Of a stretch of 64,000 nt of DNA, positions 1 to 64,000 are shown piece after piece. The translations under genes were made by a program, and so were the position numbers. The stretch lies in assembly GCF_964355755.1 (NCBI RefSeq), contig NC_092675.1:2661812-2725811 (forward strand). Reading direction: 5' to 3'. The notes beneath the pieces are model-generated. The model did not search any database. It was not told where the DNA came from and was given only the letters and a program-made list of their open reading frames with translations. This DNA is from Antedon mediterranea. Taxonomy: Eukaryota > Animalia > Echinodermata. The first letter of the stretch is position 1; every line of letters begins with the position of its first letter.

Positions 1-103
1 AAAAGCATTTATTCCATGATAAGAATGTCTATTTAATTTTCTTTGAGTTTATACCGAGTTCATTCTAAATATGTCTATATAATTTGATATTTTATAGACT
101 TAC

Positions 104-269
104 CTTTTCTTACTAGTACCCCCAAGCTCAATCTGATGTTCCACAAACGAAGTAAAAGCAAAACTTGGACGGCCTTGCTTCAAGTAATATGTAAAATCAA
201 GATCTTCTTTGTGTCCATACTTTGATACCAGATCAGAATCTGAGAATTGTGGCATTTTATATCTTTGAT
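104..269 (-). CDS. SPG11: SPG11 exon (DQRYKMPQFSDSDLVSKYGHKEDLDFTYYLKQGRPSFAF...)
   Basis: tctacag acceptor, gtaag donor, phase-compatible with exon 8554-8626. Confidence 0.9.
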
Positions 270-3200
270 CTGTAGATAAAATAGATAGATTAATTTTTTT
301 TTAATTTTTATTTTATTTTATTTATTCAACTTTGTTTTACAAGGGTAGCTCAACAGCTGTAGTATAGCTGACTTGAAGAGTTTTTCTTTTACAAACATAT
401 AAAGACCACTTGTTGTCTGTATAGTAATGTCTATTCACTGTTGTATATAGCTTTTATATTGACTGGGTTCATGTACATAGTATTCTAGTTGTCTGCATTT
501 CGTTTTTGAGTTTCTCAATTTCCTATCTATGTATTAGAGCAATAAAGATTCTGTACCACAAAAAAAACAACGTTATAATAAAAAAACTTTTTAATAATTC
601 TATTATTAGACAGAACTAACAATTGTTACAACAAATTTTATAATTGTAGCACAAACTCTCCCAATACTGGACACCTTTGGACTAGTCTGTAATGGCTGGT
701 TCTCCTAAAGTTTTGAAACGCAGATGTCTGTATTCATAAATTTGAGACCTTTTACAGAAAAATATTTTTAAAATAGTTTTGAGAGACTTGTCAGTTTTTT
801 TGTCAGTTTTTTTTATAGTGCAGTAATTCATATTCACATTTATTTTGACAAAGAAGATAACATAATATTAATATATATTTGTTACAATATAAATTGGGAT
901 AGCTCACTGGCAAGCTCTCAATGTGCTGTACATAAAGTGGAATACATGTTCAACACTGTTCCCCCCTAACATTATGTTTTCTATCCACAGACGAGACATG
1001 TGTTAAAAGTATACCAAGGCTAATAAATGATTAATCAGTTTTTAAAGAAAAACTTTCTTCCCCCTTTTTTCTACTAATGCATTTCAACAATCAATGAATC
1101 AGTAATCTGGGTTAAAGTTTTAACAATGTTACAATTACTTATTGTAGTTGGAATTTGTATTGTCTATAAAGCTAAACCTTCATTTGTTTAACAAACAGCA
1201 AATGTATTGCTAATTATTAAACAGGAAGGCAATAGTAGCAAAAAATACCACAACCAGAAATATGGGAATATTTGTATGTTTTTTTTCCAAGAATCAGCAT
1301 GACATTTTGTTTATTTACCAAAAAAGTAAAACTAAATCTGTAAATAACTCAATAAAAATTGATTGTTTGTTTCTTTCAATTTCTAAAGAGACGATTAATG
1401 TTAAACTTGAACAGAAGTTAATCCATGATCTATTTTGTGATGACCGGGACGCTATATTTGTTTTCGTACATAAGTTGGGGACCCCTAATGAAATGTCACA
1501 AAATATACATAAATATTCATTAGTTACATCCATAAGGTGTGACGTAAGAATTGAGCTAACTAAATTTCGCTAATGCAAACGCTTTCTGTCGAGCCATCTG
1601 TGTAGTCGAGTGGATTAGACTATGGACTTTGCATGTCAATGTATGGGGTTCGAATCCATAAGCAACTTCTTTTTACTTTATAGTAAAAGAGAAATTATTT
1701 AGAGGGTTGGGTTTAGTTATATTTAGAAAGTAGTTTGGCTATCTTGAACATAACTTATGTGTGGAAAAAAAAATTGCGACCAGGACACAGGCTGAGTGAC
1801 CTCATATCATTCCAGCTGATTATAAGGATATCTATTTTGTGATGAGCAGGACACAGGCTGAGTGACCTCATGTCATTCCAGCCGATTATAAAGATAATAT
1901 CTATTTTGTAAGAACCAGGACACAGAGTTAATGATGTCATGAACAATAGGGATTTTTTTATTTTTGTTCACCAGGTATGCAAAATATAAGGTTAACAATA
2001 AGTCACCTGGATCAGCACTGAAAATTGAATCTTAAAGATAAGATGTATTGTCCCGAAAAATATAACAAATAAAGTTGAATAAAATCAACTTTTAATAGGT
2101 TAGTTTGTAGCTATTAACAAAAAACATTGATTTCACCTATAAAAAGACAAAATAAAAACCAAACACCTGGTTGACTGTTTTTACAGTTTTAAGGTAAATA
2201 ATTTGGTTTTTTTTGCCACTTTTTAGTCAAAGTGAACTAATTGAATGTGGCATTTATATGGCCTATTCCACAACACATTTTGTTCGAATTATTTTTTCAG
2301 GGGGACATTAAAAATAATAATCTTCAAAGAGATGAGAAAATTCTTCACGTTCCTGGTCAAGCACAATAATTAAAGCTCACAAATTATGATTTTTTTTTTT
2401 CAGCAAATCTAATAACCTTCTACCTTTTACATCATCAAATTAGTATAAAGTTGAACTACAGTACAGTACAAGTTGTAATAAGACAATACCACCATAATCT
2501 GCGCATCAATCCCAGATGATTTTATTCTTTAAAGCGGACACTAACTTTTGTTTAAAAAAGACAAAAATCACTATAACCTTGTTTACGTCAATACAAATGA
2601 TGATTATGACAATAAACACAGTTGTATATACTACACAATGGTATAGAACTTCCTATTGTTAGTATATCTATTTCATTCAATCTACTATACTAAGAAAAAC
2701 AAAAAACAAACAAAAACATTTTGACCTTCCCAAATCGGCATACAATTCTTTTGATTTTGTGATGCATTTTACTTTTTTTCTGCGTCAACTTTGACCTTGA
2801 ACTAATTTTATTCTCTTAACTAAAGCTATAAGAATGTATAAGGCAGATTGTTGAAATACTTTGATCTCAGAAATGATGTCTTAATATTGTAATAGTAGTA
2901 ACACCTTAATTCTACTTAAGTGGGTGGGTTTATGCTATTTGAGCGGAACAAAATATGGAGTGCACTTGAGCTTGCAATAAATAGTTATTAAAACATATAC
3001 AAAGTAGAATAACAATATTGTTATATGTTCAAGGTGAACAGTCATAATGAAGCTTATATTATTATATTTATTATCACTTTCGACTTCAAATAATTCTGTT
3101 TGAAAAGGGAAAGTCCTGCTAGATTTTTTACATTATAATTTTCATAAAATTATGCTTTTATAAAAAGTTTTAAATCTGGACTATATGCAAAACATCATGT

Positions 3201-6200
3201 ACACTACTCAGGAGGATGTGCAGTAATGTCAAGTAGGTGGCTCTAGGTTCAAATCTTGGTTGGGGTAGCTTTTTCTTATTTACAGATTAATTAATATATC
3301 ACCGGCCAGTTAAGAATTTTGTCAATGCATGAATTTAGCATTCTAAATATTATGCAATGCATTGAAATTTGTATACATTAATAATAATATTTATTATGTT
3401 CAGTAAATTTCCAAAGATGAAAATTGTTCAGTTTAGTCTTATATTTTGCTTGATTTTTTGTTGACCACAATGTTTTCTCTCTATTATTTGAGAAAAGCCC
3501 TATAGTTATATTTAACCATGACAGGGCATAAAGAGGATCTTTCTAAGCGGATTTTAGACACTTCCTGTTGGGATATCACCTCAAGTGTGACTGGGATTGT
3601 GAATGGTATGAGGAAGTAAAATCGTATTATTCTTTTGATTTTACAATAAGAGCATTCCATTCATATTATAGGGATGTTTTAATTATTAAAAACTAATTAT
3701 ACATGTAAATAATTATAATTTATGAATTAAAGCGAATAAAACATTATTTTTACAACAAATTTACTGAAAGTAGGCTCTACAATTTGTGAGCAAATGACGG
3801 AAATATTAGACGTTGGATGATCGTTCAATCCAAATTAAGTTTCAGATAATAATGGAATATCTCACATATTGTGTTTATAAGGGTCTAAACTAAACAATGC
3901 TCAGAATACAACCAACCACCATACAATCTATTATCATACACAACTAGGCTAATAACCCACTCCAATCAAGATAGTTATCAGTATAAGACTGTTAAGGGAT
4001 TTTCCATGCAGACAGTTTTATAAAGATTACAAGAACACAATCATAAGGTAAGTGTGTCAAAGACTAGTGTTATGTACAGTAATACTTATTTGGATCAAGT
4101 TTTTATTTTATTAATGTATGTAATATCTGATTCAGTGTGCCACAAACTATCATAGCACAAACAAGGGGTTCTCGGATTAAGCACTATAAACTGGAGGTTC
4201 GGTGTACACATCTGGCTTGGGTGCTCAATGCATTTTTAAGAAGGGCTACCACGATGTGCTTGTACGGCTCAGGCCTGTCAAAAGGATGGGTGAAGGAGTT
4301 GTGATCTAGTCAGACATATTTACATTACATTGGCCATTACATAGCCAATGATAAGATAATATCTTCTTGGATATGATCATTTAATGGTGATAGCACCATC
4401 ATTTTCACACCATTGCAACTGTCTTCAATAGGGATAAAGTATATGAGAGCATTCAAGTTATAATGACAGTCAAGTTATAACCACAGTAGTCTGTCAGTAT
4501 ATGAAACTGAAAGATCTTCCTTCATTAATTAATTTATGTATATAAACTATGAAAAAGTTTTTTGATGATTTTGATATGCAATTTGTACAATAAGTCTGTA
4601 TATTTCATCCTTTAATGTAACTGGAATATGTAGAATGTTAATATGTGCATGAGTTTTTAATAATAAAATTTAGTACAGTGGCATATTACTTTACAACAGA
4701 CAATGCCGAATTACAATTTTTGATTATACTCTATCCACATACAGTTAAGAACATTTTGGAGAAACTTGATCTGTGTAGTGTGTGTTAAACTTAAACCGAC
4801 AAAAAATGAACAAATATTTTATACCATAGTCATTTAAATATGAATCAAGAGTTTTGAATGGTGTGTGTGGGTTGATATGCAGGCCAAAGTCAACTGTCTG
4901 TTAAGCAAAGATACTTTACAAATCCATTGCAATCAATTTATAAATTACCAATACTAAAAGTTCTTATATAATTCTATCTTTTTTTTTTGGAATAACTGAA
5001 TGAATAAAGCAACATTATAAAACTATTAATTGTTATACTTAGTTTATCGAGCTTTATTAGATAACATTAATATAATATTTTTTAGGTGATGAATCTATTC
5101 ATATCATTAGGTGTTTTATTTAATAGAAACATTATCAGATAAGCCTTAATTTATTATAATTATTTTTTATATATTGTACTGTATGCCTTCAATTATAATT
5201 CTAAATTGATGACCAATTTACAGTAACAGTTTGTATAGGTTGTAAGATAATGACATTAACAATGTTTTTTTTTATTTAGAAATCTCTCAATGGCAATGAT
5301 GGATCAAAAAATTGAAGAGTGTCAGCTAATACACTGCAGTTCATGTCAAGTGGAGTATGATCAAACTGACGACAGTCCAAAGTATCTGGCATGTTTCCAT
5401 TCCTTCTGTAACGAATGCATTGAGAAATCAGCCACTGACAAGAATACCTACAAGTGTCCTCTTAGTAGCTGTGGAAAGCATCAAGAGGTGCCACCAGAAG
5501 GCGTTAATGGTTTACCAGAAAATAAATTACCTCAGATATTGACCAAGATCAATAACCTTGTCAATGATATGTCAAAATGTCAGAAATGCGACGGTACTCA
5601 TAAGGCAGATTTCTGGTGTAAAGACTGCTCAATGTTCTACTGCAAGGATTGTAGTGAAGAGCATGGGACAAACGAGGAGCATGAAGTCATATCTTGTGGA
5701 AATCTAGCAAAAAAAATTGAAAACGGTGAACGTAACGTCCTGAATGGCAGCCACTACTGTTCAAAGCATGGAGAGAAGATACAGTCATTCTGCAAAAAGC
5801 GATCATGTAAAAAAGCAATCTGCAAATCTTGCGTCGAAGTCCATTCCCCAGCACATGGTCATGATGTAGTAGACCTTAAGAGAGAGGCTGACCAATGCCG
5901 GAAAGAGTTCCAGTGTGGTATACGTGACATGAAGGTATGCAGCAAGCAATGGACATCTTTAGAAAAGAATAAGTCAAAAGAGATCGAGCAGATTGAAATG
6001 ACCACAAATGAGGCTACGGAAAAAATACAGAAGTTCTTTGAAAGTGGTTACATCTTACTTAAAGAAAGAGAGCAAGCTGCTCTAAAAGAAGTTAGTAAAT
6101 ATGCCAAGGAAATGAAAGACTATGTGGAATTTCAAAATCAAAAAGCTTCTCAATTAAAAGAAAGTGCTAAGCAACTAGAAACCGTGGCTAGCAACGTTAT

Positions 6201-9200
6201 AATGTACACAGATGATAAAGACATTGTACAAATGAAGTCGAGAATGGTTAATGTAATGAATCATCTTAGTGTTCCACCGTTAAGTAGTCGAGTAATTGGA
6301 CCAAACATGATGAGTTTCAACAAGGCAGATAATGCTGAAGAAAGAGTATTAGGGTTCTTAAATGGTATTGGGCAAGTCAAGTTCAACTGTGCCGTTCCAT
6401 ACTTAAGTTATTGTGAAGACACTGTAGCATTTGAAGACTTTCCGTGTAAAATCAACGTACAAATGGTCGACTACATGGGAGAAAACTGTAAGCAAGGAGG
6501 AATGAACCTTACCGTTGTTGTCAAAGCACCAAAAACATCCACAGATGTACCTCATCGTGTTTATGATATGATGAATGGTTCATACGAGGTAAAGTTTGAT
6601 CCTAAAGATCCTGGAATATATGTTGCACATGTGATGCTTGATGGATTGCATGTTAAAAACAGTCCTCTTAGTATACCAACTTGCGAACTGAAAACAACTG
6701 TGCATCCTCAGGTGTGTAACAAACCATCAAAGGTGACATTAACAGCTGTTGATTCTAGTAGAAAAGCAAGACCAATGCAACCAAATCTACCAATACAAGC
6801 CGAATTAGACTGCCCTAATGGAGAAACAATTACATGCGACGTTGTACAGGAGAGTTCTAAGATCTACAACATACGATACATACCGACAGAATTAGGAGAG
6901 CACAAACTGTATGTTGGGATGAATAAGAAAGTTCTAGACTTCAATCCAATAATACTCAATGTCAAGCAGTACTTAGCAGTAGGACAGACCAACTGCAGTA
7001 ACCAGCTTAACAGGCCATCTGCCATTGCCATTGACAGCATCGGTAACATTTACGTATCGGACACATCAAAGAATAAACGCATTCAAAAATACAACATGGC
7101 TCATGAATGTATTGGTTCAATTGAAATGGATCTGGATGGTGACGCAAGCCTCGTGATTGATCAAGACGACAACCTCATAATCTTATTCAGAAGTTCTAAG
7201 ACTGTCAAGGTATTTGACTCTACAGGCAACTTGCAGAGTACGTTTACGATGGACATTATGAAGAAGCCAATAGGTTTAGAGGTAGATAGCAACAACCGTA
7301 TCTATATAACAGACTGTGTTGGCCATAAGGTGTACATTCTGGATTATTATGGCAAGATACTCAACGAGTTTGGTGGAAGAGGCAAAGAACCGGGTCAATT
7401 TGACACCCCTGTGGATGTCTGCTTGTACAATGATTTAATATACGTTTGTGATCGTTACAACAATCGAGTCCAGCAGCTTAATGAGGAGGGAGAATGTTTA
7501 AAAATATTCAACTGCTGTGAAAAGAGCTTTGATATGGCAGCAGCCATCACCATGACACATGAAGGACATCTTGTGGTTTACGATGCTGAGCAGACAATGG
7601 CAGCAGTATTGGATGTTGAGAGCAAAGAGGTCATAAAGGTTGTGCCTTGCTATGGTGATGTTGGTCAGTACCAATGGGAGAGCATCATTGTAAATAAAGA
7701 CAGTATGTTACTCAAGGTGTGTCCTTCTCAAAACTGTTTCCGAGTCTACAGAATGTAGATAATTTAAAATAATTATTAAAACAAGTGTGGTCATCATCAA
7801 TAAAAATAGAACATTGCCTGAGTTTGCCAATTTTAGAAAACTTGTGGTACTGTACATCTACTGGAGGTGTTCTTTTTGTCTACCTGCATGATCACATGAC
7901 AACAAATTGCTGTCTAATTGGGTGTTTTTATACTTCAGTTTTTGTCAAGGCGGTGCTGTTTAAAAAATGAACTATATAATGCATCCATATAAATAATAGA
8001 CAGTATAAATCAACAATTGTATTGTGTATGCAACAAGAGTTCATGGATATTTTTAAAGCCATTATAACATGTTGTTGATACAGCCACAATTATTTATTTT
8101 AAATTGATAAAAAGTAGTTAATTTAACTTAAAATATTATATTGTATCTATTTATCAATATATAATTATAATGTAATTAATTTTATTGTAAAATGTATACC
8201 TTAATTTTAAAATAGTTCATGAACCTTTAGTTTAATATTACAATTTTTAAAAACACAAAACCTTAAATATGCTATTTAATAAATTGTACATTTAATAAAT
8301 AATTTATTTTGACATCAATATGAAACAAATGTCAAATTTAATTGAAGAAAACAGCAGAGATGTTGTGGTAGTGTAGAGTAGTATTGTAGCTACCTCTAAA
8401 ATGCCTTTATTTATTAACAAAACAAACCTTAAAAATAAATGGAACGATCTAGATACTTCTGTGCTCATGACAAGGCTCCAGGACAATATTAATCTTTATA
8501 AAAGCTCACTATATTTGAATTTTGTAAATATGTAAATTATGAAAGTAACTTACCTTCTTCTCTGATAGCTACATTGTTTGTAGATTGCCATAGAAACAAT
8601 TTGGACACATCAAAAGGAGAGTAAGCCTGTGTGAGCAATATTTAAATTATTAAAACAAATTATCTAAAATGTTTTTAATAGTTTAAAATTACTATAAAAA
8701 GTGTATGTTTTAGATCTTCATATTGAAACTTTATGTAAATATTTATTTATATTATGAAGAATATTGTCGAATTCAATTAGAATAGTACTGTAGAATATGT
8801 TACTTATGTAACTATAATTTTAAACATGCGTTTCGTTTTGCGTTTTGTAAATTAGTAGTTGGTTTTTATTTGTATTTTTAATGTTTATTTAAATGAAAGA
8901 CAACAAACAAAAACTTTTTAAGTGTTTTTAAAGAATTATGTCTGAACACATACAGTACATACTATATTCCTTTTTTAATATTAAATTGTACGCATCAAAT
9001 AGAATTCTTCATTTTACGAATTAAAAATTGTATTGTTGTGATCAACTTAAAGGAACAATGTTCAATGATGATATTATAATAATAAAAATTTTGAAATATC
9101 ATAAATGTTTATAATGTTATGCCAAGTATATTTTACAATCAAAAATGTTACTATTACTATCTTATTGTGAAGATTATGTACCAGAAAATATTACAGATAA

Positions 9201-12200
9201 TTGATATAAATAAACATTTTAACTTGCAATATTGTTTGTAGTGTTTTAATAAAGGTATTCACTTTCGAAAAAACAATTGAACTAATAATTATTTCCTTTA
9301 ATATAAAAAATACAAAATAAATGGTTACATTTAACTAAAATCACTTCTTATGTTGAAAAATACTAATAATCATTTTGTTAGCAAATGTATTTTTAATTCA
9401 AGTTAGAACTACAGTGCCTGTATTGTTAATAACCAATAAAATATCAAACACACCTAAGGATACGCTTTAATAAAAATAAATTGCTATCAGGTAGTACAGA
9501 ATATTGAGAAAAAATTAATGTATGAGATGCAGCAGGTAGCACTGATCAATATGATTGATAAAACAAATATGATGGCAAACCAAACACTTAAAAACATGAT
9601 TATTCAAACATGTTTCATCAGTGAAAACATCATTTTATTATTAATTTCATTTGCATATAATATACATAGAACATTGAGTCATTCTGCACAGCTGGCGTGT
9701 TGTGAAAAACTATAGGTAGACACTGCCATTGGAGTAAAAAAAATTCTTGATAATAACAAAATCATATTTACATTGTGCTTTACTGGTCATTAATATTTTA
9801 GGACAGTTTAAATTCATACTGTATTATTTAGTAAAGACAAACTCACCTGAAGTAAATCATAGACAGACACATCTTGTACAGGGACGCCATCAACATGATT
9901 TGGAAAGAGAGTGGAATGAAGAGTGCGGTAAGGCTTAAGTGAATTCTCTAAAACTTTAGCATCTACCTTCCAGAGAGATTCATCTGCGACCACAGGACCA
10001 GTCATTGCCTGGGAAATCAATAAATATTTTAAGAAAGCACTATGAATACAATTTCTAAAATTCTACAGACTTACGAGATAATCATAATTGGCATCATAAC
10101 GGCTGTCAAACTTTGCCTAGCTAGTTAGTTGGTGGATGGTGAAGAATAGGCAATTTCGTCAATGCACAAACTTTACATAACGTACCATAAATGATGTACA
10201 TTATTATAACAATTATAAATCCTAATAATCTAAAAAGTTTTCCGAATGAAGCATCATGTATTAACTATTCAAGAAGCAGTAACCTATTCTCCACAAAGAG
10301 GAATATAACTTGAACAATATAAACATTCATTTAACAACCCCATACATAAATGGTACGGTCCACAAATGTTCTTAATCATGCATAATCCCAACATATGTAA
10401 ATAATAAATTAGTTTATAAAATGTAAGCATGTTAAAGTATGGAGAGCAATGTATTGACATTGTTCTTCATCTACTTCAACATGTTAATTAATGTTTGCCA
10501 TCTTTGACACTGGACTGCAGATGGGTAACTGCTAGTTCAGAAACACTAATGGCAAAGAGGGAGCAAGTGACCAGAGTAGGCATCTAAGCATATCAAACTA
10601 GTGTGATGTGCCTAAATATGGTAGTGCTAACAAGTTTTTTAAATTTCTGAATGGACATGGTTACCTGCTCAAGTGTACCAGGAGCATACATTAGAGTTGC
10701 CATGGCAGCCAATGGCCTATCAGCTCCTAGTAATGACATCACACTTGGTTGAAATGATGACATGAACACTCTGGAGCATGCAAGACTAGTTTGAAACATG
10801 TAACTTGGATCTGTAGTGAAGCAAAAATTATAAAGTGGATATCTATTTGTGTTTATTTTTGTCATGTGCATGCTGTTAGAGGGAATTCTATGTTTCAATT
10901 AGAGGGCCTTAAACTGAACCAAAACTAATACATATAAAGTAGTATTATTGATTGTATAATATTTTTAATCAATGAATTGGAAAACTACGTCTTAATTTTA
11001 AACTAGTACAGTTTTTCTTTTTTTAAATAAAGACTTATATCAAATACAGTTATTTTATCAGTAATATTAGTAGTAATATATTCAACAATCAATACTTAAA
11101 TTATGTTGAACTATGATACCTGATAGATATTTTCCAACCCATCTGAAGTGCAGCATCATGTGTAACCATGGGCATTCCTCAATGGGTAAATCTAATTCTG
11201 TGACATCATCAACTGTTTGACAAAGACTGTAAAAAACAGGATCAAAAAATGATAATGGTAAATGGTCTACACTATCAAACTAGTTTGACAGAAGAAATAT
11301 GGTAGTGATATGAAATCATATGTAAATCATATTGTGGCAAAATGTAAAATGTATGGGAATAACCTATGAATCGGGTTGAATTTCAGACAGGTATTGACGA
11401 TACAAAATTCATGTCACATGCCTACAGTAGCCACTAAACGTTGTTTAATCGATTTTCAACAATGAAAGTTGAGACTAGAAAGATACATTGGGTTCTTTAA
11501 TGTGCACACATGCCAGAAAAGTGTACATTGGACCACTAGTTTTAAGTCCTTATCAGATAAGACTTGTTCTACCACCAGAACGATGGTCGAGGAGAGTCTT
11601 AAACATGTGTAAATTGTCTGACTATGGCTTGTGACACCACTTCCTTAACCACTCGGCCACTCAAGCATTTAACAGATAACCACAAAGTACCAAATAACTA
11701 CTACTAATTAAAAATTAAAACTTACTCCATATTATCAAGGAATTCATAAAGAACTGAACAGAGATTTCTTTTAACACAGAACGAGACAAACTGGTTACAG
11801 AAGTCTGTCATGTCAACTTGCATTCTTCCCATACTGAGTGGATGTGGTAGTGATATCACACGGTAAATTCTGCTCAAGCGTTTCAGAAGCTTATCAAAGT
11901 CCTGGATCTCGTTAGAACTAAACACTCCACGTCTACGAAGAATTTAAATAGAAATTGTTAGTGTATCAAAAACAAAGTGGATTGTCTACAAAAATACTTT
12001 TTGGTTTTGTTTTTTTCTTTGTATAATGAAATCTGCATGGTTTATCACTTTTGTTTGATATGGATATCAGAAATAATAAATGAATGGACTGACAGACAGA
12101 CAGAGCAAAATAATGCACAAACAAATGAATGAATAAAAAATAATTATTATACTAACGTTGCAAGTTCATCTAAAATCCAATCTTTCATGAAATCAGGTGT

Positions 12201-15200
12201 TAGTTCCAACTGGTTAGCAACACAGGTTTCTAGTGGATGTTTGATAGGCATTTCCAAGGCAGTATCTTCTTCAGCCAATGGGAAGCTAGCTTTTATCCAA
12301 TTCTGGATTTGTTTCCAATCAGCACGTGATGTTAGAAACTCCCATGCAGACACCATAGAGATGTGCTCTTCTGGAATGAGATCTGGAACTAAGACAAAAT
12401 GTAAAAAATAGTAAATTAAAATATTACAAAAAGAGTTAGATTTTTTTTAAATAGAAATTTAGTTTAAACTGCGATTTTAATAATGAAACAACACACGTGC
12501 ATACCAACCTGTACAATCCAGCTGAATGATTCTTTCAAATAAGATCCTTTCTCTTGTTTTCTTGTCCCAGAGTTGGACACACTCCAGTGGAAGGTGGGTG
12601 TGATCATGGTCCTCGAGGGAAGCATCCACCGCCAGTGAAGATTGTGGTGGTTCGTCATCATCAACACCTTCTAGTGATATGCTGATGACTGCCATTGGTT
12701 CCTTCCAATGTCTGAAACAAAAATCACATGAGAACTATTGAATCCACTAGACAACTACTACTATTACTACTAATTAAACTACTGTAAGTAAATTATTAAA
12801 CAATTGAAATATCAAGACAGTGCTGGGTATGATCAATAGCATTATAACAGCTAATCGATTGGGCGCTTTTAACCATTTTAATTTTCTTGTAAAAAATCTG
12901 AGGGCTCTAATGATGACAAAGAAAAATGATTAGTTGCTGTAGTTATTTAATAACTTACTCAGTTTGTCTTTCAATTGATTTAAGAGTGGCCTCTTCAAAA
13001 CTATGTTTTGGGTAAAGTTTCTCAAAATGTCTTATAAATTCAATTGCTGATTCTTCTTCCGCATTGAATTCACCCATTTTCTGCAGCTCACAAATCTGCA
13101 AAATGAAGATAAACTACCTGTTTACACATACAGTATGCTAACACAATTATAGCCAAACACAGTTTAAGAGGACACCTTCATGACCAAACAAAGTGCCTCA
13201 AAGGATGGATTCTACTTATAACACAGTCAGTTTATCCTATGAATAACCATATTTATCCACACAGATGGTAATTACATACAACTTTTATAAACTTATTGTG
13301 TTTAAATTTTCAAAATGAACTACAGATGTGAAACAACAATAAACCAGGCAATAAAAGTAGTAGTTATACATCTTTTGAAAACTAGCACTTGAACTTTAGA
13401 AGGATGCTTAATCAAACAAGGAACTTACATATTAGGCAATTATTCCCACAGAGTATTAAGTATACAACTATGTTTTAATGAAAACATAAAGCTTTACACA
13501 GATGCTTATTTAAACAGGGAACTTAAACAGGCAATTATTGACACAGTACTGATCACGCAATGTTTAAATTACAACCTGAAACCGATTAAACATTCTAATT
13601 TGCTTAAATAATTGTTACAAATACCTATACCTATAGAAACTGAAATACTGTATTTATAAAATCGATATCTCTTGTAATTGTGAGGTACCGTAGCACTTTG
13701 TTTGAGTGCATAGTAATTGAAAAGGAACTCACCAAAAAATCTCTGACAATTCTATTTGTAGTCTGCATACACATTTGTTTCAACTCAACTTTCACATTGA
13801 AGCCCTATGAAAATAAAGCATACACAGAAATCTTACAGATGCTATCTTCCTTATCAATACAGGGAGGTATACCTCTATGATCAGTGTATCTGTATATATT
13901 ATTATTTATGATATTAATTAAGATATTTTAATTTGATAAATAATTTCTATACTACACAGAAATGAAAGTGAAAGCAGTTGGGTAATGTTAATGTATTAGA
14001 TTATTTATACAGCTCTGTCTACACTATCAAACTATATTGAGAAAACTGTGCCTAAATACGGTAGTGATATGGCCAAATATGGTAGTGATATGACATCATC
14101 ATGTCCATATATAGGCACAACACATTTTGTTGTCAAATAAAGTTTGATAGTATAGACAGAGCTTTAGAGAGTTTTTACGGTTGACTGTTATTTGCTATTT
14201 CATGCATTCATACAAATGGGGTATCAACATGATCAGAATTATACTGGGAAGGTTTTAAATTACATTTGAAAACACTAACTAATTTACAACAATACTTTTA
14301 TCTGGGTCTCCATGGTTAAATAAAGTTGAATTGAGGTTGAACTACTCAGTGGGTAAAGAAAACTTGTTTTTAATATATAAACAAATCAACATATTTATGT
14401 AATGTTGCTCATGCTAACTGTTTCTTATTGACATTCAACTTTGTTTTGTCAAAATGTGGTTTAGTCTAATAATTTGCACTCGCATTGTCTAGGGTTGTTT
14501 AAAACTGAGAGTTGTTAAATTAACTATAGAGGATACTATGCGGTGATCCATATCAAAGAGTGCCAAAATATCAAGATTGTAACATCTTTTTATACTACAG
14601 TATTTGTATCATACAAATCCAAATAAATATCTTTTATTTCATCTATGCATGGCAAACTAACCATATTTGAAAGAATCCTCGAAGCTTTATTCAAATCACC
14701 GTTAATCAACGATCTTATCACCATTGATCGGCCAATCTGAATAAGTTCATTCATACTATTGCTAGTAGTAACTGATTCATTGTCGCTATGCTTGTCTGCA
14801 CTACTGTTACTAGATGCATCAGTTTCCATAACAACCTGCTGATCCATTGTTTGGTAGAGGTAAGCTTGTGCGAGAGGTAAACATGATTCAAGAATTGCCG
14901 ATTCAACAACATCCTGTGAAAATTTATTAAAAGTAAAAGGTTCAGCGACCATGGTAACTTTTCACAGTTCCGGATCACTCTCATCATCATAAAAGGGGTA
15001 TAAGACTCACTTGATACTCTTCTCAAAATAGCTTATACAAAACTCTGCATATTAGGCCTTTTTTTAACAGATTGCATGATTTCATTTGTTTGAAATGGAT
15101 ATTGGTAAATTCATCCAATTCTACTTCTCAATTCAATTGTTACATTGATATGAAAACATTAATATTATCAATTGATAAAATAAATGTCTAACTTTTTTGG

Positions 15201-18200
15201 ACATAGTCTTGAAGTTGTTTAGTTCTTCACACTCTGTTTGATCCTTGCACCAATAGTAACCTTTGAACTCTTTGTCTAAAAGAAAACAATTTTAGAATAA
15301 CAAATCATTATTACCTCAGGTTATATTTTTTCTCTGAGATATTTGTCAGCAGGATTGTATCAAACTAAAAGACGGATCTTTACCAACCAGGATCCCAATT
15401 CTGTACCACTTTTTCTCTTATTAAAAGAGAGAGTAGCGCTTAACAATTGAAAAGTAAAGACTTTTTGACTTTCCTTTTCTACAGCACATGTAAATCATAC
15501 ATTTATTGTTTACTTTGAATGTTGATCCAACATTGAAACTAATAAATCTGCTATACCTGTTTGTGGAAGAACATCACTCTTAGTCCGAGTACACCAAGAC
15601 GGCGAATCTTTTAAAAATCCACGCAAGTCACATGTATATCTCATCAGTTTCTGGGATGTAGCTTTGATGTCGTGAACTCTGTCAATCATGTTCTCATCCA
15701 TTTCAAGAGCTTTTTGAGTGTCCCATGTATTTTGAATAAGACGGTTGACAAAGGTCAAAGTTAAATGAACAAGTTGATCAGAGTATTGTTTAGATTGCGA
15801 TTCACTCATATTTTCTCTAATTGATGCTAATAACAAACCAAGAGCATCCCATAATTCCTCAGTATCAGTGTTGATGCTTTGTTCACTTTCAACTACCTGA
15901 CTGAAAACTAAAGAAAAAGCCATATTTACATTATTGTGGCAGGGGTAAAATTCAAGCTTATTTTAAAATACTATGTTGAACATACAGTTAATTTCTTGAA
16001 TTTAGTGTCGAAGGAAAAGAGTAAATGATTTATCCAAAAAATAAGTGGATTTTGAAAAATCAGAGATGAGAAAGTGTTGAGTTAAGTATTAAGAAAGCTT
16101 ATGGTAAATCACTTTAGAAAACCATCAGAGAAATGGCAGTCAAGTATAAAAAAATGCTCATGGCTAAAGAAGATAACAGATTAAAAGTAAAAGAAAGTTA
16201 AAAGATGACAAGAAAAAAAAAATAAACTAACCGCCTTCTCTGCATTTAAGGAAGAATGCTATAGTGTCCAGTTGTCTATGCTTAAGGCCTACCTCTAATG
16301 CATGTATTGGGATTGAACAGTGAGCCCAGTTGTTACTTTGGCAAAGCCTCTCAGCTAATGTAGCACTCTCGTAAGTCATAACCTAAAGAAAAATAAAAAC
16401 ATATAAATCTGAAATTTAAAAATAAAAAAGAGGGGTGTAGTCTCTGAATGAGGGTTGGCCAAATATATTAGTTTTTTATCCCTTGTTTCACAGGAAAGTT
16501 TTTATACAAAGTATTGTGAAATGAAATTGGTTTATACCTTGTTGATAAGATATTCTTGGTCCACACCCACAGCAATAGCTGATATAGTATTTGATGTAAT
16601 CAACAATGGGCTCTGCCCATCTAAACATGGTGTAGATACAAATGTAGGTTCTGAAAAACTGAATATAGATAGATTATTGTTTTATTAAATTTTAAACCTA
16701 AAACATGATGTCAATCATACTGCTTACTGCACGCTTTCTTAACAGTTCAGTCACTCAACTTGAAAGAAGGTACCTTACCTTATACACTGTTGTATATTGG
16801 TTTGAAGGTCAACAAGCAACATCATTCCATGACCTTTACCCTTAAACCATAACATTGTAGTTTCTATAGCAGCTGACAACTTTCGCAGTTCAGAATGTCG
16901 ACATGCTTTTGGTATTTTCAAAATGAAAGATCCATGTCTGGAATCTTTGTTGGGAATTGAGTCAGAGTCTTGTGAGGAACTTGATGAGTGTCTACTTCTT
17001 CTTATTGAGTTATCTTGTCTGTCCGATGTTTGTCTTTGAAATATTTTCTTATTAAATCCAGATATTTTTACATCTTTCTCTTTCAATGGAGTACTGAATT
17101 CATCTTTATAATTGCACTTTGAAGTATAAAACCAATGATGAGAAGTATTGCATAATGGTGACGTTCCAACGCCTTTGATTTCACCTTTGACCTGCAACTT
17201 GCTGTTGAGTCTTTCAACCTGACTTTTCCACCCTCTGCTGGTAGATTTTGACTTTCTGTAGAAGTCAAAATCATCTTCATCTGCATCCTTCTCTGGAATA
17301 AACGAAGCAACTTCTTCTATAGAATGTATGTGATTTGGAAAATGCTGAAAGTAATCATCTAAGTAAACATGATGGAGTGCAAATTTGGTACCAGTGAAGT
17401 AAATGAGAAGATGCTGTAGATTGGAGGAAATGGCTAGGTAGGTTGCTTTGCAGCTCTGTGAGAGAACTCCAATACCTTGGTAAACTAACTTCCAATAGTC
17501 AATTAACTTAACAACTGCAATGTGACGACTCTGAGTTAGTGAATATATAGCTGAAATAGAAACATTCAAGAAAATAAACAGTATTTATGAAAAAACAAAG
17601 ATCTTCATTTACAACTGGTGCATCATATAGAAAGTGTAACATTCATTTATCATTTTAAAAAAATACAATGGATGAGGTTAATCGTTCATGTAATCTTAAT
17701 TCTTAAAGGCATGGTTGTAAATGCATGTATAAATCTATTCTATCGGCATAGTTAATTGTGCCGATAGTCAATAGTAAGTGTGGCACATTCAATAATGCCT
17801 CTAATGTATTTTTTTTTAATGTCAACTATCCCACAAGAAAAGATAGATTTCTGATTGAATAAAAAACATGCATAGTTGACTGTGCTATTAGAACAGTTGA
17901 CTGTGCTATTAGAACAGTTGACTCTGCTATTTAGAATTAAAACAGTTGACTGTGCAAATAGCTAATTTCAAATACAATATTGTAAAGGATACAGATTATC
18001 CCGCTTTCTTCAAGAATAAAGAGGAAATCTTTCTGTACAATAGAATCAGCAATAGAATCTTTTGATAAAAACTCTTTTACTTGGAAGCTTCTGGTGATGT
18101 CAACTGAGCTGGAAGAGTTCAACTTCAATGTCACCACAACATCCTGGATTAAAAGAACTGGATCTCCGTTGAGTTGAAGAATACAAGTTGATGGGTTACT

Positions 18201-19261
18201 TGAGAGATCTGCAAAAACACATATTCAATCATTTTAATTAAAAGTTACTATCAGACAATGTTCACACCCGATTTCCAGTGCTGTATCTCCACATACTATC
18301 TACTATATTTCCAAAGTATCATACAGTAGGTATATTTGGTAATACAGCATGTCATTTATATCACATGTGGTGCCTGTATCATGTAGTTTAAGGGTTAGGT
18401 TACTACTCGGTAGTATTATTAATAAATCAATTGACTGTGTTTTTTACCACTATATTTATCTTTAATATTGGTGAGTGCTTCGACCAAACGCCATTGTCCT
18501 TCCTGATTAACAACTCCTCCTTCCCCTGACAGTTGAATGCTCCATTCATTTATACATTTTAACTTGGAATTATATGTGCGGAATCCTAAGCATTCCTCCA
18601 GATGATTGTAATCACGACTCCATGAGAAACTAAAAATAAACCAAAAAATATACAAAAATAAAAATTGTTTATTATTGATACCATTACTGCCACTGGGTAA
18701 TTGTATGTCTATCTATGTAGGGATTTGGGTCATTATGGGTCATCATGGGTCATCATTGGGTCTGTAATTTAATAGGCCCTACCCATGATTTATTTGTTAT
18801 AACTCACTAATAAATGATGTAAGGCGCACCTAATAGGCCCTAACGTTCAGAAAAAATGTAATACAGACAATATTAATTAATAATTAATATTATTTAAGCC
18901 CTTTTTAAAGCAAATTAGGCGGGCATAAAAATCAAAACTTGGTTGACATTTTGCCATCTACTGGTTTTGGAACTGGAATTCTTGCCATGTACATAATCTA
19001 CTGCCTAGGCCCTAGGCCATTATGCCGGTACCGGCCTTAACACACACACGCCAGCTTATTTAGGTTATTATTATGTTAGGCCTGCCTAGCCTACCTGTCA
19101 ATTCCAGAAAGTTCATCACAATTTGCGATGTTTATGTTAAAAAAAACACGTCCATCAACAGACAGAAAGCCTATTATTTTTCTACCAGGAGCTTCAAATA
19201 TGTTTTTGACATTTTGAAGCTCAAAATTACGTTCAAGATTACTTAGCGAAACTTCAAACAT
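104..19261 (-). CDS. SPG11: Spatacsin (SPG11), 5' part, 19 coding exons, continues beyond window start
   Basis: Exons 19095-19261, 18448-18629, 17993-18208, 16779-17550, 16538-16658, 16232-16382, 15557-15907, 15193-15275, 14662-14913, 13733-13804, 12959-13095, 12509-12711, 12157-12388, 11726-11932, 11120-11226, 10665-10810, 9847-10008, 8554-8626, 104-269 join with consistent GT-AG phases (3800 nt). Peptides recalled as spatacsin-like: NWAHCSIPIHALEVGLKHRQLDTIAFFLK, GFNVKVELKQMCMQTTNRIVRDFL, SPFDVSKLFLWQS, LDFTYYLKQGRPSFAF. Confidence 0.93.
1593..1665 (+). mobile_element. tRNA-derived SINE head, degenerate
   Basis: A-box-like TGTAGTCGAGTGG and B-box GGTTCGAATCC; no clean cloverleaf. Confidence 0.5.
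1778..1925. repeat. about 63-66-bp tandem repeat, about 2.3 copies
   Basis: CAGGACACAGGCTGAGTGACCTCAT... recurs at about 1781, 1846 and 1915. Confidence 0.8.
5290..7758 (+). CDS. TRIM-NHL family E3 ligase (TRIM2/3/71-like): RING, B-box1, B-box2, coiled coil, two filamin repeats, NHL propeller; intronless CDS
   Basis: 822-aa ORF. RING CSSC...CFHSFCNEC...CPLSSC; B-boxes CQKC...CKDC...H and CSKH...FC...ICKSC...H..H; filamin motif NGSYEVKFDPKDPGIYVAHVMLDGLHVKNSP; NHL motifs LNRPSAIAIDSIGNIYVSD and GQFDTPVDV...IYVCDRYNNRVQ. Splice acceptor tttatttag ends at 5279, implying a non-coding upstream exon (candidate donor aag|gtaagt at 4048). Confidence 0.93.
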   Translation: MAMMDQKIEECQLIHCSSCQVEYDQTDDSPKYLACFHSFCNECIEKSATDKNTYKCPLSSCGKHQEVPPEGVNGLPENKLPQILTKINNLVNDMSKCQKCDGTHKADFWCKDCSMFYCKDCSEEHGTNEEHEVISCGNLAKKIENGERNVLNGSHYCSKHGEKIQSFCKKRSCKKAICKSCVEVHSPAHGHDVVDLKREADQCRKEFQCGIRDMKVCSKQWTSLEKNKSKEIEQIEMTTNEATEKIQKFFESGYILLKEREQAALKEVSKYAKEMKDYVEFQNQKASQLKESAKQLETVASNVIMYTDDKDIVQMKSRMVNVMNHLSVPPLSSRVIGPNMMSFNKADNAEERVLGFLNGIGQVKFNCAVPYLSYCEDTVAFEDFPCKINVQMVDYMGENCKQGGMNLTVVVKAPKTSTDVPHRVYDMMNGSYEVKFDPKDPGIYVAHVMLDGLHVKNSPLSIPTCELKTTVHPQVCNKPSKVTLTAVDSSRKARPMQPNLPIQAELDCPNGETITCDVVQESSKIYNIRYIPTELGEHKLYVGMNKKVLDFNPIILNVKQYLAVGQTNCSNQLNRPSAIAIDSIGNIYVSDTSKNKRIQKYNMAHECIGSIEMDLDGDASLVIDQDDNLIILFRSSKTVKVFDSTGNLQSTFTMDIMKKPIGLEVDSNNRIYITDCVGHKVYILDYYGKILNEFGGRGKEPGQFDTPVDVCLYNDLIYVCDRYNNRVQQLNEEGECLKIFNCCEKSFDMAAAITMTHEGHLVVYDAEQTMAAVLDVESKEVIKVVPCYGDVGQYQWESIIVNKDSMLLKVCPSQNCFRVYRM
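8554..8626 (-). CDS. SPG11: SPG11 exon (AYSPFDVSKLFLWQSTNNVAIREE)
   Basis: cacag / gtaag splice sites, phase 0 to 1. Confidence 0.9.
9847..10008 (-). CDS. SPG11: SPG11 exon (AMTGPVV...DVSVYDLLQ)
   Basis: cccag / gtgag; overlaps ORF 9814..10020. Confidence 0.9.
10665..10810 (-). CDS. SPG11: SPG11 exon (DPSYMFQTSL...APGTLEQ)
   Basis: tacag / gtaac; within ORF 10593..10898. Confidence 0.88.
11120..11226 (-). CDS. SPG11: SPG11 exon (LCQTVDD...CPWLHMMLHFRW)
   Basis: ttacag / gtatc; phase-compatible. Confidence 0.85.
11490..11662 (-). mobile_element. tRNA-head SINE (same family as 45284)
   Basis: Reverse complement matches 45284-45460 (GTGGCCGAGTGGTTAAG...GATAAGGACT..AAAC...GTGCAC.TTAAAGAACCC). 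Confidence 0.75.
11726..11932 (-). CDS. SPG11: SPG11 exon (RGVFSSNEIQDFDKLLKRLSRI...)
   Basis: cgtag / gtaag; ORF 11722..11925. Confidence 0.88.
12157..12388 (-). CDS. SPG11: SPG11 exon (...AWEFLTSRADWKQIQNWI...)
   Basis: cttag / gttag; ORF 12147..12356. Confidence 0.88.
12509..12711 (-). CDS. SPG11: SPG11 exon (...VQLWDKKTRERILFER...)
   Basis: ttcag / gttgg; ORF 12477..12695. Confidence 0.85.
12959..13095 (-). CDS. SPG11: SPG11 exon (ICELQKMGEFNAEEESAIEFIRHFEKLY...)
   Basis: tgcag / gtaag. Confidence 0.87.
13733..13804 (-). CDS. SPG11: SPG11 exon (GFNVKVELKQMCMQTTNRIVRDFL)
   Basis: catag / gtgag, 72 nt, phase 0. Confidence 0.9.
14011..14163. mobile_element. PIF/Harbinger-type MITE (about 140-150 bp)
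   Basis: TIRs AGCTCTGTCTACACTATCAAAC / GTTTGATAGTATAGACAGAGCT; further copies at about 47055, 52827, 56640 and 63130, and fragments at about 10592 and 11265. Confidence 0.8.
14662..14913 (-). CDS. SPG11: SPG11 exon (DVVESAILESCLPLAQAY...RILSNM)
   Basis: ttcacag / gttag; in ORF 14590..14952. Confidence 0.87.
15193..15275 (-). CDS. SPG11: SPG11 exon (DKEFKGYYWCKDQTECEELNNFKTMSKK)
   Basis: ttttag / gttag; provides the needed phase 1 to 0 change. Confidence 0.8.
15557..15907 (-). CDS. SPG11: SPG11 exon (...ENMSESQSKQYSDQLVHLTLTF...)
   Basis: ctttag / gtatag; ORF 15510..15923. Confidence 0.87.
16232..16382 (-). CDS. SPG11: SPG11 exon (VMTYESATLAERLCQSNNWAHCSIPIHALEVGLKHRQLDTIAFFLKCREG)
   Basis: Spatacsin motif; tttag / gttag. 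Confidence 0.93.
16538..16658 (-). CDS. SPG11: SPG11 exon (FSEPTFVS...GVDQEYLINK)
   Basis: ttcag / gtata; phase 2 to 0. Confidence 0.85.
16779..17550 (-). CDS. SPG11: SPG11 large exon
   Basis: ORF 16775..17569; tttcag / gtaag. Confidence 0.88.
17551..17992 (-). other. U12-type (minor spliceosome) GT-AG intron
   Basis: 5' splice site GTATCCTTT; branch-like TTTCTTGAA about 14 nt before the 3' AG; reading frame preserved across the junction. Confidence 0.75.
17873..17956. repeat. 21-bp tandem repeat (AGAACAGTTGACTGTGCTATT), about 3.5 copies
   Basis: Direct reading. Confidence 0.8.
17993..18208 (-). CDS. SPG11: SPG11 exon (DLSSNPSTC...LFILEESGII)
   Basis: tgcag acceptor, U12-type donor. Confidence 0.82.
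18448..18629 (-). CDS. SPG11: SPG11 exon (FSWSRDYNHLEECLG...)
   Basis: tttag / gtaaa; ORF 18419..18655. Confidence 0.78.
19095..19261 (-). CDS. SPG11: SPG11 first coding exon (MFEVSLSNLERNF...)
   Basis: ATG at 19261 preceded by candidate acceptor cttccttcag|acg; donor gtag at 19094. Confidence 0.72.
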
Positions 19262-19899
19262 CGTCTGAAGGAAGCAGACATATTGTTTATTCACGAGATT
19301 ATAAAATAGTATTTACAATTTTGATAATATCTAGTTTTAAAAAAATACTAAAAAATGACTAAAACTCTAAATAATAATACTATTTAATATTTTAAAATAT
19401 ATATTTGATACCAGTATTTTAACATAATAGAAAGGAAGTATTTATATAGTATTATAGTATGATGTCAGGCAAAGTTCACGTTATTTGTGTTTTGTAAACA
19501 TTGGAGAGGTATATTCAGAGCGTCATTTCGGAGCTATATTTCCTATACCATCCTGGCTAGTTGAGAATTCTCAACTATTTTATGTTTTTTTCTACCTTTC
19601 TGGAAAATGATATAATCCAAATTGTATTAATTCTACCAGTAGTAAACATTTAGAAACACTTGCATACATTCACTAATTTTAGTTGTTTGTAGTTTAAGAC
19701 AATCTTAGTGACATTTAAATGAAAACAATACGATAAAAACTATTGTGTCTGTATTTTACAAGACTATGACTTCCGTATAACGTGCATTGTGGGTACTTCA
19801 ATTTTTATAGAAAAGCTAGGGAATCCTAATTTAGTAGGCAGCATATGGGGGCGGGGCAACCAAACTTGCTTATCAAATCAAAGCACAGTAAAGCAAAGG

Positions 19900-22275
19900 A
19901 TAAAATTAATGTACGATCCAGTTTACCACTGTTCTCAACTATAGTCATTTTAGTATACTTGAGCACAGTGATAAAGAATAGGATAAACTTAACAATATAC
20001 AACAAATAACATTAATGCACGATCCCGTTTAACACTGTTCTCAACTATAGCCATTAATTTTGGTGTACTTGAGCACAGTGATAAAGAACAGGATAAACTT
20101 AACAATATACAACAACAATGTACGATCCCGTTTAACACTGTCCTCAACTATAGTCATTTTGGTATACTAGAGCACAGTGATAAAGAATAGGATAAACTTA
20201 ACAATATACAACAAATAACATTAATGTACGATCCAGTTTAACACTGTTCTCAACTATAGTCATTTTGGTATACTTGAGCACAGTGATAAAGAATAGGATA
20301 AACTTAATAATATACAACAAATAACATTAATGTACGATGTAGTTTAACACTGTTCTCAACTATAGTCATTTTGGTATACTTGAGCACAGTGATAAAGAAT
20401 GGGATAAACTTAATAATATACAACAAATAACATTAATGTACGATGTAGTTTAACACTGTTCTCGACTATAGTCATTTTGGTATACTTGAGCAAATTGATA
20501 AAGAATAGGATAAACTTAACAATATACAACAAATAACATCAATGTACGATCCCGTTTAACACTGTTCTCAACTATAGTCATTTTGGTATACTTGAGCACA
20601 GTGATAAAGAATAGGATAAACTTAATAATATACAACAAATAACATTAATGTATGATCCCGTTTAACACTGTTCTCAACTATAATCATTTTGTTATACTTG
20701 AGCACAGTGATAAAGAATAGGATAAACTTAATAATATACAACAAATAACATTAATGTATGATCCCGTTTAACACTGTTCTCAACTATAGTCATTTTGTTA
20801 TACTTGAGCACAGTGATAAAGAATAGGATAAACTTAATAATATACAACAAATAACATTAATGTACGATCCAGTTTAACACTGTTCTCAACTATAGTCATT
20901 TTGGTATACTTGAGAACAGTGATAAAGAATAGGATAAACTTAATAATATACAACAAATAACATTAATGTACGATCCAGTTTAACACTGTTCTCAACTATA
21001 GTCATTTTGGTATGATTTGATTTGATTTGATTTATTTCGGCATCAGTACATAAAATATCACAGACATACAATTAAATTAATCAAGTATAAAAATACCAAA
21101 ATAAAACAAGGATGCCAAGGATAACTCATAAAAGTCCTCTACGGACTTATTTCCAATGAGGTCCTTTGAAAGAACAGCAAAAAGACAAACAATGCAACAA
21201 ATAAAAATTACAAAAAACAGCATACTTGAGCACAGTGATAAAGAATAGGATAAACTTAACAATATACAACAAAAAACATTAATGTACGATCCCGTTTAAC
21301 ACTGTTCTCAACTATAGTCATTTTGGTATACTTGAGCACAGTGATAAAGAATAGGATAAACTTAATAATATACAACAAATAACATTAATGTACGATCCAG
21401 TTTACCACTGTTCTCAACTATAGTCATTTTGGTATACTTGAGCACAGTGATAAAGAATAGGATAAACTTAACAATATACAACAAATAGCATTAATGTACG
21501 ATCCAGTTTAACACTGTTCTCAACTATAGTCATTTTGGTATACTTGAGAACAGTGATAAAGAATAGGATAAACTTAACAATATACAACAAAAAACATTAA
21601 TGTACGATCCAGTTTAACACTGTTCTCAACTATAGTCATTTTGGTATACTTGAGAACAGTTATAAAGAATAGGATAAACTTAACAATATGCAACAAAAAA
21701 CATTAATGTACGATCCCGTTTAACACTGTTCTCAACTATAGTCATTTTGGTATACTTGAGCACAGTGATAAAGAATAGGATAAACTTAATAATATACAAC
21801 AAATAACATTAATGTACGATCCAGTTTACCACTGTTCTCAACTATAGTCATTTTGGTATACTTGAGCACAGTGATAAAGAATAGGATAAACTTAAAAATA
21901 TACAACAAAAAACATTAATGTACGATCCAGTTTAACACTGTTCTCAACTACAGTCATTTTGGTATACTAGAGCACAATGATAAAGAATAGGATAAACTTA
22001 ATAATATACAACAAATAACATTAATGTACGATCCAGTTTAACACTGTTCTCAACTATAGTCATTTTGGTATACTTGAGCACAGTGATAAAGAATAGGATA
22101 AACTTAACAATATACAACAAAAAACATTAATGTACGATCCCGTTTACCACTGTTCTCAACTATAGTCATTTTGGTATACTTGAGCACAATATACAACAAA
22201 TAACATTAATGTACACGATTCTGTTTAACACTGTTCTCAACTATAGTCATTTTCATATACTTGAGCACAGTGATA
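19900..22275 (+). repeat. 106-bp tandem array, left arm of element A (about 20 units)
   Basis: Unit CACTGTTCTCAACTATAGTCATTTTGGTATACTTGAGCACAGTGATAAAGAATAGGATAAACTTAACAATATACAACAAATAACATTAATGTACGATCCAGTTTAA. Confidence 0.95.
21014..21221 (-). mobile_element. 5'-truncated LINE (CR1/L2-type) 3' end inserted in the array
   Basis: Interrupts a unit at TTTGGTAT|ATACTTG; AATAAA-like signal followed by an (ATCAA)n tail on the minus strand; no TSD. Confidence 0.65.
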
Positions 22276-22279
22276 ATAT

Positions 22280-23420
22280 GAAAAACATAATAACACTATA
22301 ATATTTGTAGATGAATGACGCGGACACGTACATATTATGTTCATAAGTAATTGATATAAATTGACTTTTAAAAGTGGAATTAACACAAATGGTTGTAGAT
22401 AAATATGACGTGAAATGATTGTAGATAAACATGACGTGAATTGCACGTACATTATGTTGATGAGTAGTATATATAAATCGACTTTGAAAAGTGAAATAAC
22501 ACTAATATTTGTAGATGAATATGACGTGGACACGTACATATATTGATTAGTATATTGATATAAATCGACTTTTAAAAGTCAAATTAACACTAATATTTGT
22601 AGATGAATATGACTTGGACACGATTTACATATGTTGATGAGTATATTGATATAAATCGACTTTTAAAAGTGAAATAACACTAATATTTGTAGAAGAATAT
22701 GACGTACATATATACGGTACATAATGTTGAATATGACTTGGACACGATTTACATAATGTTGATGAGTATATTGATATAAATCGACTTTTAAAAGTCAAAT
22801 AACACTAATATTTGTAGATGAATATGACGTACATATATACGGTACATAATGTTGATGAGTATATTGATATAAATCGACTTTTAAAAGTGAAATAACACTA
22901 TTGATTGTAGACGTGAATTGCACGTACATAATGTTGATGAGTGTATTGTTATAAATCGACTAAACGTTAAATAACACTATCTTGTACAAGTACCCTCACT
23001 TGCACTGATGAAGGGCTAGTGTTGCCCGAAAACTCTGCTAACTTTTCTGGCTGTTTTAATTTATCGTTTTGATTTAGCTTTTCGCTTCTTTTTTTGTATC
23101 TCCATTGAGACCACAGCATTGTTATTATTTCAGTATTTTGCCTTTGGATTTACTAATATTAAAAGTGAAATAACACTAATAACTGTAGATGATATGACAT
23201 TTATGTTGATGTATATATTTTTGTATATATAATATGCACACGTACATACGTTGATAGGTATTGATATAAATAGATTTTTAAAAGTACGGTAATAGACACT
23301 TTATTTGTAGATGAATACGACATGGACAAGTTGCAATAAATTCTATCGTTATATCGTATGTTGATGAGTATTGATATAAATCGACTTTTTTTAAAGTGGA
23401 ATAACACTAAAATGTATAGA
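22280..23420 (+). repeat. Diverged about 89-bp satellite in the centre of element A
   Basis: AATAACACTAATATTTGTAGATGAATATGACGTGGACACGTACATAATGTTGATGAGTATATTGATATAAATCGACTTTTAAAAGTG recurring. Confidence 0.85.
23000..23040 (+). ncRNA. Degenerate Penelope-type minimal hammerhead ribozyme within an insert of about 180 bp (about 22980-23160)
   Basis: GCA-CTGATGA-A-GGGC(tagtgtt)GCCC-GAAA-AC-TC-TGC: core boxes, 4-bp stem II, 3-bp stem I. Confidence 0.55.
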
Positions 23421-23625
23421 TGGATATGGCCTCAACAAGTATTGTATTAAGCGGTACTGTATATTGATATACTTCATACCTGTAATGTCAATGAAATCTG
23501 GCAACAAGAATTGTGTTTGATCCTCCTAATAGTATTCTAATATTATCTTGGTTTGTAAAGGAGGCATGAAAAATCTAAACGCATAGCCAGGGGAGGGGTT
23601 GGAGTTTCCTACGGTTTTTGTGAAC

Positions 23626-23740
23626 TTTTTAGTAGCGTGCAAACGTGACTCTACAGCTCACTATGTCGGTCGGTCGGTCGGTAAACACCAACTCAAATTT
23701 GAGCACGCGACTGCAGCCATGTTTATACTATGGCCTGTTT
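23626..23740 (+). mobile_element. Helentron-type non-autonomous element (HINE/DINE-1-like)
   Basis: TTTTT-AGTAGCGTGC subterminal IR with local hairpin, (GTCG)n microsatellite, 3' GCACGCGACT, terminal GCCAT...ATGGC hairpin and TGTTT. Confidence 0.65.
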
Positions 23741-23849
23741 ATACTAGAAATCAGCAGTGAAAGTATATTTAAATAATATGTGTTAATATAGAATTAGTTT
23801 TTTTTATTTAATAAATAGTATTAAAGTTGATCTTATTCTTTATCTGTGA

Positions 23850-26350
23850 TTAATTATACTCAAATGACTGTAGTTTAAAACAGTATTAAACGGCATCGTA
23901 CATTAATGTTATTTTCTGTTAATTCGAAAATATACCAAAATGACTATAATTTAGAACAGGGTTAAACTGGATCGTACATTAATGTTATTTGTTGTATATT
24001 GTTAAGTTTATCCTATTCTTTATCACTGTAGTTTAAGTATACCAAAATGACTATAGTTGAGAACAGTGTTAAACGGGATCGTACATTAATGCTATTTGTT
24101 GTATATTATTAAGTTTATCCTATTCTTTATCACTGTGCTCAAGTATACCAAAATGACTATAGTTGAGAACAGTGTTAAACGGGATCGTACATTAATTCTA
24201 TTTGTTGTATATTATTAAGTTTATCCTATTCTTTATCACTGTAGCTTAAGTATACCAAAATGACTATAGTTGAGAACAGTGTTAAACGGGATCGTACATT
24301 AATGTTATTTGTTGTATATTGTTAAGTTTATCCTATTCTTTATCACTGTGCTCTAGTATACCAAAATGACTATAGTTGAGAACAGTGTTAAACGGGATCG
24401 TACATTAATGCTATTTGTTGTATATTATTAAGTTTATCCTATTCTTTATCACTGTGCTCAAGTATACCAAAATGACTATAGTTGAGAACAGTGTTAAACG
24501 GGATCGTACATTAATGCTATTTGTTGTATATTATTAAGTTTATCCTATTCTTTATCACTGTAGCTTAAGTATACCAAAATGACTATAGTTGAGAACAGTG
24601 TTAAACGGGATCGTACATTAATGCTATTTGTTGTATATTATTAAGTTTATCCTATTCTTTATCACTGTGCTCAAGTATACCAAAATGAATATAGTTGAGA
24701 ACAGTGTTAAACGGGATCGTACATTAATGCTATTTGTTGTATATTATTAAGTTTATCCTATTCTTTATCACTGTGCTCAAGTATACCAAAATGACTATAG
24801 TTGAGAACAGTGTTAAACGGGATCGTACATTAATGCTATTTGTTGTATATTATTAAGTTTATCCTATTCTTTATCACTGTAGCTTAAGTATACCAAAATG
24901 ACTATAGTTGAGAACAGTGTTAAACGGGATCGTACATTAATGTTATTTGTTGTATATTATTAAGTTTATCCTATTCTTTATCACTGTAGCTTAAGTATAC
25001 CAAAATGACTATAGTTGAGAACAGTGTTAAACGGCATCGTACATTAATGTTATTTGTTGTATATTGTTAAGTTTATCCTATTCTTTATCACTGTGCTCAA
25101 GTATACCAAAATGACTATAGTTGAGAACAGTGTTAAACGGGATCATACATTAATGTTATTTGTTGTATATTGTTAAGTTTATCCTATTCTTTATCACTGT
25201 TCTCAAGTATACCAAAATGACTATAGTTGAGAACAGTGTTAAACTGGATCGTACATTAATGTTATTTGTTGTATATTATTAAGTTTATCCTATTTTTTAT
25301 CACTGTGCTCAAGTATACCAAAATGACTATAGTTGAGAACAGTGTTAAACGGGATCGTACATTAATGTTATTTGTTGTATATTATTAAGTTTATCCTATT
25401 CTTTATCACTGTAGCTTAAGTATACCAAAATGACTATAGTTGAGAACAGTGTTAAACGGGATCGTACATTAATGTTATTTGTTGTATATTGTTAAGTTTA
25501 TCCTATTCTTTATCACTGTGCTCAAGTATACCAAAATGACTATAGTTGAGAACAGTGTTAAACGGGATCGTACATTAATGTTATTTGTTGTATATTGTTA
25601 AGTTTATCCTATTCTTTATCACTGTGCTCAAGTATACCAAAATGACTATAGTTGAGAACAGTGTTAAACGGGATCGTACATTAATGTTATTTGTTGTATA
25701 TTGTTAAGTTTATCCTATTCTTTATCACTGTGCTCAAGTATACCAAAATGACTATAGTTGAGAACAGTGTTAAACGGGATCATACATTAATGTTGTATAT
25801 TGTTAAGTTTATCCTATTCTTTATCACTGTTCTCAAGTATACCAAAATGACTATAGTTGAGAACAGTGTTAAACTGGATCGTACATTAATGTTTTTTGTT
25901 GTATATTGTTAAGTTTATCCTATTCTTTATCACTGTGCTCAAGTATACCAAAATGACTATAGTTGAGAACAGTGTTAAACTGGATCGTACATTAATGTTA
26001 TTTGTTGTATATTATTAAGTTTATCCTATTCTTTATCACTGTGCTCTAGTATACCAAAATGACTATAGTTGAGGACAGTGTTAAACGGGATCGTACATTG
26101 TTGTTGTATATTGTTAAGTTTATCCTGTTCTTTATCACTGTGCTCAAGTACACCAAAATTAATGGCTATAGTTGAGAACAGTGTTAAACGGGATCGTGCA
26201 TTAATGTTATTTGTTGTATATTGTTAAGTTTATCCTATTCTTTATCACTGTTCTCAAGTATACCAAAATCACTATAGTTGAGAACAGTGTTACACTACAT
26301 CGTACATTAATGTTATTTGTTGTATATTGTTAAGTGTATTCTTTATTCTT
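23850..26350 (-). repeat. 106-bp tandem array, right (inverted) arm of element A (about 23 units)
   Basis: Reverse complement of the 19900-22275 unit. Confidence 0.95.
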
Positions 26351-27689
26351 ATTAATTGTACTAAATTATTAAAAGAAACAGTAGTAAGCATAACATTTCC
26401 CCACTCCTACATTAGCATGGTAGGACATTGTAATGGTCGCAGGTGGCTCAACTTTATTACTGCAATGGGATGGACATGGTCCTACTACCACCTTACCATC
26501 CAATAGGATTCCAGTAAATTTCCTTTACTACCAATCATAATTCAGTAATTAAATGACCCCTTAAGTTAACAAGGAAATCAGCCTATCCCATTATACCGGT
26601 AGGCTTCGTCGTACAGGCGTACTGCGGTAATAGTTGAGAATTCTCAACTAGCCAATTTGGTATATTTTATATACCTGCATTTCGACGATCGAGCATTCTC
26701 TACTTCTACGGAACGCCATTTATGCCTTTATTTACTTCCGGAATAGAAATAGTACTACGGTATTCAGTGGACCAAATTTAGCACCAGTGGAGCACAGTGA
26801 TATGAAATAGAAATAAGTCACTAATTTTAATATCTTTTCGTATGTTAATACACTGGACCCAATTTGGAGCCAGTGGAGCACAGTGATATATAAATAGAAA
26901 CAAGTCATTGAATGTTAATATCTTTTCGTATGCTAATACACTGTGCTCAAGTGGACACAATTTGGAGCCAGTGGAGCACAGCGATATAATAGAAATAAGT
27001 CACTAATTTTAATATCGTTTCGTATGTTATTACATTGTGCTCATGTTAGGTCTGGGGACCTTGTAGCTATTTTAAACAGTTTGGTAAGCCCTGCGTTGTT
27101 ATGCAAATGAGTTTGTGCAGGTGTAATAGGGAAGATGGTATAGTTAGTCCTACGCGGTGAACACGCCATAAAATTAAATTTAAAAGTTAAATTTTGATTT
27201 TGTTAATCTTTATTAGAAATTCAAATCATGTAAAGATTCAATTTTCCGGGCGGGAATCTAGAAACTCCCCTCCTTAAGTTTACAAAAGTAATCTTGAAAA
27301 GAACCCCATGTGGAAAAAAAAAGCTTATCCGTTGAAAAGAAGCCACCGTACTAAAGAGTACTAAAAATGAGGAACATTCGGGGTGTTATGGTGTCTATTT
27401 AATGGAAAAATGAATGCCATACACTTTTGTTTATGATTTAGGGTCCACTTGCCTAGGCCTGACATTTTCAACCCTCCGAATATCTCTCTTTAAAAAAAAC
27501 CAATAGGCCTATTCATTAAAAAAAAAATATCCGTAGAGGTTCGAACCCCAGCTGTCACTCAAAACTGAGCATTACCCGCACCACAAACTGAAACATGACT
27601 GAACAGCTGATAATTGTCTATTTATAAGTGTATTACGTAATTCATCATTACATCATAAATATCCTATTAATCTTGATAAAACCAAAATG

Positions 27690-27935
27690 ATCAGTTAGCT
27701 CAGTCGCCTGAGCGTCGTGTTGACAACACGTATGTCGTGGATTCGATTCCCACGCTGGTCGGTAGAATAGAGTTAAAGGTATGCGACCACTGTGTTTGGG
27801 GTCCATAGAATTGTACGTCCCCCTTTCCACCACACATCTTGAGAAGGCACTAGCAATGCATCTGGTAATGATGTGGTAGAAACGAACCCAAGGCTGCTGC
27901 AGGACCCTTAGTGCTGAGGCAAAGAGAGCACAATT
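27690..27935 (+). mobile_element. tRNA-derived SINE-like sequence in the centre of element C
   Basis: TTAGCTCAGTCG A-box-like and GATTCGATTCCC B-box-like; a second tRNA-like head on the minus strand at about 27528-27585. Confidence 0.5.
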
Positions 27936-28769
27936 TTTACTCTTTTTTTTTGGCTTTTGCTACATGTATTTGATCTCGTAAATTTTATGTTTAGCGGCCT
28001 CAATTTTAATGTAAAAATTGTTATCACTGAGCTTGACTGGCGCCAAATTGGGTCCATTTGAGCACATTTTATTAACAATAAACATACGAAAAGATATTAA
28101 AAAGCAGTGACTTATTTCTATTTTATATCACTGTGCTTCACTGGTGCCAAATTTGGTCCACTTGAGCACAGTGTATTAACATATGAAAATATATTCAAAT
28201 TAGTGACTTATTTTTATTCTATATCACTGTACTCCACCGGTGGCCAATTTGATCCACTGGACCGGTTACCGAAGTACTATTTCTATTTCTGAAGTAAATA
28301 AAGGCATAAATGGCGCTCCGTAGAAAAGTAGAGAATGCTCCATTGTCAGAGAATGACCTCTAAATATACGAGCTATATATCCAATACCAAATTGGCGAGT
28401 AAATCATGTTTTACTTTAAATTAAATTTATACGCTCTTCCACAAGGTCAATTGTTAGTTATACATACAGACTATATTAAAACAATGATTTTGAACACGTA
28501 GGGCATTTCTTTGAATTCTTTCCTATTGTCGTTTTGTGGTAATTTACAGCTTTTTATATGTTTAACAAACGTACATAATCAATTGCGTCTGCATCATGCT
28601 AGACTACAACTTCCGGTAGTGACGTAATCAGCATATTTTTGGTAATAAAACTTTTTCACTAAGCTAGGGAATCTTCTGATATCAATATTCATTAGACCGT
28701 ACTTTAGTTAGCCAATCAAAATAAACGTATAAACAATTTTGCGGTGATGTTACATGTTGTTGAGGTAAA

Positions 28770-31700
28770 ATATACTGTGTTTTACAATAACCAATTTGGT
28801 TAGAGTAAAACACGATGAAAAAGAATAGGAAACATTTAATAATATGATAAATGACATTTACATAGCAATTTATCACTGTGTTTTACTATAACCAATTTGG
28901 TTAGAGTAAAACACAATAATAAAGAATAGGAAACGTTTAATAATATGATAAATGTCATTACATAGCAATTTATCACTGTGTTTTACTATAGCCAATTTGG
29001 TTAGAGTAAAACACAATGATATAGAATAGGAAACATTTAATAATATGATAAATGACATTTACATAGCAATTTAGCACTGTGTTTTACTATAAACAATTTG
29101 GTTAAAGTAAAGCAGAATGATAAAGAATAGGAATTTAATAATATGATATATGACATTCACATAGCAATTTAGCACTGTGTTTTACTATAACCAATTTGGT
29201 TAGAGTAAAACACAATGATAAAGAATAGGAAACATTTAATAATATGATATATGACATTTACATAGCAATTTAGCACTGTGTTTTACTATAACCAATTTGG
29301 TTAAAGTAAAACACAATGAAAAGAATAGGAAACATTTAATAATATGATAAATGACATTTACATAGCAATTTAGCACTGTGTTTTACTATAACCAATTTGG
29401 TTAAAGTAAAGCAGAATGATAAAGAATAGGAATTTAATAATATGATATATGACATTTACATAGCAATTTAGCACTGTGTTTTACTATAACCAATTTGGTT
29501 AGAGTAAAACACAATGATAAAGAATAGAAAACATTTAATAATAATGATTATTTACATAGCAATTTAGCACTGTGTTTTACTATAACCAATTTGGTTAGTA
29601 AAACACAATGATATAGAATAGGAAACATTTAATAATATGATAAATGACATTTACATAGCAATTTATCACTGTGTTTTACTATAACCAATTTGGTTATGGT
29701 AAAGCACAATGATATAGAATAGGAAACATTTAATAATATGATAAATGACATTTACATAGCAATTTAGCACTGTGTTTTACTATAACCAATTTGGTTAAAG
29801 TAAAACATAATGATAAAGAATAGGAAACATTTAATAATTTAATAAATGACATTTACATAGCAATTTAGCACTGTGTTTTACTAAAACCAATTTGGTTATG
29901 GTAAAGCACAATGATATAGAATAGGAAACATTTAATAATATGATAAATGACTTACATAGCAATTTAGCACTGTGTTTTACTATAAACAATTTGGTTAAAG
30001 TAAAACACAATGATAAAGAATATGAAACATTTAATAATTTGATAAATGACATTCACATAGCACATTAGCATTGTGTTTTACTATAACCAATTTGGTTATG
30101 GTAAAGCACAATGATAAAGAATAGGAAACATTTAATAACATGATAAATGACATTTACATAGCAATTTAGCACTGTGTTTTACTATAACCAATTTCGTTAT
30201 GGTAAAGCACAATGATATAGAATAGGAAACATTTAATAATATGATAAATGACATTTACATAGCAATTTATCACTGTGTTTTACTATAACCAATTTGGTTA
30301 AAGTAAAACACAATGATAAAGAATAGGAAACATTTAATAATATGATAAATGACATTTACATAGCAATTTAGCACTGTGTTTTACTATAACCAATTTGGTT
30401 AAAGTAAAGCAGAATGATAAAGAATAGGAATTTAATAATATGATATATGACATTTACATAGCAATTTAGCACTGTGTTTTACTATAACCAATTTGGTTAG
30501 AGTAAAACACAATGATAAAGAATAGGAAACATTTAATAATTTGATAAATGACATTCACATAGCAATTTAGCACTGTGTTTTACTATAACCAATTTGGTTA
30601 GAGTAAAACACAATGATAAAGAATAGGAAACATTTAATAATATGATATATGACATTTACATAGCAATTTAGCACTGTGTTTTACTATAACCAATTTGGTT
30701 AAAGTAAAACACAATGAAAAGAATAGGAAACATTTAATAATATGATAAATGACATTTACATAGCAATTTAGCACTGTGTTTTACTATAACCAATTTGGTT
30801 AAAGTAAAGCAGAATGATAAAGAATAGGAATTTAATAATATGATATATGACATTTACATAGCAATTTAGCACTGTGTTTTACTATAACCAATTTGGTTAG
30901 AGTAAAACACAATGATAAAGAATAGAAAACATTTAATAATAATGATTATTTACATAGCAATTTAGCACTGTGTTTTACTATAACCAATTTGGTTAGTAAA
31001 ACACAATGATATAGAATAGGAAACATTTAATAATATGATAAATGACATTTACATAGCAATTTATCACTGTGTTTTACTATAACCAATTTGGTTATGGTAA
31101 AGCACAATGATATAGAATAGGAAACATTTAATAATATGATAAATGACATTTACATAGCAATTTAGCACTGTGTTTTACTATAACCAATTTGGTTAAAGTA
31201 AAACATAATGATAAAGAATAGGAAACATTTAATAATTTAATAAATGACATTTACATAGCAATTTAGCACTGTGTTTTACTATAACCAATTTGGTTATGGT
31301 AAAGCACAATGATATAGAATAGGAAACATTTAATAATATGATAAATGACTTACATAGCAATTTAGCACTGTGTTTTACTATAAACAATTTGGTTAAAGTA
31401 AAACACAATGATAAAGAATATGAAACATTTAATAATTTGATAAATGACATTCACATAGCACATTAGCATTGTGTTTTACTATAACCAATTTGGTTATGGT
31501 AAAGCACAATGATAAAGAATAGGAAACATTTAATAACATGATAAATGACATTTACATAGCAATTTAGCACTGTGTTTTACTATAACCAATTTCGTTATGG
31601 TAAAGCACAATGATATAGAATAGGAAACATTTAATAATATGATAAATGACATTTACATAGCAATTTATCACTGTGTTTTACTATAACCAATTTGGTTAAA

Positions 31701-33400
31701 GTAAAACACAATGATAAAGAATAGGAAACATTTAATAATATGATAAATGACATTTACATAGCAATTTAGCACTGTGTTTTACTATAACCAATTTGGTTAA
31801 AGTAAAGCAGAATGATAAAGAATAGGAATTTAATAATATGATATATGACATTTACATAGCAATTTAGCACTGTGTTTTACTATAACCAATTTGGTTAGAG
31901 TAAAACACAATGATAAAGAATAGGAAACATTTAATAATTTGATAAATGACATTCACATAGCAATTTAGCACTGTGTTTTACTATAACCAATTTGGTTATG
32001 GTAAAGCACAATGATATAGAATAGGAAACATTTAATAATATGATAAATGACATTTACATAGCAATTAGCACTGTGTTTTACTATAACCAATTTGGTTATG
32101 GTAAAGCACAATGATATAGAATAGGAAACATTTAATAATATGATAAATGACATTTACATAGCAATTTAGCACTGTGTTTTACTATAACCAATTCGGTTAT
32201 GGTAAAGCACAATGATATAGAATAGGAAACATTTAATAATAATGATTATTTACATAGCAATTTATTACTGTGTTTTACTATAACCAATTTGATTATGGTA
32301 AAACACAATGATAAAGAATAGGAAACATTTAATAATAATGATTATTTACATAGCAATTTAGCACCATGTTTTACTATAACCAATTTGGTTAGAGTAAAAC
32401 ACAATGACAAAGAATAGGAAACATTTAATAATATGATAAATGACATTTACATAGCAATTTAGCACTGTGATTTACTATAAACAATTTGGTTAAAGTAAAG
32501 CAGAATGATAAAGAATAGGAATTTAATAATATGATATATGACATTTACATAGCAATTTAGCACTGTGTTTTACTATAACCAATTTGGTTAGAGTAAAACA
32601 CAATGATAAAGAATAGGAAACATTTAATAATATGATATATGACATTTACATAGCAATTTAGCACTGTGTTTTACTATAACCAATTCGGTTATGGTAAAGC
32701 ACAATGATATAGAATACTAAACATTTAATAATAATGATTATTTACATAGCAATTTATCACTGTGTTTTACTATAACCAATTTGATTATGGTAAAACACAA
32801 TGATAAAGAATAGGAAACATTTAATAATAATGATTATTTACATAGCAATTTAGCACCATGTTTTACTATAACCAATTTGGTTAGAGTAAAACACAATGAT
32901 AAAGAATAGGAAACATTTAATAATAATGATTATTTACATAGCAATTTAGCACAATGTTTTACTATAATCAATTTGATTAGAGTAAAACACAATGATATAG
33001 AATAGGAACATTTAATAACATGATAAATGACATTCACATAGAAATTTAGCACTGTGTTTTACTATAACCAATTTGATTAGAGTAAAGCACAATGATAAAG
33101 AATAGGAAACATTTAATAATATGATAAATGACATTTACATAGTAATTTATCACTGTGTTTTACTATAACCAATTTGGTTAGAGTAAAACATTTTAACTAT
33201 GATAAATGATATTTAGCACTGTGCTGGATACAGTAAAACACAAATAAAGAATAGGAAACATATAATAATATGATACATTTACATACAAATTTAGTATTGT
33301 GTTTTACTATAGCCAATTTGGTTACAGTAAAACACAATGATAATGAAACATTTATTATATGATGTTATTTACATAGCAAAATATTATATTAAGTATATCT
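28770..33400 (+). repeat. 101-bp tandem array, left arm of element B (about 45 units, with a 1398-bp higher-order duplication)
   Basis: Unit CACTGTGTTTTACTATAACCAATTTGGTTAGAGTAAAACACAATGATAAAGAATAGGAAACATTTAATAATATGATAAATGACATTTACATAGCAATTTAG. Confidence 0.95.
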
Positions 33401-33430
33401 TATTATCTAAACGTTACGATAAAGAATAGG

Positions 33431-34690
33431 ATAATGTAATAATATAATAAATACAAGTTACATAGTTTATCATCTTGTTTTACAGAACCAATTTGGTGAC
33501 ACAGTTAAACACAGTGATAAAGAATAGATACTGTACTGTTTTAGGTTATATAACCCTAACCCTAGTTTGAAGCGACATAATAAATTCATCGCGAAAAAGT
33601 ACGTATCGTATTCAGAAACTTTTGAAATTTGTTAGATATGTTTAATAGGTTCTTACGTCTATAAAACAAACAAAAAATATAAATTTCACGAAAAATTCGT
33701 GATTTTAATAATTTGCATTTCTCAAAATGTACACTTATGAAATACCATACATTTTCCAACACATTTTTACTTCATTGATGATTCCCAGAAATCAAAATAA
33801 AACAAATTATGATATTTCTTTTACATTATAGATGTAAGAACCTATATTGAACATGTACCAAATGTCAAACGTTTTTTAAGACGATACGTATTTTTATCGA
33901 TGAATTAAGTATGTGATCGCTTCAAACTAGGGTTAGGGTTAAATAACCTAACAGTTCCATTCTTTAACACCGTGTTTAACTTTTAACCAAATTGGTTTTA
34001 GTACAACACAATGATAAACTATGTACATTTTATTTTTCATATTACATTATAGGATACATATAATTTAATAATAATAAATACAAGTTACATAGTTTATCAT
34101 CTTGTTTTACAGAACCAATTTGGTTACACAGTTAAACACAGTGATAAAGAATAGACACTGTTTTAGGTTATATAACTCTAACCCTAGTTTGAAGCGATCA
34201 CATACTTAATTCATCGCGAAAAAATACGTATCGTATTCAGAAACATTTGAAATTTGGTAAATATGTTCAATAGGTTCTTACGTCTATAAAACAAACAAAA
34301 AATAAAAGTTTCAAGACAAATTCGTGATTTTAATAATTTGCATTTCTAAACATTTACACTTATGAAAGACAATACATTTCCAACACATTTTTACTTCATT
34401 GATGATTCCCAGAAATCAAAATAAAACTATTAGGATATTTCTTTTGCATTATAGATGTAAGAACCTATATTGAACATATCTACCAAATATCAAACGTTTT
34501 TCAAAACGATACGTATTCTTAGCGATGAATATTAAATATGTGATCGCTTCAAACTAGGGTTAGGGTTAAATAAACTAAAACAGTTTTATTCTTTATCACT
34601 CACAGTGTTTAACTTTTAACCAAAATGGTTATAGTAAAACACAATGATAAACGTATATGTAAATTTTATTTTTCATAACATAAAATGTTT
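33431..34690. repeat. Two tandem hairpin modules of about 620 bp with TAACCC/TTAGGG repeats in their arms
   Basis: TAACCCTAACCCTAGTTTGAAGCGA (33551) pairs with TCGCTTCAAACTAGGGTTAGGGTTA (ending 33941); second copy at about 34173 / 34508; partial inverted third copy at about 34910-35115. Confidence 0.85.
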
Positions 34691-35195
34691 GATATTCTTT
34701 ATAATATTTAATATTATATTTTAGGCCTACTATTAATGACGTATAAATGCACACTACATCTGAAATAACTTTCTACTTCATTGGCGATTCTTACCAAAAA
34801 AAAGAACTAATTTTGTTATGTATATAGAGCAACCTATTATAACATGTCTTGTATGATTTTTATCTCGTTTCAATGACATTTTATACTACAATTCAAATGA
34901 AAAAGCATCACAAAAAAATACGTCTGGTATTCAAAAAGTTTCTAAACTCGGTACACAGAAAAAACGAATATGTTGAAAATGTATGGTCTTTCATAAGTGT
35001 GAATTTTTAGAAATGCAAATAATGGAAGTCATCAATTTGTCTTGAAATTTATAATTTGTTTTGTCTTATTGAACATATCTATACAACATTTCAAACGTTT
35101 CTGAATACGATACGCGAAAAGTGTTGTGTAAACGAACGTTTTTTACGCTTCAAATTTTCTGTTACATTATGTTTGAATTGAAGCTACAGATATTG

Positions 35196-35236
35196 AATCA
35201 TGGACCTATAAATTAGTAATTTATAGGTCCATGATT
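35196..35236. repeat. Perfect 20-bp-arm palindrome (1-nt loop)
   Basis: AATCATGGACCTATAAATTA-G-TAATTTATAGGTCCATGATT. Confidence 0.95.
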
Positions 35237-35485
35237 GAACATATCGTCACTCACCACACATTTTTTGTTTTGTATTTCGAAAGTATTTATTCTAAAGAAC
35301 AATTGATGCAAACATCAACTGCGCATCTTATTTCATTAATTAATTATATTAATTACAATTTGGCGATTATTCGTCACACGAAGCGTCGAATATCGATTCG
35401 TCTCGTCATGGGAAGAAAACGTGCATTGCGCACACTGTTTACGCGCCTCAACAATAAACGGCGAATATGCGATTCGTCACTAATT

Positions 35486-36369
35486 ATGGAACGCCGTTTT
35501 ACACAAGTTTTTGGCGATGATAAAAATTGCGTCGATGATGAAATTGCGTCGATGAAAATTGCATCGACGCAATGTAGATTGCGTCGACGCAATTTACATT
35601 GCGTCGATGAAAATTGCATCGATGAAATTTGCGTCGATGAAAATTGCGTCGATGAAAACTGCATCGATGAAAATTGCGTCGATGAAAACTGCATCGATGA
35701 AAATTGATTTGATGAATTTAATTGATTATGAAAATTCCAAATGGTTTTAATTCAATCAATGATGAAATGACTACTAGTAAAGTAAATGATGATGTTAATA
35801 ATGATGTTAATAATGTTATTATGTTGCTAAAAATTGACGGTTTCTGAATATTTTGATATGATAAACATGTTTACCGCTTGCGCTAGCGCGCGTTATAGAC
35901 AAGCGCACAGTGAGCGCGCACTAAAACAATGTTGAAATATATGCACTGATTAACATTTTAGTGATTTATTGTCAACACATTTTAGCAATGGATCCATTAT
36001 TGTCCTTTCGGACACATTATATCTTCTAGCTAATTGCTTCCGTTAATCCACCAGTTCAGTACATAAAATTCAGATGTCCAGCATCCATGACATCATATTC
36101 AAATCATACCGGCAGGGAGATCGCAATTTTCATCGATGCAGTTTTCATCGATGCAGTTTTTATCGACGCAATTTTCATCGACGCAATTTTCATCACATTA
36201 ACGCAATTTTCATTACATCGACGCAATTTTCATCGACGCAATGTTCATCACATCGACTTAAATTTTCATTACATCAATACTATATTCATCGACGCAATTT
36301 TCATCACATCGACGCAATTTTCATTGCATCATCGACGCGATTTTATCATCGCCTAAACTGGCATTCCAT
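35486..36369. mobile_element. Foldback element D (884 bp) with inverted 15-bp tandem arrays, probable 7-bp TSD ACTAATT
   Basis: Ends ATGGAACGCC / GGCATTCCAT; arrays of GAAAATTGCGTCGAT at 35513-35705, inverted at 36120-36353; ACTAATT at 35479-35485 and 36370-36376. Confidence 0.78.
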
Positions 36370-36699
36370 ACTAATTGCGTGTGATCTGATTGGTGTATTA
36401 TAAATAAATTCATCGCGATGAATTTTTCAGTAGATGTAATGAGACAGTTCAGTAGATGTAATGACAGTTAATTTAATTGTTCTGCTCTTTTTGTACAAAT
36501 CTATAATACTTTATATTATGGATTTTGTAGTACTGTTAAAATTATTAAATCTCTGGAAGTGTGTTTTACGAGTATGTCCGCAAATTTATGCGTTTACGGT
36601 TTTAAAATGTGAGTTTTAAATAGCGAACATGATCTTGTTAGGTGCACTCTTACTAATTGGGAGAAAATCATATTGTACCATATCATATTATATCCATTC

Positions 36700-37860
36700 T
36701 TTAAATTCATATTCTTTATCCAAAACTAAATTGGTATAGTAAAACACAGTGCTAGCAATTTATCATATTATTAAATGTTTCATATTCTTTATCATTGTGT
36801 TTTACTCTAATAAAATTGGTATAGTAAAACACAGTGCTAAATTGCTATGTGAATGTCATTTATCATATTTTTAAATGTTTCCTATTCTTTATCATTGTGT
36901 TTAACTCTAACCAAATTGGTTATAGTAAAACACAGTGCTAAATTGCTATGTAAATGTAATTTATCATATTATTAAATGTTTCCTATTCTTTATCATTGTG
37001 TTTTACTCTAACCAAATTGGTTATAGTAAAACACAGTGATAAATTGCTATGTAAATGTAATTTATCATATTATTAAATGTTTCCTATTCTTTATCATTGT
37101 GTTTTACTCTAACCAAATTGGTTATAGTAAAACACAGTGATAAATTGCTATGTAAATGTAATTTATCATGTTATTAAATGTTTCCTATTCTTTATCGTTG
37201 AGTTTTACTCTAATCAAATTGGTTATAGTAAAACACAGTGCTAAATTGCTATGTAAATGTCATTTATCATATTATTAAATGTTTCCTATCCTTTATCATT
37301 GTGTTTTACTCTAACCAAATTGGTTATAGTAAAACATTGTGCTAAATTGCTATGTAAATGTTATATATCATATTATTAAATGTTTCCTATTCTTTATGAT
37401 TGTGTTTTACTCTAATCTGATTGGTTATAGTAAAACACAGTGCTAAATTGCTATGTGAATGTCATTTATCATGTTATTAAATGTTTCCTATTCTTTATCA
37501 TTGTGCTTTACTCTAACCAAATTAGTTATAGTAAAACACAGTGCTAAATTGCTATGTAAATGTCATTTATCATGTTATTAAATGTTTCTTATTCTTTATC
37601 ATTGTGTTTTACTCTAACCAAATTGGTTATAGTAAAACACAGTGCTAAATTGCTATGTAAATGTAATTTATCATATTATTAAATGTTTCCTATTCTTTAT
37701 CATTGTGTTTTACTCTAACCAAATTGGTTATAATTTATTTAATTTCATTTCAAAAGACATTTACCTAAATTTATATTTAAATGTCATTTATCAAATTATT
37801 AAATGTTTCCTAATATTTATCTGGTTATATAGTAAAACACTGTGCTAAATTGCTATTGTA
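36700..37860 (-). repeat. 101-bp tandem array, right (inverted) arm of element B (about 11 units)
   Basis: Reverse complement of the 28770-33400 unit. Confidence 0.93.
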
Positions 37861-37892
37861 TTAAGGACGAGTTCCGAGAAGATGTATTCAAA

Positions 37893-37950
37893 GCTACAAC
37901 CAATCAGAACAGTGTTAATCAATATAGTCCATGGCTACAACCAATCAGAA
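37893..37950 (+). promoter_or_regulatory. Tandem CCAAT (NF-Y-like) boxes inside element B, upstream of endophilin
   Basis: GCTACAACCAATCAGAA twice (CCAAT at 37900 and 37941). Confidence 0.5.
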
Positions 37951-38238
37951 ACGTCCAAATCGCAATAACCCCTAGGCTAATAGAAATTATTGGTCCGAGT
38001 AGCCTTTTCAACCAGACGTTGCGAGGTTTAAAAAGTAAAACATGATTTACTCGCCAGTTTGGTATAGTTTATATACCTGAATATACCTCGCAGAATAGAA
38101 GCAAGAAGGAGGTACCGTTTCATTAAAACACAACACAGTACGAATCGGATTTTTACGTTATTTTTTCAGGTCGAAATAAAGTTTGTTTATGCTGTAACAT
38201 TAACGTCATCGTTGTAGAAGAAACAAACAATAACCATC

Positions 38239-38283
38239 ATGTCTTTCTCTGGATTAAAAAAACAAATAAACAAGGCGAATCAG
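38239..38283 (+). CDS. SH3GL: Endophilin A coding exon 1 ([15 protein letters not shown], helix H0)
   Basis: ATG...CAG|gtaag, 45 nt. Confidence 0.92.
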
Positions 38284-41200
38284 GTAAGACCGTCTACTGC
38301 CTACCTAGTAGGCTAGTCCTATAGGCCTACTAGAGAACTTTGAAGAGGCCTAGCCTAGCTAGTAGGCCTAGCTAGCCAGGCTACCTAGGCCCTATAGACC
38401 CTAGTTGTAGGCCTACTAATCTATCTATTACTAACTAGGTCTACAGTAGGCTTAGTCTAGGCTAGGCTAAAACCATTTTCTAGGCCTTACTCTACTTTCT
38501 ACTACTACTATGCCTAGAGGGTAGGCTAGGCTAGAGTAGAATGCTAGCTCTAGGCTATCTATCTAGGCCTAGGGCTAGTCTTTTTCCGCTGCAACTGCTG
38601 GCTGGCCCTACTTTAGCTGATTTTTTATTAGTTTGTTATGAATATAAAGGATAATTGGTATAGAGAGTTTTGCAAAAAACATGTGAATATAGGCCTAGGC
38701 CTAATCTTGGATAAACAACAAAACAAAAGTTCATATTAATAAATTTGTTTTTCAGATCTGTCAATTGTGTAAATATAGCCATATTACAGTATAATATTTA
38801 ATTAGGCCTAAAAAAGCCTTGATAACTCTCTCATAAGTAGGTCATGTTTGCCTGGACCTGGTAATGGTATTTCCATAACAAATTGAAGGTAAAGAAAGAG
38901 ATTAAAATTTGTACTATTACAGTAATGAAATGATTAAAAGTTGTTTAATTAATTTTGGTGAAATTGATTTCTGATACATTCAGATATTCAGATTTTTATT
39001 CATTACATACTTTTGAAAAAAATTACAAATGCAATGGTATAAATAAGGAATACATAGTAAACATTGTAGTAATTTATTATATACTGTAGTGTGCATGGTA
39101 ATTATTAATAATATTTTCTTTCGTTTTGCATAATACATCTGTTTTATCAATATATGTGCGCTTGGAAATTCATTATGAAAAATGTATGATTCATTCAAAC
39201 TTAAGTTGGTATTTAGAGGTCATACATGAACAGTTGAAAATCTAGTAGTTGCTAAAAATATTGAAATGTTTATACTTTATAGTGGATTTTAAAAATATTG
39301 TATCCTTAATAGGCCTATGAATAGTGACTGATTGATTTAATGTTATTAAAATGAAATAATATCATAAACACAACAAAACAATAAACTGTTAGTTAGTGTG
39401 GGCAAAATAAATAAATATTTAATACTAGTGACACATTTAAAATGAATATAATAAAATCTAACTGATACACAATGATACAGATGTAAAATATATTAAAATC
39501 TGAAACTGTGAGTGTGAAGTACAGTACTGTAGTTTAATTGAACTGGTTACCATACTGTAGGCAAAACTAATATTTTTATTGATTTTAAATACAGTATATA
39601 CATAGTTGCTTCATCGTGTTTGTTTACGATGGTTACCTATAGAGAAAAATTAACTTTGCAGAGTTATGGAACAATTTACCTTCTGACATCGACAACTCTA
39701 TTTCAATAAAAACGTTTTCTTCCAAACTTAAGAAATACCTAAGTATTGCTAAGTATTGATCTCTTTTTTTTTTATTCCGGCAATTTTTACGAGTATCATT
39801 TGTCAGTACTTGGTCAGGATTTGATTAGGTGTCTTTCTGTTGATCGTGTTTTTTTTTCCTCCTTTTGCTGTCTTGTTATGTCCCTGTCCTTACGTCCTGT
39901 ATTTTAAATCCTATTTTCTTGAATTTTAGTTCGCTTTACCTGAGTCTGTAAATAGGCGGGCCCGCCACAAGATTTCTATCTTCTTGGGCACTGCCTACTT
40001 CCTCTTATTGATTAATGTATACTTTTTTTTAGCATCAATTGCCTTGTTATAAATTTTACTGGAATTTATTATGTTTACCTCATTTTCTTGAAGGAAGAAA
40101 TAAATTGAATTGAATTGAAAAATAAATACCAAATATCAATAATACAGTAATCACCAGTACGGTTGGTAAAGTTTCAACCTGACCACTTTTTTAAAGCGGC
40201 CTTTGACAACCCAGAGATTGTTCCTTTTCCTTGCCACCACACCACTTTATTTGGACCACTTTATTTGGACCACTTTATTTGGACCACTTTTATTCGCTAC
40301 ATCACCTTATGTATTCTAAAGTGTTGACTCAAAATGGTAACTTGTATTGTATACTGTAATAATAGAGCACCTTTTAATACTTTCTAATTGATTTCTTGAT
40401 TTCTTGATTTCTTTCTAATTGATATGTTACTAACCTTGATATACTAATTTCATAATATTACTCATGGCAACATTCGATGCTTGTGGTTTGAGTAGGAAGG
40501 AATAGATCGTTTAACTTCCCTAAATGGTTGTTCATTGACAATAGACTGGCAAGCCTTTATAATCACGGTATAAGAATCATATGTTTTAAACCAATATTTT
40601 CAATTTGTGGTCATCATGTCCGTCCATAAGATCTTGTTTATTAATATTACTTATGAATTTAAGTAATTTGTATGGTAATAAATATAGTAGATACTACTAA
40701 CCTAAAGTATGGTTTGTGGTATACCATGTAATTTTTTTTTCTTACACTGGGGATCTAGTTAAATTTGATTGGTTTGATTTGAATGTTTTGGTTAGTTAAA
40801 GTTCTGAAGTAAGCTTGCTTGGCAAAGTAAAGTTGAAGCAAATCACAAGCACAATTAAGCATCAGCCTCACTTTGCCAACTAACAGACATGTCAACTTTA
40901 CCAACTTCCTTGTTAGGAAATACATGGTGTTATACAAATCTTTACTTTACTATATAATCTACAGTATTATGCATACAGCTTCTATAGGGTCCAAACAAAC
41001 CCTCCTTTTTTCTGTACCCTTTTTTCAAAGTATAGATACAGTTAGTATAATATGGTAAAGTCCTAAAACTAGCCTACAGGAGTTGTAGGTTTTTGCATTT
41101 TGATAGAAAACAAACCACCTATTAACCCCCTTGTCAATGGCCTTGCTAATTGGTGTAGTAAAGATTAGATATGCTGTCAAGTTGAGTCAATTGGCACGGG

Positions 41201-44200
41201 TTCAAGGCTCTCCTTGACCATTTTTCTGATATGTAATTGTAAAACTAGAGTTCCAGTGTAAAGTACCTATACTATGGCTTGTGTACATGCACTGTACACT
41301 AGCTTACCCAGTGCATCTTTCCAAGGAGTTAGTGGTTACGGTACAATACCTCGGTTTCCCGGTCCATGTCTGTCGTTGTGAATTAACGAATGAGCGCTAA
41401 TTAATGGCAGATGTATGACATGAAGAATATTGTTGTGTACATCGTCCATACATGTACAGTGTAATTTAGCCAGGTTATTTCCTGTACATATAGGTTTAAT
41501 ACTTTTGTAAAACCAGAAATAATAAACCTTTCGACCGGATGATAGAATTTTATATGGCTAACTGTAATAATTATAGGCTACATATTCTTTAATAAATATA
41601 ATTATGATAGGGATGTTTTTACTAACTACTATTAGTACTATCTAGTAGTATTAGTACCTTTAAGTAAAGGTTTATGATGCATACCGTAAATCCACTTTGT
41701 GTTTACTTTCATCAAATATTGCACTGGTGAATGGTTCCCATTTACATGCTAATTTTATCTTTAAAGGAAGGATATTATCTGGTACAATATGATTGTTCTC
41801 AGATTCTATTGTAATATAGCCTCACATCACAATCACATCACTAGGTCAACAAGTTGAACGGCAGTGCTGCAGTAAACCAAGGATTACTGTACATATTTGT
41901 TACATTTTTATTATTTACGATATATTCAAAATGAAAATGTCTACTGTTTTTATTTTATTAAACTAAATTGCACATAAAAGCACAAGCCTGAATTGCATAT
42001 TAACACTATAAAACAAACAATTTATAGATAAAAATAAATGAAAAGAAATCCAACATTCTATTGATATAATATTGTTAATACTGATTATCAGTTGTTTGTA
42101 GTGTTTTTAAGTTATAACAGTAAATGTTTTAAATAAGCAATGAAACAATTTACCAAAAATAAAAATGAATGCACACTAACTGTTTTTTTAACAAGAAATA
42201 TGTTCTGGAATTCTGCACACATTGCTTGGCAGGCCTAATTCATTTAAAACAAATAGTTTTTTGATTTCTCAATATTATACTTATAGTGTCAATACAGTAT
42301 ACTTACTATTCTTTCAACGTCGAATTAATTTAATGCTTTTTGTCATAAATAGAGTACATTTTTAACTATTTAAATTAGTGAAATCCTATGGGAGAAGATG
42401 AGTACAAAATGATAAAGGAGATTCAGTGTTTATTGAAAAACAAAAACAAGACAAACTGCAAATTTACATTCCTCATTTGACAGAGTTTAATTGTATGATG
42501 ATAAACCCTGAGGATATTCAGTTGATATCATAATCTATTACTACACTGTAAACTATTGTTCTTCTGTCTTGTTTATTATGTCCTACATTTTTTTAGACCT
42601 ATCCATCCATTCATTGTATTATGATAATATACGTACCTGTATATTGGTATGGTTATTTCTGATACAGTAATATTACTCTACTCTAAGTATATAAATAAAA
42701 CTTTTTTTTTCCACAAAGGGCTTTTTTTTTTAAACATCATTATTAATATAAGCCAAGCTAGTTAAGGATATTTATTTTATCTTTACATAAGAAAGTTGTA
42801 AGGCTTCAGGAGAAGACTTAATACTATACTATTACCCACTTTTACAGACCAGTAATACTTTAGTTAGCATAAATCTATTTTTTGATTAATAAAATTATGA
42901 TTTTTTACCCATATTATATATATATATGCTGCTACCTCTTGACTGCGTTGAGTCTTCACAGATGACAGTGCCTTCTTGATTACTTTGTAGTACTACTGTA
43001 TGTTTTCTCCTTGTACACTAACTGTACCATTTAAAGTATTCTCACATTTTCTTCCTACCATACGTTGTTCTTTCAGTATATGAGTGAGAAGATTGGAGGA
43101 GCAGAAAAAACTAAAATGGATGAAGATTTTATTGAACTAGAAAAGGTTTGTTGAACAAATATTCGATAATTTCTTTAGATCTGTAAACCTATATGAAGGT
43201 GTGGCAGTTGGCTAATTACAAAAATCTTTTCCTTCCAATTTTCATGTTGTAAACAAAAAAAAACAGATATGGTGAGTGGTACTATAATCTATGAGTGTAA
43301 ACCCACAATATCCCTTTCCCCAAAAAGTGAAGGACAAATATGAACAAATTAATTTTCAGGGGAACACCCCTACCTGTCAATGGAACATTCTGCTATGGGG
43401 GAACATGCTAACATATCACCATCATCATTTCTTTTCATTCTGTTTCTGAGAACAGTATGGAGGAAAAATAACGGGAAAATGTATTACAGTAAATCAACAT
43501 TTTTCTATAGAGGAAGAACATAAAGTACTCTAAATGATTGGAAATTTATTAGAAGTGAAAGCAGATTATGTTCACATATTAGTTATGTTATTATTATTAA
43601 TAAAGGAAAATGTTTCTAGAATATAGTGCAACGTTTATAATAAAAACAAGCACCAAGATCGAGAGGATATACTGTGATTATAATACCAAACAGACATACA
43701 GTTGAAACAAGGTCAAAGGGCAGGAAATCTCCTGTCTAGATTAGAATTAACATGGGAATTATTATACAGTAATTGCCCGTATGAAAATTTCTATTATTTT
43801 TTTTTATTAAATGAGCAGAATTAAGAGAAATTGATGTAATGTAACATTTTCAATTAAAAATGTTTTTTTTTATAGAAAATTGAACAAACTGAAAGTGCCG
43901 TCGATGATCTAATGGCAAAAACATCTGATTTCCTTCAGCCTAATCCAGGTTTGACAATTAACAGCTTTTACACTGTTTCTTCATGGAAAAAAAACGTTTT
44001 AAAAGATGAATGTAGGCATTTTCGACTGGGTTGTTTTGAGCAGCCTATAATCTGATCCTCAATCTCCTCACTGTTCATGTGCAAGCATTGGGAGTAGATC
44101 ATTGCAAGGTGTTTGCGAGTGACCGGTCAAATATGCCTAGTGTCTTTATACCAAATATACCAAATATAAAATAAATTTTAAAGAATCTAAAAGAAACACA

Positions 44201-45386
44201 AATTGAACCTACAGAACCTGGACTGAAGGACGAACAAAGTTTCATAAAAACAATAAACTATAGAACTATGAAATAATTTATCTGTTTTTCTAATATCAAT
44301 GTACATGATTCAAATATTGACATCCAAAATTGAATCCTGACCCATAGAACAGGATTAGTATTGATGTGATTAGTGTTCGTTTACCCTTACTTTTTTTCGA
44401 TACACATTTAACAGCTGCCAGAATCAAACTTCAGATGAGAGCAAAGGGTAGCCGGTACCCTCAGGTTGAAACTGCTTTGGGAGAAACTATGATTAAGGGT
44501 GGAACAGAGCTAGGAGAAGATTCCTCATTCGGTAAGACACATAACCTTTCAAATATTGTCCTGAAAACAAATTATTTTGTTGAATAGGCCATTTTAATAT
44601 CACCAAATATTAAAGTAAAAAAAACAAATCATATCAGTGTCTGTGAAATGGTGGCTTGGTGTTGCTTGCCTACCAATCCCATAGTGCCTGGTTCAAATCC
44701 TGTCAGAGTTCCAGGATTTTTCTGATGCCCAATACAATGCCACAACCTAGGCCTCACTTTGTTTACAAAGCATAAAATTGGCGAGTCAGTATTTTCTTAC
44801 ATTTTAATTCTATTTTCATAAGATACATCATTATGTAATAACAGTAGAATGCACTTATGCTGGAGAAACTTAAATAAACCCAGAGGGTTTGTCCATCCAC
44901 ATGTTTTAATATTTAGAAGAATCATTGGTCAGAAGGTTTTTGACCATAATTACCTTCCATACTTATTTTCCAGGTCAAGCTCTTAATGATTGTGGTGAAG
45001 CCATGAAACAACTTGGAGATGTAAAAGACCATCTGGATTTGCAAGTTCGAACCAACTTCATAGATCCTCTTAACCACCTCAAAACCAAAGATCTTAAGGA
45101 AGTCAATGTATGAAAATTGTTTATCATTTAACTTGATAATGTGTGTTTCTTTCCTTTTTCATATCCATCCATCATGTTTCTTTATAATTTATTTATTTAT
45201 TGCTAATTATTTAACAATTGTTTGATTGTTGAATGTTTGCCCTACTTTGATATAATTTTACTTTATTGTTATACATTTAAGTGGTTAGTGGCCAAGCGGT
45301 TAAGACATTGGAACCGTAATACCTTGCCATATTAACATCGGTAAGGGTTGAGCCTCACTCGCTCCATGGTTCTGGTGGTAGAACGA

Positions 45387-45420
<34 letters not shown>

Positions 45421-48400
45421 AGTGTACACATCTGGCTCGTGTGCACTTTAAAGAACCCTTTCGAGACTTAATTGTTGATCGTGGGCCCCTGCACTGGATG
45501 CATTCTTGCTTTGGCATGATGGCAAAGAACGCCTAAAGAAAGCACACAAACACACACCTAACAGAGTATCTCGTTCCTAACGTACTATGTTACAGTGGTT
45601 ACGCCTGACTGATTCTTTTGTATTGCCTACTCTATGCCGGTGAAAAGTCCCGGTATGAGAAAAATTTCTGCCTCGTGCGTAGACGAGGCAACGATTTGCA
45701 ACGTATCAACAACAATTAACTAGTCTAACGGTATTTTTACCCTGTTAGATTAACAAAACAGGGCAAGGTTTTCCAACATATTAATCCTTATACAATGTAT
45801 AGTATATAAGAGATCAACTTAGCCTCGGCTAGCTTCTTAAGGTTCGTATTTTCTTCCTCGTTTGTGACGTATTGCAACGTTCTCAAACTTCGTGACTTGT
45901 CTTCGTGACAGTACCAAAAGAAATGATGACGGTAACACGTGGGAGTGGTCCCACAAGGGGGCGCTAGAGCGGACTGTACCATTCTTAATGAGGTGAATTC
46001 GGGTAAAATTCTTCTTTTCGTAATTGTTTCGCACTTCGTGGTAAAGGGCTATTGTCGGGTTTATTCAGGTAAGCAGGCACGTAATAGACTACCAACACCA
46101 TTTGTGGTTTGTGTATTTTGAGACGAGTAGGTAGTTACTCCGGTATACACACAGCCACTGTCACTCTTCAAGAGGACCCCTTGATTGTCAGCATACGCTG
46201 TTTAAGGTCACAATAAAAATAAAAGAAGAACATTTGCAAACAATTTGCAGGTAACAGTTGAACCTAAAACCTCCAGATCACTAGCATGGCATTCATACTT
46301 CTAAACCACTGAGCTTTCCCTGATGGCTAGGGTTAGATTTGAGCCCAACGAATGATAATTTTTACTTCTGATTTTAAACAAATTAACTTCGCTCCCTAAA
46401 GTAACAATGCAACTTTGCAATATGAAATTAATAATAATTAATTTTCAATAAAGAAAAAGACATTATTGAGAAAAAATTATTTTTTATTACAATGTTTTCC
46501 GCAATAAATCATCTATATTGTTCCATCCTATATACTGGAAAATTAGATTAGAATAAAAAAGAAACTACAATATTCAGCTCTACTGACTATAGTAATATCT
46601 ATCTGTTCATTCTCGCTATCTATAAGAATAACATCCTGACTCGGACCTAATTAAAGTATCTGTATATTCTCCCCAAAGACCAAACAGAGTTCACGTCGAT
46701 AGACCGAACTGTGATGTCATGTCTAGCGCAAAATTGACTTTCCTTGTTCTTAATCTAGGATATGAAAAGGATGACAATTATAAATAAATTTCCTTCTGTT
46801 ATTCGTGACTCATTGTGTAAACCTGTAGATTACATAATTATTGATAATATAGAATAGAAACATAGATTAAATTATATTATTATATAAATTAAATTGTTAG
46901 TAATAATTACATTTTTTTTTCTCTTTAATAACTGTGTCTTGGTTTTTGTTTTGTTCAAACACTTCAATTCAATTAATTTTGCTTTAACTGTATTTATAAT
47001 TAATAATAATTTGTTTGAATAAAAGTACTGATATATTATTCACCTCTGCCTGTAAAGTCTACACTATCAAACATGCCCATATATAGACATGATGATGTCA
47101 TATCACTACCATATTTGGCCGTATCACTTACCATATTTGGGCACATCATACTTTTTCAAACTATTTTTGTAGTGTAGACAGAGTTTTAGACAATCAGCTT
47201 GTAAAATATTTGTAAGAATTGCAAAAAATGTATTTTAAAGTTATTTATTTATGTAAAGATTATCCCAAAATGACAATGTAGATAATGATAATTTCTCTTA
47301 TTGAAAGTAATAATTCATGAATTTTTGACATTTTATAGTATCACCGAAAGAAAGTTGATTCCAGACGTCTGGACTTTGACTTTAAGAAAAAGAAACAAGC
47401 TAAAGGTATTATGAATAATCTTTTTTAAACTTTATCATCAACTGAAATTCTCTTTATGTACATTCTCAGAAAGTTCCATATATGTGGATATTCATAAATA
47501 TTTATTTAAAAAAAATTACTATATAAAATTACAAATGCAGCTTATAGTCCTTTATTCAATTGAGATACCATTTCCAAAAATCAGTTTCTATCCATTCCCT
47601 TAAATACCTGAATATTAATTATACTATAACAGTTATTCATGATCCTACTGTATTAGTTAAAGCTATGTTGCGCTTGCTACCTATAAAATCTTACGATTGA
47701 TATACAGTAATATAATAATGCCATCTTGTGGCCCCAAGTCAAATTAAACGATTCTCTTTTGTCACTTTGACAATTCCCAAGTTGAAATTAATAGCAAGAA
47801 TGATACCCACTTTTACATCACCTTTAATACCAAACTTGGGAGTTTGCACACACCGGGGTGTCAACTGTCAAACACTGGCATTTTATATGGTGCCCACTCT
47901 GATACGCGCATACTCCAGAGTTTTGCTAGGTGATATAAAATAAGTATTATCGTTCATTAATACATGCATTCGCTTAAGAATACGCATACTAAATTCTTTA
48001 TTCTCTGGGTTAGCAGGTGCTCAATTGATTGTCATTCTTTAACTGCTCTTTGCACTATGGTTCAGATTATACTAATCAATTGTTGTTCTATTATCATTAT
48101 AACCACTACTTGTACATCCTGTGTTGGTTCAGACAAGTAACAAATGTTGTTTATTTATGAATCACTGTACTACATTGAAATGTCATGTCAACATGATTTG
48201 AATTTGTCAGTCTTATTAAGTACCATCACTTGCCATTATAAGCGTTGAAACACCGGTTCTCATCAGATCACAGAAGTTTTAACTTAAAAGCATTGTTGGG
48301 CCTGGTTAGAGCTTGGATGGGAGACCATTTGGGAATACCGGGTGCTGTATCTGGGGTTTTGTTAGGCATTAGAAATCAGCACTCTTATGGAAGACCCTAA

Positions 48401-51400
48401 TATCTGCCTCAGACGTATTTGCCGATGAGAAGCCCTTGATCAATGATAGGACCAATCAATGTGCTTTAAACTGTCCTGGCTTAGTTTCAAATTAGTTGTA
48501 AAACTAATTGACATTGTCGTTTGCGACATACGTCGGCCATAAACTAAACACTTGCCATTTCAAAAACATGAGTGAACAATGCACGTAAGGGCGCAGTGTG
48601 TTGGAGGTTGAATTACTGATTGTGAGATTGTAAGTTTGAATCCATTTCGTTGCTTGTATCCTTATACAAGACACTTGCATTTGCCTCTCTCACCCGAGGT
48701 CATTTCACCATAACCACTTTGCAATTCATTTTACCTTCACTCACTCACTAACATTTGTATATATCATTCTTTTTTTTTCACTTCTTTGCTGTGTCACTTC
48801 ATCTCGTTTCACCACACAGGAGGTAATTTATCTTTTTTATTCACCATTTTCTTCTAAATCTATATAGAGCTAATGTTATAAATAGGGAGTTTTCGCTTTG
48901 TCACGACCTGTGGTGACCTAATTAGGAATCAAGTAAGGAAGCATGTTCCCACATGTTTCCCCCCTGCCCCCTCAATTCTTCTTGAAGGTCATGACAAATC
49001 GAAAACTCTTTTGAAAAACTGACTTTCTCAAAATTTTTCTATGGTATTTTTTGAGAAATCAAAATTACATAAGTAATTAATCTGTTTCAATATTTGTCAA
49101 AATCGTCATACCTACCATTTGTTTAATTGTCTTGCCATTGTTACAGTTAAATTTAGTTTTACTTTCATTTTCAGAAAAGTGGTTTAAAAACAATATGTTT
49201 ATGTTTTTCTACAATTAAATATAAATTGTTATTCTGTCTAATGTAAACAATTATATTGTTGTTTTACAATTTGTTTTTGTTTAGTATTTTAAAAACTTTT
49301 GTCTAATGTAAATTTGAATTTGTTTTCATTATTTTTTATGTTATAAAGCAATATTTGTCTTTTAGACTTGATAATATGTACACAGTTTAAACACTCTCCT
49401 AATATAAATGAATAAGTTACATTCACAAACACTTGGAGGTCTGCACCATTTTGTTAAATAATGGAAAATCATATAAGGAAGAGTTGTCTTCTATTTCCGT
49501 GTAAAATGGAACAAGTGTGTACCTTGACAGTGCTCCTTTACTTCTAACTATACTAATACTGTAGTTTTCTATTCCAAAACATTATAACATTTCTGACTAA
49601 TAATAATAATAATATTACTACTTTTCAAAGCACTATGTTCAATACCGAAACTGATATGTGATCTTTACTTTCATTTTGCTTTTTGAAAAAAATTACCTAT
49701 TTGGAATAATTTAATCTGAAAAGCTTTTAGAATATGTTAATGATGCATGTCATAATTTATGGTTATTAGAATATTATTATCATTATATCCGTTTCAAATG
49801 TCTGTAAAATGTACTTATATTTCATTAACTTAATTTTTGTAATATCAATTATTAATCAATACCAAATCTCGTTCATTTATGGCGATCATTTTTAGTATTA
49901 AAAAAATTCATTAAAGTTCTTCCCTACACAGAAACTCTGAAAATCAGAGTCTTTCCTACTGTACTATATAAATGTATTCTGAAACCAGACTTTGCAGGAA
50001 ATATATCTAGGCACTTGGGCCAGCCCAAAGTTGCTTGGTTTTAATGATAGAAGAGTACATTTTGTTTGCGAGTTTTTTGTTTGTTTTTTTTTTCATTGCA
50101 TACTGCTAATTCACACTGATTTCTCGTCTTAGTTGGCAACACTGGTAATTTTTGGTTTGTTTTTTGCACAAACAATTTTAGGTTATTTTTAGTTTTTTTT
50201 TTTTTTAAAGCATGCCAGACTAGCCATACTAATGATGAGTTTTGTTTGTAATCAAGTGCTTGGCATGGTCACATGTAAAAGGAGATGATTTAATTATTTG
50301 TTTGATTACTGTTTTTATGTTACTTTCATTAATATTATTATTGATTGTCCAGAATAGGAATTTCTTCAAGGGACTTTACTATTACTGTGTAAAGACAATA
50401 ATAATAACAATAGCAATTTGATATAACAAAATACTTATTGCAATAACATGTTTGAAAGTTATATTAATTTGTTTTTTATTATTTTATATAAATACTATAT
50501 TAAAGACCATGATTACAGTAGGATATTCCTTGTTAAAATATTAAACTCCTTTTTTTCTTTGCTGCCAAAATATGTTATTATTGGGGTAGTTTTCGGTATG
50601 TTGGGTACTATTAGTTCAGAAGGTAGGCCTCACTGTCTAAATGTCTAACGATTCTAAAAGCACGAAATAACCACCACTGCATATGTTTTAATACATTAAT
50701 TGTGAACATTGTTTGGTTCAGCTTTGAATGCATCCCTTCTATTTGTTTATGTATTATTTAAATATTTACACTTACAAATGTTATTAAATTAATTTCCTAG
50801 CCTTGTATTGTAGACAAACGAACTATGAACTATCAGGTTTTGCGGTGAATCAAATACTATATAATCATACAGTATAGTCATGCCAATGTAGTTCCTATAA
50901 CCAAAACCTTGCAGATGAAAGATGAATATCTAAATACAATGTTACTCAGTGGTTACAAATAGACAATTAGAATTTAGCGTCATGGATGTGCCTGCAAGGG
51001 CCTTCATATTAATGTTAGGGGTCATAGTGTAGGTTCCTGGGGCCAAAGTTTCATGGAGCTCTACGGGATGTTAAATCTCTTCTTTTTAATCTTACTTTTT
51101 ATTTTTTCTTTATTTTTTAAAAATATGATGTGATATTGATAATGAATTCATTTTCTAACACAAGAATAATTTATTACAATAACTTTTGAGAACATTGCAA
51201 AATCATTTGCTGTGATATTTATGATAGTACTATTTGCTGATTGCAGGATGAATTTATATTAAATATATAGTGTTAATGTGAGGCTTAATGAGTGGATTAA
51301 AACAATTCAACTCTGATACTAGGTCAGAATTGAACCCTATAGACAAGCATGTTAACCAAGAAGCTACAGATCCACTAACTAGCTATTGTGTGAAAGAGTG

Positions 51401-54400
51401 TGGTCATACTGTAGATAGGCTAGTGGGAAATTTAATGAATGTATCTGAAAATTGGGTGTAAATTGTGTTGGCTATATTTTTACTGAAAATCATCTTAGTA
51501 TTTTATAGTTTTTTTTGCCTGCTTGAAAGTAGTTTACTAACAATACATTAACAAGGATGCAAAAATTATGTATGCTTTTCTTTAAAAACTTAAGTGCATG
51601 TTGTTTTAAAAGATTTAAAAAGTTAAACAAAATTATGATTAAATAGAATTTGTGTACTTAATTTTATGCTTGTATATGAATACCTTTATACTTTTATTTC
51701 TCTATAAGATAACTACTTTGACCAAAATCAAAGATGTTTTGCTGTATTGTGTTGCCTAAAGCTTGGTTCCCACTAGGATGCATTGCACACATATAAGCCG
51801 CAACGCAAGCGAATTAAACAATCAAACGTGATAATTCAAACTGTTGCTTGTGATTGGTCAATTTATTTTGTGTTGCGGCTTACCTCTTTGTGTTACGTCC
51901 TAGTATCAAACAAGCTTTAAAAGCATTTATTAATCTCTACTATTACTAATATTGATTGTTTTTAACTATATAGTAATAACTCCGTTAAAGATATAATTTT
52001 GTTGATTAAATTATTTCTATTTGGTTTTAGGGTCGAATTTGCCAGAGGAAGAAGTTCGAACAGCTGAGGAGAAATTTGAAGAGTCACTCAGATTAGCTGA
52101 AGACGGAATGAGGCATGTCATCGAAAATGATGTAAGTTCTCTCACTACTCTATTATAATGGGAACCCGGATTCATATTTATATCCGCTTTTTTTTAATAA
52201 CCATTTAAATCAAAGCAGGGTGGATCAGATATAACATATACAACAATATTCAAGGATTCCTTTATGTTGAGTGCTGGTACCAAACAGTGCTCATTCGTCT
52301 GTTCACGACAGGGATTGATATAGATCAGTGCACCAGGTTAAGCTCATACTCTTCCCAAAAATGTACCGGGTTCTTTAAAGTACACACAAACCAGATGTTT
52401 TCACTGAATATGGACAGTTTTAAGTACTTATCCGAGAAGAATTGTTGGTTAAGAAGATTCTTCAACCTGTACCAATTATGTGGCTATGGTTTGCGGGAAC
52501 CCTGCCATACCTGCTCAGTCACTTGACTTATTAGTAGCAGAAGACATTAACCTGTATACATAAGACTTAATAATTCCTATTATCACTTAAGTATTTTTTT
52601 ATTAAACCATTGATTTTGATTTTTTTTTTTTGGCATCAGGTTGAACAAGTCGCACAACTGGATGCATTTGTCCAGGCCTTGTTAGAGTACCACACACAGT
52701 CAATAGAGATACTTGACAACCTTAAAGATTCATTAAGTAACAGGTTAGTTGATTAACAATAGAGTAATCATATTATCAGAAACAACTTCTAATGTTAAGC
52801 AAATGATTAATCAAGTACCTTACTTAAGTCCTGTCTACACTATCACATTTTATGGGACAAAAAAAAATGTGATGTGCCCATATATGGACATGGTGACATC
52901 ATATCACTACCATATCTGGGCATGTCACACTTTTTGTCACACTAGTTTGATAGTGTAGACAGAGCTTTAGGTTTACTTAGGTGACTAAATTCCTCTGTAT
53001 TCAAATCCAATTAGTTCAATCTTGGTACTTTATTACAAAGATAAAGATATTATATTACCAGACCTTGTCTTTTTAAAATTATAGGTGTGCTACAAATTGC
53101 ACTCCTCAATACATTTAGGGATGCTGTAGGTGTGCTGTTTGTACTTTGGTGTGTAGAAGTTTACCTCACCTCAAAAGAAAAGACCTGTGTTACATTACTA
53201 TTTTTATAATATATTTTAGAAAAACAGAAGCAGAAAACCGTCCTCGAATGGACCGTAAACCACTCAGGGCATCTAAGAATTCTTACAATAACGACTTGAA
53301 TGGGGCAACAAAAGAGGAGAGCCAGCCAGATTCAAGGTACACAGCTGCACCATCTCAAGCACCACCAAGTAAGTAGTACTTTATCATCAACCTTCTGTTC
53401 CCAACAATGTGTCCCCTTAATAGGGGGTATCCCTTAAATAGGGTTTGCTATAGAGTTAACACATACATTTCCCCTCATTTCACAGTTTAAGTAAAAATAG
53501 GGGGTCATTTATTTCTCTACATTCATTTCAAGGCTAGGTGTTCCCTTAAAATGGTGTAGTTAAGAAAAGGAGGCTAAGGAGGATTAGATAATATTATCTA
53601 TGTCTTAGCTTATAATGGTTCTCCTTCCTATGTACAATAAATATAGTATCATCATTTAGTGCTTAACGGCCGATTTTTCTTACAAATGTCTGATTACAAC
53701 ATACGTAAATAATTATTTAGTTCAATTCTTTCATTGTTTTGTATTCCCATTGAAACAAGTATCAGATTATTTTCTTTATTTTATAATTTTACTATTTTAT
53801 TTATGAGCAATATGGCTTAGAAGCATGTGACATTTTCTTTTATATGTATTTCATTAATCTTAATGGAGTATTATTTGATACGTGTATATGTTGTCATGTA
53901 AGAATGAACAATTACCTAGTAATAGTATACTGGACTGGCAATCTGTAGCAAAGTGTTACATAGAATTATAATATTTAAAAGTTCACAATAAAGGCTAAAG
54001 GTCAAAGCGTGTCAAGTGCGTTTACTATTTGTTTCATACCTGACAAGCAAAGTGCATCAATCTGGTTCAGAATTAGAATTAGGGAAGATGTGGTATTACA
54101 GTAAAAGACTGGTAACTCCCAGGGCAGGACTAACTGCAGAATGGTACTGACCATAGAGCAAACAGTTTGACTGAGAAAAGATAGCTACAAACGGACATAA
54201 AAATTGAGTTGATGTATGCATTTTAAACTCTATGCTCTTCCATCATGAAGCAGGTTCAGAATTATGTTGTATTACAGTAATAGACTGGTAACTCCCAGGG
54301 CAGGACTAACTGCAGAATGGTACTGGCCATAGAGCAAACAGTTTGACTGAGAAAAGATGCAAATAGCTACAAACGGACATAAAAATTTAGTTGATGATGT

Positions 54401-57400
54401 ATGCATTTTAAACTCTATGCTCTTCCATCATGAAGCAGGTTCAGAATTATGTTGTATTACAGTAATAGACTGGTAACTCCCAGGGCAGGACTAACTGCAG
54501 AATGGTACTGACCATAGAGCAAACAGTTTGACTGAGAAAATATAGCTACAAACGGACATAAAAATTGAGTTGATGATGTATGCATTTTAAACTCTATGCT
54601 CTTCCATCATGAAGCAGGTTCAGAATTATGTTGTATTACAGTAATAGACTGGTAACTCCCAGGGCAGAAATAACAGTAGAATGGCAACTGATCGCAGAGC
54701 AGTTTAGAGAGAGGATGAATACAATAGCAATACAATACAAAATAAAAAGTGAGAAACAATGCACTACCTAGGTAGCTCGCGGCGACTGACCTCTCGTGGA
54801 CGGTCTTGAGGCCTAGCCTAGCTAGGCTTAGTTTTGTAGGCCTAGCTGGTGAATATCGGTAACGTACGAACATCGTACGCTAGCTATATACCTAGCCTGA
54901 CGTTGTATAGTTGCTGCATTAATTTTCTTTCTATTTTTGCCAGACTTCGTTGATACAAATTGGGGAAAACTGCAAAGTTAGGAGTCTTCCATTTGTTTTG
55001 GCCTCACGATCGATCGAAAAGTGGGTGAATTACAGAAGAAAAACAGAAATATCAATCCGCGCTCAATGCATTTTGGGATTTATAGCGGGCCGCTATAATT
55101 ATTAGAATTGACTTATTTTTCACATTTTTAACCATTTGAAGACGAAAAAAGTTATCGCAATAGGACCATATAGTATTATTTTTAGATTAAATATAGTTTG
55201 TGATCTTAAAATAGATCTAAAAAACGTAGGGAAGGTGTCTCTAAACTTAAACTGTGTAGTGCAAATATATACACGTTGGCCTTGTTTTAGTTATAAATTG
55301 GCTACCCACCATTTAAATGTATCTACTGCCCTCTAGCATCTAAAAGTCAAAGCAGAATTGCCTTGGGGTTGACAGCCTTTATAATGATTACCTATAGTAC
55401 AGTGCATCATAAACCATAATAAATAAAGTCATTTTTAATAGATTAATTCTTGATATGTTAAATGGCATAATGAAATGTATACTGAAAAAACGCCAACTAC
55501 ATAGAATTTAAGCAATGGTACACATCTCATAAAATACGTAATCAAAATTACACTGAATGAAATACTACTACAATAATGCAATGAGAACCCACTATGGTAA
55601 ATAATCATAAACTTTTGTAATTTATATCCACTATATGGATTTATATAAATATAGTTATAGGGAACTACCTTTATAACAGTGGTTCATGACTAATACTTCA
55701 CATAACAATAGCTACATAATATTAAAACAATTACTGGAAAAATTATAAATACAGAGAACACTAAGTTAAAAGAAAGAAAGTAGGCCTACTTGGGAATGTA
55801 ATCCTTCACTATGTGGATATGATACACATAATAATAATAATGTATTAAGAACTACTGTACATATTGGTGGCATACTTCACACTACAATATAAATATAGTA
55901 ATAACAATTACTGGTAAAATAGTTAATACACATACATAAGGAAATATAGGTATTTTTAAGTACTTGGGTGGGTAATACTTTATTGCTTAATAATTTTTAA
56001 GTTCGTGTTCATATGTTCTTTCATTGAATGAAGTGAGCCCTCTGTTGTTTATAGACAAAAATTGATTTCATATCCATAAATTAAGCAATAATATTTTTTT
56101 TATTGAGTCAATTTAAAGGCCTGTGAAATAGGACAAATCAATCTTATATTCATGGGCGCACCCAAACAATTGTCCGTTTTATTGATATCTCATAAAAATA
56201 TAATAAAATCGTTAGTCTTACAAAATAATTAAATTATTATGTGGAATTTATGCATAACAATGGAACATAAAAATTGATTTAATTACGACAAAGTTTGTCA
56301 AATATTATGCTACTACTGGTGTACTATACATGAATATTGGTCCTACTGACATAGCATGCAAGGCCGTAAAGCAAGATGCTTTAAATATAATTATATACAA
56401 TATAGACGATCTGTGCAGGGGAATTGGGGTGGGTGGTGAAAATTAAAAAATTTCAGACGAGGCTATAGCTACATCCCTGGCACCGCATTTATATAGTAAC
56501 TACTAAAAAAAGTAACATGCTGTTTACACTGTAAACATAAGAATGTCTCATGTGCATTTCAAATTGAATTTACAATTAATAAATTACACATTTTGTAGTG
56601 CAGTGACACAGGTACATTTGTGCACTGTTTTCACTCTTAAGCTCTGTCTCAACTATCAAACTTTATGTGACAAGAAAATGTGCCCATACTGTATATAGAC
56701 ATGATAATGTCATATCACCACCATATTTGGACATATCACTACCCTATTTGGGAGCATCACACTTTACCGTTGCCTAATATTTTGCATTTATCCAATTCCT
56801 CAACCCCAAATTGTTACCAGTAATCAGTCACAGAAGTATAGTCACAATAAAACTAAACGAAAGAAATTAAGCAACAGCAAAATTTGCAGACATTTTTTTA
56901 ATACATGTAAAGTATTACAAATACGTCGTAATAGATTCCACTGATTGGTTAGGCATTAGCTTATGTTTGGGATTAAGATGTAAATCTTGCTATAATAAAA
57001 GGGTATTTCTAAAACTAGGTCAAAAACCTTAAAAAAGATATTAGAAATTGTGGCCCACCACATCCATCTCCTCCCAGCACCCAACTCTTGAGTATAGATT
57101 ACTTAAAGATGTTTGATTCAGTTTATTTAGGTGTTTAGGTGTTATTTTTAGGTTGAATGTTTAGGTGTTTAGTTGAATGTTCAGGTTAAATGTTTAGGTG
57201 CTTAGATGTTAGATTCAATTTATTTAGGTGTTTAGGTTGAATGTTTAGGTGTTTAGGTTACTTAAAGATGTTTGATTCAGTTTATTTAGGTGTTTAGGTT
57301 GAATGTTTAGGTTGAATATTTAGGTGTTTGGGTTGAATGTTTAGGTGTTGCCTAATTATTTTAGGGATTAGGTTCAGTTGGGCCTGATGGTCTAAGCATG

Positions 57401-57496
57401 GGCCCGATCTGACAGCATCTCAAAAATCTTTTGTATTAATTAATATGTGACCATGTCTGTTTTCAGGACCAGATGACGAATATGAAATAATACCAA
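38239..57496 (+). CDS. SH3GL: Endophilin A (SH3GL family) N-BAR region; SH3 exon(s) not seen, presumably beyond window end
   Basis: Exons 38239-38283, 43077-43145, 43876-43948, 44415-44531, 44974-45107, 47339-47405, 52031-52131, 52640-52743, 53220-53368, 57467-57496 (plus candidate microexons 48820-48822, 50133-50144). Translation [33 protein letters not shown]...FLQPNPAARIKL...NFIDPL...[19 protein letters not shown]...AEEKFEES matches the endophilin A pattern. Confidence 0.93.
39660..40118 (+). mobile_element. CR1/L2-type LINE 3' fragment
   Basis: Translates [26 protein letters not shown] (typical ORF2 C-terminus); ends AATAAATTGAATTGAATTGAA. Confidence 0.75.
43077..43145 (+). CDS. SH3GL: Endophilin A exon 2
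   Basis: [23 protein letters not shown]; ttcag / gtttg. Confidence 0.92.
43876..43948 (+). CDS. SH3GL: Endophilin A exon 3
   Basis: [24 protein letters not shown]. Confidence 0.92.
44415..44531 (+). CDS. SH3GL: Endophilin A exon 4
   Basis: [38 protein letters not shown]. Confidence 0.92.
44974..45107 (+). CDS. SH3GL: Endophilin A exon 5
   Basis: [45 protein letters not shown]. Confidence 0.92.
45284..46225 (+). mobile_element. tRNA-head SINE (core resembles the Deu/Nin domain) interrupted by a 652-bp insert at 45468-46119
   Basis: GTGGCCAAGCGGTTAAGAC head; GATAAGGACTATAAACCGTAGGTCC...TTAAAGAACCC core; GAGAC duplicated around the insert. Confidence 0.65.
47339..47405 (+). CDS. SH3GL: Endophilin A exon 6
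   Basis: [22 protein letters not shown]. Confidence 0.92.
48231..48350 (+). pseudogene. 5S rRNA-derived sequence (pseudogene or SINE3 head)
   Basis: ACACCGGTTCTCATCAGATCACAGAAGTT...GGGCCTGGTTAGAGCTTGGATGGGAGACCATTTGGGAATACCGGGTGCTGTA matches the 5S rRNA pattern, with an insertion and mismatches. Confidence 0.8.
48820..48822 (+). CDS. SH3GL: Candidate 3-nt microexon (GAG) of endophilin A
   Basis: CACTAAC branch point, long pyrimidine tract with TGC, cacag|GAG|gtaatt; frame-preserving. Confidence 0.55.
50133..50144 (+). CDS. SH3GL: Candidate 12-nt microexon (adds VGNT) of endophilin A
   Basis: T-tract with TGC motifs, cttag|TTGGCAACACTG|gtaatt; phase 1 to 1. Confidence 0.6.
51760..51916. mobile_element. 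Second Harbinger-like MITE
   Basis: AGCTTGGTTCCCACTAGGA / TCCTAGTATCAAACAAGCT imperfect TIRs with TWA flanks. Confidence 0.6.
52031..52131 (+). CDS. SH3GL: Endophilin A exon 7
   Basis: [34 protein letters not shown]. Confidence 0.92.
52640..52743 (+). CDS. SH3GL: Endophilin A exon 8
   Basis: [34 protein letters not shown]. Confidence 0.92.
52827..52966. mobile_element. PIF/Harbinger-type MITE with TTA TSD
   Basis: tta|AGTCCTGTCTACACTATCA...TGATAGTGTAGACAGAGCT|tta. Confidence 0.82.
53220..53368 (+). CDS. SH3GL: Endophilin A exon 9 (linker)
   Basis: [15 protein letters not shown]...APSQAPP; tttag / gtaag. Confidence 0.88.
54065..54670. repeat. about 175-186-bp tandem repeat, about 3.3 copies
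   Basis: GTATTACAGTAAWAGACTGGTAACTCCCAGGGCAG recurs at about 54093, 54268, 54454 and 54634. Confidence 0.9.
57100..57350. repeat. TTTAGGTG / GTTGAATG degenerate microsatellite
   Basis: Direct reading. Confidence 0.8.
57467..57496 (+). CDS. SH3GL: Endophilin A 30-nt linker exon ([10 protein letters not shown])
   Basis: ttttcag|...|gtaagt, phase 1 to 1, open frame. Confidence 0.7.
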
Positions 57497-60400
57497 GTAA
57501 GTTTTTATCGGTTACAACCAAGGCTTATTGATGGTGATAATAGGATTATTAAAAATAATATTTACATTGATATTTTCTTTGAATTAATAATTAATATTTA
57601 ACCTTTTATTTGTGCCTTATTTTTTTGTTGGTTTTGGTGATGGGTTAGATTGATTTAAGATATTGTGTTAAATGTATATTACAATGTGCAATTCTAGTTC
57701 CTGCGATCACCATATTAATTTGACTACTTTTTGAACTATTTTTCCCCTCAATGTTTCTGCTATTAAATACCCTTAAATGAGTGATTTCAACTTTACAGCA
57801 GTTATTATGGAATTTAACTATGACTAAGTAGTTTTTCATTTTTTTAATAAAATGTATTTTAGAAAATGGGTTTCAATATAATATCCAATCATAATTTTAT
57901 TTATATTATTCTTACTAATTTATTTCTTTCAGATGTTTTATTTTGTATAAGTAGTTATAAATATTAGGTTTATTATATCATGTATAATAATGTTATATAA
58001 ACACTATTTAACTTATTTCATACTTTTAGTTGTATTGCCATTTTTTTTGTCTAATATCGAAGTACCCAAATTTTCTTTAGTGCATGTAATTACATTTGCT
58101 AGTGGATCGATAATCATCAACAAACTCAAATTGCTGTTTCCTTTTTTTATTTCACAAAAGAACCAGCAATGAATAAGAAACAAGCATTTGATGGCAAAAC
58201 ATTTTCATAAAATCAATAGGTATTGTTTTCATATTATTCGAATTTCAACCTAATAAACGTGAGAGTCAATTGGGTTGTTTTACAGTCTTTGAGAGCCAGT
58301 TTTACTCTTTCTAATGCTTTTGTTCCTTAAGGACAGTTGGAAGAAGCTGATTGGCCAATCAACAGGTTGATCATTAACCAATCACACACCTCCACCTTCT
58401 TCTTAACCTTCATTCAATTATTGATTGTTTTCCATGATATTTGACAACTCATGTTCATCAACCAGCTCTTTCGTTTGTTTTTATTTAACTTCATATGAGG
58501 ATCTTTTGTTAATTTGAATTAAACAACTGCTTTTGTCAAACGAAATCATCATCATTTTGAGGACATGGACTTGAAGAGGAATATTACTCTTCCATTAAAT
58601 CATTTGATAATTTTCTTCCTTTTATATTTACCTTCTATTTCTTATTTTAATTGAATTATTCAATGTAAAGACCATGTTTATAATTATTATGATATGAACC
58701 CTTCAATAAAAAAAGTAGAAGAAAATTATTATCAAATTACAAAAGTAATTTAATTTCGTTACGGCTCTTCTCTTTCATCATACTTGTTGGTAGTGTACCT
58801 AGGTGATTGCCATCAAATCTCAAGGTCCAGGGTTTCAATCCTGACCCAGCAACTCATGGCTGTTTGTACTCCACCTTTAAACCTCAAGTCGGACTTGATA
58901 TTCAATTCAATTCAATTTCTTTATTGCTGCAAATGCCATCAAGGGCTAATATCGGCTTAAACATACTACATCATACAAACATACATATTTACATTTAAAA
59001 TTGTTGTTATCAATACTTTAGTTAGATTTCAAATTAAGTATGTATCTTATTCATCCTGTAAGTGACATTAGTTACCTGCTTTAGATGTGTATGAAATTTT
59101 TTTTAATAGTTAGTTCTACGATTTCATTCTGTGATACCATTAATTTTATTTCTGTGCCAAAAAATAATATTAATTTTTATATAATTATAATGGGTGATAC
59201 GCTGCAACGGATTCAAGTCGTTGAAAAGCGAAAGCTCTCCATTAATGTTTTCACTCAGAAACATAGAATTCACCAATATTATTGTTTGCGCCATGTGTGT
59301 GGTAGTTAATAAATTATGTTGGAAGAACATGAAGATGAATTTTATATGAAATTTGCTTTTAATTTACATTTTGAGTCAAAAAATCATCATCATTTCGAAC
59401 CGTGTGTTTACATTATAAATTTAAGTTAATGTAAAGTGAAATGAAAATATGGATAGAATAGGAAGCAATCTGACCGAATTATGATATCGAATAGAATTTA
59501 ATTTCATGATCAGCATTATATGTACATATAAATTTTATGGCTTGTAATTTTACCGTTATTAAACTAGGACTTTTATTGTTTGTAGTATTTCCACGGATGA
59601 GTTGAAAATTTTACGATCTAGGTTCTATAATGGAGAACATTTTATCGTTTATTCTCTTTGAAAACAAAATAACTTTTTATTTTTCTTGTACAAGTCCTTG
59701 AATTTTAAACGTTTTCACTGTTTTTAATACACCAGTCATTCATTTTCCGTTTTAGTTGCTTGAAATATTGGGTTTATTGCGTGAATAAGTAAATGACAAA
59801 TTTAAAGTTCTGTTCAATTCATGCCTAGTAGCCCAATAGTTAAAATTTACCGCCTTGGTATAAAGGAGAGCACCCTCTGTTAAACATGTTTCGCTATTAT
59901 AACAAAATGTATTTAGCGTATTAATAATGGTGCAAAACCTCCATATAAAGTTTGTAGTGAATTATAGAAGCTTTAAATAAATACTTCTAGAATATTGTTT
60001 TATGTCACTATTTCAAACACACATTTTCTGCACATAATTTTGTGTGAAGATTCTTCATAATGAATATAGCTTTCATTGTGTCCTCTGCCGTACCGCTATG
60101 CCTTTGGCAGTAATCTAAACACATCTACTTTGAAAATGGAATCTGTTTTTTCTTCATATATAAGAAAATGATCTCACTCAGATATCTAGGTTGCCGTACG
60201 AGTGTTAAAAAAACATAAAGATGGTACGATGTAGCGTAAAGTAATCGGCTTGATTCGTAATATCTGTAGAAGTTCTTTTTATGTTTTGTTTCCTTCGTCA
60301 CTGTCAATTTATTTGATAAAATTCTTTACAAAATGATTGATAAGAAAATATGATATTTCAGTTTTTATTAAGATATCATAATTTATCTACATCAAATTGA

Positions 60401-60839
60401 ATTTTCTCTTATATTTAATGATTTTTGCAATGCCTTGTATTTTGATATGTTTCCAGAAAATTTTATTTTTGTATTTTATTTGGCAGGTACATTTTTTTTA
60501 ACTGAAGATGATTAAGTGGGGTGGTGGGGGAGGGGTTATGTATATTCAAACTAGAGCCATAGTGCGCCATATCACTCTTTGCATATTAGTTCAGTTTCCC
60601 AACTTTGCATATCATTTTGTAATAATGTTTTAATGTTCAGTGCCTCTGTATTTAGTTACATTAAAATCATGCACTGAATTGATTTTATAAAGTTAATCAA
60701 TCATTTTATATCATTATTTTATCATAATTCATAAGGACCAATATCAAACATTCATCAACAGAAATTCATGAGATTATTATAATCAATTACAATTACATCA
60801 ATACGAATATATCCGCAACAATCACCATCATGTTTATCA

Positions 60840-61580
60840 GCAGTAGCATAATCATTAACTTTAATCATCACTTTTAGTAGACATCATCATCACAATTATT
60901 AAACATCACTTTCAGTAGATATTGTTGTAATCATCATTATTATTATTATCACAATCATCATCATTATCACAATCATTAATAAAAACAACATTCTTCAGTT
61001 TTTATCATAATCATTAATCATCACTTTTAGGTGATATCATCATCAATCATCATCATAATCAGTAATCAATCACTTTTAGTTGATATCATCATCAATCATC
61101 ATAATCAGTATTCAATCACTTTTAGGTGATATCGTCATCAATCATCATCATAATCAGTAATCAATCACTTTTAGTTGATATCATCATCAATCATCATAAT
61201 CAGTATTCAATCACTTTTAGGTGATATCGTCATCAATCATCATCATAATCAGTAATCAATCACATTAGTTGATATGATCAATCATCATCATAATCAGTAA
61301 TCAATCACTTTAGTTGATATCATCAATCAATCATCATAATCAGTAATCAATCACTTTTAGGTGATATCGTCATCAATCATCATCATAATCAGTAATCAAT
61401 CACTTTTAGTAGATATCATCATCAATCATAATCATTAATCATCACTTTTAGTAGATATCATCATCAATCATAATCATTAATCATCACTTTTAGTTGATAT
61501 CATCATCATCATCATCAATCATCATAATCATTAATCAGTCACTTTTAGTTGATATCATCATAATCATTAATCATCACTAG
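60840..61580. repeat. ATC-rich minisatellite (about 36-39-bp units)
   Basis: ATCACTTTTAGTTGATATCATCATCAATCATCATAATCAGTAATCA recurring. Confidence 0.88.
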
Positions 61581-63130
61581 TAGCACCAGAAATCTTTAGT
61601 TATCATAATCAAAGATCTTCATCACTGTAACCAACATTAGCACGGCTCAACTTGATATTTGATGTACTTTTACTAACAGTAACATCGTCGTCGTTTTCTT
61701 TATTATTATTAGTTGTATTCATTCTGTTCATATCACATTTCCCACTAGCTATTTCAACCCTGTTTCCCTTTCTCATTATGGTCACATCCCCTGTCAATTC
61801 AAATTCTTTGTTAATTCTTATTAGTATTTCAACCACCAACATGTACTCATCTTTTCTCTTCTGTATTTTGGTCCTTGCAACCAATTTGTTCAATACCCTT
61901 TGTAATTTGCCAGTTAATTCGTTTTGTGGTATCATGTCCATATAATTTGGTTTCCATGCCGATATTGGAGTGTTCTTTGTATTATTTCATAACCTCATTA
62001 TGAAGACGTTGCTATGGTTATGCATACATCAAAAGGTCATGAAGATATTTAGAGACGGTAACCTTGACAATATTATTCTTTCTAGTTTTTACGAACACTT
62101 TCTCTATTCATTCTTTTTATTTATGTTTTCAAATGTTCATTTTCCATAAGTACGTCGTCATTATTCCAAGTACACTTATTATTCTTACTTAGTCATTAAG
62201 CAAAAATTAAATTCAAACAAAACAGTAACAGGTATTAATAATGACAGAGTTTTCAATAGACAAATATTGACTAAAAACAATATAAAAACTATGAAATGTT
62301 TTTCCTCTAAAATTGGATTTTGTATAGTATGTTTAAACGTAGAGAAATTTGTTAGGGAAATATTTTTGAATTAAAATCGAATGGATATAAAAAATAAATA
62401 TACATTAAACAACTTTATTTAAAAAAAACTTAATTATATATGTTCTGTATGCTCCTATTAGCCAATTATCGATACAGTATCCACAGTATCATAGGTCAAT
62501 TGTGATACAGTATCACATATGTATCACATGATGCCTGTATCATAGACCAGAAGCCTAACAGGTGCCATATGTGACTCTGTATTACAGGTTTCTACCTATG
62601 ATACAAATAATAAAATGTGTTGATACAGTACACAGAATCGGTTGCTCATTTGCAGTGAGAAACATAAGTGATTGACATAATAACTGATAAGACTTGTTGA
62701 TTTCACCTTTCAAATTAGAAATTGCTGCTAATTAATCAATCATGACACCAACTTAATTAAACAATTAATGAATTTTCAAGTGCAGGTTGACAAACTAGAA
62801 TTCTGCTATGCTTTGTGTTCAGCAGAACATTTATGTTAATTAAAATATAAATTGAATTGAACTACAGTATCTTATTATACAACGTTCTAAATGCTTCACA
62901 TTTTTAGCCTCTCTCTCAGTTTGGTTGTTAATGTATACTTTGTTAAGTGTCACTGCCGTCCCCTGATCTTCAAACCAAAAAATCTTAGCATTTGATGTAT
63001 ATCGCAAGTGTACAGGAACAGGTCTTGTTCTAGTTATAACAGATTAATACAGATGATACAAATCACTTATTATAACAATGACATATCAGGGCTACCGTAT
63101 ATATATATATATATTTTATGATTTCTTTAA

Positions 63131-63286
63131 AGCTTTGTCTCCACTATCAAACTAGTTTGACAACAAAAGTGTGATGTGCCCAAATATGATAGGGATATAC
63201 CCAAATATGGTAGTGATATGACATCATCATTTCCATATATGGGCACATCATATTTTTTGTCACAAAGTTTGATAGTGTAGACAGCT
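63131..63286. mobile_element. PIF/Harbinger-type MITE copy
   Basis: AGCTTTGTCTCCACTATCAAAC...GTTTGATAGTGTAGACAGCT. Confidence 0.75.
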
Positions 63287-64000
63287 GTCAACAGACCAAG
63301 ATTTAAACAAGGTTTTCATCATCTAAATGTATCTACCAATTTTTGTTCTCCGTTTTAATTTATCATTTCATCTCCGTTTAGTACAAAGAGATTACTAGAA
63401 TAAGCTCAGCTTCAGTGTAATTTATTAATAATTCATTAATCTAAGTTTTAATTTATTTCATCTCCTTGGTGTGTTGTTTTAATTGTCCATGTTTTATTCA
63501 TGTGAAAACAAAACATCTGTTTCTTTCAACTATATATCCCAGAATACATTGATAAAATTGACCCTTGACACATGATGCTAGAAATAATCTTTTCAAAAAA
63601 ATATAGAAATTAAGATTTTCATGTAAAAAGCCTAAAAATATTGTATTATATGATAAGCAACTAAAGATGTATTGTCCCCCTGAAAAAATAATTCTTAAAA
63701 CAATTTTTGTTGAATATTTTAATGTAACATAGTTATCCACTTTGACCAAAAATTGGATCGGAAAAAAAATGTATATACCTGAAAAAAATGTGGTTTAAAG
63801 CAAAAAATAGTCAAATTGGTTGCCATCCAATGGATTTTTGGTTGAATTTCAAAGTCTGATTTCATTAATTTTCATTTTTCCTGTTTTTGGGGGACAATAC
63901 ATCCCTTTAAAGATTAGATTTACGTTTCAAATGTTATCATTATTTTTTTAGAAAGTTGTAGGGACAGAATACATGCCTATAAAAATTGTCTTTTCTAGGT

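What the first reader, a model, noticed from the sequence alone, without database searches (positions are those of the whole stretch)
19506..38089. 18.6-kb nest of related foldback transposons inserted into each other's termini, between two head-to-head genes
Seen: element A (19531-26677, TSD CATTTCG) lies 25 bp inside the left end of element C, and element B (28370-38079, TSD AATATAC) lies within 10 bp of its right end. Removing A and B restores C's matching TIRs (GAGGTATATT...). Removing C leaves only about 390 bp between the SPG11 ATG (19261, minus) and the endophilin ATG (38239, plus). All three elements share end motifs and unit architecture but have distinct sequences, and none encodes a transposase. 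Known: foldback structure with a 7-bp TSD is the signature of Galileo (P superfamily), and Mutator-like Phantom elements also have foldback TIRs. Inference: a transposon family that targets promoters or TSSs and/or the ends of its own relatives. Two independent hits within 25 bp of the two termini are unlikely by chance.
Basis: partly seen in the sequence, partly recalled or inferred. Interest (0 to 1): 0.88.

Follow-up and report, generated by a model that had tools for sequence, protein, structure and literature searches.

The report
Foldback transposons stacked in shared promoter
Two jumping-DNA elements sit inside the tips of an older relative between two head-to-head genes, stretching a gap of about 0.4 kb to 19 kb; one is missing from another allele, and the stacking likely reflects a preference for landing next to gene starts.

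Summary
The nest is real. A (19531-26677) and B (28370-38079) each carry an exact 7-bp target duplication and sit at positions 19-25 and 4-10 of the two ends of a 1.7-kb element, C. Public contigs show a B-less allele with one copy of the duplication, and a C-type end without B at the same site in a related species: C is old, B is polymorphic. A and B are one non-autonomous family with asymmetric ends and inverted ~100-bp arrays. C shares only the terminal ~10 bp and two unit motifs, and has no target duplication. No transposase is present. B lies 16 bp from the 5'-most base of a spliced endophilin contig. Five other insertion flanks are GC-rich, and none resembles C's end. Promoter targeting, as known for P and Mutator, therefore explains the end insertions better than end-homing, which is not excluded. 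It works like Galileo (7-bp duplication, foldback arrays), but Galileo's target consensus is not met and the superfamily is unassigned. Verdict: a new variant of a known kind, of moderate interest.

The parts
19096..19261 (-). SPG11 (spatacsin) first coding exon, ATG at 19261
   Evidence: Open frame from the ATG; spliced contig joint 18629->19095 in run X5; downstream exons match PDB spatacsin
19262..19505 (.). Left remnant of the original 393-bp head-to-head interval
   Evidence: Single-copy depth in run X2; contig 19351-19537 bridges it into C; length
19506..19530 (+). Left terminus of element C (25 bp), including the first copy of A's duplication at 19524-19530
   Evidence: aligns with C's right terminus
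19531..26677 (+). Element A, 7,147 bp, non-autonomous foldback-type DNA transposon
   Evidence: Exact 7-bp duplication, family-type ends; inverted arrays
19531..19899 (+). A left end: ~48-bp imperfect TIR plus left arm homologous to B's left arm
   Evidence: A-left vs B-left z 6.5, 0 of 300 shuffles; multi-copy depth in X2, X5, X8
19900..22270 (+). A left array, ~22 x 106 bp
   Evidence: units 95% alike
23931..26340 (-). A right array, ~23 x 106 bp, inverted to the left array
   Evidence: 96% identity to left units
26678..26684 (+). Second copy of A's 7-bp duplication
26685..28362 (+). Body of element C: left TIR to ~27046, middle ~975 bp, right TIR from ~28022; each TIR has about three ~90-bp units
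   Evidence: units carry the two 10-bp motifs shared with A and B
28363..28369 (+). First copy of B's 7-bp duplication
   Evidence: present once in the B-less allele
28370..38079 (+). Element B, 9,710 bp, same family as A, polymorphic
   Evidence: right arm identical to three high-depth X2 contigs
28774..33190 (+). B left array, ~44 x 101 bp, each unit a hairpin
   Evidence: one unit folds at z -8.3; units homologous to A's, z 30.6
36757..37856 (-). B right array, ~10 x 101 bp, inverted
38080..38089 (+). Second copy of B's duplication (38080-38086) and last 3 bp of C
   Evidence: C-type terminus at the same site in organism B, runs X6 and X8
38090..38238 (+). Right remnant of the original interval, largely endophilin 5' leader
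   Evidence: Spliced X5 contig covers 38102-38283 and continues into exon 2 at 43078
38239..38283 (+). Endophilin A first coding exon
   Evidence: splice to exon 2 in X5

Best explanation
Two non-coding foldback-type DNA transposons of one family (A and B) sit, each with a 7-bp target duplication, in the two tips of an older relative (C) that had split the SPG11/endophilin head-to-head interval, most likely because the family inserts right next to transcription starts and C's tips are the DNA just upstream of each gene. Shown: the nesting, the duplications, kinship of A and B, a B-less allele, and a C-type end without B in a related species. Inferred: cut-and-paste mobilisation in trans by an unseen transposase that makes a 7-nt staggered cut. 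Inferred: the arrays are multimerised transposase sites, since the 10-bp motif at TIR positions 17-26 recurs in the units of all three elements. Inferred: order C, then A, then B. Inferred: selection removes hits in the host promoter halves, which leaves those just inside C. A P-superfamily (Galileo-like) transposase is the best single guess, about 0.45, against about 0.2 each for hAT and MULE.
For: B-less allele: an X2 contig (1,018 bp, depth 274, single-copy level) runs from the endophilin flank through one AATATAC into 51 further letters, the 30 shown being identical to window 28333-28362. C older: a 1,813-bp contig in both organism-B runs (X6, X8) carries a C-type terminus at the same site, 22 of 23 letters matching C's left end, without B. 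TSS proximity: B's site is 16 bp from the 5'-most base of a spliced endophilin contig and 153 bp from its ATG; A's site is 263 bp from the SPG11 ATG. Other insertions: five single-contig flanks have 22, 17, 15, 16 and 12 G+C of 30; the sum 82 was reached in 0 of 200,000 draws from the window outside the nest (mean 47.3) and 0 of 200,000 from a 40% GC coding exon. 0 of 5 resemble C's end (by eye). Four X5 contigs lead from the element's right end into 200 or more letters of other sequence in a run that shows splicing. Shared motif: at most 1 mismatch, 17 per kb in B's left array and 3-9 per kb in C's TIRs against 0.05 per kb outside; at most 2 mismatches, 8-9 per kb on one strand in A's arrays against 1.0-1.3. 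Precedent: P and Mu insertions peak within 50 bp of TSSs (PMC7337890, section 9 read); Galileo THAP and Muta1 transposases bind or need the internal repeats (PMC3688188, PMC5499845, passages seen).
Against: Only five flanks, three from an RNA-type run that selects transcribed DNA; the two from DNA-like runs alone give p = 0.017. None of those flanks was placed relative to a gene. Visible flanks are biased to unique DNA, so nested copies are under-counted, and 234 and 11 loose-end rows were hidden. One organism-B join places a C-like end behind an A-like arm (table 5c), which fits mutual nesting. Contigs cannot show a transcription start, and the SPG11 start was not located. No listed X2 contig bridges the B/flank junction, and the C/A junction is crossed by only 7 letters. 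The superfamily is not shown: no transposase, left end GAGC rather than CA, Galileo target consensus at chance level. C has no duplication.
Confidence: 0.6

Rival explanations
1. End-homing: transposase bound to the shared motifs in C's subterminal units tethers incoming A/B elements, so relatives' termini are hot spots wherever they lie.
For: Both hits lie within 25 bp of the termini (uniform p about 4e-4). C's units carry both family motifs. An organism-B contig joins an A-like arm to a C-like end (table 5c). [quoted passage not shown] A hot spot inside the P-element TIR is recalled; the paper could not be retrieved.
Against: 0 of 5 single-contig flanks and 0 of 2 two-contig consensus flanks resemble C's end. 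Both sites are also the points of C nearest a gene start, so this locus cannot separate the models.
Confidence: 0.2
2. Safe haven plus local sequence preference: no special targeting; insertions survive in C because they spare the host promoter halves, and they fall at the tips because these are GC- and CpG-richer than the rest.
For: C's terminal 60 bp are 47% and 43% GC against 32% background. The other flanks are GC-rich. The last base of the 7-mer is G or C in 7 of 7 sites (hand count; five are one-sided inferences).
Against: C's middle is also relatively GC-rich (38% over 27001-28000) and was not hit by A or B. A modest sequence bias hardly gives a 30-fold concentration at both tips.
Confidence: 0.14
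3. Part of the nest, mainly B or the array lengths, is an assembly artefact.
For: The X2 contig at the right flank follows the B-less path, and no listed contig bridges B to the flank. Array lengths were not testable with short-read contigs.
Against: An assembler would not create exact 7-bp duplications at family-typical ends on both sides. The B-less contig also differs from the window at 38205, a letter shared with X5 and X8, as expected for another haplotype. The flank/C junction is bridged at single-copy depth with 0 differences.
Confidence: 0.05

Closest known systems
Galileo (P superfamily, Drosophila)
   Same: 7-bp duplication; long, internally repeated inverted arms; a terminal-region motif repeated in the internal units (PMC3688188); mostly non-autonomous copies; other elements often at the termini (PMC4168063). 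Passages seen.
   Different: No GTANTAC target preference (10 of 42 positions). Left and right ends differ from the first base. The short TIR is separated from the arrays by non-matching arms. Arrays of 10-44 units. No THAP/P transposase seen.
Mutator/Foldback elements: Tm1 (Phantom-like, Meloidogyne) and Muta1 (Aedes)
   Same: Composite arms with variable numbers of tandem units. Tm1 has asymmetric terminal motifs, and one Tm1 copy with the same motif at both ends lacks a duplication, like C (PMC3169594, passages seen).
   Different: Duplications of 8-10 bp (Tm1), 8-9 bp (Muta1), 8-11 bp for MULEs generally (PMC6446971); units of 12-15 bp, not ~100 bp.
TSS precision-targeting of P and maize Mu elements
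   Same: Insertion next to a Pol II start; here 16 bp from the 5'-most base of a spliced contig (PMC7337890, section 9 read).
   Different: Shown there on de novo insertions; here one locus plus five unplaced flanks.
hAT families with 7-bp duplications (hAT7 of rust fungi; Repbase '7-bp TSD' hAT entries)
   Same: Duplication length (PMC12730594, PMC4455052, passages seen).
   Different: hAT7 is described from fungi; no kilobase inverted arrays are mentioned in the passages seen; no transposase here to compare.

Membership tests
Galileo (P superfamily) | 7-bp target duplication | tested here: met
   A and B exact; single copy in the B-less allele. Not met for C.
Galileo (P superfamily) | Long, internally repeated inverted arms | tested here: met
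   Inverted arrays, left-right unit identity 96% (A) and 93% (B); interrupted by non-matching arms.
Galileo (P superfamily) | Palindromic target consensus GTANTAC/GTATTAC (PMC4168063) | tested here: not met
   10 of 42 positions over 7 sites, chance level; 5 of the 7 sites inferred from one side.
Galileo (P superfamily) | Symmetric termini beginning CA (recalled as the P-superfamily rule; from no call) | tested here: not met
   Right ends read CAGG from outside; left ends GAGC in both A and B.
Galileo (P superfamily) | THAP plus P-type DDE transposase in an autonomous partner | not testable with these tools
   0 of 66 frames hit a transposase; no genome held.
MULE (Phantom/Tm1/Muta1 foldback type) | 8-11-bp target duplication (PMC6446971) | tested here: not met
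   7 bp exactly in A and B.
MULE (Phantom/Tm1/Muta1 foldback type) | Long arms with subterminal tandem repeats; asymmetric terminal motifs in Tm1 | tested here: met
MULE (Phantom/Tm1/Muta1 foldback type) | MULE DDE transposase | not testable with these tools
   None in the nest; no genome.
hAT with 7-bp duplication | 7-bp duplication | tested here: met
hAT with 7-bp duplication | hAT transposase | not testable with these tools
TSS precision-targeting elements (P, Mu) | Genome-wide enrichment of insertions at Pol II starts | tested here: inconclusive
   One TSS-adjacent locus; 5 of 5 GC-rich flanks, unplaced and biased.

The most novel reading that the evidence does not exclude
An active animal DNA-transposon family with asymmetric ends, 7-bp duplications and kilobase arrays of its own binding motif, fitting no described superfamily's end rules, homes to its relatives' termini at promoters. 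It builds Russian-doll stacks that pull bidirectional promoters apart by tens of kilobases, segregate within the species, and bring their own CCAAT boxes next to the displaced gene.
Probability: 0.15. Interest if true: 0.75.

Novelty: new variant of a known kind. Interest (0 to 1): 0.45.

Why it matters
Precision TSS targeting is established for Drosophila P and maize Mu. A recently active natural family doing this in another animal lineage would be a third system and would make the recruitment mechanism comparable across lineages. The locus is also a natural allelic series (C only, C+A, C+A+B) for asking what a 1.7- to 18.6-kb separation does to a head-to-head gene pair. Endophilin and SPG11 both give spliced contigs in another sample of the species, whose genotype at the nest is unknown. 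As it stands, nested foldback elements near promoters are known kinds of event, so the interest is moderate.

Tried and rejected
No whole genome is held, so copies, TSS distances and an autonomous partner could not be tabulated. Metagenome scan with the right-end motif: 25 loci, 0 of 25 with more than the motif itself (best hit 23 bp), no family left end; judged chance matches in microbial DNA. Rfam on 19000-39000: one match above its gathering score (tRNA); the 55 others, miRNA-type hairpin hits, are far below theirs. A hammerhead-like string at ~23005-23040 got no Rfam hit and folds at z -1.3; dropped. A 9- or 10-bp reading of the duplications was rejected because both elements end in the same CTG regardless of target. 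A duplication for C was sought over 100 boundary pairs: none. Right arms of A and B are not detectably homologous (z 1.0), and the A unit tested does not fold better than shuffles (z -1.0). No RNA holder was listed as such. GingerRoot (6-bp duplication, gene-poor targets) and tandem-TIR plant MULEs (no inner duplication) were read in passages and do not fit. Earlier-findings look-ups returned nothing. Paper searches: off-topic; 0 hits; none listed an element with these ends, but end sequences were not searchable, Repbase and Dfam are not held, and no supplements were read, so absence from print is not shown. The Phantom paper and the P local-transposition paper were not held. Rows left out of the flank count: two consensus-of-two rows (13 and 17 G+C of 30) and rows at 38052-38069 that leave inside the TIR. 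The host lineage was not determined.
Full report
Setting. The window is AT-rich (32% GC outside the nest) animal DNA; the lineage was not determined and no whole genome is held. SPG11 runs leftward from ATG 19261 (spatacsin matches) and endophilin A rightward from ATG 38239. Both give spliced contigs in run X5.

Anatomy. A (19531-26677) and B (28370-38079) are flanked by exact 7-bp duplications. Both begin GAGCTATAT and end ATATACCTG, so left and right termini differ at positions 1 and 4 in both elements. Each has a ~48-bp imperfect TIR, a left arm and a right arm of ~300-400 bp that do not match each other (z 0.4 and 0.9), and then inverted arrays: 106-bp units in A (~22 and ~23), 101-bp units in B (~44 and ~10). 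A and B units are homologous (z 30.6; 72% identity), as are their left arms (z 6.5, 0 of 300 shuffles); their right arms are not (z 1.0). Rebuilt C is 1,713 bp with TIRs aligning at 301 of 354 columns, symmetric GAGGTATATT ends and no duplication. C's unit resembles A's (z 3.7 and 5.7) and, weakly, B's (z 2.8 and 1.3); its first 130 bp match neither. The 10-bp motif at positions 17-26 of the A/B TIR, and a second 10-bp motif, recur in the units of all three elements far above the flanks. No frame encodes a transposase (0 of 66).

Evidence from other sequence. Nine runs were listed; five of them were laid, on two array-free stretches. In X2 (organism A, sample S1) a single-copy-depth contig passes from the endophilin flank through one AATATAC straight into C's inner right TIR; the 30 letters shown equal window 28333-28362. 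This is the B-less allele. It confirms the rebuilt C and the 7-bp duplication, and makes B polymorphic, unless B is misassembled: no listed contig bridges B to the flank. The same run has a contig from the left flank through C's left end and 7 letters into A with no difference. In organism B (X6 and X8) the orthologous flank is preceded by 23 letters of C-type terminus without B, so C predates the split. The organism-B left junction is unresolved: one contig appears to leave the window near 19506, and another joins an A-like arm to a C-like end. Contig depth on B's right arm is 47-54 times single-copy in X2 and 12-15 times in X6 and X8; on A's left arm about 42 times in X2. The tool warns that depth is no copy number, so these only indicate tens of copies. 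Three deep X2 contigs match B's right arm without a difference, whereas A's left arm differs from most of the depth at three or more sites, which suggests B is the younger (inference).

Why the tips? Uniform insertion into C would put two hits within 25 bp of opposite ends with p about 4e-4. The tips are also the points of C nearest each gene: B's site is 16 bp from the 5'-most base of a spliced endophilin contig (contigs cannot show a true start), and A's is 263 bp from the SPG11 ATG. Five other insertion flanks, each from one contig, are 40-73% GC; their sum was reached in 0 of 200,000 background draws, or p = 0.017 for the two from DNA-like runs alone. None resembles C's end. This favours promoter or GC-rich open-DNA targeting over obligate end targeting. 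The sample is small, three flanks come from an RNA-type run, none is mapped to a gene, and flanks inside repeats are under-seen. P and Mu insertions peak within 50 bp of TSSs (PMC7337890, section 9 read), which makes the model ordinary in kind.

Mechanism. Shown: nesting, duplications, kinship, polymorphism of B, greater age of C. Inferred: C split the 393-bp interval first; A and then B were mobilised in trans by a cut-and-paste transposase leaving 7-bp duplications; they landed just upstream of each start, where only hits inside C are likely tolerated; the arrays multiply binding sites, as shown for Galileo and Muta1 (PMC3688188, PMC5499845, passages seen). C's lack of a duplication may be decay or a recombination product with one end type on both sides, as proposed for one Tm1 copy (PMC3169594, passages seen).

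Comparison. It works like Galileo: 7-bp duplication, foldback arrays, crowding at termini (PMC4168063, PMC2775673, passages seen). It is not filed as Galileo: the target consensus is met at 10 of 42 positions and the left end is not CA (the CA rule is recalled). MULE membership fails on duplication length (PMC6446971, passages seen), although the asymmetric ends recall Tm1. 7-bp hAT families exist. By Repbase's rule for non-autonomous elements (same duplication length and terminal 11 bp with one mismatch; PMC4455052) A and B belong together; C cannot be placed. My split for the partner transposase is P-like 0.45, hAT 0.2, MULE 0.2, other 0.15. Repbase and Dfam could not be searched and no supplements were read, so the family may already be catalogued.

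Verdict. New variant of a known kind, interest 0.45.

Noticed in passing
window 35509-36357: A fourth, unrelated foldback-like element inside B with inverted 15/20-bp tandem arrays; no exact duplication of 5-11 bp found. Its repeats cause the pentapeptide Pfam hits.
   Followed up: partly
window 33431-34050 and 34046-34705: Two tandem ~630-bp palindromic mini-foldbacks in B's middle: a B-type unit on each side of a core with TTAGGG-like ends; a partial third core at 34967-35114. May show how the inverted arms grow.
   Followed up: partly
window 27688-27762: tRNA-Val(GAC)-like sequence inside C (Rfam 44.9 bits), probably a SINE head or pseudogene; a second B-box-like piece near 27535.
   Followed up: partly
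window 22290-23430: A second, unrelated ~90-bp tandem array in A's middle, on one side only.
   Followed up: no
window 37900-37948 and 19847-19857: Two CCAATCAG boxes in B's right arm, 150-200 bp upstream of the endophilin leader, and a GC box in A's left arm (motif names recalled). They could supply promoter activity; untested.
   Followed up: no
window 35190-35242: A 53-bp near-perfect palindrome inside B.
   Followed up: no
window 14008-14167, 47074-47188, 52823-52970, 56634-56765, 63128-63284: Five copies of an unrelated ~160-bp palindromic MITE.
   Followed up: partly
window 5290-7758 (+): Intronless 822-aa TRIM-NHL gene (RING, B-box, filamin, NHL) on the strand opposite SPG11, possibly inside an SPG11 intron.
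   Followed up: partly
window 18306-18407: A very high-copy short repeat in an SPG11 intron, in organisms A, B and C.
   Followed up: no
target 7-mers of A/B-type insertions: The base next to the element's left end is G or C in 7 of 7 sites (five inferred from one side): a possible one-sided target bias.
   Followed up: partly
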